From contig OZ281500.1 in the NCBI GenBank assembly GCA_965637545.1, positions 744,001 through 808,000 on the forward strand: a DNA stretch of 64,000 nt, in the 5' to 3' direction. The stretch's first letter is position 1. Each line of letters starts with the position of its first letter. This document shows, piece by piece, positions 1 through 64,000 of this stretch. The notes below the pieces were generated by a model, which worked only from the letters and a program-made list of their open reading frames with translations, was not told the origin of the DNA and did no database searches. Position numbers and translations under genes: made by a program. Source of the DNA: Phallusia mammillata. Its lineage: Eukaryota.

Positions 1-2
1 AA

Positions 3-113
3 CTAGTGGACACTTATCAACAGAAAATTTGGTTGAAACATTTTGATGAAAACGGGGATCCACGACCGGATGAAAATCAGAGCCAAGAGGACGTTGATCG
101 CTTGTTCGTTTAA
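3..113 (+). CDS. C-terminal end of an unidentified protein (gene continues left of the window)
   Basis: Open frame from the window edge: LVDTYQQKIWLKHFDENGDPRPDENQSQEDVDRLFV, stop TAA at 111-113; protein-like composition followed by AT-rich UTR-like sequence. No family recognised. Confidence 0.5.
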   Translation, partial: LVDTYQQKIWLKHFDENGDPRPDENQSQEDVDRLFV

Positions 114-1065
114 AATTTGCTTGAATTTGTATTGCACACACATGCACAGTAACAACGAAATGACAGCAACATAACATGGTGAAGTTTTAAATTATCGGCA
201 ACAATCAGGGCATAACAATGTGAACAGATATTTCATGTGCAGCTAAATCAGCACAGATCAGTTTTAGGTAATAATGTGCATAAAGTTTGGAGCCTAGCTT
301 TAAAGCCACATTCCCAGGGAAAACACTTGTTGCAAACTAACTAATTCGGTACTACACAGTTCGAACACTGATAAAAATTGGTTTGTTAATTGTGCACCAT
401 AACAGGACAAAAATAATTGTATTCGTTTTTCATTGAGATGCAGTTTCCGAAGGCGACGTATGGACTTGAAAAAGTAGTTTGATCAAAAACTGCCAAAGAG
501 CTTGTGTACATGAAAAACATCTAGTTGTAGACATAAACAACGAATGTTGTGATCATTAGTGCAAGGTGATGCTAAAACATCTGCATGACAATGTATTTCT
601 CATGCACAAACTTTCTGGCAGATTTGTTTTTAATCAATATAATTAGGGTTGAGGTGGTTTAAAACTGTGAACTGTCAGGTTTGAATAAGGAAGGTTTTCC
701 ACCTGGACAAAAACTCGAATTACAAACATACATCATCGTTTAAGAGAGCATTTAGACCGAACATTAACCTACTATTTTCTCTCTTAGGATAAACTGGCTT
801 AGTGACATTAGGACTAGAGTTCACAGCTTGAAAACGAAGATGAATATGTGGTGTCATGACCAAGATGGCTAAAAACGGATAATGCAGCATTTGTAAGCAA
901 TAAAAACAATTGCTCAATCGGCAAGGTAGACAGGAATTTCTTTTCATGCAAAAAAAAAAATCTTTTCTAGATTAAAGTGCAAAGCTATACATGCATACAA
1001 GCCCTGCATTGCATAAGTAAAAAAGACAAAATTGTAAAAAATACAACACAATAGTACACAGGAGT

Positions 1066-3118
1066 TTAATCAGCTTTCTTCAATTGAGCTATTGCTTCTT
1101 TTCGTAAATATTTGTGCAGCAAATGTGAAACACCGACAGAAAACCATCTTGGTGGAAGCATAATCATGTATCTCTGAAAATTGAATACTTCATTATAACT
1201 TCTACTCAATGGGTCATAATAAAAACAACATTCAACTCAACCTGTATGGTATGTGGAAAATACCCACAGTTGGTTTTGTAGTGTCCGAAAGTTTGCATGG
1301 AGTGCTCAACATAAGTTTCAGGACTCGGGGTAAATAAACTAAACCTTTGTATTGTTGGTGAGTAGGATACCATACCTGTGGCTATGTACATAGGAACTAG
1401 AGACTGTACATGCACACCATGTGGCGCAAGCTCATATGACAAGGAGTTTGAGAAGTGGTCCATAAAGTTCTGCAACGTTTAGTGTTAAATCCATAACGAG
1501 TAAAGGTTTTCTGGTAATTTTACCTTGGTTGCAGAGTACAATGCATTGAGTGGGGAATGCAGCAAACCAGCAGTAGAAGACATGTTTACAATGAGTCCTT
1601 TCCTGCGACGAATCATTCCAGGAATAACTGCATGTGTTAAAGAAACTGTGCTTGCCATGTTTACATCAATCATTGCACGAGTTTGCTTCTGAGTAAGCTG
1701 TATCCAAAAAAAACAGGTTAGATCATAAAAAATTTTAACAGCAGAAAAAGGCTTTAATTTACCTCATGAAAACTTGTTGGACCATGATGTACGCCAACAT
1801 TATTTATCAAAATACCAATTTCCAGCTGATCTAGATGTTCTTGTGTTGTCTTAAAACTTTCCAAGTTGAAGTTGGAGAAATCTTGTTGAACTACCAATGT
1901 GTGGACACCGTATAAGTTTTCAATAAACCTGTGAACCAGAAAAGGAAATCATCATAATGTTTTGTTGAAACAACAAACATCCTAGTCATGGGGCGATACC
2001 AGGTTTTTAAGCGAGTACCAATACCGAGTACTCCTACTTAGTTGTATATCACTGGTTAATTTATCTGCCATGGACAGGGTACAGGTGCGCACACACACAT
2101 GCCGAAAAATGTATTCTCCATGTGATAGCGAAAAAGATATACGTAAACTGGCGTAACGTCATTCCAATTTTGTGCTGTCCGAAACAAATATTGGGTACTC
2201 GTTTCATCACTAAAACATCCATCAACTAACCTTGCTTCTTTTTCAAGGTCATCAATATTTCGCGACATTAAGATAATATTCAATCCCTTGGATGCAAGTT
2301 TGTGGACAAATGCTTTTCCTATTCCTTTAGTGCAACCTGGTAAAATTAAACAACAGTGTCAGTTTAAATTGGAAGTTGTTAAAAGGTGCTCAATTTTTAT
2401 CTAAGTATTATCCGGATTGCAGATGAGCAAGTATTTTGATTTAAATCCAAACACAAAACATTGAAATTGCCAGTTATATATTGCCAAAGCACTAAAGGGT
2501 AAAAAAACAGTCATGTCTGAAACTGTGGGCCCACTTCGATCACTTGGCCTGCTTAGCCTAGCACTTAGCCCGCCTCATGCAATTAAAAAAATGCGGGCAT
2601 GGTTCTCGCAAGTATAAAAACTGCGGGCCCACTATATCCAGTGCTTGTCGCGTCTCTCCTAGGGAAAATCTGCAGGCCCACTATATCTAATGCTTGTCCC
2701 ATCTCTCGCAAGTATATAAACTGTGGGCCCGCAGTTTTTTCTATTGCATGAGGCGGGCCAAGTGGCTCCGCAGTTTTAGATGTGACCCTAAAAAAAACTT
2801 CATATCTTTTGTGTTGATCAGGACAAATATTTAAATGATGATTTGTTGCATTTTTTTGTCAGATACAGTTGCAAAGCAATTTTCAGACCAACCTGTGACA
2901 ATTGCCCATCTTCCATATTCTCGCACAAAGTTTCTTCGCTTCATTGCACGACCACAACATTTCAGACAATCCACAGCAAATGCACCAAATCGCACCGTGA
3001 TTCGAAAAGTGTACCATGCTCCAACCAATATCAACACATTCGTTATATTTGCTTCAATAGTTTTGACATCAGCAGATATTTGTTCCAATAACATTTCAAC
3101 GGAGTCCACCAACGCCAT
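1066..3118 (-). CDS. HSDL1: Hydroxysteroid dehydrogenase-like 1 (SDR, HSD17B12/HSD17B3/HSDL1 clade), 6 exons, 335 aa
   Basis: GT-AG exons 3118-2893, 2336-2231, 1928-1763, 1697-1524, 1469-1242, 1173-1066 join in frame (1008 nt). Motifs: TGCTKGIG, NNVG, NMSS, YSATK. N-terminus MALVDS...LVGAWYT...YGRWAIV and QSLVPMYIAT match human HSDL1 as I recall it (MAAVDS...LVGAWYT...YGRWAVV) better than HSD17B12. Confidence 0.88.
2508..2790. mobile_element. Palindromic MITE-like element in HSDL1 intron 1
   Basis: Left end cagtcatgtctgaaactgtgggcccactt is the imperfect reverse complement of the right end; inner arms gcccgcctcatgcaat / attgcatgaggcgggc; internal direct repeats (ggcccactatatc..tgcttgtc). No TSD resolved. 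Confidence 0.65.
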
Positions 3119-3773
3119 GGTGTCTAGAAATAAATGCTTTTCGTCTGCAATTTTAATGCATGATCAGTTGATCACCACAACCACCATCACAATTTTCCTA
3201 ACGTTTCTAACTGAAACTACCAACATTTCTTGCTGAAATTTTGCTAAACTAAAAATCACATTAACTTGGGAATTTTGCAAACCATTTGGAAGTTGGATCA
3301 GTGGCTGATCGGATAAGATCGGAAAATTTCGGAACCGCGCATTTGAGAACAAGATGAGCAGCAGCTTAAATTTACGCTTACTCAGAATTGAAAAATTTAA
3401 AACATTTAAGAGCGCAGATAACTTGTGAACCAAGTAAAAACACTTTAAATAATTATCAAAATAAAAATGTACAAAATAAAGTGTTTCTATTGTACAACGT
3501 TGCACGGATTAATTACAGCAATTAATTGTTTTTAGTTTCGTAAAAATACGTTTATCTTACCATTATTTTAATTGCAATTATAATTACTGATCTAACAACA
3601 GCTGTGTCAAAGATAAACAAAACGTAGTGTTCAACACCATACGAACGTTATTAGTTATATGCGTGCTTCTAAAGAGTTCCTTTACCTGAAAAGAAATAAT
3701 TAGTATGATGGGTTTCACCTAATTACTTTCGGTTGTTATTTGTAGCAGACAACACATTTTGTAACCTGCCAAT
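3119..3773. promoter_or_regulatory. Putative bidirectional promoter between HSDL1 and the REDIC1-like gene
   Basis: Only 655 bp separate the divergent start codons at 3118 (-) and 3774 (+). Positional inference only. Confidence 0.5.
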
Positions 3774-6758
3774 ATGAACTGGATGGGAAATGCCAGGTTA
3801 GTTTCAATGCAATATGTTTATCGTTGTCATATTTTAACATAAAGTTTTGTTATTGTTTTTCTTTCCAAAGAGATGAAAGTCGTTCCACTAACAAAGAGAA
3901 GATGCTACAGAAGGTGACTTGTGCATTTTCTTGAATTCTTGTTTGTATTTTTTGACCTTTATGACTTCTCTTTCAATGACTATGGCAGGTTATATAATTT
4001 GTCTCAATCTCGAGACAGATATTCATTATTCTCAAACGAAATGTGCTGTATACCATAATTGTGATAATTTGATGTGATTGAACACTCACGCAAGTTATCC
4101 ATACGTCATGTTAAGTGATATTGACACAACGTCCATTGTGCTGTAGTTTCAACAATTATAAGAGTTTGTCTGTAAAAGAATTGGCCAGAAACAGAAGAGC
4201 CGACACAGCAAGGAACTTCTGTGAAACAGAGGTATTTTGATTTATGTTTCAACATTTTTTAAACATTTTTTAGGCATTTTTTGAAAGAAAAGATCAGATG
4301 AAAAACAACAAAAAAGTCACCAAGAAAAAGTCAAGAAAGCGCCCCAAAACGCGTGACATCACACAGGACATGTTGAATCTATCGCAAGTTTCTCGAACTA
4401 TTCGCAGTTCATTCGGTAAGTACTCGCTTGTTTCACAAACACAAACCACCTTATAATATATAAATTTGAATTTGCAGCTGATGACATTGAAAAAGAACGC
4501 TCATCTCAAGGTAATATTAAGTGAAGCTTTTAAGTGGTTGATTTAAATCTAATTTGATTTCTAGATGAAGAGTCCCACCAACCACAGGCAAAACAGAGAA
4601 AATCAAACTTAGCTGATTCTGGCATTTTGAAACCATCGGTACCGGACTTAAGCAAGTTAGTTGGATAGCGCAGTAAAATGTTTACATATCCATTGTATTA
4701 TTTCCATGTTTTTATGTATTAAGTTGGACACATTTTTGTGCTTTATTGGCAAAATAATCGAAAAATGGCGACGAAAACGTCACCTGGAATGTTGCGTTTC
4801 GTGTATTTAAACTCAATAGCTGCTTGCAACTTTCTTATGCACAGTAAAACCTTGTGTTAAAAGTGTATCATCATTCAGCATGCCTTGAAAAAGCTTGACT
4901 TATACACTCAAATCTATGTTGTTGAATCTCTCCACAGCTTGGAATCTCTGCTTGGTTCTACTTCCACGCTGTTGGACGCAATGCACGATCCTTACAGCCG
5001 CCCATCATATCATTCCACACCTGTTGTACATAAAAGCGAATGGATAGACGACCACTTGATGCCTTTTAACGTTGCCAAGGTGCTTTAACATTATTAGCTT
5101 ATTAATATTCACGCGATTCTCTAACACTTGTTTCTCACAGGAGAGACCAGCGACATATCCAGTATCTTCACCATTCCGTTTAGAACGTAAGTAGAACCAC
5201 GAAAAGTGTCATCGTTTTACTTTTTGGTTTTCAAACTTGGTTGTTTTTGCATTTGGTCGATTTTACCGGGCAAGGGTAATGCTCGTTGCGGCTTGTTTGG
5301 TAAAAATGTTTTTTTTTTTTTTTTTAAAATGCATTTCTGTGTTCTTTTAAGGTTCTCCAGCAGTCAGTTTTCAAGTTGCACAACATTCACACATTTCGCC
5401 TATTCCTGTTCGGATTTCTAAACGGTAAAATAACTACCTGTTTCCATTTGCCCGCCTCTTAGCTTCAATAAACACAACATTCTATGCAGACAGTCCCAAG
5501 CTTTTGTTTCAAGCAAGCAAAAATCATCTGATGATTATCTTATCTTCACACCGTCACATGTAAGAATCCTTTTTATTATGACTCCGTTTTAAGGAAATAA
5601 TAACTTATTAAGTTTCTCATTTGTAGGAAAATCCGGGTTGTTTCGACCAATACACATTGAACAACAACTTGCATCTTCCACAATACGAAGCTCTTAGCGA
5701 ACGTCACCAATCCACCGAAGCAGAAAACTTCACAGTATCACGTGATTATGTTTTTTCTGATCCGGACATCCCTAAGTTGGCGAGTGGAATAAATCAACAT
5801 GAGCTTCCGGTAAGAAGGACATCGTATTTGTTGCACTATTTAGTCTTTCCGCTTTTCATTGTATTTTTGTCATCTCCATGTACAGTAGGATTGTAGTTTG
5901 TGTGCTTAATTCTACATTGGTTTATTAGAAAAATGTGGCACTTCACAAGTCAAAACTTTCGGCAAACCAACTATTTATTTTTAGGAGGTTCGCAACTCAT
6001 CATGGGATTCATTTAGGGAATATGAAAGCGCGTCACCCAAAATGACGTACTCGTCGCGCATGGATGATTCCGTGCTCGATCGCAACTTTGACAACTGTCT
6101 GGAGCTGACCTACCTTAACCGTAAGTATCCCATGGACTTCATATTCTAGCAAGTCACTACATATGACCCTGTGTAAATGTAGGTTGCCAGTTTTTTTTGT
6201 GAGTGTTTTGCCGGCTAACACGAGGTGGCGGTATAGAGCACTTATTTTGGCTCAGTGCTGGTGGTGACGGACATAACCTGCTACACATCGTGTACTAATG
6301 AGGAAATTTAACCTTAAGTTACGTAACAAGAATTACCCAACACTTTTCCTACAACCGCTATTTGTCTTCCAAATGCACTTTTTGTAAATAATAATTAACC
6401 ACGGAAACAATCCGGTTGTTAAGTGATGTCAAGCATGGAATTTGTTGGAAATGTTTTGTGCAAGTTTAAGAACTTACTTTTAAGCGACTTTCGAGGATAA
6501 AGCTCAACATAACCCAAATATCAGAAACTTGTAATAACAGTGAACTGTGAAAGCGGAAGAGACCTGGATGTTTCGGTGAGCAATGATTTCACTGAAGACG
6601 TGACACCAGATCACTGCGCCCCTGATGTTCAACGTCCGATGTTCGAGGGAAAAACTTGGGTGGATGCAGCTACGAGTCCCTACAGGTTTGGCACCAACAC
6701 GATTTCAACCCAAACATTTTGGCAAGATGAGACGCTTGTCAAGGAGACAGTGTTATGA
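3774..6758 (+). CDS. REDIC1: REDIC1/C12orf40-like protein (DUF4552-type N-terminus), 12 exons, about 408 aa
   Basis: GT-AG exons 3774-3796, 3871-3913, 4274-4415, 4478-4510, 4565-4655, 4938-5079, 5141-5186, 5352-5424, 5463-5559, 5627-5809, 5985-6120, 6541-6758 are phase-compatible (1227 nt). N-terminus MNWMGNAR...KMLQKAFFERK...TQDMLNL resembles human C12orf40 MNWVGGSR...RKQKEYFEKH...SLDILNL (from memory); the rest is low-complexity. Confidence 0.68.
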
Positions 6759-7407
6759 AACTGCTCGGATATGAAGCGCATGTTTCAGTTTAACTTTCTT
6801 TTTATGTTAGTCACTCTTTATGTATTTTGCTCGTTTAAATTTGAAGCATTGCCAGTGTTTTCATCCGCTAGTATCAACCTTGAACGAATAAGTTGGTCAA
6901 TTACTTCTTTCTTTCGCTGTTTTGCTTTATTCTTACATTTCGTTGCTATTTAATTCAAACAGTATATCGACCATATATAATGAATTTTGTTTTTGTGTGT
7001 AGTTTGACTGGGCCACAATCCCAACCAAACTGTCACTCCTATTCAGTAAATGTGGTAAAATAATACCAAGGTTTTTCTTTCTACAAACCTATGTTTTATT
7101 TCACGAATTCTAACTTAACAACCACGAAACCAAAACGCACCAAATTCCAGCAAAAAGTTTCCACATGCAGTTGATTTGATGAGTTGTTGTAGCTCTACTC
7201 TTGGACAAATAGTTCATAATGGACCATACTGAGTTTATCATTATGAAAGGTTGTTCTCTGGATCATTAAGCAACTGCTACCAAACCCGGGTATGACAAAT
7301 TACATAAAATATTTCCTGTGGAGATAAACATTGGTTAGCTGAAGTTTCCCGAAGCAGAAGACATTTTCCACTTTAATCATTTTCCCGGAGAAATTCGGCG
7401 CTACTAT

Positions 7408-10400
7408 TTACACTGGCGTCTCTGTTGTCACGGCGACGTCGGTATTTTCCTCATTCTTCTGCTTATCAAGAAGCGACGCCATCCAAACTTCATCAGTCTC
7501 ATCCAGAAGAGACTCGTTATCGATGCTGTTGAGTCCGGAATCGTAGCTCATCTTCATTTTGCGATCCTCATCTTTAAGATACTCATCCAGGGAGTCCTCT
7601 TTGTCTCCGGATGTCGGAGCTCCTTCCTTCTCGTCTTCCAGATTCTTCACAATTTGATCAGCTAACATGAGATCCAGTTTCAGCTAAAAAAAGTCACGTG
7701 AAAAATCATATGCCAACAAAACGGAAAGGCAATATCGTGAAACATTGAAAGGTGCTTGTAATATTCCGAGAAAGGAAACAAGTTTAAGCATGTAGAGCGA
7801 ATCCTCAACGTGAAGTATGGTAGTGGTAGAAAAGCAAATAACCTTTACAGCAGGGGTCGGCAACCTTTTTTGTACTGCGGACCGTTTTTGAAACTGAAAT
7901 TTTTTTGTGGAACGGCCTTCAAACAACTACAAATAATTAGCAATGAAATGCTTAAAATATTCTATCAATCCGGGATACATGGGCAAAATGTTTTAAGCAT
8001 TTAACCTACAAAGTACGGCCCGGTAACGAACTTCTCGCGGACCGGCACTGGCCGACAACTGCCTTACAGGTCCCAGTTGTTACCAATTCATTTGCGCCAG
8101 TTTATACTTTTGAGTTGAAATCGAGTCCGAAATTGGGTTCCAAATCCGAAAGTACAAGCCCGAAACCCGAACCGGAAATTTTGTTAAAAGGGCGAAAGTT
8201 CCACGACACAAACATGGCCTATAGTTAGAAAATCAAGCCCGAACCCGACCCGACTTACAAACATAGTCTTCGCCTACCTGTGCCTCCTTGGGCAGTGTGA
8301 TGTGTGAGAGCGTGCTCGAAATAATCCTGTCATTTTTCACCGGCATTCCGGGCAGTGGCAAGTTTTTGTCTTTCAACGAGGGGTTTCCCCTGGATTTCGG
8401 GGTGTTGGCAGTCGATGACGTAGCGGTGCTTGCGTCATACTCTACAGTGGCTGCGTATTTATCTTCCTCTTCTTTAATTGTGCTCGGAAGACGAGATGTG
8501 AAAATCTGAAAGATCCGCTGGTTAAAGGAGAAGATTATTGCCGATTGTGTTTGGACAAGTTCCCTAATTACACTGAGGACCACTGTAAGCAACATTAGAT
8601 GTACACACTGTAGCCACACACCAGTTTATACGCAGTACAGATTTTCATTGTGTCTGGAGATACACACAAGCTCACTGCGGACCACTGTAAGCAACATTAG
8701 ATGTACACGCTGTGGCCACACACCAGTTTATGCTCAGCATAGATTTCATGTGTCTGGAGATACACACAAGCTCCCTGAGTACACCGAGGACCACTGTGAG
8801 TAACATTAGATGTGTACGCTGTTACCACACACCAGTGTAAGTATGTGCTTAGAATGTGAGAGCAATACGCGAGCGTTTAAATACAAAATATTGATCATTA
8901 TGATGTACCTTCGGAAAGAGATTAGTGATTTTACGAAGTCGCTTCATTTTTACTCGTTCCACGTCACTTCCGTCGCTCGACGTTTGATCAGAACTGTTGA
9001 AAGACGATGACGTAGGCATCTCGAAACTGATGCTGTTCCGGAAGCGACGCAAACCGTTTGCCACGTTCAACCCGAAAGCTCCTGATTGCTGATCTTGCTT
9101 GGTAAAGTGTTTGGACGTCGACGAACCGAACCATTTGTGACGTCGGGCATCTTCACGAACCTGCCGGAAATGCATTAGTCAAAAACCTTGAAAAGTGGAA
9201 ATTAAGAATAAACGTCACCTCTGAGTTGCAGAGGCAATGGAAGACAAAGAGGAAAAATCCCTGCAGGGAGTTTGTGATGGCGAAGAGATACTGGAAGACG
9301 AGAGTGTTCTCGCTAAGACACAAGAAGCCGAAAAGCCACGTTGTTCCGAGCAGTGGGAAGAGAAAGATGCTCCCCTTTACTGCGTTCCTGCATGGACAAA
9401 CGATTTCAAGCATTATGATGGAATTAGTTATTGCCGAAACATGACGATTTGAGCCAGCAGCTCCAGCCATTCCTCCGTAACAGGGTGCACAATAACAATC
9501 TCAAGGGTGAGTAGAGGTTTAATTACGTAAAAATGTAATGGTAATAGTTAATTTGTTTATAAGAGTTACAGTGCATGCTATCTATGATTATATTTGCACA
9601 ACATTATGTTTGTGTTGTCTTAAAATCTTCCGTCTAGCCTAAACTGTTTATGTCAGGTCGGTAACAGAGAGAAAAATATTTCAAGTATAAACGGAATCCT
9701 GGAATCTGTTTTGAGGGGCGTATAAAAGTAAAATTTATTAAAGAACAACGCAATCAACTTCCATCTTTAAAAAAAAACGCTATGTGGTGCCAGAGAGCCA
9801 ATAGATGGTTAGAATTAAGCGACAACAAATACCTGGTCTTTGCCAGTTTCATATGATTCGACTTCTCGGGTTGTATGTTGAGAATTACTCGCACCACAGT
9901 TATGAGAATCACTGTGTTGATGATAAGAACGAGTAAGGCTGGAGCAGAGAAGGCCCAGATTGAATTATCAGCTGGTGACAACCAACAACTGCAAATAATA
10001 AATCGATGAAATGTGTCTGTATTAGGACTACACGGACCAAATCATCGTTTTATCACTAATACACACAATCATACAAAAAGGTTTACGCAAGTTTCCTGAC
10101 TTGAAAAGTCAATACTTTTTTATTCTAGAACAGGGTTTGTTAACCGTTTTTACTCCCTGTTTTTTATTTAATGCAAAATCCAGTTCGTTTTAAGTTTTTA
10201 GATATAGGCCTACTAGGAAAAAACGAAGCACTAAATATGGTTGCTCCCATTCAAAGCAAAATTCAAGTGTTCCGAGTTTTATTACAGGTTAATTGGGATT
10301 GATATTTAAATCAATTAGACAGAATTTCCCAATTAAACCATCTTTCATACTATGAGCTTATTTTTAGGGGTGCTCTGTATCTCATGAGCACTTGACAAGT

Positions 10401-13400
10401 GGCGCTAACAGTCTCGAACATCGACAAAACTCAAATAAACAACAACGTTGTCTTACATTCCGTTCGATCCGAGCTTCACGTTGAGGATTCCCATTGAAAT
10501 TGCCATAATAAGCAGCGGCGCTCCCCATCCAGCGAATATGTAATACTTCACCCAACGTCGAGCGGACACGAACACAACGACCACTTGCGAGTAAAGATGA
10601 ATGCCTGTGTGAGAGGGATAGTTGAGTTAAGTTGTGTTCAAGTGTTAGGGATGGAAGGAGACATTGTACGCCGTCGATCATTGCCACGATTTGCAAAACG
10701 ACCGCATATGTCTATTGGCTTGATGATTTTACATTGATACTGAAGTGACATCACTTTGTTTCCCAAGCAGTTGGTTGGCCATTTTGAACCATTTTTCTCT
10801 GTGGTTTATGCCCAGTTGTGGCATCGAACAGAATAGGTGAGACATGACTTTTTACCCTGTTACTCTCAACAAACTGGAGTGCTGTTAGATGGCCACACTA
10901 GCCAATACGGCCTATGTCTTGTCACCAGCTGCACTGATGAGGCCTTAAAGGTCGAAACAGTGTGCACTGTCTGCGGCTGCTATGTGTTGCATGAAAATGT
11001 ACGGAAATATGGCCCTTGACGTTTGTAGGGTAATTTGTTATTTTGATAACCATTGAATATATTTCGAAACTTGATCTTCTAATATAAGTCTATATTATAA
11101 AGGACGGTAATGATTTTGCCCCATGGACAATTGCATGTTATACCGGAATGACAAATAAACTTTGTTGCTTTTAATGCATTATTTCTTGAGAAAAATAGAG
11201 ATCGGGGTTACTGTTTGTTTCAACATGGGTTCGGTTTTAAAGTACACTTGTGTTTACTCAGTACGTCAGGCCCATTGGAAGCGATATACCGAATCAAGCC
11301 GGTTTCACAAGCATTTCCATATGGTACGGCATAAACTAGAAAATCTAGCCTGCGGCGGGATTCGAACCCTCACGAATGTTTTCATACTAACGTATGTTTA
11401 CTAGTATTCATATTTTAAATAAAAAACATCATGTTGGCCACAGTCATAACTAAATTGTTGCAAAATAATCAACCTTAGGGCATCGGTCTACCGCGAAATG
11501 TGCTTTTAAGTGACAAATCTAAACGAAAACTTGTTACCTAGGTTCTCTTTAGTGTTTGGCAAGTGATTTGGCGTTTCGAGCGAACAGATTTAAAACGTTT
11601 AAAAACGCTCATAATCAATTAACCGTTTGAAACCGACTTGCGTGCGAACAAGCCAGAATTTGCCAGACATTTTTGCACGCCAGATCCAAATCAGTTGATT
11701 ACGTAATTACACAGTGGCGAGTTGATGTGAAAATTTCGCACGCGATTCTCCGCCAATCCTTCATGAACTTTCCCATACGTCATCACCCGGCAATCCCGCT
11801 CCCCACCTTCTATAAGCATCCACGCCAACACCGACATGTTGAAGTAATAGAGGAATACTGTGACGATGACGCAGGTGGTTGTGGATGACTCAGCAATTTC
11901 TTCAAAGAGAAACACGAGGTCTGCCAAACCTACCGCCACACCGAGATTAAAGTGAATCTTCATGTTTTCTGTGTGAAATCTACAGGGAAAGTTCGTAGGT
12001 TAACCAATGCAACTGACAAAGTTTGATCTTGGTCGTAAAAATATCTCAATACTGAGAAAAACAAAACGTAATGGTTTCCAAAAAGCAACACAAAATTCAC
12101 GTTTTGTGTGTTTTCCCAACGGAAACAACTAGCTGTGACGGACAATATATAGGTTACTTTTGATTTTTCTACAACACATAATTATTTTAAAGATTTTGTC
12201 GGAATTTTTCAAATTCACCACCCTCTTTTGTAAACACATTTTGCCACGATCAACCCAATAAGAATGTTGATTGATGGAAACACTTGTATGTAAGGTTGCG
12301 TTGACCTTATAGCACGACCTATGATAGAGCCACCAAAACTGTCAGGTGACTTAAACCCTGGTAAGTCTGTTTACACGTCGATGGAATATTCAGCATCTTG
12401 CTGATGTTGTAACGCTCGAAGCCTTATCGCATCAGTAACATGATGTTTGGAATGCCACACACATTACTTACTTGAGTTTGATGAAAGCCGCACACATGAA
12501 GAGAACGCCGATAAACGACAACGCGCAGCCGATCTTTGATATTATGCTGAGCGCTTTCTGGTGGCCGAGCACAGTTGCGTCGTCCATGTTGTAATCGACG
12601 ATCTAATCACAAACATGTTTCAATGAATGCCCTGCTGACATAGAACGCTTTTTCAGCAACTTATTCGACGACCGAGTGCCATGACACAGAGTTCGTAATG
12701 ATGAATAGACATTAGGGCTGTAGATGCGCTGCTATTTATTTGTAGGTTGGGTACTGAGTTTTAGGCTAAAGGGGAATTAGGTTAATAGTCTTTTGTTCTC
12801 GAGTTCGATTCCTAGCTCAAACCTTTACAGTTTACGGGTGGATTGTAAACTTGAATGGCATAAGGGCTGTGGATGCGATGTTTTATTTTATTTGTAAGTC
12901 GGGTATTGAGGTTAAGTTTAAGGATGTCGCAGTCTTTCGCTCACGAGTTTGACTTCTACATTTTTCAATTGTAAACTCCTTCGACAAGCTCCATAAAGAT
13001 CGTATTGTTAGCAGTCGGAATAAATAGTGTTATAGGATGAGTTTACCTGTATAAGCACGGCAAAGCTTGTGAGATGTGAACAGTTGCAGACAGTGTGTGT
13101 TGCATTGGATGAGAGCACGGAACAGCCTCTGGTTGACCAAGAACCTGCGTCACCTCCACTACAAGCGAACAAAACATACACGAGTGGTTAGTTGAAGGTT
13201 TGTCCCGTTTGCTGTGGTCGCTACCAGCAGCGTTGTGGCTCGCGTAGTAAGTGGATGTATTTACTGTGAGCGGGTGTGGCAGCTGAGTCTTACAACAGCG
13301 ATCTGGCTTGTATTTGTCGAACACGGGCTTGACAGATCGCGTAAACAGACTTCTTGGCACGCAAGGAGGATGCCTCTACAGCTCGCAGTGCGAATGTAAA

Positions 13401-16400
13401 ATCGTAACGAGGAACATATTAAGAGGATTAGTCGGGCGGATACGGGCTTGTCCATGTACATTTGTCGCACATGTTTTGCGACAACAGCAGCAGTAGGAGT
13501 TAAGAAATTTACGGAAACCTTTCATGGTGGCGATTACCTCATATGTGACATGGCGCAATCCTATAGGAAGTTTTTGCCAAATATGTTAATGGGATCTGAT
13601 CAGAAAATGCAAGGTAAACATTTACTCTGGAAAGAAAGTGTAAAAATTATGCAAACCTTCCTATGCATAACAAAATCAATTGGGTGTATTTTTCACATTT
13701 GAAGAAGACCAACCTACCGAACATTAGACATAAAGTGAATATTATAGACACTAAAATAAAAGTAGTCGTAGCTTGATCAAATAACTGCTATCGCCATCAA
13801 ATAGCGTGTGTGTAGTGAGTACATTCCATTGAAGGCGTTGCAACAATTAATATTGTAAGCATCGGGTGAAATTAAGCAAACTATTTACAAGCTCTGCGGC
13901 AGTTTGTTTTCATCAAAACAAACATCCAACTTGTGGTAATTTCATAAATTAACACCTGAACCGACCTGGTGTCAGTATCCCAATACACACAGTGAAGCGT
14001 CTCCTCGCTGTGAGTGATCGGACTCGGTTCGGGGGCAGATGTTGTCCCGTTGACGGGTCGGTCCAATCCAGTCACATTACCACGCGCTTCTCTCTCGTGC
14101 CTGAACACAATGATGACGGGATCACGTTGGAAGACAACTTCCGGTGGAGGCGGGATGACGGTGGTGGTGAGAACAGCGCTGTTGATCACATTACGACGAA
14201 CTGTTTCTCCACGCTGCAATCTGGAAAAGTTTGAAAAAAGTTTGGTTGCAAATTTTGTAAATGATGTAAAACTTAGTTCAGAAGCAGTTTGGAATCCATA
14301 AGTGACACATATGCATACAAGCGCCCCTGATCTTTATGGATTATTAAAGGATTTGTATTTCCAGGCGAATAAAATATGTTTTTTCCACCAGCCTTGCGGT
14401 TCACAAGCAATGTCACCGATATACAAGACAAATGTTTTTCAATCTACAACCCAACGTCTCCTCACCTGTCGTCGTTTTTCCGTGTCGGCATGGAACGACC
14501 TAAGTTCTTATACCTCACATTCATCACCACAGATTTGTCGCCTAATGCTCGGCGTGGTAAACTGATCGTGTCACCCAGAAAATCCTCACGCCGAGGTGGG
14601 AAAGTTGTGTCTGAAACCGAAAGGCACAGAAGATGCAATAACATTTCCGTGTTCATCTAACTAGCTTAAAACTTATCATGCTTATCTGGCCAACTGAAGG
14701 CATTAGGTCATTGCAACCTTGTTTTCGTAGTAGTAAGAAATTCAAGTTTAAAATATCAAGTTTGTTTAACACAAGGCCGAAGCAATATTAAGATACAAAG
14801 TAACAAACTACAAACAATCTCACGTGTGTTTGTGACGAATGTTTGGTGTGGTCGCTTGGTGGCGCTGGTGGTGGGGCGGATTTCCTCCCCCTCATCTTCT
14901 TCTTCCTGCTCATCCGGTCCAGGGAAGGTGTAAGTTGATGAGGATGTGGATGAAAATGACTCATCAGAGCTGCTGGAGAATGTTTCCCCATCCCCCGTTG
15001 ATCTTACGAGAGGTGAGTTTTCACCCCGTCCGGTTTTGATCACTTCCATCCAAAATGCTGAGCAAGAGAAACATAGAAATTTGTTATCAGTTGTTTCTGA
15101 AGGTGAATAAACTAAAATAGTTTTGCAAAAATTGTCCAGAAATTTTTGGTTTCTGCCAAACGCAAACACAGCAATAGGCTGGAAATTAGAAAACGCGAGA
15201 AACATGGCCGCTGTATGCAGGTTAACAAAAACAAATGTTACTCACCCACTGATTCCGCCTCCGACTTGATGTAATTGTTTGAAGTTTGGTTTGCATCGAG
15301 CAGATAGTGACTGGCTTCTCTGCACAAGGTTTCGGCGGTCGTCACAACACCAGCGCTTCCAGGAACAACGGGATTCTGCAACAACAAAACTCTTGTCAGC
15401 ATTTGCCACACACGTGTTGAAATACACAAGGGCATGCGACAGGAGGACACCAAGTACATGTGGACACGACAGAATGCCGAAGTCTTACAGCTGTAACCCC
15501 AAACTTTGGCGCGTGAGTTTTTGCTGCAAGCACCGATTGCACAAAGATGTCTGTCCTGTTCGTTGGTGCGTGTCGAACTCGTCATTGGGTTAAAACTAAA
15601 AATAGACGAGGGTCGCTTTAATGCTGCGTCGGTTTCGCTTGATATGACACCGTGTGCTTCAGCAAGTATCAGTAACTTTCCAGCGTTTTTCGCAACGTGT
15701 TAACTTTGATCGCTTTCCAAATGCAACAGCTAAACGACATGACTTTACACTAGCTAAGAGTTATGTCGCAAACTGAAAACCCCTGGAATTTTATACCGAG
15801 TCAAATGCACTTCTGTGGTTTAGGGCATTTTTTTACAAAACCCGAATGAAGCAACAAACAAAATCAAATTGTTTGCGCGTCGTCATAATTCCACTTCTGC
15901 GAACACATGTCATTATTTCACGTGTATAGCTTTGCCAAATATTTCTCCCAAACCAGGCAAACAATTTTATCCGGCCGCTTTTATTTGGAATTGAAGTAAA
16001 GGGTAAAAGTTTACCACTAAACCACAAAAATTTCAGCGATTCCCCGCTTGCACAAGTATATTGTGTTGCTAGATATTCCGGGGGCCAAAACATTGCAAAT
16101 ATGCTTCAAGATTTGCAAGAAGTAAAAAGTAACTGAACACAATGGACAAGCGGGAAGCATTGTTGGACGCAGTGATCGTAAACACCCGAATTGTCACCAT
16201 TACTTGGAGATATAAACATCAGATAATACGAGGCATCTTCTATCCTACAGCGATCAAAAAACTCAAAGCCCGCGGCGCATTGATCCAGCAACGAGCGAGT
16301 TGAACAGGCGTAATGACCAGCGAATACGAAAAGAGGATTTGGTCGCCGGAGTCCGAGCGGAAACACACAGACCGCGACGGCCCAGAGAATCGCGTGCGAA

Positions 16401-19400
16401 GCCATGTTTTGTGCGCGGAACTTCTTCACTGGGGAAGCATCGGCATTCCGCGCACGTTTCACCTGCGACCCCAACCCGAGTTCGTTCATCACGTGATTCG
16501 CCAGTTCACCAGTCGTAAGCGGCTTGGAACGGCCGATTGTCTTTGCTCAATACTTCAGGGGAAACGGGATAAATCACAAATCGAACAAAGTTTATTGCGT
16601 CACAATCGCGTGCCGTATCTCCCGACTCGTAAATTCGAATCAATAGTATTTGACATCGTCGTGACCTGCCAAGCGAATCCGCCTTTGTTGACATCCAAAG
16701 GTCGCTCATGCTGAGGCGGAGCCCCTATACCACGTGCGCCTTTTTACAACTGTGGATTGAAGTGTCAGAAATCGTGGCCAGTTTCACCGTTGTTTAATCG
16801 GCCAACCTGTATCAGCTGCTATTTATAAATATTTGTAACCGAAGCACGTTGTGTCTCCGCCGCTTTGACATTTTTACGGGAACGAAGCTACGCGGCGCCT
16901 CGAAAGCTGAGCTTGTATTTCCCGACGTGGAGAAGCAGACGACTGTGTGTTGTGGACTGATTGCGTGTTAGCTTGGGGATTTAATTGCCCGACATGGTGC
17001 GGTAAGCAGCGGTAGTAACTCGGTAACCTCGGTCGCACGCGATCCTAGGCTTCTGTTGGTTACTTTTCGCCGATTTCTGGAAATCCGCTACCTCAGTTCT
17101 GTTGTCACGCGAGATGCTGCACGCTACAAGTGGCATCGGCACGACACGATCGAGCGCGCTTTAATTACTCGTCCACTACAAGCCCGATGGGTCAGTGGCC
17201 GCTAATGGCCGGCGCCTGCACTCCGCTTCACCACATAAAGCAATGGCGGCCGGAACAGATCAGCGCTAATTATTGATTTAACAGGGAGAAGCGAAACGAC
17301 GATCGGTCACGCGATGTCGAGGATTAAACTCCAGCTTATCAGTTGATTCTGGTTGTAGTCTGCACGCGACACTCAAACCTTGACACGCGAACTTGGTTAG
17401 AAAGCCACGCTACTGTTTTCTCCGACGTTAAACAGCGGAAGAAGTGAAGGGTATTTAGCGCGAAGCTCGGAAGGCCAGCGGTGGCAAATACGACTGAGGC
17501 CAGATCACGAATAATGAGAGTTGTGCAGGTTTAGATACTTTGTGTAGTTGTTTGCCTTCGTGCCCGATTTGGATTTGCCCTGGTTTCAACGGGACCGAGG
17601 TAGGGCAATAAACTCGCCCCTCGCCAAACAACACAACTAGCGAACAGGCGGTTTCACTACGAAGCGGTATTAGCAGGAATGTTAGGAATGTGGGGACAGC
17701 GCGAGTGCATTGCTGGCTGCTGATGGTGTCTGTAGAAATTGGGAAATGTGACAAGAGTAGGGGAACTCAGGAAGCAGGTCTCTCCAATGCAAGGCACAAC
17801 CCGGAAAGCGATCAAATGCATTCGGCGTTATTTGAAACGCATTTACTCAAGTAACAGCCGCAACAACAAACATAGCATTGCGCCCTTGTGGTTGTGCCAG
17901 CGCAATTTAATTACTTTATGCAGCAGCCAAAAAACGCACAGGAGTGTTGAACAATAGTTTAGCAACCGAAAAGAAGTTAATATATCAAGGGCATAAATTG
18001 TTTTCAGAATTGCAAGCACAAAACTACATAAATCGAAAATCAAATCGTTCAAGTGTTTTCACAAAATGAGTTGAATTTATGACGAAGCATTTTAGTTGGC
18101 AACCACTTGTCCATGAACCCACTTGAGTTTAACCAAAGTTCATGTGTGGTTAACTGCACGGTTGTTCGTCGCAAAGTGCCAGGCGCTCGCGTACGAAGCT
18201 ACCTTCCTCGCATCATAACCACCGCCAACCCTTAGGGGGATTGCGAGGCTCAGTTCGTTGCGTTGCTCAGCTGAAAAGGAAAGGTCGCCGGGTAATTGTT
18301 GCCCCGACCTATACAAACTCGCTACTAACCCTGGTATTCAGCAGCAATAGCTCGTTTGTTCTACAGTGTTCCCTCTGGGATGAATGACTTTTAGAGGGTG
18401 ACATCAGGGCTATATTCGGCTTCCCAGCTGACCTATTGGTCTAGTTAAGAAGTGGCGTAAAAGTAGGTTTGCTGCTTGGTGGTCTATTGTCAATAACAAA
18501 GTCTATTTTGCCGCAGCCGGCAGTAGTGCTAGCAGGAAGACATCTGGTGGAGTATAGTTGGTCGCAAAACTTAAGTTAAGTATAAGAAAAAGTTGGTTGA
18601 AAGACAGATGCACTTGTACAATGCAGCAGTTAGACGTTCAACATTCAAAACATTCAGAAGTTTAACATCGAAAACAGGCACGGTTTAATGTTCTGTGGTA
18701 TGCATAGCAGGCGTAGAGAAGGCAGCCAATAAAACAACGCGTTAAGATTTGCTTGTCTGTTCCTTACTGAAACATAGTTGTCGTGATAGTGGAAATAATC
18801 CGCACATTCAGTGTTTAGGGTACGACTATTCAAATTATCACTAATGTCACACATTTGGCTTTAAAAATTGGTGTCGAAAAATTTTATATTTTGGTGTGCT
18901 GGCAACCGACAGGGTGTTTCTGCGGTATCGAAAAAACTGAATTCCTATATAGCATAGTATTGAGAAGGTATTCGATCAAAATTGTTGCAGTGCTACGTGC
19001 CTCCCTGCACGGTGGTCGTATGTGCACAGGACAGATAATATACTTGTTTGATGTGGACAGCAACGCGATGTCCGATCAAACTTGTTCCTGCGATGGCAGC
19101 ACACAAAAGTCGCGTGACCTAGACGAGATTAAATAAACAACCGGCTTTAACAGTCGAAGAATGATTAGGCGTTTTCACTCACATAAGATAGACTCTGATC
19201 AACTTGAAAACTGGAGAAAAGGTTACTGTTGCCGAGAGCTTAATGAGCTCGGTTTGTGGACCACGCAGCGTTTGTGATGATTCGTTGATGTATATTTATG
19301 GTTCAAATATTTTGGGAAACAGGGAGAACAGTATAATGTAAACGCTGCTACCAGTCCTGCGTAGGAATTCAAGTCGAAAGCAAAGTCCAACTTAAACATC

Positions 19401-22400
19401 TAAACGCAAACGGTAAAGACAATCCAAGGCAGAAACACAGAGAAACCAAAATTATATTTTTTAAAGTCCAACCAGTTGTATTAAATAATTCATGAAAACT
19501 AATCAGTGTCAACATTTTCTAAATATTCAAAGCCCGGAATGCTTTAATGTGATTCCGTTTCAATTTCTGTCAAATCATTGCAATCGATTGCCGGAAAACG
19601 ATAAAGGAATTTTGTATTTGATGTTTGCCAACAATTTGAATGTGCCATAAAGTCAAACTAGCCATTGAATTTATATTAAAACCGCCCTTGGTAAGCAAAT
19701 CTCATGGATTGACGTGTTTTAATGCCTATACCCTGTTTGACATTTTTAATCTTCTTTAAATAGATCAAAGAAATGTCAATGAACTATTTCTCAAAAACTT
19801 AAGATATGTACAGACTAGTAAGATTCTTTACACCTCGCACATTTCTGTCTAACATAATATTAACAACTCCTAAGAAACCAAAATCAGATATAATCAACGA
19901 TTCCGCTGATCTTCCGCAAATAATAACACGTTCTTATTCCAGGATGAACAATCAAACGATCTAGGGTGTAATAATGTCGTGCTTTGTGACGTCATTGGTA
20001 CGTCACATAGGGTCATTGTGGTGCGAACCCACCACTATTGTATTGACTTGGATTGCGTTCTTCAGTTTTGCGATTTACTGGCTGCAGAAAAAGTCTTCTC
20101 GGAATCTCGACACCGATGGTAAGATTTCTATTTGCTGGCAACGATCTCTGTGGTCGTTATGGCAACAATAATAAAATCAAAATTGACACCTATCTTACTG
20201 TGACAGGCTGCATTTTCTTATATAGACGCTGATAAAAGTGTTCTCTGGCAGATGTATTACGACAGTGCGATCATTTGTCATTTTTACACAACTCTTCAAA
20301 TAGGCGGATTTTTTTCCATTCCATTTAGGCGCATTATGTATGAGTCTTAATTATAACTAACTTGTGATTTCACGCAGGCGGCAAAAATCACGTGACACAC
20401 TTCCGTGACCTCCCGTCACCCCGGGGAATCCCCCTGCTGGGTAATGTGACCCAGTTGGGTGATAAGCCCCACCTTGTTCTGACCGAGTGGGCGAAGAAGT
20501 ACGGATCTCTGTTCCGCATAAAGATAGGATGCAAAGACGTCCTGGTTGTTACGGGGTTAGACACGATCCGGTAAGAACACTGAATATAAATTGCGATTTC
20601 TACGCGATTCACTTTGTAAGCAACCAAACAAACTCTCTTCACAAACGTTTGTCAAAAAAACCTTTTGTGATCAGATAAATGATAATACCCAGTGGCGGAT
20701 TCAAATTTTTTGTCAGCCGGTTCTATCACAAAAGTCATATTTTCAGCCGGTTTGTTACAAAAAGTCCATTGACCGTAACCAGTAATGCTAACCGGTTTGC
20801 TGATCTCATAAAATTTCGTGAGACGATTCTATAGAACCGGTGCGAACTGACTGAATCCCACCACTGATAATACTAAAGTTGACCCATATAAAAATCCGAA
20901 CACAAAAATCAACGGACTAACCATACACAACTATTATGCATTTGTGTTGAAAGACAGTCAACATTTAAATCGAAGACAGTCCTTCCCCTGTAACGTATAC
21001 TGCCTTGTGTCGTTGATTTCAAGGCATTCCTGGTTTATTTGAAGGAAGGCCAACCAAAAACGGCACGGAGACTTCGCTGGTCGACCACCTTACGAAACGT
21101 CCAAACTTATCTGCGAGGGAAACAGCATGACCTTTGAAAACTACAGGTAACTTGGGAAAATAGTATCCAAGCCCTTGTTCGCAACTTAACCTGATGTAAG
21201 TTGTAGAATGTGGACAAAACTTTAAATAATAGTATTATTTGTAAGAAATAAATAGTCAGTTCGAGTTTGGTTAAGGCCATTGTTTAATTGTTGTAACTAT
21301 ACAATGTAAAGGTCTGCATGTAATCCAATCATAACTGTTCTTCTGATTAAAACTAATGTTTCGACATACAATAAATATTTGCACCGGATTGTACTTTTTG
21401 TAAAAGAAACAAGAAGCACAAGTTTGGTTAAGGACATTGTTTAACCGCTTGCCTCAGAATGAAAAAGGTGCTTTTGTGCAACAAAGATTTTTGGGGAATA
21501 AACAAGCATGGTTGTTGTAACTCTATACGGTGGAAAGGTTTGCATATGATCAAATCATAACTGCTTGTTATAATATGCGGATTTGAGGCAAACTACTCAT
21601 CCCAGACAACTTATATTTAGTGAGAGTTGGACGCGGAGGAAGCGTTGCGCAAAGCAGGCGATTCTACTTTACACGACTGGACGCGATCCCGGGAAGAGAA
21701 GTGTGATGGAGGAATCAGCAAACTGGAACGCAAACAACCTCATTGATGAGATGATCGAAGATGCTGATGAACAGGTCAGTGAGTCGGGGTGCGAACATAT
21801 GAACTTTACATCTATCCAATTGATAAACAAATTCCTTTGCTCTATACAAGTGAACTTGTTTTTTGATTCAAGTTTGTAGAGCTTTTCCGGCAATTTTTGT
21901 TTTTTTATCGTTCACTGTACTACGCGCATTCAGTGTTATTTACCCTGATGAAGACGACCTGTATAGGACGTCGAAATGTCGGAATAAAACTACGATTGCC
22001 AGAAGAGCTCTATACACTTGATATTATGCCTGGCAGCAACAGCTTATATATGGTTGTTTGATTCTTTGAAGTGATTTTCATGTGCAATTCCGATAGTGAA
22101 ACTTGGGCAAAGTTGTTTATGAGGCATATTAGGTTTAAAACACTTCAATTAAAACAACAATTCAACTATTCCCAGGTATAAATTAAAGCTGCATTTGTTT
22201 TGCACTGAAAAGCTCAATCTAGCAGCACAAACTCTTATTCAATGGACTGGATAAACTTCTTACAAATCGACGTGTTTTGACGTGGTTAGTGTGCGGGGTA
22301 ATTGTGTATTTTGTTGTGATACGCTTCTAAAAGATCTTTACGCTGTCGCAACTGTATGGAACGCACAATGTATCGAAATTGACGTTGTAATGAATTTTCA

Positions 22401-25400
22401 CGCTGAATGGAAATGAATTGGGTCGGTTTCAACAAAATCATTCAAAGAGTTAAGCAGCATGGAGTAAAACTGTTATGAAAAAAGATCAGTTAATTCGCGC
22501 TTTTCACAAGCCTATACACACCTTATACGAAATTACACCACAATAATTTAAAGTACTAGATTATATGACGAAAACCATGAACAAAACGTTTCACAATAAT
22601 AACTTTGATTTGTAAATTCGCTTGAACGAAAGGAATAAAAATTCAAGACATTTCTGGTTTTAATCAATACAAATTCAATGGCTGTCCTGTGTGAGATAAT
22701 TCGATGAGACTGTCTGGTATTTGCGGCGCCATTTTGATTACGAATAATGTAATTGGTATCCGTGAAACGGTCGAAAATGGTTGCCCGGCGTACGAAGGCA
22801 AATTAATTTCTAACAGATAAACACATTAGTTAAGTATTGGTCTATGAATCAAACTAACCGACAAAATGTAGCCTTTAAAACCTTCTCACATTACTAGGAA
22901 ATGTATGCTGCACATGAATAGACCTAAAGTTGCTCACAGTGGCCCTCAGTGTCTCAGAGAGCTTATGTGTATGCCTATATAGACACATGAAAAATATATG
23001 CTGTGCATAAACTGGTGTGTGACCATGGCGTGTACATCTAATTTTGCTCACAGTGGCCCTCTGTGTACTATGAAAGCGTGTAGGCCCAGATACATCAACA
23101 AGTAGCTTGACTAATCCTTAATTGCCACAGTTTCACATTTAATCGGGCTTGTGCCTCGTTTGTTTCGCAAAAACTTATCGTTGAAGTAAATAAGAAACCA
23201 ATTACAATTGTTATTTATACATATCAAAAGAGGTATTTTTTATCGGCAAACGGCGACAAGGTTCTCTGGTTAGACTTGATTAAAACAAAACTACCACTTG
23301 CTTTTAGATTTATCCGAAAGTAATATATTAAGCCAACGCTTAAAATCCTGAGACATCTTAACTCACATATTGATTTTCATGTTGGAATGTTTACCAACAG
23401 GATCACGTGATCGACCCGGAACCGCTGGTATTGAGAAATGGACTCAACACAATCAGCCAACTCTGCTTCGGCAGAACGTTCGGAAAAGGCGACCCTATGT
23501 TGTACGAGTTTCTCTCAATCAGTCAAAGCTTCGATGGGGCGATGGGATCGGCCCAGCCCGTCAACTTCTGGCCTTTCATCAAACACATTCCCGTCTTAAA
23601 CCGACCTTACAAGGTAGGCTGGTTTGGTTTTAAGTGATCTATCATATGTTGACGATGGGCAAAAAGTCCACTTTTTACGGTGGTTGGTGAAGAACATTCT
23701 TGCAACTATAAACTCAAATTACCAGAATATTCCTGTCGAAAGTATGGGATTCCTACTAATTGCCCTCTCAGTAAAACATATGCACAATAAGTCTGTTTTG
23801 GTGGTAGTTGTGGTAGAATTTATTGCTAAAAAAACATGACTTAGAACTTCAACTCTTAATAGCGAGTTATGCCATCGAGATCCATTAAGTCGGGGGTTTC
23901 ACAGTTGGTGAACCCAATATTTGTGGTAAACTCCCACCCCCATAAATACAATGTTAACGTGGAAATCCCCCAGGTAATCCCATCCTACGTCTTTGGGTGA
24001 TAACTAGTCGATGAGAAAAATGGGAAAACCGCAGAACTTTGTTACAATTTTGGTTGACGTGTAGACTGTTCTAAGTGCTAGTAGTGCTTCTAATCGTTGT
24101 TGGGCGTATGTTTAGTGCAATTAATTTGGTCCTGATTGCAATGACTGGGCGTGTACACTCAGACGTGCCCAAGATCGTTTGTTTAATTGCAGTTTGGGAA
24201 ATAAATAAACACCCTGTGGTTTTGATGCATTTCGTCATCAAGTACAACGAAAATCTGACATAAAGATATTTGAATCAGTTTTTGCCAAACGCCATTTACC
24301 TTCCTTATGTATTCTGTGTCAGCTAACTCAACATATCTTTACCTGCTTTTATTTTTCAGCACTTGCAGACATACGCGATTGCCTATTGGAAATTCGTGGT
24401 TTCGCTTTTGGACAAACACTTGGATACTTACAACCCAAATCACCTGCGAGATATCATAGACTGCCTCAAGTTTGCAAGCGACACGGCATCGAAAAAAGCC
24501 AAGAATACCAACAACAACGAGAACACTGCTGACTACCTGATGACATCCAACGGTGTGAACGGGAATTCGTGTCAGCACGCCCAGGACAACGGATGTAATG
24601 CAAATATCGATGGATTGACCAATGACCTTGATCAAGGTGACTCTTCAGCGTACAATCTCCAGAAGAGAATATGTTACACAGCTGGTGATGTGTTCGGTGC
24701 TGGGTATGACACTCTGCACACTGCGCTCATATGGACGATATTCTACATGGCTGCCTTCCCAGAAACACAGAAGAAGGTGAGTCAAGCTATCTCAGATCAA
24801 GTATTGCTCCATCTCAGTGATTAGTTTGACCATTAAACTGATCAACCCATCCTAGTACACTGTGTCTTTGAGCAAACGTTGTCACAATAAGTTGGAAAGC
24901 TGAAATCGGACTAGAACTTAGATTAGCTACGAGTGTTTCAAAAAGTGACAAAAGACAACAAAATGTTTGATAGTAAAATGTTTTTTCAAGAAATTTTGCT
25001 ACAGATCTTGTGGAAATTTAGCATCTGGTAAAAAGTAAGTTTAACCCCAATGTGTTTTTGAGTGAAACTTATAGCAACTTGTTTTGTATGGAGTTAAGAG
25101 ATGAGGTTGACGCCGCTGTTGGTCCGGACGAAAACCCAACACTTCGCCTTCATAAATCCCTCACACCCTATACACAAGCGTGGATCTATGAAGTATTGCG
25201 ACATGTCGCCATCGTCCCGCTGCTTATCCCTCACTACACAACGCGAGAAACCGAGCTGGAAAACTGCCAAATACCTCCTGACGTTATCGTGATGCTCAAT
25301 GCCTACCAGGTAAAACTTCACAAGGTTTTGTATGTAAACTAGCTCAAAGGTTTTCAAGTAGTGTGTGTATAATGTATAAACGCAAATATATCGAGAAAAA

Positions 25401-28400
25401 TACATCGTGGCTACAGATGCCACGAGCTTTAGTTGTGAAAAGTTCCCTTTAATTCTGGTTTCCTGAAAACCAATTCCTGAAGTAAACTCGGCTAATCCGT
25501 TTTCTAATACATATGTCAATTGTCGGATCAATTGGTGTCTGGAAAGTAAACGGACGGCCAAGTGTTTTAATGAAACAACTGAAGTATTTACACAAAATAC
25601 ACCGGGACAGATGCCACGAGCTTGAGTTGTGAACAGTTGCCTTTAATTGTGGTTGCCGTGGTGGAAAAAATATCCCTGAATAAAATCTGCTAACCCATTT
25701 TCTAGTATAGCCTATATGTCACTTTTCGCATTAATTGGAGTCTGGAAAATGAAGTGCCACTTGATAAACATGAAGTATTTTTCTCACGTAGACAACACGA
25801 GATCCTGAACTTTGGGAAGAACCAGAAGAATTCCGTCCGGAGCGCTTCCTCCAAGAGTCGGAGGATGGAGAAGAGGGAAGTCGGTTGTCCGGAGAAGCTG
25901 TTTCCAACTTAATCGTGTGGGGGACTGGACCACGCAAGTGTCTGGGGTACGAGTTGTCACGGAATCAGCTCTTCATATTTGTTTGTAACCTGGTTCGACG
26001 CTGCAACATCGCACAATCCAGACCCGGGGTGGAACCAGTTTATCCGTGGCCAGTAACATTCGGACTTACAATAAAACCGACCGAGTTTAAAGTGAAGATC
26101 ACTGAGCGATAGACGGCGGTAAAATGTGCCTATTCACTCTGGAATTACTGCGTCATGCTATACGTAACACAAGTATTGGCGTGCGAAAGTGAAGTCAGCA
26201 GTCTTTCCTTAATTGATGTCCGTATTATAGGTAACACAAACCGGTTGGACCTCCGTTGTTGGGCTCGAAATTTTAACACAATGCACAATGCCTAAAACTT
26301 TGTTGTTGTAACTGACAGAACTTATAAGCGTCGTTGAGTATTTTTTCTTGTGTATTCGCAGAGGTGTTGTCCGTAGTTTTATTCGTTTCCAAATCCCTCA
26401 AAGTCTCCACTTTGCTCGAATTTTGCTTTTCATCCGTGTTCTTCATATCGATAATACCGACAACACATAGAAGGGGCACACTTCCTTCGCCTATACAACC
26501 TTCTCTCAGCCACTTCTGCTGTAAGAGAATTCTAACAGCTAATGAATAGGCTGGTTGACAACTGCGTTTCCGTTTCAACAAATACGTTTCCTCTGTTTGT
26601 ATTGATGACTTGCTTGGAGTTGTGGTAAACTGTGTTTGCATGCCAGCGTAGTTTGTTTCGTCTGCTTGAGAACACAGTGTTGTAGCTGGGATAATATTAT
26701 TAATTTCTCTGTTTTTTGTATCTATGCCTGTTTCGTGCTTGATCGTGTTGCAATTAACAGTGTTTTGTGTCGTTGTTCCTCAGAGAATAAAACTTATGTG
26801 TGTACCTAAACCGAACACAGGGAAATTGTTTCTTTTACGGGCCGATATTTAAGCGCCAATCGCTTACTACCACGTATCCAAATCTTTAGCGCCACCCTTC
26901 GACGGGCAAGTACATGCTGTCTCCATGGTAACGGCAGCTAAACATGTGACTCGCAAGGGCATGGTTGTCATTGGCTGAATAAACTTTGTAAGTGTTTCGC
27001 AGTGGAGTGTTTGGTTTGATGGCATGGAGAAGCCGACGCTGACATGGCGAACCATTAGTCGAACACACAAACCCGAATATACAATAACCGCAGAATAAAC
27101 GCGATCAGCCCCGAAGCCACTGAGGTCAGATAATCATCATCGTGTGGCAAAGAGAAAAAAACGAAATCTGCTGACCGAGTTTTCGTGGAAAGTAAAATCT
27201 GATGATATCAGGTTAAGTTAACTAATCCCACAAATAAAACGTCGCCAGAGCAACAGTCGAACAAGCAGCAGTAATCTACAAACACACGAGGCTGCATTTA
27301 ACGTCGGAAACTTATTAAGTTGCGCTTGGCGATCAACAGTGACAAGGAAGATAAAAAATGTCTTCGTTTGCTTGACAAAGTAGGTAAATCAAAGTCCATT
27401 CATACCCGATATTTTCAGACGTCGATCTAACTTCCTATTCTCTAATGATTCGGTTTTCGCGAGAAACTTTTAACATGCAACGATTGTTAAAATGTTGCTC
27501 CGGTTCGCCATGCTACATGGTATTGACTAATAGATTTGACAGAATTATTTAAATGTTCAGTTTACCTTCTGTACCATTAACCATGCATCAGCGTAGCTCG
27601 GGTCGATAATCAGGCTGCTCACATTGGCAATCACGTCAGTGAACTCTTTCACGCCCTCCAGTGACGTGTTTGCAATGGGATTTAGCTTCATGACGGTCTG
27701 ATACAAAACAAACGAATTTTAGTTGTTTTTCATCCAACCTTACACATATAAGCTATTGCTGCCAGGCATAGTATCAAGGTTAAAGAGCTCTTCTGGCAAA
27801 TGTGATTTTATTCCGACACATGATGTACTGGTCTTGAACTACAAAGCCATGTTGGATGCAAACGTTTTCATTGGTTCTGAAACACTAATGGTATCACTAG
27901 CAAACACATCACTCCGACCTTATACGAGAAATGCCAAATTTGGTATGTTTTCTGGCGGTGTGTTCAAATACAATGCTTTTGCATGGGAAGATGGTATTGG
28001 TTTACGGTTACCATGACATTTACATCACGACACAAAGATTCCTGAAACAAGGTCTAGGTGAAACTTTAATGAGGTACGAGGACGGCTTTGGACTCACCAG
28101 TATCGATTCTCCGGCAATTTCAAGCTCACTCGGAAGAATAGCGGCTATTCCAGCAGTGATTTCACTCCCTGACCCTGGTTCTTCGGCTGGTTGAACCAAC
28201 TCTGCAACATTTCCGAGCGCTGTACTCGCTTCGGCTACGTTAATTTCCGTGAGATTTTTCAGTCGGTTGACCTAAACAAAAATTTTAAGTTGCCATGTTG
28301 ACTGAAAGCAGACACATGTAAGTCCTTAAATTTAAACTAGCACCACATTTCCCAGTAACAACATATTCAAAGCAAGTATGTTAAAATACACTTTTTTGTT

Positions 28401-31320
28401 CTTTTTTGCACATACCATAAGCCTCGGGTAATCTGGGCCCGTTTGGACCAAAAAATTGTCCCGAATAGGCGAAGATCCGAATTAACCGATGTTGATTAAA
28501 TTAAATCTTTGTACTTCAAATTTTGTCTAAATTAAGAGATTCGGATTTGCCAAATCCATAAAGCCTATGTTGAACACACGCGAGTATTTTGTTTCACCTC
28601 TTCTTCCATCTGCCTGTACTTGGCCGACTTCCTTTCGAAGTAATCCCAACCTACTCCGCCGTAAGGGTCATCGGGCACTGTGCCAGGCTGGTTGTAGAAC
28701 GCTGGGGGAGCGGTGCCGCGCGCCTTCTCGTAGACTGAGCAAGCCCTGGCCTCAACGCTGTAGCAAAAACTGCGGCAGTAAATAGTCTTTTCCTCCAGAC
28801 AATTCTGCACGCATTCCTCCATCGAGATTTGCGTCCAAAAGAAGTTGTACTCGTCTGCAGGACAAGAAAGAACGTGAGGAGATAACTCTTTGGGGGATGG
28901 CGCCATGACACACTTAAACTGCCACAATAGCGGAGTTCTTTTATGCTGCGCTGTGCTCGAAAACGCGTCAGGGCTACAGGTTTGTTTCGATTGAGGTTAC
29001 AATGTACATGCATGAAACGTTTCAGAACATTATGCTTTACTCTTTAGACAAGCACACAACCAAGCATCCACATATATACTTATAAACTTAGCTGTTGTTA
29101 TCCAGGCTTGGTTACAAAGTTTAGGCCACAACGAATGCTGTAGTGAAATATAAACTTCAACTTACCCATTTTCATTCCACGGACGCGGACGAAATCACGT
29201 TCAACTAAAATTAAAATAAAATGAAAGTTAAACTTCTGGTAACAGTAGATAAAATATTTAACAGCTGCGGCAATATGCGTGCAATATGTATATATGTAAA
29301 TATATATTTGTTAGATACTTTAGACCAGTGGTTCTCAACTGGTGGTCAATGGACACTAGTGGTCCATGATGACTTTTTGGGTGGTCCACAGGACGTCCGC
29401 TAAATTTGTTGATAAACTAGAGATGATAGCATATTATATATTAAGAGAGCATTAAAATGTTACCTGTTTATCATTGTATTTTACTTCTTGAAAATCGGTT
29501 TTAAAGAATCATGTTTCAAGCCCAAAAGGATTGTTTCGTATGCGTACTTCAATCTTGATCCAAAAGAAATGTCCACGATATTATTTTTATTGAGCCAGTG
29601 GTCCATGGCCTAAAACTAGTTGAGAACCACTGCTTTAGACATTGGCAAAAATCAAAACGTTGGCTTCCCACTCGGACTTAATTATGTCGTAATATTATTT
29701 AAAAAACTTTCGGATTAAATTTCGACCCTCTCCCCCTCAAGGTTTCTTTCGGAAGCAAATGCCCTAAAATCTAGACTCAAAAATATCGATTGAAGTTTTT
29801 GCAAATGATGCCTAAAGGATATCTCAAAATTAACGAACAGCGCTTGATAAACGACAAACCAGAAGAAATTGTTGGAAAATAAATACGAAAAACAGTGTTG
29901 TGTTTCAGTGTGATGAGCACGAGGTATTGCGAAAGGTCGTCGCCAGACAACATTGAACTGCACGGCTGGATTTAAGCTAACTTTCTAAGGCCTACTTTGT
30001 GGCTGTCATTCGCGACGAAACAGCGCCCTTGTTTGAAGTTGTCTGGACCGCGTCTGCGGCGACGACACTGTCCCTACGCCAGCGGTTCCCAACCTATTTG
30101 TTGCCGTGACCCCTTAAGAACATTTGCAGTGACCTCAAGGATAAAATTAGTGGGGCATACATTATAATTTTTATAGCTATATATTAAAGATCCACCCCAA
30201 CTTTAAGTACTCGTTTAGATACTAATTAACAAACAATCGCTGGATTGAATAAGTGCGGTTATTTTGTATTCTATTTGTTAAACACATTTTTGACTTACCG
30301 TGTTTGTTTACTGTATTTTTTCTTAACAATGAAGTTGTCCAAAAGTTTATTTTTTAGGGGGCTATAGTCGTCCATGGCCTAAAATGAGTCGGGAACCACT
30401 GACTTAAGTGACCCAGGTAAATTGTCAGGCGATCCCAGTTGGGGACCGCTGCCCAACGCGATTAAATATACAAACACGAAGCTGAAAACGAAAATGCAAT
30501 CTGCAAAACTATTTCGGTTCTGGTAAACCCAAGCAGCATGGCTCAGTCTAGTCTATGGTTTATACGAGAAACATTTTTCGGTATATGCGACAATTACCTC
30601 ACCACAAATCCTGGTAATTGACAAACGTTTGAAACAAATATTGTACATTTTGGCTTTACAAGTGATTTTATAAATCTTTGCTTTATAAAATTTTATTATT
30701 GGGGCTTAATACAGTGTTCAATTTTGGTTTTGCTACCTTTTCGAGCAAATTCAGTTTTAACAAACATCTAAAATCGAAAACAAACTTTACAGGGCAAAAA
30801 AAATCAGAGTCAGTATATTTGTGTAAAACATGACTACGTTTCGACAAGTGCTATTGTCATCATCAGGTCATAAGAAATACAAGCGACAGAAGGCATGCAA
30901 CTGGGTGCCACACAACGGTTTACACAAATATAATGGCTCTGATTTTTTGCTCTGATTATTTAAAACCGTGAATAGTGTACCTAAACTTTACAGAGATTTT
31001 ACCAATCTTAAAAATTTTGACAAAATTGTTTAACCCACTTTTCTTGAGAATCGAACTGTCGTCTGATCCGCTCATTCCAGCAAATCCAAAAAGAAATATC
31101 TGAGACAATAATTAAATGTAAATCATGACATAATTCCTGATGACACAAAATTATGACAACACATCGACAGTAACACGCATTTAAATCAGAGTTTGACATA
31201 AAAATAAATTCTCATAATTAAATCGTTAAATATCAACGTTGTCAACTGAATAAAAATTTAACAACTCACCAGCAAAAGATAGTGGGGATTACAAATCCTT
31301 AGCTGCATGTCGTTTGTCAT
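7408..31320 (-). CDS. Adhesion GPCR with N-terminal PAN/Apple domain, GAIN/GPS and ADGRD1-like 7TM; 18 exons, about 1016 aa
   Basis: Exons 31320-31270, 31099-31039, 28854-28598, 28271-28098, 27697-27566, 15375-15246, 15057-14824, 14610-14466, 14220-13966, 13158-13047, 12602-12472, 11979-11807, 10604-10457, 9988-9833, 9387-9219, 9160-8954, 8517-8278, 7683-7408; all GT-AG and phase-compatible (3051 nt). Signal peptide (HYLLLIFLFGFAGMSG); PAN (EECVQNC..CRSFCY..C..WDYFER); GPS (CVYW..GSWSTRGC..CNCSHL/TSFAVLIQ); 7TM motifs IHFNL, WMLIEGIHLY, GWGAP, CWLS..IWAF, LLGTTWLFG, NSLQGFFLFVFHCLCNSEV; C-terminal ETPV. The 7TM exons are the firmest part; exons 1-2 are less certain. Confidence 0.88.
7851..8061. 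mobile_element. hAT-type MITE
   Basis: Ends CAGGGGTCGGC...GCCGACAACTG, flanked by near-identical 8-mers ctttacag / ccttacag. Confidence 0.7.
8569..8836 (+). repeat. About 2.5 tandem copies of a 102-109 bp repeat in aGPCR intron 16
   Basis: ggaccactgt..acattagatgt..cacacaccagt recurs at 8577, 8679 and 8788; same family at 22921-23070 (reverse) and 57430-57525. Confidence 0.85.
10930..10966 (+). ncRNA. Minimal type I hammerhead ribozyme-like motif (probably inactive, GUG at the cleavage position)
   Basis: tgca-CTGATGA-GGCCttaaaGGTC-GAAA-cagtg-tgca: intact core, 4-bp stem II, 4-bp stem I. Confidence 0.5.
11345..11375 (-). mobile_element. tRNA-derived SINE relic (B-box/T-arm)
   Basis: Minus strand GAGGG-TTCGAAT-CCCGC T-arm with B-box GGTTCGAATCC; no intact A-box or cloverleaf upstream. 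Confidence 0.45.
12710..12979 (+). repeat. Diverged tandem duplication (about 149 bp) of a tRNA-derived element
   Basis: Units start cattagggctgtagatgcg (12710) and cataagggctgtggatgcg (12859); unit 1 carries ttaatagtcttttgttctcGAGTTCGATTCC, similar to the tRNA-like relic at 54798-54870. Confidence 0.6.
16390..17412. promoter_or_regulatory. Cluster of ten xenobiotic-response-element heptamers (TNGCGTG/CACGCNA) upstream of CYP1
   Basis: Hand-counted sites at 16390, 16606, 16961, 17036, 17106, 17120, 17308, 17363, 17384, 17406; one more at 19110. Confidence 0.65.
16824..17001 (+). promoter_or_regulatory. Putative CYP1 TATA box and non-coding exon 1
   Basis: TATAAATA at 16824-16831, donor CG/GTAAGC at 17002, and acceptor ttcttattccag/ at 19942, 32 nt before the CYP1 ATG. 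Confidence 0.45.
19974..26112 (+). CDS. CYP1: Cytochrome P450 family 1-like, 8 coding exons, about 586 aa, nested antisense in aGPCR intron 5
   Basis: Exons 19974-20118, 20378-20570, 21045-21146, 21621-21774, 23401-23613, 24360-24776, 25094-25309, 25792-26112 in frame (1761 nt; exon 7 acceptor is weak). N-terminal TM anchor, PSPRGIPLLGN, GDFAGRP, I-helix GAGYDT (CYP1-type), EVLR, PERF, heme motif WGTGPRKCLG. Subfamily not assignable. Confidence 0.93.
20690..20866. mobile_element. hAT-type MITE, same family as 36169-36339
   Basis: TIRs CAGTGGCGGATT...AATCCCACCACTG; 8-bp flanks ataatacc / ataatact; body closely similar to the 36169 copy. Confidence 0.88.
21872..22048 (+). mobile_element. Inverted-repeat-flanked element carrying a minimal hammerhead motif (family 1)
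   Basis: cc-CTGATGA-a-GACGaCCTgtatAGGaCGTC-GAAA-tGTC/gg (core 21945-21980); left arm gtttgtagagcttttccggcaat (21872-21894) is the imperfect reverse complement of the right arm attgccagaagagctctatacac, which continues ttgatattatgcctggcagcaacagcttata. Confidence 0.68.
22921..23070 (-). repeat. Reverse-strand copy (about 1.3 units) of the ~110-bp repeat family
   Basis: acagtggccc recurs at 22936 and 23050 (period 114); reverse complement matches the 8569-8836 units. Confidence 0.8.
25396..25782 (+). repeat. Diverged tandem duplication (about 194 bp) at the 3' end of CYP1 intron 7
   Basis: acagatgccacgagctt at 25413 and 25607; both units share tggagtctggaaa-like and tgaagtattt ends; unit 2 runs into the exon 8 acceptor. 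Confidence 0.8.
26919..26932. promoter_or_regulatory. RFX X-box motif
   Basis: GTCTCCATGGTAAC fits the 14-bp X-box consensus GTHNYY-AT-RRNAAC; CCAAT-type motifs at about 26857 and 26970. Confidence 0.45.
27747..27818 (-). mobile_element. Truncated end of the family 1 hammerhead element
   Basis: tataagctattgctgccaggcatagtatcaaggttaaagagctcttctggcaaa is the reverse complement of the arm at 21995-22048; followed by ttttattccgaca, the complement of the post-core segment tgtcggaataaaa. Confidence 0.75.
29326..29632. mobile_element. hAT (Buster/Charlie-like) MITE
   Basis: TIRs CAGTGGTTCTCAACT...AGTTGAGAACCACTG; perfect 8-bp TSD ctttagac. Confidence 0.92.
30080..30451. mobile_element. hAT-type MITE containing an internal end of a second MITE
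   Basis: TIRs CAGCGGTTCCCAAC...GTTGGGGACCGCTG; flanks ccctacgc / cccaacgc; internal gtccatggcctaaaatgagtcgggaaccactg (ending 30401) resembles the right end of the 29326 element. Confidence 0.75.
30794..30950 (-). mobile_element. Inverted-repeat-flanked element carrying a minimal hammerhead motif (family 2)
   Basis: Minus strand atgac-CTGATGA-t-GACAAtagcacTTGTC-GAAA-CGTA/gtcat (30871-30830) with perfect 5-bp stems I and II; arms 30794-30827 and 30919-30950 are imperfect inverted repeats unrelated to family 1. Confidence 0.7.
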
Positions 31321-34300
31321 GTCACTCACAAATTGTTTTTCTTTACAATTTAATAATTACAGTATTTTTACATTCATGCTCAGCACACGACAATTTCAAA
31401 AGTTTCGACAAATTTATCCGTATTTCTGGCCGACTACCATGATGGAAAAAACATCTTTGTCGCGCTGATCCGGTTCTAAAAAATAAAAAAAAACATTTTC
31501 TTGCCAATAAATATTCGAACAAAATGTTAACATAAAATCAAGGTGTGTTCTACGCTGAAATTATAGTACGCCAGGTCCATTTAAGGCGTTATGTCGAATC
31601 AGCACTGAAATTGAATGTAATTGGAACTCTAGTTGACTTTCTATGACAAGTCGCAACCAAAGCTTGACCAGTAAGTTGTTTACGAACTTCCTAAACCTCA
31701 GTATTACAGCATATCCGGAACACAAAAAGCTGACGGGATTCCCAAACACAACTCGACCCTGACTCATAAGCCGAGTTGGTTTAAGCTTCACCAGGACAAG
31801 ATGTTCCAGCGAAGCCCGAAACCTCCACGGGCAGATCGAAATAGAAGCGATCAACAAGGAATTGTTACCGAGCGAAATAAACAAACTTCGTCATTTTTTG
31901 TGCGCCCCTCCGTCGCAGGATGGCCAGTTTAAACAAAAAACTTTCGCACAATGCCGCGCTCTCGCAACAACCCCGGCCCTTTCCCCCTCAAAAGGGGAGG
32001 GAACCGCCATCGCTACAGTTCGCGACGTTTCTGAAAACAAACGAAATTCGCGAGAGTTCCAGCTCTTGTTTCTGCCTCTCAAGGACACTCAAGGTCGTGT
32101 CTCCAGTGGGGGAAAACTGCTTCGCGATACTTGCCCAGTAACTTATCGTCAATTAAGACCCGAACTCGAAGGAAATCACGCTCTAAACGCGTGCACAGCC
32201 ACTACTGCTCTCCTGCCTGCTTGGCGAGTTAAGTAGATGCTCATGCGTTGAAAGTCGTTCTGTCAACAGGCCAACATTTTCGGCCAGTTCCATTCAAACA
32301 TTTCTTTTTGTGAGCGAATAAACAAAGCGGACATCACAAACAATTCCCGATTTGCGTCATTGTTGCCATTGGTGATCGTGTTTCGTCAGTAGTTTATTTG
32401 CGCACTTAATTCTCAACAAGTGACTTGTAAAATACTTGATTGAGCGCCAAATAAATGGACGGAAGTTGGATTACTACTACTGATTAGATTCCGCACTTGT
32501 CACACAAACAAACTGCTTTAACTGTTTTTCGTGTGTTAACTGTGTGTTTTTGTAGCTGTTTAAACCTTTTTGGGCATCTATCGCAAAAAGCGTATTTTTT
32601 ATGTATTTCTGTTATTGACTACAATCCAATCTCAGCCTTCACCTAGCGGAAACCGCTTCAACAAGTTGACTCGCATGGAGCGCTAAAGCGTAGGAACTAC
32701 GGGGAAAATGTGCGCCCTTTATGTGAAACATATTCACCCATATAATTGTCACACTTGTTACATGTTGTCGGCGTTAAAACAACGATATTGCGTGCTGTTT
32801 TCACAACAAATGTCAAGGCTGTAGTGACGCACCGAATCCGTCTCTAATAAGGATCGAATCAGGTCGAAAATGCAGTGACCTTACAGATGAATGTTCTGAA
32901 CTGAACCTTGCGTTGTTAATGCAGGCGAACCCATTTATGATGCTCCAAAGCGTGATCGTGCTTGTTAAGTGTAACAATTAGTTAATTTATGAACCTTTAA
33001 ATAGGCGGCATTGAAAGTTTGGTCATTATTTCATACACTCAAAAAGTCGGCGAAACGGCTTATTCGGCTGAAGTGTTTCGGCCAAGCAAAACTTTAGTGC
33101 ATCACTAATTAAAACTACCAACCTTTTAAAACAGCTTTTGTGCCAAAATGTTTTAATTGCATTCGACTCGCATAAAATAATTAACTACAAAACTAACCCA
33201 CCACCATTAAATGAAACTAAACTGTCTGCAACTGTCGCAATAAATAACTGCGTCCAAAAGTGTTACATATTCGCCGTAATGTTCACCTCACTTCCAATTC
33301 AACCTTACAACAAACAAATACAGAAAAAGTCTTCAAACCTTCCTATCAAAACAAAAACCAGCTTTCCTGAACACAACATTAATCGTGGCCACAAGCAAGC
33401 AAATGCAATGCAGAGCAAAGCGAGGAAAAAGCGCGGATTGTAACAGAAGTTGTGCCTCGGGAAAACAGCTGGGCAAAAAGCGTGGAAAACCTACAACGCC
33501 TCCAGCCTGGCGCTTGGAATGTGCAACAATGCGGGGATATATCGTAGAGTTTATAATCGGTTGTTCACAAACGTAGAAACAACTATTCCGTTGGTATTTG
33601 TATATCGTTCTCTAAAGTCATTCTATGTTACGTCGCTGTACCGAAATATAAAAAACGTTTCTCCGCGGGCCTGGTAGCTGGGAGCAGTTGCGACTGTTAT
33701 ATCTACGCTGCTTGTTTTTTATTCTTTTTTGTCTAATTTATTACATTTTCAAGTTGGAGTTTGACATTGACATTTGGTTATTGCAGCAGAAACCAAGATG
33801 AGAGGTATTAAAAAGGCAGCTATTAAAGAGGCAGTTAAAACTAAAAAACAGAATTTTTGTGTGAATCTTTGTTGTTCTGAATCGCAACCGAAGATCACAA
33901 TCAATGACTAATCTCAGGACTGTACATTTTGTGTTTGTTTTTTTGATTTTGATTTATAAATCCAACAAGAGTGATCAAAGCTCGCTACAATCAAAATGAA
34001 CAAACTAGATTTTGCAGAATGGGCTATACTTTTCAATGAGGTTTTGGAAATAAAATCGGAATTAAAAAAAAACGTTACAAAGCGTGCCTCGGGTTAGAAA
34101 TCATATGTGATTTTCTATAGAAATGGTAGAAAATAATAGAAAACGTGAAATATTAAAAACGTCCACTTGACGGCGGTGCGGTGCTACACGAATCGTTTTT
34201 ACGACTGTGTTGATTTGGCAAAACATTTAAAACGAACTTAAATACAGTATTGCGAATTAAAAAACATTTAGTACTTACATTACGTGTTTGATAACTCAAC

Positions 34301-36168
34301 AAATGTGCCGTTCCTTTTCAGGTGGGTCCGGTCATATTTTTGAGGGTTCGACCGGTCGTTCGTCTGTCAATATAGGAAGCTATGCTGGGATTAGACACAG
34401 GGTTGTCTGCGGCATTTTAGGTGGGAATGGATCAAGCACATTTCACTCAAACTTGTAACGCTTGTGCTTCACTCAACGTCATCTGTAAAACATGAAATCT
34501 ACGTTATATTTCGGGATGGATTGCCACCGGCTTTAGGGGAAATGGGTTCAACGCTCTGAAGTTTTAGGGTGAACGCCTAGTTGGTGAAAGATAAAGATAG
34601 AAAACGTGGTGAGAAAATCAGCAAAGTATGACTTAACTCAAAGGTTTTAAATTTCATTTTCTAAATTTGTAGTTTTAAATTTCCAATGGATTAAAGTGGA
34701 TTTCGCTACGTTCAACCGTTTTGCTTTTTAACTCAGAAAATAACGCAAAAACAAATGATACAGCTTGTTAACATGGTTTTGAAAGTAGGTTTTAAAATCA
34801 ACATTGCCTAGTGTAAAATGAAAACCTAGTTTGTATAACACTAGCTGATCCAGTTACCATAACAACAACAAGCAGCTTGGCAAAAGTCTGGATCTTGTGG
34901 TGAAACAAACTGAACCGGTCCTTGGTCAAGCGGTTTGAAATCCTGTGCAGAAGATTTCGTGGTAGGTGTGGCCGAAATTATCCGAATTGCCGGTGCTCGG
35001 AAGGCCTGAACGTGATCACTGCTAATCAACAATTGCAAGTTGCACTGCCGTGTATTGTCGCCTCCATAACAGGCAATCAGCCACGACAGTAGCAATTTTC
35101 CTGCTGTTTTTGTCCAACTCCGGCGGGATCTAAGCGTATAAAAAGCCTAAAATATTGAAATTGGCAGCGGGTTTCGAAATTGCACGGTATGTTATCGTGA
35201 AAAGTCGCGATAAAGCATGTCATCACTTATTACGTAAGTGGCGTTCCAAATATGGTAGGACCCACCGCAAGTTTGTCTGTCTTGCAGTTGCAGGATTCCT
35301 ATCTCAACGTTGCAAGCCCGAAATTGCCACAAGAAAGGCTGGCGAGTGGCCGGGTTGAGTGCCGGTGTGATGACATTTCTGCACCTTATCTCGGTGAACA
35401 GTCAATCACAACCGTGACCTGCTTGGGTTCACGCTTCTCACATAATCCCATGAGTGAAGGCGATGAGCGTGGGAGAGGAACACCGGTCGGACCGCGGATC
35501 ACGCATAATCTTGTTTCGTCTGCTCGTGTTTGTTCCGACAACAACTTGCAAGGTATAACCTGCTGCCCATGCTGCAAGCGAACACATATATCAGCGAGAT
35601 GAATTTGGCAACTTGTGTGCGGGCCTGCTTACATTTCACCAAAGGACGAGTTCATCACAAATTGGCCGGGTTATGTTGTCTTCACAAGCAAACTCTCAAC
35701 ACAGGCCGACATATTTCTGCTTTTGTGCGACTGGAAAAGACGTGGGTTGTCAATTAAGGCGATCTGGCGGGGAAAATAGGGGATTTGGCGCAGCGCTTTC
35801 ACGCTTGGTCTGCTCCCCGCCCGTAATCCGCTTGTTGGTGAAAGTTAGCCGACCTGCTTTCAAACCTGGGGTTTCAGATCAAAGCAGCGCCGCAACCCCA
35901 TGCACCCGCGCTACGATGTCAGACATTCCTCAGAGTCGATTGTTCGAATCTCGGCAAAGGTGTGGCGGTAAACAGAAGCAGCAAGCTGACATGATCGGCA
36001 GGTCAACACGTCCACGTCACACAGTAAGCGTTGTTGTATTTGTTGTTGCTGCAGCTTGATGTTTGCCATCATGCGTGCACTTGTCTACCGACCGGCGGTC
36101 GACGCCACACGCGATGTTGTTCCACAATACCACGTCACATGCATGCATCTGTAACGCTGGGTAATCTA

Positions 36169-36339
36169 CAGTGGTGGGATTTAAATTTTGTTGACAGCGG
36201 GTTCTATCACAAAAGTCATATTTTTCTCAGCCAGTTCTGTTACAAACAGTAACCAGTAATGCTAACCGGTTCGCTGATATCATAAAATATCGTGAGACGG
36301 TTCTATAGAACCGGTGCAAACGGCTGAATCCCACCACTG
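36169..36339. mobile_element. hAT-type MITE, same family as 20690-20866
   Basis: TIRs CAGTGGTGGGATT...AATCCCACCACTG; flanks gtaatcta / gttatcta. Confidence 0.9.
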
Positions 36340-39300
36340 GTTATCTATGTTCACTTTGCAGACGCAAATGGAATTTCATATGCGGTTAACTTTCCTGTGA
36401 GCTTGCATAAGGACGACTTGTTTTTCCGTCGCAGTTTTGACAACTTTTCTCTGCACACCCTGCTCCACAATATCAGGTGAATTAAAACGCGATTGATGAG
36501 ATTGCAGGAATTCCAGGCGAAACGTTGGGGGCGAGGTTTCGCTTTGGGATGTTGCCGTCTTCCGCTTGCTCGAGCTTATCTGATTGTGGCAACCGATGTA
36601 AGTCTCCCGGCTGCCACATCCAAATGCCACGTGGTCCGCATTGTTTAAGCCAGAAAGCTGATGAGCATCAGAAAGCGGCTCAAGGTCATTTATGTCTGAT
36701 GAAAAAGGCGCGCCCGGTTTCATCCGTATATTTCGAGGTTGCATGCCATCCCCGCATTGCCGGTAAACAAAACTGATTTGGAACGTTGCGAAGTTTTTGG
36801 CGCACCCGCATAATTAAGCCACGTTTTGACTACGCGGCTATATATAGACCTTAAAACTTGTTGGGCACCGGTGCGGTGGAGCCCCAACCCCCCTTTCCGG
36901 AGACGCGATGAAAACAATGTGGAATATCAAAGCGTGGGTGGGTTGTGTTGGCAGCCATGGATGTCACCCTTCTGTCATGTTGTGGCCGCGAGCACGCGAA
37001 TCCGTCGCAAATCAAACCGAACCCGCCGTTTGCCGAGTTGAAAGCCGAAATAATGACAAGTTACGGCGCGCTGGGATATTTCTTTGCACGGAACTTTACA
37101 CAAGAATTGACAGGAAGATGTGTTTGGCGAAAATATGCGACTGAGCACAGACACAATAAGGTTACCGCCCCCTGAAGGTGGCGATTTGACAAATTCAATT
37201 TCAGGCCGTGGGTAAGATCAGGGTGGTCCTAGTTGGTCTTGAGAAATCCGAACAATATTCAAAGTTAAGTTTGTTTTTTTACCAACAAACAACGAAAACG
37301 TTTTGCGAAATGTGTTTGTGAAAAACAAAATTTCTAAATTGTTATGAACAAAAATATTAATGTAAAATAATAATTTGTATGCAAACATTTTTTCAAGTCA
37401 GGTCTGTGCCAAATTTTCGACAAATATTCTTTTTCTTGACAAAAAGCGCTGCCAGTTGACGCCCTGAGCGGGTGAAATTACCAAGTCGTAAATATTTTGC
37501 TCCTTCCCACTGGAGGTTGATTGACAGCGAACTCTACCGATCAACTTGTTACTCCCAAAACGGTTAAAGCAACACAAATCGTCACTACAAATAACTCGAG
37601 CCGAAAATAGCAAGTCAGAAACGTGGATGAATCATCAGAACCGGCCGGCAAACCGGGTACAACTGTAACTGCTTACTCTATCAGGTTCCAACATCAACAG
37701 CTTGAAATGCGGTGAGAGTTTGCAGACGCGGATTTGCTTCATCGCTTATTGCCTTGTAGCACGCGACAGACGGCGATGAGTCAAAACCCAGGAATTCGAG
37801 CGAAAATCGGGATTGTTAGAAATCACGACAACAAGTTCGTTTGACAGAACCGGTGTCATGGCCGGTTGACAGGTGCCCGACTCCTCAACATTAAAACCCG
37901 ACTTTTAATTGCTAGAAACGAAGCAAAGGCAAATGTGGCGGCCGCACAAAGGCGACTTAGTGCCGAGAGTGATTATTAGCGCATAGGCAGTATAATTGTG
38001 ACGACAACTCACCTGTCGAGCACGCCAACAGCCGGTAAAGTGGCAACCTGCAATCAGTGAGAATGTCGGTTTGGCATCAATGCATTGAAATTAAAGTTTG
38101 ACTTTTTGCGAAGCAGTAAATACGAAGTTGGCTGCCGACGCTGCGAGGCAACAATCTAAGAAGCAACAATTTGGCAGATGAAGGAAGTCTATCACTGCTA
38201 TTTACCGAATTAGCCAAGGACATTTCAAGGTCATGAGCGAAATTTGACAATATTTTGCGTGAACCTTGTGACCTTCTGTCTGCTGCTGCACGCGACTTGA
38301 AAATAAAAACTTTTCGACCACGAGATTTTCGTTTGGTTTCAAATTTATTGTGTTTCAATTATAGCAGTAGAGTGTTTACAGACTTAACTGTTACGTAACA
38401 AGCCGAAATTGTATTTTATTAGCATATTGCGCGGCCACACCCTCTAAATTTGTTGGGGGAGGGGCAAATTTGAATAAGGAGGGGAAAATAAAAACACATC
38501 AGCTCATATGAGTTGTGAAAACAATAATTATCGAAACTCTGATCACTTTCGGTTATTTAAGCCGTTAAAGATGAATCGAAATTTTCGGAATCAAGGGGAC
38601 TTTAGTTTTAAAGTTTGTACGAATAAGTTGTTGCTTTTCTGAAACGGTTGCTTTCAGTAAAACACAATCAATGGATGTAAATCACATGTAAATATTGCGT
38701 GCAAGGAAAGCTCACGTCACAATTATATTGTTAAAATTAGCATTGCTTTGTTGAACAAAAATCACATCATTTCTGAAACACCATTCAGCGGAGAAGACCT
38801 AAGCTCAATACTTAAAAAAGTCATCGTTTCAAAGACAATATCCCTGGGTGATGAGATTAAATAAGAGATCTCCTTTAACTTAACCAGCTAAAATTCCCAT
38901 AGCAACCCGATCTTACGGGAATCTTTCACAAACAATAGTTTTCGCGTCTTCCCGCTAATGAGGCCTTTCAACGACTTCACAATGTACAAAGCATCGATGG
39001 AAAGTTTGTTTACATGCAGAACCGCGCGCGCAGTTGTCAAGCCGACCGTCAGCAACAGTGCTCTGTGACGTCACACTCGCATCACGTGATAAACACCGCG
39101 AAACGTGAGAGTGAGCATTGTGACGTAACAGGTAAACAAGCGTCTTTCACCTTTAAGAATGCACGAACTTGTTTGTACCCTATTGTGTTGTCACAAAGCG
39201 CTGTATTCTTCATACAAATACCAATAGATACCGGGGCCGCGATTTACAACACAGACTCATCTATTTTGGCCGAGTTTCCTTATCTGCCATTTAAAACACT

Positions 39301-40688
39301 TCCTGTGGTCGCAGCAACGAATTGATCAGAAATGACCCATATTAGAGCAAATTGTGGCAATTAAGCACAGTATATACACTCGATTGCATTTCGGGTCGTA
39401 AATAGAAACGCAACAGGGTCATGACGAAAGTAAAAGCTCATAGCCTTTATGACTCAGATGCGTTCGCCGAAATAAAATGTTGCGGGAGACACGTATAAAA
39501 GCGGCGATGTTTTCGAGTTCATGCAGCAAGCACGCAGCAGGCAAGGTCACAAAAGTTCCACAATGGCATCGAAACGACGCCGAAAATTTTGTCAGGCGAA
39601 AACGTTTCTGAAGTGGCTTACGCTTTGTAACTCAAGTGATGATACAGTCAGCGTGGCTGCAAATTCTTGAGGTTTCCAGCAAGCCGTCCTGCAGTGTTGT
39701 GTGCATGTGGGCGAATGTAAAAGGCGAGGTGTCAATCAATAGCTTCGAATTCAGCTTGAATCGTTGGGCTTATCGACCGGATGGTCCCTGATTACTGGAT
39801 TTCGTAATCGCCGAACAATAACGCGATAAGCTGCTTGAATAGCGCCCTGTTGTTTTAGCGAGCGGGTCGGGAAATCGGATCTTACTCTGCTTGAGGTTTT
39901 ATAACACGACAGCAACGAACAAAGCCTTCTTAGTGGTCGAAAAAACAACATGTCAACGCATTGTGGCAGGGAAACCTTGTCAAGGTAAACAAGACCCAAT
40001 CCCGTGTTATAATTATAGCTGCTCTAAACATCTGTAACCAATACCAGTCTGCAAAAACACAAATTGATATCTCTGCCCCTTACCTGGCTTTGCGGGGTCT
40101 ACGTTGTGTGGCAGGGCTCACAGGTCAATACTTAACCCAAGTATTCATCGCGATGTCAAGGGTCAGACCGGTACAGACACGGCATGACCTGAAACACATG
40201 GTTTGCTGACGTCTGCTTGGATACAACAACACAAACAGCTTTGCAACGAGATAAACAACTCAAGGACAAAATTTGTATTTCCACGTATCCGTGAAGGTCA
40301 TGCACAAACGACTTTAAATTTTTGGCATTTTTTATGGCACAATTCCCTATGAAAGTATCTTTTGTTTTTTTTATCATTTTCCTATTACTTATTCTATCGA
40401 TATTTGACAGAAGATTTGAAAACATCGATAAAATAATTTGACAAATCGTTTTTTTTTTATTTTAACAATTATTTAACTGCTTGATTATTTCCTTAAATGA
40501 TTTTTTTCTCTTTCCAGATTTTTCTGCGCAACCTAACAGTTTGCCAGTTGAGTAGGTGATTTAGCTTTAAACTGTTTCTCCAAATAAAGCTATTTGCAAA
40601 GCGGTTCCATCGAACGTCGGCCCGAGTTAGGCATTTCAGCAGAAGGTAAAACTTCGCTGAATCGTCAACGCTGCGAAGAAAAAGCTGC

Positions 40689-40768
40689 TACGTCATCACG
40701 TTGGAGGTATATAAGCGCGGGCTTCAGTGGGCCGAGTCGTCACTGTGGAAGGCAGAAGCTTCGTTGAG
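40689..40768 (+). promoter_or_regulatory. Putative promoter and non-coding exon 1 of the insulin-like gene
   Basis: CRE-like tacgtca at 40689, TATATAAG at 40708-40715, strong donor GAG/GTGAGT at 40769, acceptor ttctacag/ at 41719, 42 nt before the ATG. Confidence 0.55.
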
Positions 40769-41761
40769 GTGAGTTGTGTGGCTTCAGTTGCGAGTTGTGT
40801 TATGTCGATGTAGTTCTTAGCGACCTTGGTTGGGCGATTAGCTAACAACCTGCCACCATTTGCTTGCTTGTGGCGCCTTGTTGATCGCCACAGCCCGGCT
40901 GTTATTTATTAACAGGGGTGAATGTCCAACGACCTTTCTTTCCTAAACCCCGAATAAAACCTGCAGCATTTGTGGTTATTTACAACCTACCAAGGTCGGT
41001 GGTTGTTACTAACTCACCATTGTTGCGACTTAACTCTACGATGAGTCACTTGCATTTATGCAGTAGTTCAATTGCGGGCGTGTTTATCGAAATGCAGCCG
41101 GTTTTGACGACTTGACCGAACCGCCGATCGGCATGAACGCATGTAATTATTACGGCGCACTAATAGAGACATTAAGCAAAGGAGGTCGCTTGCAATAATC
41201 GATAGAAGCAATCACTGTGTTAATGTGCAGCGCGCAAAACACAAATCTTCTCAAAGAGTGCAGGGCAGGGCTTTTTACATTGCTTCGTTTTATCGCATTC
41301 ACAACGGGAAAGGTCGGGTGGAACAGAAGTTAGTTTCGTTTTAGTTTGTTCTCTGCGGGGAGTTTGCGCGATGAGCAGGGGATCGCTATTGATGACTTGC
41401 ATGTCGCGTGTCAAGGTTCGACGGGTGGCGCTCGCCCGATGCATTGTTATCATTGTTTGCGTTAGATTAGCAACGCGATCGCCGCACGCGGTCTTTGTAA
41501 TGAAGCAAGGAACGAAAAAATGTGTTGATATGAGATCTGCTTATAAGCTTGTGCTGACGTGTGCCAACCATATACTTGCAATTCGCTAACCTCAGTGTGT
41601 TTTGTTGCTTCTTCTTTGACTTGTTGGTAACTGAACATTAAACGTGTAGAACCGTGAGACTGCTTGAGTGCATCTGCTGCAACCTTCGCAACAGCCCGAC
41701 TGAAAGCGGAGTTCTACAGTTTGTGCCCGAGCTTACAAACAACGCCACGTCTCAATACAAG

Positions 41762-42917
41762 ATGAAGATCGCAATTGTTGCCCTTATCCTCGTCCTTCTG
41801 TCCATGTGCCACGGTGGCCAGGCCGGCGGAGCCTGTGGCCGCAAACTGTTGGACCTTTACATCAGTGAGTGCGGACGCACAAGAAGATTCCACGTCATCT
41901 TCAGCAAATACCCGCGACTCTACGCAAAATGTAAGTAGATACAACCTGTGTGCAACATCTGTGTTTACCAGCACCTGAACGTAGCAATCTGTCTGAAAAA
42001 CATCTTGACGAAGTCGTGTGTTCGGTGAATTAAGGGGCAGGGTCGTAAACGGGTTGGCTGGATTTAGTTTTCAACACCAACATTATGGTGACAGTTTCTA
42101 CTCCGCGCCACGTGTGAGCCATTGACCCATCACCACTGTGCAAATTTATCAGCTTAACCTCTCAGGCCCCCTATGCTTGCCCTGACACACGGGTGACATT
42201 TCTCAAGCTGCAATGCCAGTTTGGCATATTTTTACGCACTTTGAATGTTTTTGCTGAAACTAAATCGCGTCTTCGACCGACAACAATGAAATCCGACGGC
42301 AAAACTCGCGCGAATTAGTGTTGGACAAATTCCAAAACCACCACAATCTGTTGTTGCGGCAATACCAAGTCTAAACTCAATCTTTATTTTGCAGTGCAAA
42401 GAGCAATGGGAATTCGTTCAAAGCGATCCCTCAGCTTTATGGAAGCCATGAACGCGAGAACACGGATGACAGAAGCGGTGACAAGCAAGCTTATCAGGTA
42501 AGAACCACTTACGTAATTTATCGCTATGCATAGGCGTTGTTTACGTCGGCAATAGTCCGATCACTATCTTTGGCATAAACGTTTTTGTTCGGCGGATTTG
42601 CTTCGCCCTGCGGAGACATCGCGAAAAACCTGTTCCCAGCAAACTGTGTTAAATCTAAACCGAGTTAAAGGTCGCTCTGCATTAATCTCCGTAGCCGCCA
42701 CGTAATCGTATGATTTGCACGTCATCACCCGGCATAGATTTTAAATCCCAGTTCTCTTCTCCGCAGAATCGGCAGCGAACAACGAAGTTACGAAGAAGAG
42801 CACCAAAGAATCCGACGTTCAATTTCACAGGATTGTTGCTACAACCACTGCGACAGTCGGCACATTCGCGAGAAATACTGCTCTAGGATGCATAAGCATC
42901 TGAGAATCAACATGTGA
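41762..42917 (+). CDS. Insulin/relaxin/IGF-superfamily prepropeptide, 3 coding exons, 140 aa
   Basis: Exons 41762-41930, 42395-42497, 42767-42917 (423 nt). Signal MKIAIVALILVLLSMCHG; B chain ACGRKLLDLYISECG (C-x11-C); RTRR, RSKR and RIRR sites; A chain SISQDCCYNHCDSRHIREKYC plus SRMHKHLRINM. Exons 2-3 are absent from the ORF track. Confidence 0.9.
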
Positions 42918-43413
42918 AGATCTCGACTCATGTTGGCCACCAACCGAGCATTTATCCACGGAGGTTGCACATCACTCGATGAGAAGAAGAGTAAGATGAT
43001 GCCGAGAGCCGCGGTCACCTAGCGGGCTAGAAAACGTTGCGCTGCCAACACTGTGAATGCCACGACAACAACATACCATGTTCGGACAGAGATTTATCCT
43101 TCGCAAAATACCCAGTTGTGTTCTTGTTACGTAAAGTTCCGGCTTTCTCACCTTTCAGTATTTCCACGTTACGATCAATTTTCTTGTCGATATTGCCTGG
43201 CCAAATTCTTGTCCTTTTGCATTTTGGATTTCAGTATGTTTGCACGCATATATGTATTTGCGATGCAATCAGCCAATCGTCCAGCAATATTGCACAACCG
43301 ATCACTGTTACTCGCTTGCCGCAAAAACGAACACGTTGCATCACGCAAATGTTCCACCGATGCGCAAACCAATGTTGTCACCGTCATCCGTGCACTATAT
43401 CAAGTTCAAAATT

Positions 43414-43419
43414 AATAAA
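43414..43419 (+). terminator. Candidate polyadenylation signal of the insulin-like gene
   Basis: AATAAA about 500 nt after the stop codon. Confidence 0.4.
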
Positions 43420-46400
43420 AGAGGCTTCAATCTAGAAATACTTGTCGTGTCAACATTTTTATGAGGTCAAATGTCAGCTACTGTTCACGAAGCATTAACA
43501 AGTGGGTGTTGTTTGCAGTTCGGGTTTGCTTGTGACACACTCTAGCTGTTAACACGTTAACCGGTCACAGCCACGCGACCGGTGCCATACTCCACAGAAG
43601 CAACTCAGAAGCGACCGTTTTCACGTTCGAGCAAAACAGACATTGCTTTTATTTACTTACGTCTCGGCAAGCTCTGGCAGTTACATTGAGATTAACCTTC
43701 AACTGACATGTTTACTTACGGGTTGGACGACGCGTGGCCGGACTCCCGTTTCAAAATTCCGCGGCGCATAAAATGGCGTCGGGGTCAATTAAGATAAAGC
43801 GTTTCGCGCAATCCTCTCGTTATGCAACCACGACGCTTACACGGAACGCACCGCTATACAACGAAATGTTTTTCACACGACGTTTCCATTGTTTCTTGGT
43901 CACAAATTTAAAACAAAACGTTTCCACTTTTCCGACTAAGAAGTCTCCAAAGAAAAAGTTGATGTATAGTTAATGTTCGACAAGGGCTACACACATGGCC
44001 ATATATGCGGCGCGTAAACTGAAGTGTAGACAAAAATGGAAAACAATTAAACTAATACAGTGGTCCTCACAGATATACGCAAAGGCCCTAAGACCAAACA
44101 CACGAAAAAATGATTTAGTGCGAGTCAGCAAAGCCCACTTCATGTATGATCTTTACAATTTGTTTGCAAACAAATCCTGACAGCGATATTGAAACATTAA
44201 TTCAGCAGAAAAGTGAAACATAAGCAATTGGCAGTCAGCACTTGACGGCAAAATGTGTTGATCTATTTACGTGGGAACCTCCAGTAAAGGGGGCAACGTC
44301 CGTTTAAATATAGCAAGGCGTGTCGCATCAAAGCCAAAACATCGAGCAATCGCAACTTACAAGCTTCAACATTTCCTTTACACGTGCAGGGTCTGAGGCT
44401 GTGGAGGCGGATTCTTTTGCAGCAGAACATAAATATTTACGAACTCGCCAAGACTGGAGGTCTGTAGTTGTGTCTGACGGCCAAGCGTGGAACAATGTCA
44501 CCGTTACCACTTTTCTCCGCACACGGTTTACGCAAATAGGATTTTCCACAAAGAATGTTAATAGCTCATTGCAATCTGCAAGTGGCCACCGCCTTAGCTT
44601 GTGCAAGTGGCCACCGCCTTAGCTTTGCATGAGTATGTGGTGTAGCATATTGGCGGTTGCAGGTTTGTCAATTGCATTTTTGTTTGTTGCTCATCACGCG
44701 CACCGCTTCGACCCCGGATAATTAAACCCTGTTCAAATTTCGTCTTTGGTTTCAGTTTCCGGCAACAAGTTATATTTGTAACTTTAACAAAACCTGCCGC
44801 TGCAGCCAACCAAGACAAGTCACGCACACAGCCCTTTGGAAGCGGTTTCTTGTCCTGTGCTTTACCCCGAAATTTGAAAGCGAGATTGGCGGGCTTCCTT
44901 GTTCCCACCGCTCGCCTGCAACCGTCGCACGCCTGAACTTTGACCGGCGGCTTGGGGAATTGCGCAACTCACACGTGTGGAAGGGCGGGACCAGTTTTCC
45001 AGCTCTGCCGCAGAGCATAAGGGACTGGCAAAGTGACAAAAGCCGTAAACAGACCCAGGACCGAATGTCACCAGTTGAAATGTAACTAAAAATAGGTCGA
45101 CGGCGATCAATTATAAATAACCCCAGCCGGGCGCGGCACAAAAGATCTCGAGCTGGTTAAGGGCAATGAATGGACGTCGCGCGATCAAACACGATCGCAC
45201 TGTTACGTAACTATGGGCTACACGAGATCTTGGAACGTGAGAAACTGATAGAAAATTCAACGTGGTCAGAAATCGGCGTCCAACGTGTGTTATACAAGCA
45301 ACGCTGGTCCATGAGAACCAGGGGATTACGTAACAGGGAATGCTATGCAAGAAAGCATTGCGTGCAACGGGGACAATCGGTCGTCGGGGTCATTATGCTT
45401 ATCTGGAGAATCACCCCATGCAATATTCACGCAGTATATTGAGCGGTTTCGGTGGGAAACCTTGAACTTACAGCAAAGGTTTCTTTTCAGACACAAGTCT
45501 CTTCACATGCGTTATAAGATTCTGTAGAATAAATAAACAGAGACTTGGGGAAAGCTGAAAGTGTGGCCTCTGTGTGCAAACTTGCTGCGTTTTGCAGGTT
45601 TGCTGGGATTGAGTGGCATGCTTGAACGGTTTGGGGAAAATCGGCGCCAAACATAGAGCCGGCAAACCGATGAGCTGGCAGATTTTTGCTGATGTGACGT
45701 TTTACCGGCCGGTGTAAATTAAGCTGCTGACGAAACAACCTAAAAATGCCGGTTCCTTTCATGGAGCTTGGAAAGCTTGTGAGCGGTCTAGGTTTGAAAG
45801 TTTAAAACTCCCCATTGGTGAACAAACTGCTTTATGTTTCTGAACATTTTTACGGTAAATCTATTTAGGGAATTGCCATTAGCTTAGACTTGTTTTTTCA
45901 ACATTTCTTGTCCACAAAACCATGGAGCAGCGAAATTTGCACAACGATGTAGAACGTGATTGCCGCTCTTGTAGCGTGAGAAACGACATGGGAGGAGTCC
46001 ACATGACCTTGCGCTGGCTGCAACACACAGCTGGAAAGCGACAATTACTCAAGATTTCGAAGAACATCGACACCAAAATCGTTGGACTTTGTCGAGATTG
46101 CGCAACGCCCACCTAAGAAATGTGAGCAGCTATTGTGAGTGGGAGGTTCTGCATTTAACCCGACATAACCCAAGAAATCTTGATACAAATTCCCTTGCAA
46201 CAAAAAAAATTATAAGCATTTAGATTGGATCTGCAACCCAGGTAAGGAAGGATTATTATGCGGTTTGTCACATTTGTATAAATTCACAAAAACCGCCGCC
46301 TGTCAGGATCCGTGTTGCAATTATATTTGTCTGGTTGTGAAATGAAATTTAGTGGTTTGGTTAACCGAAGTGTCGACCTCACTCAAACAGATAGGGTGGC

Positions 46401-49400
46401 CCAAAAATAAGTTTGAAATGAGTGATAAAAAGTCCACACTTATGTAAGAGACCAACATGATCTGGAAAATGACCAAGCAAAAGCGCAAACGAATATACAG
46501 TCAATAGGTCGTGTTCTTTTATATATCATCATGAATAATTATTACCACCGATTATGAAACAAATAAACAACATTTTTTGTATCCAGTGCAAAAGCCGAAG
46601 AAGTTTGTGGCGGATAAATTTAGATGTAAATTATAGTTCTGTGTTCAAATCTCTCTGCACGGCACTTAAGGTAACCCAGAGTTGGGTCGTGTAGCTGAAA
46701 GGCGTAAGTCGACGTTGACGATCAGCCAAGCAAGGAACAAACAGCTCAACTGAAATTATTAAGCGATCCGACGACTTCGCGCGGCGCATTAATTCTACGA
46801 AAAGCGCGATAGAGATTAAGCGTAACTTAATCTGCGGAGCTCGCGCTTCAACCGGCGTCGACGTGGCACAACCAAATGCCGACGCCGAATCAGCTGCAGT
46901 GTCGAGTTTTGCAGCGAAAAAGCGCGGGATCTTCACAGAAGCGGCAAAGCGAGATCAAATAGCAGCGCCCGACTTTAGAGAAACTAAATTAAGGCGAATT
47001 TAGTCTGGAGAAGTAATTACCACAGCCCGACAAGTCCCAAATACAGAACACTTAAGAAGTGGAGTGTTTTGTTTATCCCCGGTAAAAACGCCCCAAAAGC
47101 GGATCTCGGCCACAAAATTAACCACGCGCGCGTTTGTGACTGTTGCGTAACAATGTCAGCGACCTGGACGCTCTCCACAAGACCCGGCCACGCACTTCAA
47201 TCATCGAGAAGTTTCCTTACAATGCAGGTGGGGACGTGGGCCGGTCTGCGGTCTCATTGCCGCGGAAGATATGTATAACTCGCCAATCCACTCAAGTAGG
47301 ATGTTCCCAATTTGATTCGGAACGCGGCAATAAGCGTGCGACATTAAAACATCGTCAAGAGCTCGCGCGATTCGAATTGCGGCGTTCCATTGCTAAGTGC
47401 CCGAGCGCGGTTCTACACCACAATACTTGCTGGATCATCCCGATAATCAGCCAAGTAATATAATGTTGGGAGTCAACCCCAGCACTTATACACACACCCA
47501 CTTTGATGGTCTGTTACCCGATCCGGCTTCGCGACGTCTACACCTCTTTCGAAGATCGGGCATTGTGACGTCGGTCAGTAAACAATGGCCGTGGACGTCA
47601 TAGTTACGTGCGAGTTGCGGTGCGGGATAACAGGGCAGTGACGTGAGTAATGAAGTACTGAATTCCTGTGAGTTAGTGGGCCGGTTACCATGCAAAACCT
47701 GTTCTTCCATACAAGGTTGTGGGGCGGTTAAGTGGAAACGGGAGTTGGATGTTTTCTGGACGCAAACTTAAACAACAGCTGGTTCCTGTTCATGCTTATA
47801 TTCGGATGTTCCTCAACGTAGCTGAATGTTTAATACTACGTGCGTGCACAATACATGGCTCTGCCGCATGGAAATGACCCGCTGTGATTTTTCACGTGGT
47901 TGTGTTTACTAAAGTCGGCAAATCAAGTTACAGCCTAATTTGCAACATTTTGTAGAACGGTGCACTTTGTCTGATACGTGGTAATGCAAGTGCCAGTAGC
48001 AATTATAATGTTTGTAATATAGCGAGAATATGCCCTAAACCAATGTTTAAGTATCTTTCTTGACCAACACATGTTGTTGAACCCCGGAAAAAACCCTGTA
48101 TTGAATCAGAATTTCCAACCAGTCCCCAGGTTCGCCGAATTCGGATGGAAAGGATTATAATCCTATACTGTTGGTGAGAATCAATACACGGGTCTATTGC
48201 AGGGTGGACACGGTCGGACGAATAACAATCCACATTTCCAGCTTGGAATTTTGACGGAAGCACGCATAGGATCTTTGCCAAGAGGGAGTGTGCCGTTCCT
48301 GGGCGTTCGAACCTTTTGTGACGTGGCTCGATTTGGCGTTTTTGCGTCAACAGGCGTGGTACCTGACAATCCTATGTTGTCCTTGTACCGGGGCTGCGTC
48401 TGATTTATCGCTATTTATATATAATGGACCGTGTTTGGGAACGCCAGGTTTAGGAATTTGACCAAAGAAAGAGTTTAAAGTTAAATCTGTAAAGCTGCCC
48501 TGTATCGCCTGTACCTTTAGTGATGATAAAACGGTTGAAATTAGTTCATTTTTATGCATATGATATCGGTTGGTGAAATTGCAATCGACTTCTGAGGTAA
48601 CAGTTATGCGGTGGAACGAATCGGTAACACACGTCACAAGTTTAGATTCGCGCAGCAAAGCGCCTGGGTGAACCGCACAGTGAGGAATTTGTTTGTTTTT
48701 CTTCAGCCTGGAACGGAAGACGGATCCGTATCTATTGATGGATAATTAGATCTCCTTATCACGTCAAACTTCCACACACATCACGCTGATGCCCTTCATT
48801 CGCACAGACCACCCTTATACTCCACATTGACTGCGATTATCACTTGCAGATCCACTGGGCAGGGCGGATACGTGAAGTACCACGTGGTTTGCAGATATTT
48901 CGTTTTCCCGCAATTGACACCGGTTGAAGCGCGTGTGGTGCATCAAGCGACGCCAACGACACTTGAAGGCGAAATCATTATGCGCTGGCGGGTTGAAAAT
49001 AGCCCGACATCAGTGTGTTATGTGGTCGCAACACGCCAAACACGGCCATATAAAACTTTACGGTAGAAATCCGCAAAGCTGGCCGCCGTGAAGAGCCACG
49101 CATTAAGTAGATGCGACTGCGTAATAATTATTATTACGTGGTGTGACATTTCGGTCCGTCTGGCGTCTTGGTCAATTGAGCCACACCGCAAACCGAATTC
49201 GCAGCAGCCAAGGATTCCAAGCCATCCCTGGGTTGGTCTGTTGCTAGGCAACAACGCACCTCAAATCACAACCCAGAGCGACCAAAATTCCCGGGAGGTC
49301 CCAACCTGGGCGGATTCGAGATCCGGGATTAAACTAAAATAGTGGCGTAGAGGCACGGACGAACTGAGAACCTGCACAAATTGTTATGTCTAAGCCTGGG

Positions 49401-51752
49401 AACCCGGGAGACTGGGTGTAGCTTCGCAACAGTACAGTGGCAATAGCCATTGCCGCGACCTCAAACTGTTTTCAACCTACAGGTAAATGCACAAGAACGG
49501 ATAAAACCCCAAACCGGGAGGTCCAACCAAATCTGTCACAGATATCCGCGGAAAAACCTAAAATAGTAGCTCGGAAGCACGAAGGGCGTGTGCGGGGGTA
49601 AATATGTGTTTTTGTGTCGAAGCTTCCGTGACAAGTATAGCCGGAGCGATTAGCATATTTGAGGTAGTAGGGTTTGGTCGCCGGGACTTTCTCCGAATTG
49701 ATGTCAATTACGAGCGGGTTTTGGTTATAAGCCGCCACCGCAAGTGCCCAGTGAGCTCCGTACAGGGAGTTATTTCCGTGTTAACAAATGCGAGTAATTA
49801 CAAACTCTTGAATATTTCTAACCAAAATTATCCTGTCAGATTAGCAAGTTTTGATCAAATGTTTGAAGCAGCTCGATTTGTTGCCTCAAACACGTTATAT
49901 TTTACCCACAGTTAAATGTGATTTTGTATCGAGTAAATGTGCTTAAAATTGATTAGTTAAGCAGCAAAATTCAAATTGTAAATCTAAAATGTCATTCAAA
50001 GCAATTTACTGGTTGTTGACATTATTTCGCATTTAGTCCGCCCTCGAGTCGCACACATTTGTACAGATAAGAAAAGGTAAGCAAACAATTTGACCTGATG
50101 TCACCAGCAGAAACATATTGGCTACATTGAAACAACCAACCACAGTTGATTGGAAGTTTCTGGAACTGCTGCGTGATGGGGTCGTTCGGATACATAGAGA
50201 GCCTAAAATAAGTCTTTATTTCACGTGCGCGATGGAGAGAGATAAGCCGAACCAGTCGATCAACTACTCCCATAGTTTGTTGTGGAGTAATTCATCATCA
50301 ATATATTACATGGAATTTATGTTTAAACGTTGTGTAATTGTGAAACTTAGGAATAGCTTAGGAATACGCCCGATCTGTTGCAATTTAATAGCGCCCTCTA
50401 GTAAATGATCTTTTTTTACTTTTCCATCGACATCGTAAATAAATTTACATCGAAAACAAACAAACAAGTGACATTCGAATAACTTTTAGATGGTCTGTAT
50501 GGAAAACCATATGCTTTGTTCGGTAATCATCTCGACAATAGCTTATGACATCATCAGTGACGTCAACTCTTTAACAACCTGTGGACCAGAATATATTTGT
50601 CACATCCTATTCTGTATGTTTCCTTAGATGGTAACGCCATCGCAAGATTTCAACGATTGTGGCAAGGAAGACGCAGTTGAAAGTTGAAAAGGTCACTGAA
50701 TGGCAACAGCTTAGGTGAAATCAAGCGCAAACTTTCACCTAAATATCTGGCGATCAGCGAAAGGTTAACCTACACCGGACTTCACATAAACATCACAAGC
50801 ATAAGATCTAAACGGAAAATAAAGCTGTTAAGTTGACAATGCAAAACAAATCACGCCTGTGTAACGCTTTGCGGGCGGGAAGGGAAATACATTACCGATG
50901 TCTCACTGCACGTATTCTCCTAATGGCATAGTGCTGTGTGGAAGGCGAGATAAACCTTCATTAGCAGCACATGGCACACAGATGGGCAACAGATAACCGA
51001 ATAGTGGAGGAGTAGAGCGCGAGGAACCAAAACTTTTCGAGCAACAACTAAAACATGGATTTCAATTTCGAAGTGCGAGATATAGCTTGATATTTTATGA
51101 CCTCTCAAACCTTATACTTCCGTTCCCCATCAGGTGCAGATGAGGCTGCAGGTTGTAACTGGTATTGCATGATCAAATCATCATTAGCTGCAAGTGTGCG
51201 GCGTAAGTGATATGTAACGCACATTTAAAAACTCTCATAAAGGTTGCCAAAACACGTGCTTGCTGCATTTAGACGGGCTACTATGCCGCGTCGAGGAATA
51301 CCGGGAAATGATAACATCTCTGAAGAGTTTTTAAATGTATTCCTGTTCGCATTAGCCTACATATAACAGATTCTGTGAAGAGCATTCATATTAAACCAAC
51401 ATGTGTTGCTACTTTTTATGCTGGAACACAATTTCGTTTAGTTTTTGAAGCAAATAAGTGGACGATACTTGAAACAATAAACTAATTTGCAAGTTGAAGT
51501 TTGTGCGTAATTGTCATATTATTTCATTTGGTTTTAACCAGCAACGAATCCCGATCAAGGATTAGTTATGTCTGCCATGCGTAATTATCGCAGACACGTA
51601 AAATAAGCGTTCCCAACTCTACGACACCATCAAGCGGAAATTAAAAATAAAATCACCTAATATCAAAATTTGATTTAGGATTCTACAAGCTATTCGACGT
51701 AAGCTTAATTACAAGTTATTGCGGGTTAGTGCAAACTAACCTCCCCTATAAT

Positions 51753-51927
51753 CAGTGCTGGATTAAGGGTCTGCTGGCCTGTAGGCACATTTTATAAGTG
51801 GCCCGAAATTCAGGGTTGCCAACTAAAAAAATAGAATTATCAGTGTCGCCAAATCGCCAAAATGGCCTGGATTTTTGACTGGCCTGTTGGCACGTGCCTA
51901 CTTTGCCTAATGGTTAATCCAGCACTG
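51753..51927. mobile_element. hAT-type MITE
   Basis: TIRs CAGTGCTGGATTAA...TTAATCCAGCACTG; perfect 8-bp TSD cctataat. Confidence 0.92.
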
Positions 51928-52356
51928 CCTATAATGACCAACTAATCGTGAAAGCGAACAACTATCGTACGTTCCAGAAAAATACCAAAAAATAACCAAA
52001 GTGAAAAAAACGGGATCGCAGTTACGGTTCGTAAACTCCAGTTACATTGCTTTACGGCATTTTACAAAACAATTAGCAGATGTTGCTTCTTCCAAATTAA
52101 TCTCTGTGGTTTGGATTCTATTCTTGGTTGGTAAAAGTTGCCCTTATGCTATGCTTGAAGTGGAAAAATTGGAACCAAAAAGACGACTGCGCTGACTTCT
52201 TTGCTAATATCAGCTCTTTTAGCAGCTTGCATTTCTAGGCACAAGTGTAACAAGCCACCAGGCCCTGCTCTGATATAGCAAACCACAATTGAAACAAAAG
52301 CTGATTAAATATCAAAGAAAACCTATCTTTGCTTCTTGCTTGACAAACTACTAAAC

Positions 52357-52572
52357 CAGTAGTTCTCAAACTGTGCGTCGCGACGCCCTGGTGCGTCGTT
52401 TCAATTTTCAAAGGGCGTCGCAGAATATTTCCGTTTCGTAACTTTTTGTTGTTGTATCAATAAACACAACTTTAATAATACGTATCTTAATTAACTTTTA
52501 ATTGCTGGTGCGTCGCAAGTCCAGAAAACTTTCCCAGAGGCGTCGCAACAAAAAAAAGTTTGAGAACCACTG
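52357..52572. mobile_element. hAT (Buster/Charlie-like) MITE
   Basis: TIRs CAGTAGTTCTCAAACT...AGTTTGAGAACCACTG; perfect 8-bp TSD tactaaac; internal gcgtcgc repeats. Confidence 0.92.
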
Positions 52573-54281
52573 TACTAAACCAATACAGAACTGAATCTTG
52601 CTGAAAAGTTGCGCTTGCAAGGGAAGTATCTATTAGCGCGCACCGAGTGTACAAGGGAAAGTTACTCAGCGCGAAGTCGGCAAAACAACAAAACACGATC
52701 AAGTGAAGGCGAGAGGCAGAACAAGCACCGAAAGCGAAGGATGCGCGCAAAACCTCTGTTTGAGCAACAAAGTTTCCGGGTACCTGCTACTGTTGTGCAA
52801 GTTGGCATGGATTTTGGGGGTGGGGCGGGGGCGTGGTGCTTTTGGCAAAGGCTGAACGAGTTGAACTTGAAATTATGCTTGCAACTCTTGTTGTTAAAAT
52901 GAGGTAAACTCTTCAAGCTTCAAAAATGTGTTTCAATTTGAGGTTGTAAATATCGAGCAGGAAAATTTCGCCAACTTGAAAACGGTGAAATTCTAATACT
53001 GTAAATACATACCGATTGGACAAATTACAAGCGGTTCGGTAGAAAAACATTTATCACTTGTAAGACGGAGAGAAGTTGGTCAAAAACTTGACTGGGTTTG
53101 CCCAGATGCGAAACACAGCTACGTTCTTGGCGAATAAGCAGACGCTCGCAGATACCTTAAATAAAATAGGGAAAATACAGACGAAAAGAGGCGTTGAACT
53201 CAATAAATAAATCACGTGGCACACGAAAGTAAAACTGTTTGTATATGAAATAAGAAAATCCCCTTGATAGGAGGTCACGTGACATGGCGTGGAATTAAAC
53301 ACTTAGTACCAAAAAACGAGAGGATTTCATCAGAACGTGTAGTGAGTTTCTTCTGCTGTTTCCGATGCATGCTGAAGCCACTTATTCGTGGATTTGAAAT
53401 GTTTCAGTTCAGTTGACATGAAAAGTTTGTTGACACTAATACAATTAAATGCTGAAACATTCTACAAGATTTATGCGTAATGGTTCCAGTATTAATCAAT
53501 CTTGTTTCGAATGTGTTTGGCTTCCAGAGGCCAGTCTTTTTGGCGTTCAGAATTCCATTGTTTTTTGAGAGAGTTAGGAAGATGTTGCAAACATGAAACC
53601 TTCAAGGATCAAAGTCTGTTGCGAGGTTTTGTTTGTTAAAGCAAAGTTCGTAAGTTGGATAAAAAAAAGCAAAAAAACTTGTGCCTCTGATTTTCAGGCT
53701 CCAGCAGTGTAAGAAATGTCGCATCAGCAAACGTTACAGGCACCGGTGATGAAGTACAGGATGTAAAGGACAAATTATTATAAAGGAGGCGGTGAGCGGA
53801 TTGCCGAGCGAACGAAACAAGCAATTTGAGCACCAATGCGCAAGGTTATAATACATGTTCAATGGTTCACATTTAAACAGCACAAAAAATGAAGTAGAAA
53901 AATAAAAAGTCGCGCAAGCAGATTAGAAAAAATGGAAAATAAGAAAATGAGGATCAAATGACGTTTCAGCACCTCAACGTTGGTTCCAAAACTAGCGGAC
54001 TTGTTTCAAACTTCATGCGACTTGATACATGGAGAAGTTTATGGGTTTTAAAATTCAAAATTCCATTTTTTGTAGCACCTTGTACCATCTCAACTTCAAA
54101 ACACTAGATACGTGTAAAAGTTACTTTTTCTTTCCTTTATGTGAAGAATACATAAATGGATTTTGCATTTGGATCGCAGACCAAAATATTTCATATTCTC
54201 CGTCAGTTGTCTCATTCCCCTGAACAAGGTATGGGGTCCACGGTGTTCGATCTGCCAGGGACTGTTTAGATTAGACGAAGT

Positions 54282-57200
54282 TTATATCTCGATTTTGGGG
54301 TAACGTTTCCGTTTGATCGAAACGTTGTCTTTGAAAAATGCCGGATCCATCCTGGTTGAAGACGACACCAGGGGCATGTAACCGAAAAATTCGACAAATC
54401 TGCGGAAAAAGTATAAACATCACTTTATGGACGCAAGAACGGTTTCAGTAATAGATCTTGAACTGACAACAGCATTTTGCCTTTTTAGCAAAAAACACAA
54501 CATCTTGTTTGTCCCAGATAACAGCCCAGCTTATAAACACAAATACTGGAAATTGAGAAGCATAAGTGACACATATTCACCTAATTTGGTTTTAAAAGCA
54601 TCCTAACATTTCAACCTATGACAACAGTAATGATATTGGTTTGTTTGCCAGTTATGTTGATTTGTTTCATATCATTTCTCCGTTTTACTAATTGTAATCT
54701 ACTTAAATTGAATGACACCAAGTTACATGAAATAAAATCACATCAAAACCCATCACAATACGCCCGACCTAGAAAATTTAAACCGGATTTCGCTGGAGCG
54801 AGGAAGGTATTCGAACCATGACAGAAGACTATTAAGGGTTCACAGCTTTACCAAACTGAGCTTCACAGCTTTGGTGGTACACTGTGCCTGCTGTGTACGC
54901 CTTATATGCTGTACATATTAGCTACTCAGTGAAAATACAAAATTTATGTCAGAACGCCTCGGGGCAGATCCCAGTAATGAAATATGAAGTTCACGCGTAT
55001 AATTCACAGTTGTGGAGCGATTAAAGTAGATGCGACTTACTTTTGCATGCAGGTCTGCCGATCGGCGAAGTGTTGGGGGTCGGACCACATGGATACAACC
55101 CCGCCCGGAGCCGGTTTAGCTTGGCCTTGCTGACTTGTATCTTTATAATGCTTCTTTTGTGTAACTGCAACACACAATGCACACCTTGTTGTTACTGGGA
55201 TTAGAGAGCGGTGCGTGTACGGCATCGGATAACCGCAGGGTATTTACACGGCGCGTGTGAAGTGGTGGGACAGAACGCGCTTGGGGCACGCGGTGGGGTA
55301 AAGTTTTGGGGTTTGTGGGTGAAATTCGGCACCGGGAGCATATTTAGACAATCTACACAAAAACATCTAAAGTAGAGTGGGATGACAGATAAGATTGCAG
55401 GACAAAGTAAAGTGGTTTCAATTGGCGAGAATACATTACATCGTATCGTAATGATTTATCGCCACTTCAAGACACAAGGATTGTGGACAAAATACCCTAC
55501 TCAAATTAGGTTCATTATGTCATGCTTTGCAAATTATCAGAATTTAAAACATAAAAACAAAGCACTTGGCGAAAACTGAAAAGCGGACTTGAATAACGTT
55601 ACATCATCAACAGACAACTTATGACTGAAAGTGACGAAAAGTGACATTTCGGTCAAAGGTATTTCGCTTCAGTCATTCACAAATTAGCAACTCAACACTC
55701 GGGACCACGTAAACCGCAAATACGTTTGCCACGTGAATGTCGCGCACCAATGCACACGATATCATCGTAGTTATAAAAATGTCGTCACATTTTAGTCTCG
55801 GTGCAGCGCTGCGATGAACCGTGTTAAAGTATAAATAATTTCTGGGTCAATTTCGTGACAAAGCGGGCGAGTGCAACCGACAATGGACAAGAATGTTGTC
55901 GCTCTACACATTGTATGTTGGGCCACACCTTGCGATGGGCGCATGTTATGGATTGCAACATCAGTGAAAAGAGAGTGGCGGTGTCCCACACAAAGCGCGA
56001 TTGTTTTCTATGCATTATAATTGTATTTTCTACCAACGTTTCGACGTCCTATACAGGTCGCCTTCATCAGGGTAAATAATACTATACGCGCGTAGTAAAG
56101 TGTACGATAAACAAGGGAAAACAATTAAACGCAAGTTTTGCCGGGAGATCTCTATGATTTTGATATTATGCCTGGCAGCAAAAGCTTATACGTTATTCGA
56201 GTTTTACTGTACTATTCCAAAAAACATTCCGTCACGTGTAGATAAAACGCATTAGACATTGGCTTTATATTTGTGCCAACCGAACATGTATACCACAATT
56301 CCAAAAATACTCTAGACATCAGGTCATGGAGAGCGGAGTGGTCGAGATTTTAGGCGCTGTTTCACGCACGGGGGGTTATGTACATAAATATGTCGGGGTT
56401 GAAATGTAAACAAAGGGCAGGGTGGCCGGTTTTGGCGTTGAGTGGTGCAGCGTAAAAGTGAGGTTTGTTCGACCTTTTTCGGGGACATTGTATGCTGTAA
56501 TTCGTACTCCGACAATTTGCTTAAATCAGAGTCTTTTTAAACGCTTTAAGCTAGCGACATGTTGACCAACTAATCACGAAATTTTTCGCAGGATAAAAAC
56601 AGGACAAAAATACTAAACGACGTTGAACAAAACTTTAAGTTGCAACTTTCATGTGGTTGATGAGATCTTCGGTAACAATTAACTTTGAATACAGTTTGAC
56701 AGTCACTGTTAAATGTGAATAATTATTTTGTAATTGCACTTGTTAACTGAATTTAGTTGTTTTATGCCAACATAATATGTTAAAATCATTAACAGCGACA
56801 TAACTGCATAAAAACATGGGAATAACGTCACCAGCGGAAGTATAAATTTCAGAGTTGGATGACGAATTCCCTTCAGTGGTTTGAATAATCGAATTACAAG
56901 GCAACGAACATTCGAAGCGAAAAATCTGTTTTATTTCTGTGGTGAACCACTTCTATCAATTCTACAGGGGTTTGGCGTTCGATGGCGAGGGAATAAAACG
57001 AAATCCCGCGACAAAAGATAAAACCGCAAAAGAAAAACCGCGGATTCCCAAATATAACCTCCAGGTCGGTTTGCCACGTTCAAAATTGTCAGCATGAGTA
57101 GGTTGGTTTTGAAGGTAAGAAACTGGTTGGGATTGTTAACTAATCACCACAAGATTGTAATATTCGAAGGTTGGTTTCTGAAGCTTACCTTTGATTGGTG

Positions 57201-60200
57201 GGCGGCCTGTCACGTGAGAAACGAGCATGTTCATGAGGATATCTTCACAATTACTCAGGTCGTCAACAATGGCGCGAGTCGATGCCGGTAACCACTCCGA
57301 GTACAAGTTGAAATAATATCTTTGAAAATAGAAAATAAAGTCAGGATAGAAAGCAAACACAAGACTATATTGCGTTTTGTCGAAACTACATTTGCAACAA
57401 AACTAAACAAGAAGAAAAGTCTTTTTGCATTTTTTCATGTGTGGGTATGCACACAACCTCCTTGAGTACACGGAGGGCCACTTTGAGCAACACTAGATGT
57501 GCACGCTGTGGTCACACAACAGAATCTTTGTGTGCTAGCAATTAATAATATGGATAAGTTTGGAATCGCATCTCGTTACACAGATGATAATAAATACCTA
57601 TGAACGAAGGCTGCTCCGGTTAAAACCATGCTGTATGAGTTCGACCACTTGGAGGTGTAAACCCATCTCTTCTTCGCCACGTCCCAGAAGTGACTTCGGG
57701 CTGGAAATCCGACGATCCGGTCGGGAAAGTTCCGCCAAACTTCAAACGCAAAGTCGATCTGAAAAATAATTTCAATTAATTTGTTTGCTCGAAAATTACG
57801 AGCAACAACAGCCAGATTCGAACATCAAACGCGTACCGTCGTTTCTGGGGTGAAAAGAAATTAAATGCTTGGGGTTGATTGGTAAAGCAAATGTCGCGTA
57901 GTCAATCTGTTATAATAAATTGTGTCCACCCTTTAAGTTGTCATACCTTTATTTATATGCATCAGTGTTTTATTTTATGCATGAGTGAAATTATTTACGT
58001 TGATTTATTTTGCCATGTGGCGGTTTGCCAAAGTGTTTCAGTTTAGAACTTGACCTTGTGTTAGCGTTGAGCTGTTTGGCTGACGTTAACTTCTACATTG
58101 ACTTGTTTGCTATATGCTGTATTTGTTTATTAACTATATACTTTATTTTTATTTGAATACGAATGTGCTGAACTTGTATTGTGAATAACTGAAAGAGTTT
58201 CTGTGATCAAAGAGAAATACTTAAAAGTATTTTCAAAAACACTCCATGAACGCAGACTGCAATTCAACTGTGGCATAAATTTCAATGGAGGCGTTGAAAA
58301 GAGAAACTACTGAAAGGTTCGCCTGCTCTACTCCAAGAAAGATTGACCCCGTGCACGGGTTGTTCAATGCCAGGAAAAGCGTGAACGGATTTGTCGAACA
58401 TTTATACTTGTCCATATACAACATCGCGTCAACGGGCTGACGTAGATGTGACGTCACATGCGTATGGAATGTCAAAGTGATTTATTGCCTTGCGCCAAGA
58501 GTCGGCCTTTTGAGGCGATATTCTGTATTCCCCAAGCGAGCTTGAACTTCAAAACACGAAATTGATGTAAAGTCTTAGGTCAAAAAAATAACGATGAATA
58601 GATGAGTGGGTTTGAACAGTGATACATATATATATAAATGAATTAACTTAATAAACACAACCGACTGGTTTTGCATTCATTTGTTCAATCAATGTGACTC
58701 TGTCTAGTGATGCCATTAAAATTACCAAAGTAATTGTATTAGTTGTGTTGAGAAAATGGCAACACCCTAATCTTCAATTAGTTTTAGGTGAAGGAATATC
58801 TTTCGACTTGACTTTCGTAGGTTTGTTTAAGACATTCGGTTGCGTAGAATGCTTTCTACTATGTTTGCGGATGTAATCTGGGCACTCACGAAACTGTTTG
58901 GAGTTACGTAAGTTTCAGCGTGGGCCGAGGCTTACCAGTTGATGCGTGTCGAGCATTAGTAAGGCCAGTACTGGGTCACAGACAGCCTGCACTTGAGACG
59001 GAAGACACAAAACCACAACTTAATCAACAAAACGAGCAACGACGCCGTTGAATTATTGATGGTGCCCTGATCAAAATGCGATTTCAGCAACTCTATATTT
59101 GCATATAGTTGACTAACCGGTGTTCTGGGGCGGGTTCGTTTTATATCTGACAGGTTGAAAGGTAAGAGCTTGTTATTTTTATTGGTGACATTTAAACAAA
59201 AACATACCAATCTGTTTCAGTTCATCATTTAGGAGAGTTTTTTTGGCTATGAAACGATACGGTCGTCATGGAGCGTGAAAAACAAACGCGGTCAGACAGT
59301 GAAATGGTTTGTAGACGAAACAAACAGACATCGGTTCCATCGACTTTCGGCCAACTTTCGGCCAGTGATAAGCGCAGCACAGATTAGCAAAACGTCGGAA
59401 ACCAAGCTTAGCTTAAAGTTCGCGGTTAAACTGGTATCTGTGCAAGCAGGATGATATATTGCAGCGCCTGCAAAGTTTCAACGCAAACTAATAACACAAC
59501 GGCGGAAAACGCAGAAGTGCTGGAGTTCGGGAAAGTATTAAAAAAACTCGGGAATCGATGGATCTAATAATCGCGTCACATCTGTGTGACGTCACGAAAA
59601 GGGACGTTTGATCATGTACTTTGGTCAGTACAGTCGTTTTCTCATTTTGGGGCCTGAGGGTAAACCGCTGGGTTTTTGGGGGTCAAACTTCAAGGGGATC
59701 AAATTCCGATTAATATCTAACATCTGTCCAAATATGAAAAAAATTAAAGCACTCTTTCTTGACCAAACGCGTATAACAATCCAGCGTTAGAAAGCAAAAT
59801 GAAAAAATACCAGCAGAAACAATATGTGTCCCCTTCAGTAAAATTACGCGTTCGACCATCAATCCAACACATCAATTTACATCTACTTGCCTCTTGAACA
59901 TTAAGCGTCGTATCGTCGTCCAGACTCAATACTGAGTGATATCGAATATTCTGGAAGGGAAAAAACCTCCTGCCGATCACTTTGGGCGAGTCTTCTATCA
60001 CCTCAATGGGGATTTCCTCACGTTGCATCGATAAAACTTTCCACCGTGATGACGGGGGCGGGGAACTCCCGCTGTGCCATATAATGATGATCTACAAGTG
60101 AACAATTGTTTGTTTTAATGTGGATATAGAAACTGTGTTGTAAACTTAAGGTTGCGTTGTTAGTTTATTTCCTGTTTAGGACTGATGACGCGAAATGGAT

Positions 60201-61738
60201 ATCCGCAGTGGTTTGCAATAAGATATATACATACTGATTTAAGTGTGTGGTGAATTTGTCAGCTAAGTAATGTCAATATATGTGACTGGAATCGTATGTT
60301 GAGCACATCGTGGATCACGATGATTCCTGTATTAGTTAATTTGCAAAGTGACACCTTTTAGGATTATTAGTTTTCAACATAGCCTTTGCTTTGTATAATC
60401 GATTTTCCCGCTGGTTTTTGTCATATAGTTTTTGCGCTCGCAACGATTCAACTTTATTCGGTCTGTAGAAGCTTTATCGTTCTAGTGGACGAAACGTCAG
60501 AAAACTACAAGTTCTTTAAAACAACGAGTAGTCTGTCATAGCACCATACCGGTTAAACGAAGACTTCGTAAAATTAGTTTACTCGCCATGAAAAAGCGTC
60601 AATACCACGTTCCTTACGCCCAAGCCAGATGTATTTGTACTTGTGGGTTACTCTGAACACAGAAACACGTGTTTTTCACAATAGTTCGGTCACATTCACA
60701 TATTTGTTGAACTGCTTTCAAAGTTAGAGGGAGTGTTATATACACAAGTGTGGTTGGATGTTTAAACCGAACCCGTTCAAGTCTGTGGCGTAATAATCAG
60801 GTACCAGGAGACGAAGTGACAATGTGAGTTTTGTGAAAGCTGGCCTTTTTCAACTCAATGAGCCCTAATATTTTCCCTTTGGGTTTTTTCTGGCAGTTGT
60901 CAAAAGTTTGTCGATCTTTTTTTACTTATAATCTTTTCTTACTTAAACATATTTACTATTTAAATCAAAAAGCTGCCATTGAGCTAGACACATGTGAATA
61001 AATTGTAAAGATAACAAAAGTAGATGCTGAAACGGCTGCAATAGAATGCAAATAGACTGGGAACAATCTATCTTTTAGCTCTGTTTTTGATCACTTCACT
61101 TATCCAATAAATGTTTGAATGTTTGTTAATTCGTAAGTGTAATGAGTTTGCTGACGAACTCTCAGGTAAGTGTGCGTTTACAGCCACAACAAGGCTAGTC
61201 GAAATGTAAAAAGCATTAAATGTTTGAAGGAAGTATGCGCCAAATATTTGTTCAACTTCAATTGGTTTGTTGAAACATCTCGACTTATTCATTGTAGTTT
61301 GCCGCCACGCAATGCACCCTGACGATGTTACACTTATGTAAAATATTAGAAAATTAATTTAGAACCTACACCGAAGAAGTCATCATGATAAGTTATAGAG
61401 TCGCCATTGCGTAGAAATGAGTTATATTTTTAGTATATTGTGCAGTTTTAGCTGGGTTTATTTGCCTGCTACACACTTCAAAAGTACTTATGAAGCTTCA
61501 AGAGCTTTCAAATGCCATTTAATTCAAAACCTGAAACCGCCCGACTCTTTGGGAGCGTTGTAAAAGCCTGGGCTTTCGCACCAACCAAGGTACACTGTTT
61601 GGTAATCCAATTCACCCACCTGTCCACATGCAACCGTCTGCAGCAAAGACTTGATCAACTTCACTATCGGTGCGGCTGAGCTTGTGACAGGAGAGGTGGC
61701 TTGAATGACTGCTGTAAACTTGCGAGGCGGTTCTGTAC
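54282..61738 (-). CDS. EXT1: Exostosin-1 heparan sulfate polymerase, 3' part (GT64 domain); 5' exons not found, probably beyond the window
   Basis: Exons 61738-61620, 60091-59891, 57758-57598, 57319-57189, 55164-55041, 54399-54282 in frame. Matches EXT1 motifs [93 protein letters not shown]. Confidence 0.93.
54798..54870 (-). pseudogene. Decayed tRNA-Lys(CTT)-like sequence or SINE head in the last EXT1 intron
   Basis: Minus strand AGCTCAGTTTGGTAAAGC (D-arm/A-box), CCCTTAAT (Lys-type loop), GGTTCGAATACC (B-box); anticodon and acceptor stems do not pair. Confidence 0.55.
56031..56190 (-). mobile_element. Family 1 hammerhead element with one full arm
   Basis: Minus strand tacc-CTGATGA-a-GGCGaCCTgtatAGGaCGTC-GAAA-CGTT/ggta (56074-56031); 56138-56190 matches the arm at 21995-22048; the spacer resembles 21901-21944. 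Confidence 0.72.
57430..57525 (+). repeat. Single copy of the ~110-bp repeat family in an EXT1 intron
   Basis: gagtacacggagggccactttgagcaacactagatgtgcacgctgtggtcacacaac matches the 8569-8836 unit. Confidence 0.75.
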
Positions 61739-64000
61739 CTATACACACAAATAGGAAAAGTTGGAAGTTAGTCTGTGATATATTGACACATGAGACACAA
61801 GTGTGTACAATTAAAGTTGGATTATAGTTCCACAACACGGTACATAAGAAAACTAACTTGCATGTTTATTGACAAAGGTACATAATTAACAAAGTTATCA
61901 TTCAGCAGGTGTGGTGTCGGTGTGTTTTGCACCTCAGAAGTTGTGAGACAAAAACATCATATCGTTGCACATAAGTAAAAATAGAAAAACTTCCATCGCA
62001 TGCAAATAGGAATTCTGGGTGATTTAAATTTATGACCATTGACTCTCTTGTTGTCATGAATACTAAGTCTGTGCACGTAAACGTTACGGGCATGTGTAGT
62101 TTGTTAACTGTTAAAGATTACTTTCCATCAACCCGAAAACCGCGTTAAGATGATTCATACAGTTGGCAATGTCTCAAGACCGAAGCCTCATAACTCGGTA
62201 AGTGTGTTGTGGTGAAGAGGGAAGGCAGTTTCGCAGAAAGATTGGATTGCAGATTGGCAAGTGGAGAGAGATGAATGACTTTGAGGTCGGTACTGACAGA
62301 GGACAGATGAAATAGGGCTAATAAGATTAGTGCACGACGTCTGTTGAAAGGCATTTCCCTTCAAGTCAGTTTGTGTTGTTTCTGTGCACGGGTAAAGCAG
62401 GCCACGTTCATTTTCACGAGTAATGTGATCTCAGGGCGCGGAGTTGTTGTTGAACGCTAGGGAGAGATTTCTACTGTACATGGCACAAAAATCTGAACCT
62501 TAATTTGTTTGGACAACGTTAAGCTTCTTGATATGCAGAGATGGGCTTGACCAAGATTTAACGTATTTGTTGATCTAACTGCACGACGCATAGTTGAATA
62601 TTTTCTGTGTCACTGCAGAAGAAATTAGAACATTGAAAGGGTTTCTGCAGCCACTGTATTAACGTTTCCTGATATTTTTTCGAAACACACACAAACTAGA
62701 GGTATGCCGTATTACTTTCTTTACGGTTAATACAAGTGACATGTCCACTGCAAGTGCCCTCAGTTTTACATTCACGCGAAAATCAACCATCAACATAAAT
62801 TTTGTCATGATAATTTGTACCATATTAGTTACAACCATTGTTGTTGAATTAGATTTCATCAGATTTTTAGGAACAGAAAAAAAAACGAGACAAAAGCTGT
62901 AGTTTGAGAACAGACCAGCAAGTTCGGACATGACCAACAAAACAAATAATCGCAAAAAGACCTTTGCCCTCAACAGCACAGTTGGTAGCCTTGAAGGAAC
63001 CGGTCGTACGGTTGACGAACTAATGGCGGTAGCTGGTAAAGTTTTACAGCAACATAGGTCAGCAGTTATTTACCACACTATTGTGTATGGCTGCTTTATT
63101 TTGTGGGGCAAAAATATTAAAAAGTCACCGTGGAAGAAGGTAGTTTGCTGAATTAAAAGACTTATGGGGACCAGAGTTTGAGACAAAACATGGTTGCCAA
63201 GATGAAAGTTTAACGTTCAACCTCCAGTAAAACTTGCGACTTTGAGCAAACTCGCGCCCAAACACTATAGACATGCAAAAGCATCGGGAATATTCCGGTT
63301 GCCCAGCGACACGGTGCCTAGCAACATGACACGCATTCCACGGATGTTTCATCACGAGGAGGACCAGATACAATGAGCTGTTATCACAAGGACAAGCTTG
63401 TATTCGCACGCCGATAGGGAATACCTCCACGTACGAGGTGCTTTACCACAACACAATGGTGCATCACAAGCCTGAGTGTGTTTATCAGAAGTTTTGTTTA
63501 ATCCAAGTTTGAATATCTGTCCAGTTTTGTGCAGGTTTTGGTAGCACGTCTTAACGTTAAAGCCGATTTCACCCATCTCACAGCATGTTATGCGAGGTTT
63601 AGCGACATGGTTGGCAAACACAGTCTACAAGCTTTGTGGCAAACCCGACAGATGTCAAGGTCCATGCCGTCACACACCGCAAGCTCGCAAACATCGGTAA
63701 TTTGCCACAAATCCAACACAGCGCTTCCGGGCGTTCGTCGCCACAACCGAAAAATCCGGATATTTTTCAATATTTTACAACAGATAAAATCCGAGGACAT
63801 TTTAACTGTTAATAGAAATCAATCACGTACATAGCTTGGTGCAAATAAATAAAATTCAAACGATTATTCGGAAAATTTAGTCTTATGATTAGCACCGAAA
63901 ACAGAGGTTTGACACTCAATAGTTTGCTTAAAATTTGGCTTTGATCACTATTGGTCTTTTATTCTTCGAATACTAATAGTTTGGGACAAACATGCTAATT

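Follow-up and report, generated by a model that had tools for sequence, protein, structure and literature searches.

The window (the whole stretch of 64,000 nucleotides of Phallusia mammillata DNA that was analysed) contains a CYP1-like cytochrome P450 (CYP) detoxification gene with exons that match CYP1A1, CYP1A2, and CYP1B1. The first three junctions of the gene model are based on RNA and the others are predicted. The gene is expressed, as spliced RNA contigs were found in four runs of three studies, and the GT..AG joint from 20117 to 20377 occurs in four RNA runs of three studies. The encoded protein has the heme-binding cysteine motif WGTGPRKCLG (residue 513), in which W replaces the usual F, as is likewise the case in other ascidian sequences. 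In a maximum-likelihood tree of 23 sequences, a small sampling without CYP1C or CYP1D, the ascidian clade had a support of 100/100, and a group of ascidian sequences and vertebrate CYP1A/CYP1B was split from CYP17 and CYP2 with a support of 100/99. Under the P450 nomenclature rule, a protein is assigned to a family if its identity to one of the named members is 40% or more. The window CYP is 31–34.5% identical to vertebrate CYP1A4, CYP1B1, and CYP1A1-like proteins and 44–54% identical to the 'CYP1A1-like' proteins of Ciona and Clavelina, some of which may bear official CYP1E or CYP1F names. Judged by its sequence, the gene is an ascidian member of the CYP1 clade.

The CYP gene is nested in antisense orientation inside an intron of an adhesion-GPCR gene, for which GPS and PAN exons were found (Table 1). 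The CYP and GPCR exons of the window align with a comparison locus (L001), and the nesting is also annotated in Clavelina (L005). A separate stretch of the same intron is covered by unspliced RNA contigs of one study (P1), with a depth of about one quarter of that of the CYP mRNA in both runs showing it, and no open reading frame with family support was found in this stretch. RNA cover was absent from 19543–19936 and from the two sampled stretches of CYP introns (20134–20330 and 21316–21512). The left end of the unspliced contig falls 28 nt within a GPCR exon; an overlap of this length would be expected of a k=31 assembly graph where a path meets spliced mRNA.

Table 1. Positions of genes, transcripts, and motifs in the window
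Feature	Position	Strand	Remarks
CYP1-clade P450 coding region	19974–26112	+	8 exons, 577 aa
CYP coding exons 1–4	19974–20117, 20377–20569, 21044–21144, 21619–21782	+	
CYP coding exons 5–8	23436–23613, 24360–24776, 25094–25309, 25792–26112	+	
First mapped CYP exon	19943–20117	+	5' UTR 19943–19973, ATG 19974
Consensus 3' splice acceptor	19930–19942	+	Polypyrimidine tract and CAG; abuts first mapped CYP mRNA base
Host adhesion-GPCR intron	15376–27565	-	Encloses cluster and CYP gene; acceptor AG 15377–15376
Unspliced RNA contigs, study P1	15348–19513	+ or -	Span whole cluster
XRE/DRE-type cluster, ten TNGCGTG	16390–17412	both	Motif positions
Cluster sites, plus strand	16390, 16606, 16961	+	TNGCGTG
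Cluster sites, minus strand	17036, 17106, 17120, 17308, 17363, 17384, 17406	-	TNGCGTG
Dense core	16961–17412		8 TNGCGTG in 452 bp; shuffle-tested
E-box palindrome	16490–16495		CACGTG
E-box palindrome	16731–16736		CACGTG
GC-/CpG-rich non-coding island	16001–18000		Around cluster
Second group of XRE-type sites	11638–11745		Three sites (11638, 11676, 11739); GPCR intron
Extended-consensus XRE TGGCGTGCGA	26177–26186	+	65 bp past CYP stop codon

Upstream of the CYP gene lies a cluster of ten TNGCGTG heptamers, the core word of xenobiotic response elements (XREs), to which the dioxin receptor (AHR:ARNT) binds in vertebrates. The original prediction was exact in its count of ten sites, eight of them in the dense core, and in describing them as mostly TCGCGTG (7 of 10; the remainder comprise one TTGCGTG and two TAGCGTG). 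Start-to-start spacings in the dense core include 14 bp (17106/17120) and, for three sites on one strand, 21 and 22 bp (17363/17384/17406). The two CACGTG palindromes predicted at about 16490 and 16731 were also present and were not significantly enriched, as 63 of 1000 shuffles reached their count. The surrounding island has a GC content of 0.49 compared to approximately 0.40 nearby and a CpG observed/expected ratio of 1.14–1.30; it is free of repeats and yielded neither an Rfam match nor an open reading frame with Pfam support, and a source of copies of the XRE word in the form of direct, inverted, or tandem repeats was not found at the cluster. Elsewhere in the window, two sites of the second group fit the extended XRE consensus (TNGCGTGCGA), and a fourth XRE-type site nearby (11821) is located within coding sequence.

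The abundance of the heptamer was compared with dinucleotide-preserving shuffles. In the frame 16390–17412, which was picked after the sites had been seen, ten sites were counted compared to 0.94 ± 0.95 expected, with a maximum of 5 and none of 1000 shuffles reaching 10. The dense core gave 8 compared to 0.44 expected and the neutral frame 16001–18000 gave 10 compared to 1.54 expected (each 0/1000 shuffles), while TCGCGTG alone occurred 7 times in the cluster compared to 0.33 expected. In an unbiased k-mer count, CACGCGA/TCGCGTG ranked first of all 7-mers in 16300–17500 (7 compared to 0.37; Poisson 1.4e-7). No other 452-bp frame of the window contained more than 4 TNGCGTG. The enrichment withstood the caution that local CGCG richness inflates the counts; other GC-/CGCG-rich kilobases of the window (35–37, 41–44, and 47–48 kb) had only 0–2 sites each. 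The motif excess is real and specific to the full XRE heptamer, beyond CpG richness.

The bases around the core displayed the same specificity. T occupied position -2 of GCGTG in 10/10 cluster cores compared to 30/100 elsewhere in the window (Fisher 1.8e-5), and it is the complete AHR half-site (T-N-GC) that is selected, beyond the ARNT half-site (GTG) alone. Over the whole 4.6-kb interval upstream of the CYP gene, TNGCGTG was found 11 times compared to 2.85 expected, and the extended XRE consensus T-N-GCGTG-[AC]-[GC]-A three times (16390, 17036, and 17106) compared to 0.20 expected. This consensus was compared with a single structural oligonucleotide, the one co-crystallised with AHR-ARNT (CATCGCGTGACAAG; PMC11791172). 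One cluster site has 11 consecutive bases, and one Clavelina site 12, in common with this oligonucleotide; the sequences are CATCGCGTGAC at 17308, TCGCGTGACAA at 17106, and ATCGCGTGACAA at the Clavelina site 8297.

The intervals upstream of the syntenic CYP gene in Clavelina lepadiformis and on a third contig were analysed together with that of the window. In the three loci together, TNGCGTG occurred 26 times compared to 9.7 expected and the extended XRE 9 times compared to 0.62 expected (0/500 shuffles in both cases). Singly, the excess of the heptamer was modest in Clavelina and on the third contig, reached by 25/500 and 14/500 shuffles, respectively, and the sites were scattered rather than dense, with N = C in only 5 of 15. 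The extended XRE numbered 4 compared to 0.26 expected in Clavelina and 2 compared to 0.16 on the third contig, and none was found in the remainder of these two loci. Of the conservation to be checked at orthologous tunicate loci, the upstream TNGCGTG excess recurred, but no conserved DNA alignment of the upstream regions was obtained across the species, and positions and orientations of the sites were not kept. The Clavelina locus also holds XRE-type sites in its GPCR introns (618–1005), as well as a 14-bp XRE unit in a naturally different copy number.

The cluster had been placed around the predicted CYP1 transcription start. However, the CYP mRNA contigs, which come from three studies, end on the 5' side at 19942 (X5) and 19943 (X4) without any further bases, directly behind a splice acceptor and 2.5 kb downstream of the last cluster site, so that the cluster is located 2.5–3.5 kb upstream of the mapped 5' end. 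No spliced contig joining the cluster to the CYP exons was found among the RNA contigs. The proposed AHR-to-CYP1 circuit is supported in part, by a specific motif excess, partly of the extended XRE form, next to an expressed ascidian CYP1-clade gene and by the enrichment of this motif class upstream of the syntenic orthologues; a position of the cluster at the transcription start is not supported.

On balance, the cluster is more likely than not an AHR:ARNT-type cis-regulatory module that would act as an enhancer or distal promoter, with the downstream CYP1-clade gene as the likeliest target. The ascidian AHR:ARNT heterodimer would bind the cluster sites and, once bound, would raise transcription of the CYP1-like gene in cells expressing AHR. 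Constitutive control, as with other invertebrate AHRs, or control by an endogenous ligand would be at least as likely as induction of the dioxin or PAH type. The CYP1-like gene is a candidate target, because the cluster is enclosed both by the intron of a different gene and by a separately transcribed unspliced stretch.

That a real module, perhaps bound by AHR, serves another transcript instead, either the host adhesion GPCR as an internal promoter or regulatory region or the unspliced RNA itself, appears unlikely. The cluster does lie within the GPCR intron, the P1 contigs cross it unspliced and stop ahead of the stretch devoid of cover, their left end reaches 28 nt into the GPCR exon, and GPCR introns hold further XRE-type sites both here (11638–11745) and in Clavelina; yet the unspliced RNA could stem from either strand and lacks a family-supported open reading frame, and its depth follows that of the CYP mRNA in both runs. 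In addition, the gene class associated with XRE clusters in vertebrates is CYP1, here the nearest downstream gene in all three species.

Alternatively, the sites might be class C boxes within a generic bHLH-regulated element. The word CACGCG is bound by Hairy/HES-type repressors and Myc/Max-type bHLH proteins, and for seven of the ten cluster sites the reverse complement is CACGCGA; CACGCG/CGCGTG is enriched (7 compared to 1.35 expected), and two canonical E-boxes lie 200–500 bp off. We nevertheless regard this explanation as quite improbable, since every CGCGTG of the cluster is preceded by T, the TTGCGTG and the two TAGCGTG sites lack CACGCG and still retain T at -2, and the XRE flanks [AC][GC]A are enriched. 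The other two species keep the excess although few of their sites have N = C; CACGCG is present in only 13 of 26 sites over the three species and absent from most of those outside the window, and the others keep T-N-GCGTG. Unlike in Hairy/HES class C sites, the conserved feature is the T-N-GC half-site with XRE flanks. That the excess is a neutral by-product of sequence history or composition without a regulatory role is very unlikely: the island is GC- and CpG-rich, the frame 16390–17412 was selected post hoc, and no nucleotide alignment is kept across species, but no shuffle reaches the observed number, not even for the 2-kb neutral frame, no repeats are available to copy the word, kilobases of equal CGCG richness are poor in sites, and the enrichment appears independently at orthologous loci.

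The candidate AHR:ARNT module resembles the dioxin (xenobiotic) response element enhancers of vertebrate CYP1A1/CYP1B1, which are bound by AHR:ARNT. In both, a CYP1-clade gene is preceded by multiple 5'-TNGCGTG-3' sites that face either way and are spaced over a few hundred bp, and several of the sites in the window fit T-N-GCGTG-[AC]-[GC]-A. The module differs from these enhancers in being a predicted element, in its distance of 2.5–3.5 kb from the first mapped exon, in the location of its neighbouring gene within the intron of a host gene, and in having N = C in 7/10 sites. To our knowledge, Oikopleura lacks both AHR and CYP1 genes, and we know of no CYP1-clade gene in flies and worms. The AHRs of fly, worm, and clam bind the mammalian XRE, and Spineless:Tango of Drosophila and AHR-1:AHA-1 of C. 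elegans do so without a dioxin-type ligand (PMC4229089), a mode that we also consider for the window; unlike the situation proposed here, their known roles are developmental and have no tie to CYP1. Dioxin binding is absent in the invertebrate AHRs tested so far (PMC3292500).

The closest precedent comes from Ciona, in which a single AhR, a single ARNT (PMC3292500, Table 1 therein), and five CYP1 genes preceded by XREs (PMC7068557, PMC3292500) are known. The evolutionary inference is not new, as a report of 2007 already described putative XREs in front of CYP1 genes of Ciona (Goldstone et al. 2007, Mol Biol Evol 24:2619, as cited in PMC7068557). The putative XREs of Ciona CYP1E/CYP1F and those of the window share the ascidian group, the CYP1 clade, and the in-silico nature of evidence and inference. 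The present data concern a different species; here, the excess withstood local-shuffle, de novo k-mer, and flank analyses, and it is also present at the syntenic Clavelina and third-contig loci. In Ciona, activation by Ci-AhR and induction by AHR agonists still await evaluation (PMC7068557), and the AHR-CYP1 link in Ciona, proposed in 2007, is still at the stage of a hypothesis.

The question addressed by the locus is whether the regulation of CYP1 genes by AHR, on which xenobiotic defence in vertebrates centres, preceded the vertebrates. The current picture is unchanged, but the existing hypothesis is sharpened and the assumed position of the cluster at the transcription start is corrected. 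With 8 sites within 452 bp, 10 within 1 kb, and neither repeats nor coding sequence, the locus is a compact test object in a group of animals in which electroporated reporters and knock-downs are routine, and the syntenic Clavelina locus lends comparative support. Because two further ascidian sequences show the same enrichment at the corresponding gene, the cluster is a real candidate, and one that can be tested, for an AHR-to-CYP1 link older than the vertebrates. More tentatively, and in our view possible rather than probable, such a link may predate the vertebrates, with turnover having maintained a site cluster, though no sequence that can be aligned, ahead of one orthologous CYP1-clade gene nested in an adhesion-GPCR intron. 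It would have persisted across this species, Ciona's relatives, and Clavelina, and would answer a small-molecule signal that might be endogenous (e.g. tryptophan-derived), dietary, or xenobiotic. If this were true, xenobiotic CYP1 induction in vertebrates would have been inherited, not invented.

Pattern search of the 64-kb window returned 40 copies of TNGCGTG, the XRE/DRE-type heptamer recognized by AHR:ARNT. Ten of these occur at 16390-17412, and eight of the ten are packed into a dense core at 16961-17412. The cluster comprises seven TCGCGTG, two TAGCGTG and one TTGCGTG. The original prediction had given the same totals, with TCGCGTG as the prevailing form, and all of its figures were reproduced; two CACGTG palindromes (E-boxes), which it had placed at about 16490 and 16731, were both located.

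Positions of the TNGCGTG heptamers of the cluster and of the neighboring E-boxes
Feature	Strand	Positions	Method
TNGCGTG	+	16390, 16606, 16961	pattern search
TNGCGTG	-	17036, 17106, 17120, 17308, 17363, 17384, 17406	pattern search
CACGTG palindromes (E-boxes)		16490 and 16731	pattern search

The 2-kb island holding the cluster has a GC content of 0.49, compared to about 0.40 nearby, and a CpG observed/expected ratio of 1.14-1.30. Because of this GC and CpG richness, dinucleotide-preserving shuffles of the stretch itself (n = 1000) served as the null expectation. The ten sites at 16390-17412 compare to 0.94 +/- 0.95 in the shuffles, whose maximum was 5, and none of the 1000 shuffles reached ten, confirming the enrichment originally proposed. 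Within the core, eight sites were observed versus 0.44 in shuffles; a neutral frame (16001-18000) yielded ten sites versus 1.54, with 0/1000 shuffles reaching ten, and TCGCGTG alone occurred seven times with 0.33 expected. Against a first-order Markov model, CACGCGA/TCGCGTG ranked first among all 7-mers of 16300-17500 (Poisson 1.4e-7), the second-ranked word being three orders of magnitude weaker. A T two bases upstream of the GCGTG core was present in 10/10 cases in the cluster versus 30/100 elsewhere in the window (Fisher 1.8e-5), and no other 452-bp frame of the window held more than four TNGCGTG. Local CGCG richness, which had been suspected of inflating the count, does not account for it, as the shuffles gave 0.94 and the window kilobases equally rich in CGCG words (42 and 47 kb) contain no TNGCGTG site. 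The excess is real and specific to the full heptamer. The E-box pair was not significant alone in the shuffle test.

Two further features were observed in the window. A weaker group of five TNGCGTG inside 1 kb (37760-38701) adjoins GC-rich sequence at 35-37 kb. A palindromic TATA-like word, TATTTATAAATATTT, occurs at 16820-16834 (TATAAA at 16824-16829), flanked by the upstream E-box on one side and the eight-site core on the other, and could represent a core promoter in either direction.

AHR-ARNT has been co-crystallised with an oligonucleotide, CATCGCGTGACAAG, described as carrying a T-N-GCGTG XRE (PMC11791172). Sites 17308 (CATCGCGTGAC) and 17106 (TCGCGTGACAA) resemble this oligonucleotide, indicating that the N = C form dominant here is an authentic XRE. 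The sequence TCGCGTGCGA occurs at both 16390 and 17036; together with 17106, these sites match the extended XRE T-N-GCGTG-[AC]-[GC]-A (3 sites versus 0.20 expected), a literature consensus checked against one published oligonucleotide. Another match to this consensus, TGGCGTGCGA, was observed at 26177-26186, 65 bp past the CYP stop codon. A rival reading is that the sites are class C boxes instead of AHR sites: CACGCG, the class C box bound by Hairy/HES and Myc/Max-type proteins, is present in seven of the cluster sites. However, the three sites lacking CACGCG still keep the T and are left unexplained by a class C box, which accounts neither for the flank preferences nor for the sites of other species.

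Other origins of the island were rejected. A repeat or mobile element as source of the motif copies was dismissed because repeats, whether direct, inverted or tandem, were absent and the window contained no further copy, and a structured RNA gene because a search of 14000-21000 against Rfam gave nothing up to E = 1. A hidden coding exon behind the GC-rich island was rejected for the cluster itself, since eight ORFs gave no Pfam match above threshold. Two sub-threshold matches were obtained, one to CCDC174_GRSR (E = 0.012; ORF 16509-16709, within the cluster span) and one to PAN_3 (E = 0.058) in an ORF tail at 16109-16200 on the minus strand; this tail could represent a PAN exon, decayed or alternative, of the host gene, an adhesion GPCR.

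The P450 gene next to the cluster lies on the plus strand with its ATG at 19974. In contigs from four public RNA runs belonging to three studies, splicing was observed at 20117/20377, 20569/21044 and 21144/21619, all GT..AG, indicating that the runs represent RNA and that the gene is expressed. An eight-exon model of 577 aa, built from the RNA junctions with the Ciona protein P0090 as guide, shows 44-54% identity with proteins named 'cytochrome P450 1A1-like' from Ciona intestinalis, Ciona savignyi and Clavelina lepadiformis, and 31-34.5% with CYP1A and CYP1B of vertebrates. In a maximum-likelihood tree of 23 sequences, a small sampling, it forms a clade with four ascidian proteins (support 100/100), and a 100/99 split separates this clade together with vertebrate CYP1A and CYP1B from CYP17 and CYP2. 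Single exons had CYP1A1, CYP1A2 and CYP1B1 as first matches among solved structures. Taken together, the identities, the tree split and the structure matches assign the predicted protein to the CYP1 clade and the gene to an ascidian.

The heme-binding motif begins with W (residue 513, exon 25792-26112), at a position where F is usually conserved. The heme motif WG[AT]G[KP]R[KR]C[LP]G is common to all ascidian CYP1-like proteins examined (the protein of the window, P0002, P0090 and P0003), and a long low-complexity insert precedes the I helix in all of them. CYP intron 2 contains an element of about 170 bp (20697-20868) with RNA contig depths in the thousands and many variants and loose ends in 4/4 runs; this element is a transcribed repeat of high copy number resembling a SINE or MITE.

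Both the CYP gene and the cluster are enclosed by a 12.2-kb intron (15376-27565) of the minus-strand adhesion GPCR, for which the acceptor 15377-15376 and GPS, 7TM and PAN exons were confirmed. Small XRE-type groups also occur in introns of this host gene in two species, at 11638-11745 of the window, where two sites fit the extended consensus (TNGCGTGCGA), and at 618-1005 of L001, a Clavelina lepadiformis assembly, where both haplotypes retain an inverted pair whose members overlap (TTCTCACGCAATGGCGTGAGAA).

The original prediction had placed the cluster around the predicted transcription start of the CYP gene. The spliced CYP contigs begin at 19942 (run X5), 19943 (X4), 19958 (X8) and 19994 (X1), with no letters beyond, and the genome at 19930-19943 reads ttcttattccag/G, a consensus 3' splice acceptor. 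As the contigs stop exactly at the acceptor in two studies, we infer that the exon at 19943 either receives the ascidian leader by trans-splicing or follows a 5' exon that went undetected; an assembly graph in which several upstream sequences join one exon yields such a stop. The true transcription start would lie somewhere upstream of 19943. The first mapped CYP exon begins 2.5 kb beyond the end of the last XRE (17412). None of the contigs of the four runs links the cluster to this exon, and no splice joint into 19943 that would reveal a 5' exon within the cluster was reported, although contigs do not prove absence. Given the gap and the lack of a joining contig, a position around the transcription start is unsupported, though it may still hold.

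Unspliced RNA covers the cluster. In run X1 (study P1), contigs extend over about 15348-19513 at a depth of 9-10 versus 37 for CYP mRNA, roughly a quarter, and run X4 of the same study gave a patchy version of this cover. No RNA cover was present at 19543-19936 or in two tracts of CYP intron, 20134-20330 and 21316-21512. On the left, the cover ends 28 nt within a GPCR exon, which probably reflects the break expected of a k=31 graph where the path merges with the spliced GPCR mRNA; on the right, it ends 27 nt past ATTAAA and 430 bp ahead of the CYP splice acceptor. The contigs carry no strand information, and the RNA could be a plus-strand non-coding RNA that terminates shortly ahead of the CYP acceptor, in an arrangement resembling an operon, a GPCR transcript starting internally on the minus strand, or partially retained intron.

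Related loci were reached by profile-free search with the I-helix exon, and their contigs were compared. In L001 (GCA_961645235.1), sequence aligning with the window at 58-67% identity comprises the CYP exons and the two GPCR exons past the gene. In L005, a second Clavelina assembly, an annotated minus-strand GPCR (1-17384) encloses the CYP gene at 10001-15072, indicating that the nesting is conserved. A third contig (ENA ERZ25067576, built from L003 and L004) displays the same exon order with a minus-strand GPCR exon homologue downstream. Between the window and the Clavelina or metagenome contigs coding exons alone aligned, with no non-coding alignment, and motif recurrence was therefore used as the test in place of alignment. 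Locus L002, which is truncated on the upstream side of the CYP gene, was left out of the upstream test.

Motif counts at CYP1-like loci (observed / expected; fraction of 500 shuffles of the same interval reaching the observed count)
Interval	TNGCGTG	Shuffles	Extended XRE	Shuffles
Window, upstream	11 / 2.85	0/500	3 / 0.20	0/500
Clavelina, upstream	8 / 3.9	25/500	4 / 0.26	0/500
Third contig, upstream (all TNGCGTG in 722-3262)	7 / 3.0	14/500	2 / 0.16	5/500
Three loci combined, upstream	26 / 9.7	0/500	9 / 0.62	0/500
Clavelina, rest of locus	2 / 4.3	468/500	0	
Third contig, rest of locus	8 / 5.4	92/500	0	

Conservation at the orthologous loci took the form of a recurring upstream motif excess and not of alignable non-coding sequence. 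Across species the N is variable (C in 13/26), while the T, GCGTG and the flanks are kept; Clavelina site 8297 (ATCGCGTGACAA) shares 12 identical bases with the AHR-ARNT structural oligonucleotide. Between the two Clavelina haplotypes (~97-98% identical), no site was lost by substitution and two XRE sites were gained, and a 14-bp indel (L001 3033-3053 versus L005 2441-2447) adds or removes one unit of the tandem XRE pair 3033/3047. These differences, which have little statistical power, are consistent with maintenance by turnover. The window pair 17106/17120 has a 14-bp spacing, equal to the Clavelina tandem unit.

The XRE-type cluster upstream of the expressed CYP1-clade gene is non-random, and orthologous loci show the same feature. 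The balance tips slightly towards a functional AHR:ARNT-type module, and we are somewhat less confident that it serves the CYP1-like gene. Ascidian AHR:ARNT would bind the cluster and, once bound, would drive or boost transcription of the CYP1-like gene, starting upstream of 19943. AHRs of invertebrates recognize the XRE (PMC4229089), but the ones that have been tested fail to bind dioxin (PMC3292500); we therefore consider constitutive or endogenous-ligand control no less likely than induction of the PAH or dioxin type. XREs in the upstream sequences of five Ciona CYP1 homologues were reported by Goldstone et al. 2007, as cited in PMC7068557, and according to that article activation by Ci-AhR was yet to be evaluated. 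Our literature search found no later functional test of the Ciona CYP1 XREs and nothing for Phallusia mammillata. XREs upstream of ascidian CYP1 genes have thus already been reported, and this cluster is a further case of a known phenomenon, unusually dense and statistically well supported. New here are the synteny and motif-recurrence evidence and a correction to where the transcription start had been placed.

What the first reader, a model, noticed from the sequence alone, without database searches (positions are those of the whole stretch)
15376..27565. Complete CYP1 gene nested antisense in a 12.2-kb intron that splits the aGPCR GAIN domain
Seen: aGPCR exon 5 (..VSSLIIDPSYADAWLMVQK) joins exon 6 (NPVVPGSAGVVTTAETL..) in phase 0, giving a continuous GAIN-A helix pattern; between them lies the 8-exon CYP1 with its own regulatory region. 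No other aGPCR intron exceeds about 2.2 kb. Inference: inducing the detoxification gene could interfere with receptor transcription, coupling xenobiotic exposure to adhesion-GPCR output; the nesting may be a datable lineage-specific insertion.
Basis: partly seen in the sequence, partly recalled or inferred. Interest (0 to 1): 0.72.

Follow-up and report, generated by a model that had tools for sequence, protein, structure and literature searches.

The report
P450 gene nested inside receptor intron
In this sea-squirt genome a complete, expressed CYP1-like detoxification gene lies backwards inside one 12.2-kb intron of an adhesion-GPCR gene; this is a real but ordinary gene-within-a-gene arrangement, and no regulatory link between the two genes has been shown.

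Summary
RNA-derived contigs from two studies join aGPCR exon 27566-27697 directly to 15375 on the minus strand. So the 12,190-nt GT..AG, phase-0 intron 15376-27565 is spliced out and the two receptor halves are one transcript.

Inside it, on the plus strand, lies a P450 gene with 8 coding exons (19974-26112) and 586 codons. All its introns are GT-AG and the canonical P450 motifs are present. An AATAAA sits at 26785-26790, and RNA contigs confirm the 3' splice junctions.

Exon by exon, its best solved-structure matches are CYP1A1, CYP1A2 and CYP1B1. I made no formal tree.

The Styela clava orthologue (PAN-GAIN-GPS-7TM) is collinear with both halves. It has an intron at the same position and phase, inside its Pfam GAIN match. 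That intron is 1,351 nt and empty. The intron is therefore old and its CYP occupant is lineage-restricted.

The proposed xenobiotic-to-receptor interference is untested. Both mRNAs occur in all four RNA data sets laid.

Nested antisense genes are common in metazoans, and earlier notes of this scan report others in this same genome. Verdict: a new member of a known kind, of modest interest.

The parts
15376..27565 (-). Host intron of the aGPCR: 12,190 nt, GT..AG, phase 0
   Evidence: Sequence. RNA contigs in X10 and X16 run from 27566 into letters identical to 15346-15375.
   Evidence: RNA contig pieces in 4 runs. 35% identity to Styela P0004 residues 190-232.
   Evidence: Loose-end match. Aligns end to end with Styela P0004 233-274, 16 identities, 0 of 2000 shuffles reach the score. 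A donor GTGAGT follows.
28098..28269 (-). aGPCR exon (start of the GAIN region)
   Evidence: RNA joints with CT..AC on the plus strand in 4 runs.
28596..28855 (-). aGPCR PAN-domain exon (boundaries +/-2)
   Evidence: RNA joints. Pfam PAN_1 32.8 bits. Its upstream partner exon ends at 29167.
13011..14333 (-). aGPCR GAIN-B exon (within 13884-14333) and GPS exon (13044-13160)
   Evidence: Pfam GPS 53.3 bits. tblastn of Styela P0004 residues 396-520.
9216..12602 (-). aGPCR 7TM exons (12471-12602, 11805-11981, 10462-10605, 9832-9987, 9216-9401)
   Evidence: Pfam 7tm_2 at 30.7-35.4 bits on four exons, in profile order 32 to 249. 59-81% identity to Styela P0004.
19974..20118 (+). CYP coding exon 1 (ATG, membrane anchor)
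   Evidence: Frame and GT donor. The lengths of RNA contigs upstream of exon 5 (591 and 618 nt) fit the 589 nt predicted from the ATG.
20378..20570 (+). CYP coding exon 2
   Evidence: Pfam p450 33.6 bits. Best PDB matches CYP1A1 41.8 and CYP1A2 41.6 bits.
21045..21146 (+). CYP coding exon 3
   Evidence: AG/GT boundaries and frame.
21621..21774 (+). CYP coding exon 4
   Evidence: AG/GT boundaries. The RNA loose end at exon 5 matches 21740-21769.
23401..23613 (+). CYP coding exon 5
   Evidence: RNA contigs. Best PDB match CYP1A1, 33.7 bits.
24360..24776 (+). CYP coding exon 6 (I-helix AGYDT; about 46 extra N-rich residues relative to CYP1A1)
   Evidence: RNA joints GT..AG. PDB: CYP17A1 35.5 and CYP1A1 35.3 bits.
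25094..25309 (+). CYP coding exon 7 (ExxR)
   Evidence: RNA joints. PDB: CYP1A1 47.7 bits against CYP2R1 34.3.
25792..26800 (+). CYP exon 8: CDS to stop at 26112 (PERF, heme loop WGTGPRKCLG), 3' UTR, AATAAA at 26785-26790
   Evidence: RNA contigs reach 26714-26793. PDB: CYP1B1 57.3 bits. Sequence.
16390..17412 (.). CpG-rich stretch with 10 TNGCGTG (XRE-like) motifs, 2.6-3.6 kb upstream of the CYP ATG; a candidate regulatory module, function not shown
   Evidence: 10 observed against 0.95 expected from local first-order shuffles, 0 of 2000 reach it. No tandem repeat.

Best explanation
This is an ordinary nested-gene pair.

The host is a single-copy adhesion GPCR on the minus strand. Its domains are PAN, GAIN, GPS and 7TM, and its 7TM part is closest to ADGRD1 and ADGRL3. 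Host transcription runs through a 12.2-kb phase-0 intron, which is then spliced out.

Within that intron, on the opposite strand, sits an independent, intron-containing, polyadenylated gene for a CYP1-like microsomal P450. It has 586 codons and all catalytic motifs are intact.

The intron is older than its occupant. Styela clava has an intron at exactly the same codon boundary and phase, but it is 1.35 kb and empty. So the P450 gene most likely moved or was duplicated into an existing intron in the lineage of this species. The less likely alternative is that it was lost from the Styela intron.

Shown here: the splicing of both genes, their strands, an intact reading frame and the conserved intron position. 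Inferred: the direction of the event (gain rather than loss), CYP1 family membership, and any regulatory consequence.
For: Splicing across the intron.

Strands: GT..AG joints on the plus strand for the CYP, CT..AC joints for the receptor.

CYP model: 8 exons, 1761 nt, a single terminal stop, motifs AGYDT, EVLR, PEEFRPERF and WGTGPRKCLG, AATAAA.

CYP1-like: bits summed over exons 2, 5, 6, 7 and 8 are CYP1A1 195.9, CYP1A2 187.7, CYP1B1 175.0, CYP17A1 130.3 and CYP2R1 106.3.

Host identity: GPS, PAN and 7tm_2 Pfam hits on window exons. Styela P0004 is collinear from 28852 down to 7498. GAIN covers 186-414 in P0004. The best PDB match of P0004 is ADGRD1, 231 bits.

Conserved empty intron in Styela: SLQR|gtgagt ... 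acaag|DPNV, L001 18693-20043. No P450 hit better than E = 0.2 anywhere in the 42-kb locus.

A homologue in an unnamed ENA assembly has no P450 in the 13.6 kb upstream of its exon-6 equivalent.

Nesting is common: PMC5174743, PMC13309782.
Against: - The polarity (gain against loss) rests on one named outgroup and one unnamed assembly. No closer relative, and no Ciona, could be examined.
- Assembly continuity across the intron's ends was not checked with DNA reads.
- CYP exons 1-3 are supported only by frame, splice signals, homology and contig length, not by observed joints.
- The CYP transcription start is unmapped. An AG at 19941-19942 could mark an upstream non-coding exon.
- No phylogeny was made for the P450.
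Confidence: 0.85

Rival explanations
1. Functional coupling. AHR-driven induction of the nested P450 collides with or terminates host transcription, so xenobiotic exposure lowers output of the full-length receptor.
For: The genes are antisense and fully nested. A significant cluster of 10 XRE-like motifs lies in the same intron upstream of the P450. Transcriptional interference between nested genes is documented in other animals (PMC5174743, PMC13309782, PMC3192792). XREs upstream of Ciona CYP1 genes are reported (PMC7068557, citing Goldstone 2007).
Against: There are no expression data with and without inducers. Both mRNAs are assembled in all 4 RNA data sets. Invertebrate AHRs have not been shown to drive xenobiotic defence or to bind the prototypical ligand dioxin (PMC3292500). 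Mammalian nested pairs show no expression divergence (PMC8467205). The arrangement is absent from Styela, so the receptor does not need it.
Confidence: 0.08
2. The nesting is ancestral to ascidians. It was lost, with shrinkage of the intron, in the Styela lineage rather than gained in this one.
For: The intron position is shared, so the site existed early. The unnamed ENA homologue also has no PAN exon within 13.6 kb upstream of its exon-6 equivalent, which suggests a long intron there too.
Against: No remnant of P450 exons exists in the Styela intron or locus, nor in the 13.6 kb of the ENA homologue. Nested genes usually arise by insertion into long introns (PMC5174743).
Confidence: 0.2
3. 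The nested gene is a clan-2 P450 of another family (for example CYP17-like or an ascidian-specific family), not a CYP1. The xenobiotic reading would then not apply.
For: Exon 6 scores CYP17A1 35.5 against CYP1A1 35.3 bits. Identity to human CYP1A1 in the best exon is only about 37%. It has a 46-residue insert and Trp in place of Phe at the start of the heme loop.
Against: CYP1 enzymes are the top hits in 4 of the 5 exons tested, and the summed score exceeds CYP17 by 45-65 bits. Human CYP1A1 matches exon 7 better (47.7 bits) than any paralogue in the same genome (36.3 bits at best).
Confidence: 0.15
4. Assembly artefact: the P450 locus was wrongly joined into the receptor intron.
For: No DNA reads were laid across 15376-19900 or 26800-27565.
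Against: The window has no N and lies in a 312-contig, 240-Mb assembly. Three presumably-DNA studies (kinds guessed or unrecorded) hold 69-89% of the words of 20300-29000. The receptor exons on both sides are spliced to each other in RNA, so a long intron must exist there.
Confidence: 0.03

Closest known systems
Nested (intronic, opposite-strand) protein-coding gene pairs of metazoans
   Same: The whole gene sits inside one intron of a host gene on the other strand. Each gene has its own splicing and polyadenylation. The occupant is evolutionarily younger than the intron.
   Different: The occupant here is a multi-exon gene, 6.8 kb from ATG to poly(A) signal, rather than a short young duplicate or retrocopy. 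The host intron is by far the largest mapped in its gene.
Tunicate CYP1-like genes (Ciona CYP1 family, Goldstone et al. 2007, as cited in PMC7068557 and PMC3292500)
   Same: A clan-2 microsomal P450 whose closest solved relatives are CYP1A1, CYP1A2 and CYP1B1. XRE-like motifs lie upstream.
   Different: No tree was made. It has a 586-residue product with an N-rich insert in exon 6, and WG.G.R.C.G instead of FG.G.R.C.G in the heme loop. Trp is also seen in a 55%-identical fragment on an unnamed Logan contig (P0009).
Adhesion GPCRs ADGRD1 (GPR133) and ADGRL3 (latrophilin-3)
   Same: GAIN domain with a GPS motif, followed by a secretin-type 7TM. The Styela orthologue scores 231 bits against ADGRD1 and 192 against ADGRL3 over GPS plus 7TM.
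   Different: The N-terminus carries a PAN/Apple domain, not the pentraxin or lectin/olfactomedin domains of ADGRD1 or ADGRL. Autoproteolysis and signalling are untested.
Styela clava LOC120331774 (XP_077966132.1)
   Same: The orthologue has the same domain order and is collinear over 1,100 residues. Its intron lies at the same codon boundary and phase.
   Different: Its intron is 1,351 nt and empty. Its largest intron is the first (5.4 kb).

Membership tests
Nested gene pair | The entire transcription unit of one gene lies within a single intron of another | tested here: met
   CYP coding exons and 3' end lie at 19974 to about 26800, inside intron 15376-27565. The intron's removal is seen in RNA. 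The CYP 5' UTR start is unmapped. To escape the intron it would have to lie more than 4.6 kb upstream.
Cytochrome P450 superfamily (PF00067) | P450 fold signature with a Cys-ligand heme loop, ExxR, PERF and the I-helix (A/G)Gx(D/E)T | tested here: met
   Pfam p450 is above the cut-off on exons 2, 6, 7 and 8. Motifs AGYDT, EVLR, PEEFRPERF and WGTGPRKCLG are present.
CYP1 family | Closer to CYP1 enzymes than to other P450 families | tested here: met
   The top PDB hit is a CYP1 in exons 2, 5, 7 and 8, and exon 6 is a tie. Summed bits are 175-196 for CYP1 against 130 for CYP17A1 and 106 for CYP2R1. Solved structures only.
CYP1 family | Placement inside the CYP1 clade in a phylogeny, or about 40% identity by the nomenclature rule | tested here: inconclusive
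   No named full-length reference sequences could be fetched, and the spliced protein could not be searched. Identity to human CYP1A1 in exon 7 is about 37%.
CYP1 family | AHR/XRE-dependent induction by planar aromatic compounds | not testable with these tools
   There is only a motif cluster (10 TNGCGTG in 1 kb). No exposure data.
Adhesion GPCR | GPS motif immediately before a secretin-type 7TM domain | tested here: met
   GPS 53.3 bits. 7tm_2 on four successive exons.
Adhesion GPCR | GAIN domain upstream of the GPS, with the intron inside it | tested here: met
   Pfam GAIN scores 37.8 bits (cut-off 26.5) on orthologue P0004, residues 186-414. The window exon 27566-27697 aligns to residues 190-232 and exon 15244-15375 to 233-274. 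On the window itself there is only a sub-threshold GAIN hit (E = 0.008). A structure model failed.

The most novel reading that the evidence does not exclude
The XRE-rich CpG island and the antisense CYP1-like gene form an inducible 'roadblock' inside the receptor's GAIN-coding region. Aromatic pollutants or dietary ligands would then switch the receptor to truncated isoforms or to none. That would be a lineage-specific wiring of chemical sensing to adhesion-GPCR signalling.
Probability: 0.06. Interest if true: 0.6.

Novelty: new member of a known kind. Interest (0 to 1): 0.3.

Why it matters
The locus is a clean, transcript-verified example of a gene settling in a pre-existing intron. The codon position of that intron is conserved between distant ascidians, so the event could be dated with more genomes.

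It also gives a curated model of a tunicate CYP1-like gene with a dense XRE-like cluster upstream. That is useful for asking when AHR-CYP1 regulation arose in chordates.

It does not reveal a new kind of system. The proposed coupling of detoxification to receptor output is a hypothesis without data.

Tried and rejected
- **AlphaFold2 of the Styela GAIN region** (P0004:150-530, single sequence) gave pLDDT 33.7 and is unusable, so no fold search was run.
- **The search for homologous proteins** gave nothing that helped. CYP exon 8 returned one 177-aa fragment on a 1.7-kb Logan contig, too short to show neighbours. The PAN exon returned nothing. Styela P0004 returned only Styela proteins. No Ciona or closer orthologue could be reached.
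- **The search of protein representatives** with the GAIN-B exon found only 4 proteins.
- **ESM Atlas** said only 'P450'.
- **Rfam** at gathering threshold found nothing in the window.
- **Repeats:** no large flanking direct or inverted repeats bracket the CYP gene that would point to a transposon-mediated move. There are no tandem repeats in its upstream region.
- **Other ORFs:** ORFs in the CpG-rich stretch and in the long intron of the ENA homologue have no Pfam match.
- **BLASTP of exon 15244-15375 against Styela** returned nothing. A Smith-Waterman test with shuffles did show the homology.
- **Tandem P450 cluster on contig C3** (28.8 Mb) was rejected as a CYP1 paralogue. Its best matches are CYP2-type and plant enzymes.
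- **Left out by rule:** any search or fold with the joined (spliced) protein of either gene. The spliced CYP reading frame was assembled only inside a script, to check its frame and motifs.
Full report
**1. What is at the coordinates**

Read on the minus strand, an open frame ends ...VSSLIIDPSYADAWLMVQK with CAG AAG at 27566, followed by GTAAAC. At the other end a pyrimidine-rich tract ending TTGCAG stops at 15376, and AAT CCC GTT (NPVVPGSAG...) begins at 15375.

**2. Is it really spliced?**

I laid Logan contigs of four RNA-like runs from four studies on window 23000-28999, within the 6,000-letter limit.

- All four runs show receptor exons at 28596-28855, 28098-28269 and 27566-27697. The joints between them read CT..AC on the plus strand, which is GT..AG on the minus strand.
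- In X10 (a 1,571-nt contig) and X16 (917 nt) the contig continues past 27566 for 255 and 233 letters that do not lie on the laid stretch.
- The 30-letter consensus of that loose end occurs once in the window, without mismatch, at 15346-15375.
- So mRNA joins 27566 to 15375. This rules out the refuting scenario of two separate transcripts.
- A further loose end places the next upstream exon boundary at 29167.

**3. The host gene**

Pfam finds domains on individual window exons:

- PAN_1 on the 28.6-28.9 kb exon.
- GPS, 53.3 bits, at 13011-13187.
- 7tm_2 on four successive exons, in profile order 32-100, 99-139, 148-206 and 201-249.

An exhaustive profile search with the GAIN-B exon found only four proteins. 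One of them, P0004, is a 1,150-residue Styela clava protein, XP_077966132.1.

P0004 carries PAN, GAIN (residues 186-414, 37.8 bits against a cut-off of 26.5), GPS and 7tm_2. Its GPS plus 7TM part is closest to ADGRD1 (231 bits) and ADGRL3 (192 bits) among solved structures.

By tblastn, P0004 is collinear with the window from 28852 down to 7498. Residues 186-232 fall on 27706-27566, and residues 342 onward fall on 14617 and below. Exon 15244-15375 aligns end to end with residues 233-274: 16 identities, score 69 against a shuffle mean of 20, 0 of 2000 shuffles reach it.

The intron therefore falls about 46 residues into the Pfam GAIN match of the orthologue. This supports 'splits the GAIN domain'. 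I could not confirm the helix pattern structurally, because the single-sequence AlphaFold model was unusable (pLDDT 33.7).

The receptor's GAIN-B exon is single-copy in the 240-Mb assembly. All other introns I could map are 1.3 kb or less. The 5' end beyond 29196 is unmapped, so the exon numbers 5 and 6 are not verified.

**4. The nested gene**

On the plus strand I derived eight coding exons:

| Exon | Coordinates |
|---|---|
| 1 | 19974-20118 |
| 2 | 20378-20570 |
| 3 | 21045-21146 |
| 4 | 21621-21774 |
| 5 | 23401-23613 |
| 6 | 24360-24776 |
| 7 | 25094-25309 |
| 8 | 25792-26112 |

- Every boundary is AG/GT. The frame is open for 586 codons with one terminal stop.
- The motifs AGYDT (I helix), EVLR, PEEFRPERF and WGTGPRKCLG (heme loop) are present.
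- RNA contigs up to 2,363 nt show the joints 5/6, 6/7 and 7/8. Their loose end at exon 5 matches the end of exon 4.
- The contig lengths upstream of exon 5 (591 and 618 nt) fit the 589 nt predicted back to the ATG.
- Contigs end at 26714-26793, next to an AATAAA at 26785-26790. There is no RNA from 26800 to 27400.
- The gene is therefore complete, expressed, antisense to the host and entirely intronic. Its 3' end lies 770 bp from the receptor exon.

By rule the spliced protein was not searched. I searched exon by exon instead.

**5. Is it CYP1?**

Bit scores against solved structures, exon by exon:

| Exon | Scores (bits) |
|---|---|
| 2 | CYP1A1 41.8, CYP1A2 41.6 |
| 5 | CYP1A1 33.7 |
| 6 | CYP17A1 35.5, CYP1A1 35.3 |
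| 7 | CYP1A1 47.7, CYP2R1 34.3 |
| 8 | CYP1B1 57.3 |

Summed over these five exons, the CYP1 enzymes score 175-196 bits, CYP17A1 130 and CYP2R1 106.

In the same genome, exon 7 finds only one other match at E <= 1e-5, on contig C4 at 9.12 Mb. That match is itself CYP1-like: CYP1B1 126 bits. A tandem cluster on C3 that resembles exon 2 is CYP2-like.

The literature states that Ciona has one AHR and five CYP1-family genes with upstream XREs (PMC7068557, citing Goldstone 2007). It also states that AHR's role in invertebrate xenobiotic defence is not shown (PMC3292500).

I rate CYP1 membership at about 0.8. No tree was possible.

**6. History**

The Styela gene lies on L001 at 10001-31907. Its exon ends ...SLQR|gtgagt at 18692, and the next exon starts acaag|DPNV at 20044. 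That is the same codon boundary and phase as the window's ...VQK|NPVV.

The Styela intron is 1,351 nt. No CYP exon finds anything better than E = 0.2 in the whole 42-kb locus.

A homologue in an unnamed ENA assembly shows no P450 in the 13.6 kb upstream of its exon-6 equivalent (two haplotigs, L002/L003 extended by L006/L007).

So the intron is old and the occupant is lineage-restricted. Gain in this lineage is more likely than loss in Styela, but one named outgroup cannot settle it. No large repeats bracket the gene.

**7. Regulation**

The intron holds a CpG-rich stretch, 16390-17412, with GC 0.51 and CpG observed/expected 1.38. It carries 10 TNGCGTG motifs against 0.95 expected from local shuffles (0 of 2000). 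It lies 2.6-3.6 kb upstream of the CYP ATG.

An AG at 19941-19942, after a pyrimidine tract, could be the acceptor of a 5' UTR intron. The transcription start was not mapped.

Nothing here tests interference. Both mRNAs are present in all four RNA data sets, and contig depth cannot be used to rank them.

**8. Comparison with what is known, and verdict**

- Nested genes are the commonest protein-coding overlap in eukaryotes and typically arise by insertion into long introns (PMC5174743).
- Interference is documented in some pairs (PMC3192792, PMC13309782) but is not general (PMC8467205). Nested genes can even induce their hosts (PMC12274878).
- Earlier notes of this scan list other nested genes in this same genome. 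One follow-up names the genome as Phallusia mammillata or a close relative. I did not test that.

The finding is real and well delimited. It is a new member of a known kind, and the functional inference remains a hypothesis.

Noticed in passing
window 16390-17412: Ten TNGCGTG (XRE-like) motifs sit in 1,023 bp of CpG-rich DNA, against 0.95 expected locally. The stretch lies 2.6-3.6 kb upstream of the CYP ATG and about 1-2 kb from receptor exon 15244-15375. It could be the CYP enhancer or promoter, or an internal promoter of the receptor.
   Followed up: partly
window 27743-27818, 21977-22052, 56137-56193: Copies of one short dispersed repeat, 82-87% alike. One lies in CYP intron 4 and one in the receptor intron 27698-28097. 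In RNA contigs it reaches very high depth, with many different flanks. It overlaps the element another note calls a hammerhead-carrying mobile unit. Rfam gave no hit at gathering threshold.
   Followed up: partly
window 24468-24656 (within CYP exon 6): An insert of about 46 Asn/Asp/Thr-rich residues relative to human CYP1A1 lies before the I helix. It is retained in the mRNA contigs.
   Followed up: no
window 25792-26112; L008: The heme loop begins with Trp (WGTGPRKCLG) instead of the usual Phe. A 55%-identical fragment on an unnamed Logan contig (organism not identified) has SWGLGIRKCLG, so the Trp may be typical of this ascidian CYP1-like lineage.
   Followed up: no
G000:C4:9123212-9123418 (L005 934-1716, minus strand): A second CYP1-like gene in the genome. 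The equivalents of exons 7 and 8 are fused in one 260-codon open frame. Best PDB match is CYP1B1, 126 bits.
   Followed up: partly
G000:C3:28805695-28819877: A tandem cluster of at least five P450 genes whose first conserved exon is CYP2-like.
   Followed up: partly
window 19944-19964: A short upstream ORF (ATG AAC AAT CAA ACG ATC TAG) lies in the CYP leader, just after a possible acceptor AG at 19941-19942.
   Followed up: no
L001 32000-38600: Downstream of the Styela orthologue there is a partial duplicate of its C-terminal exons. P0004 residues 856-1150 match a second time at 36222-38567 with 41-88% identity.
   Followed up: no
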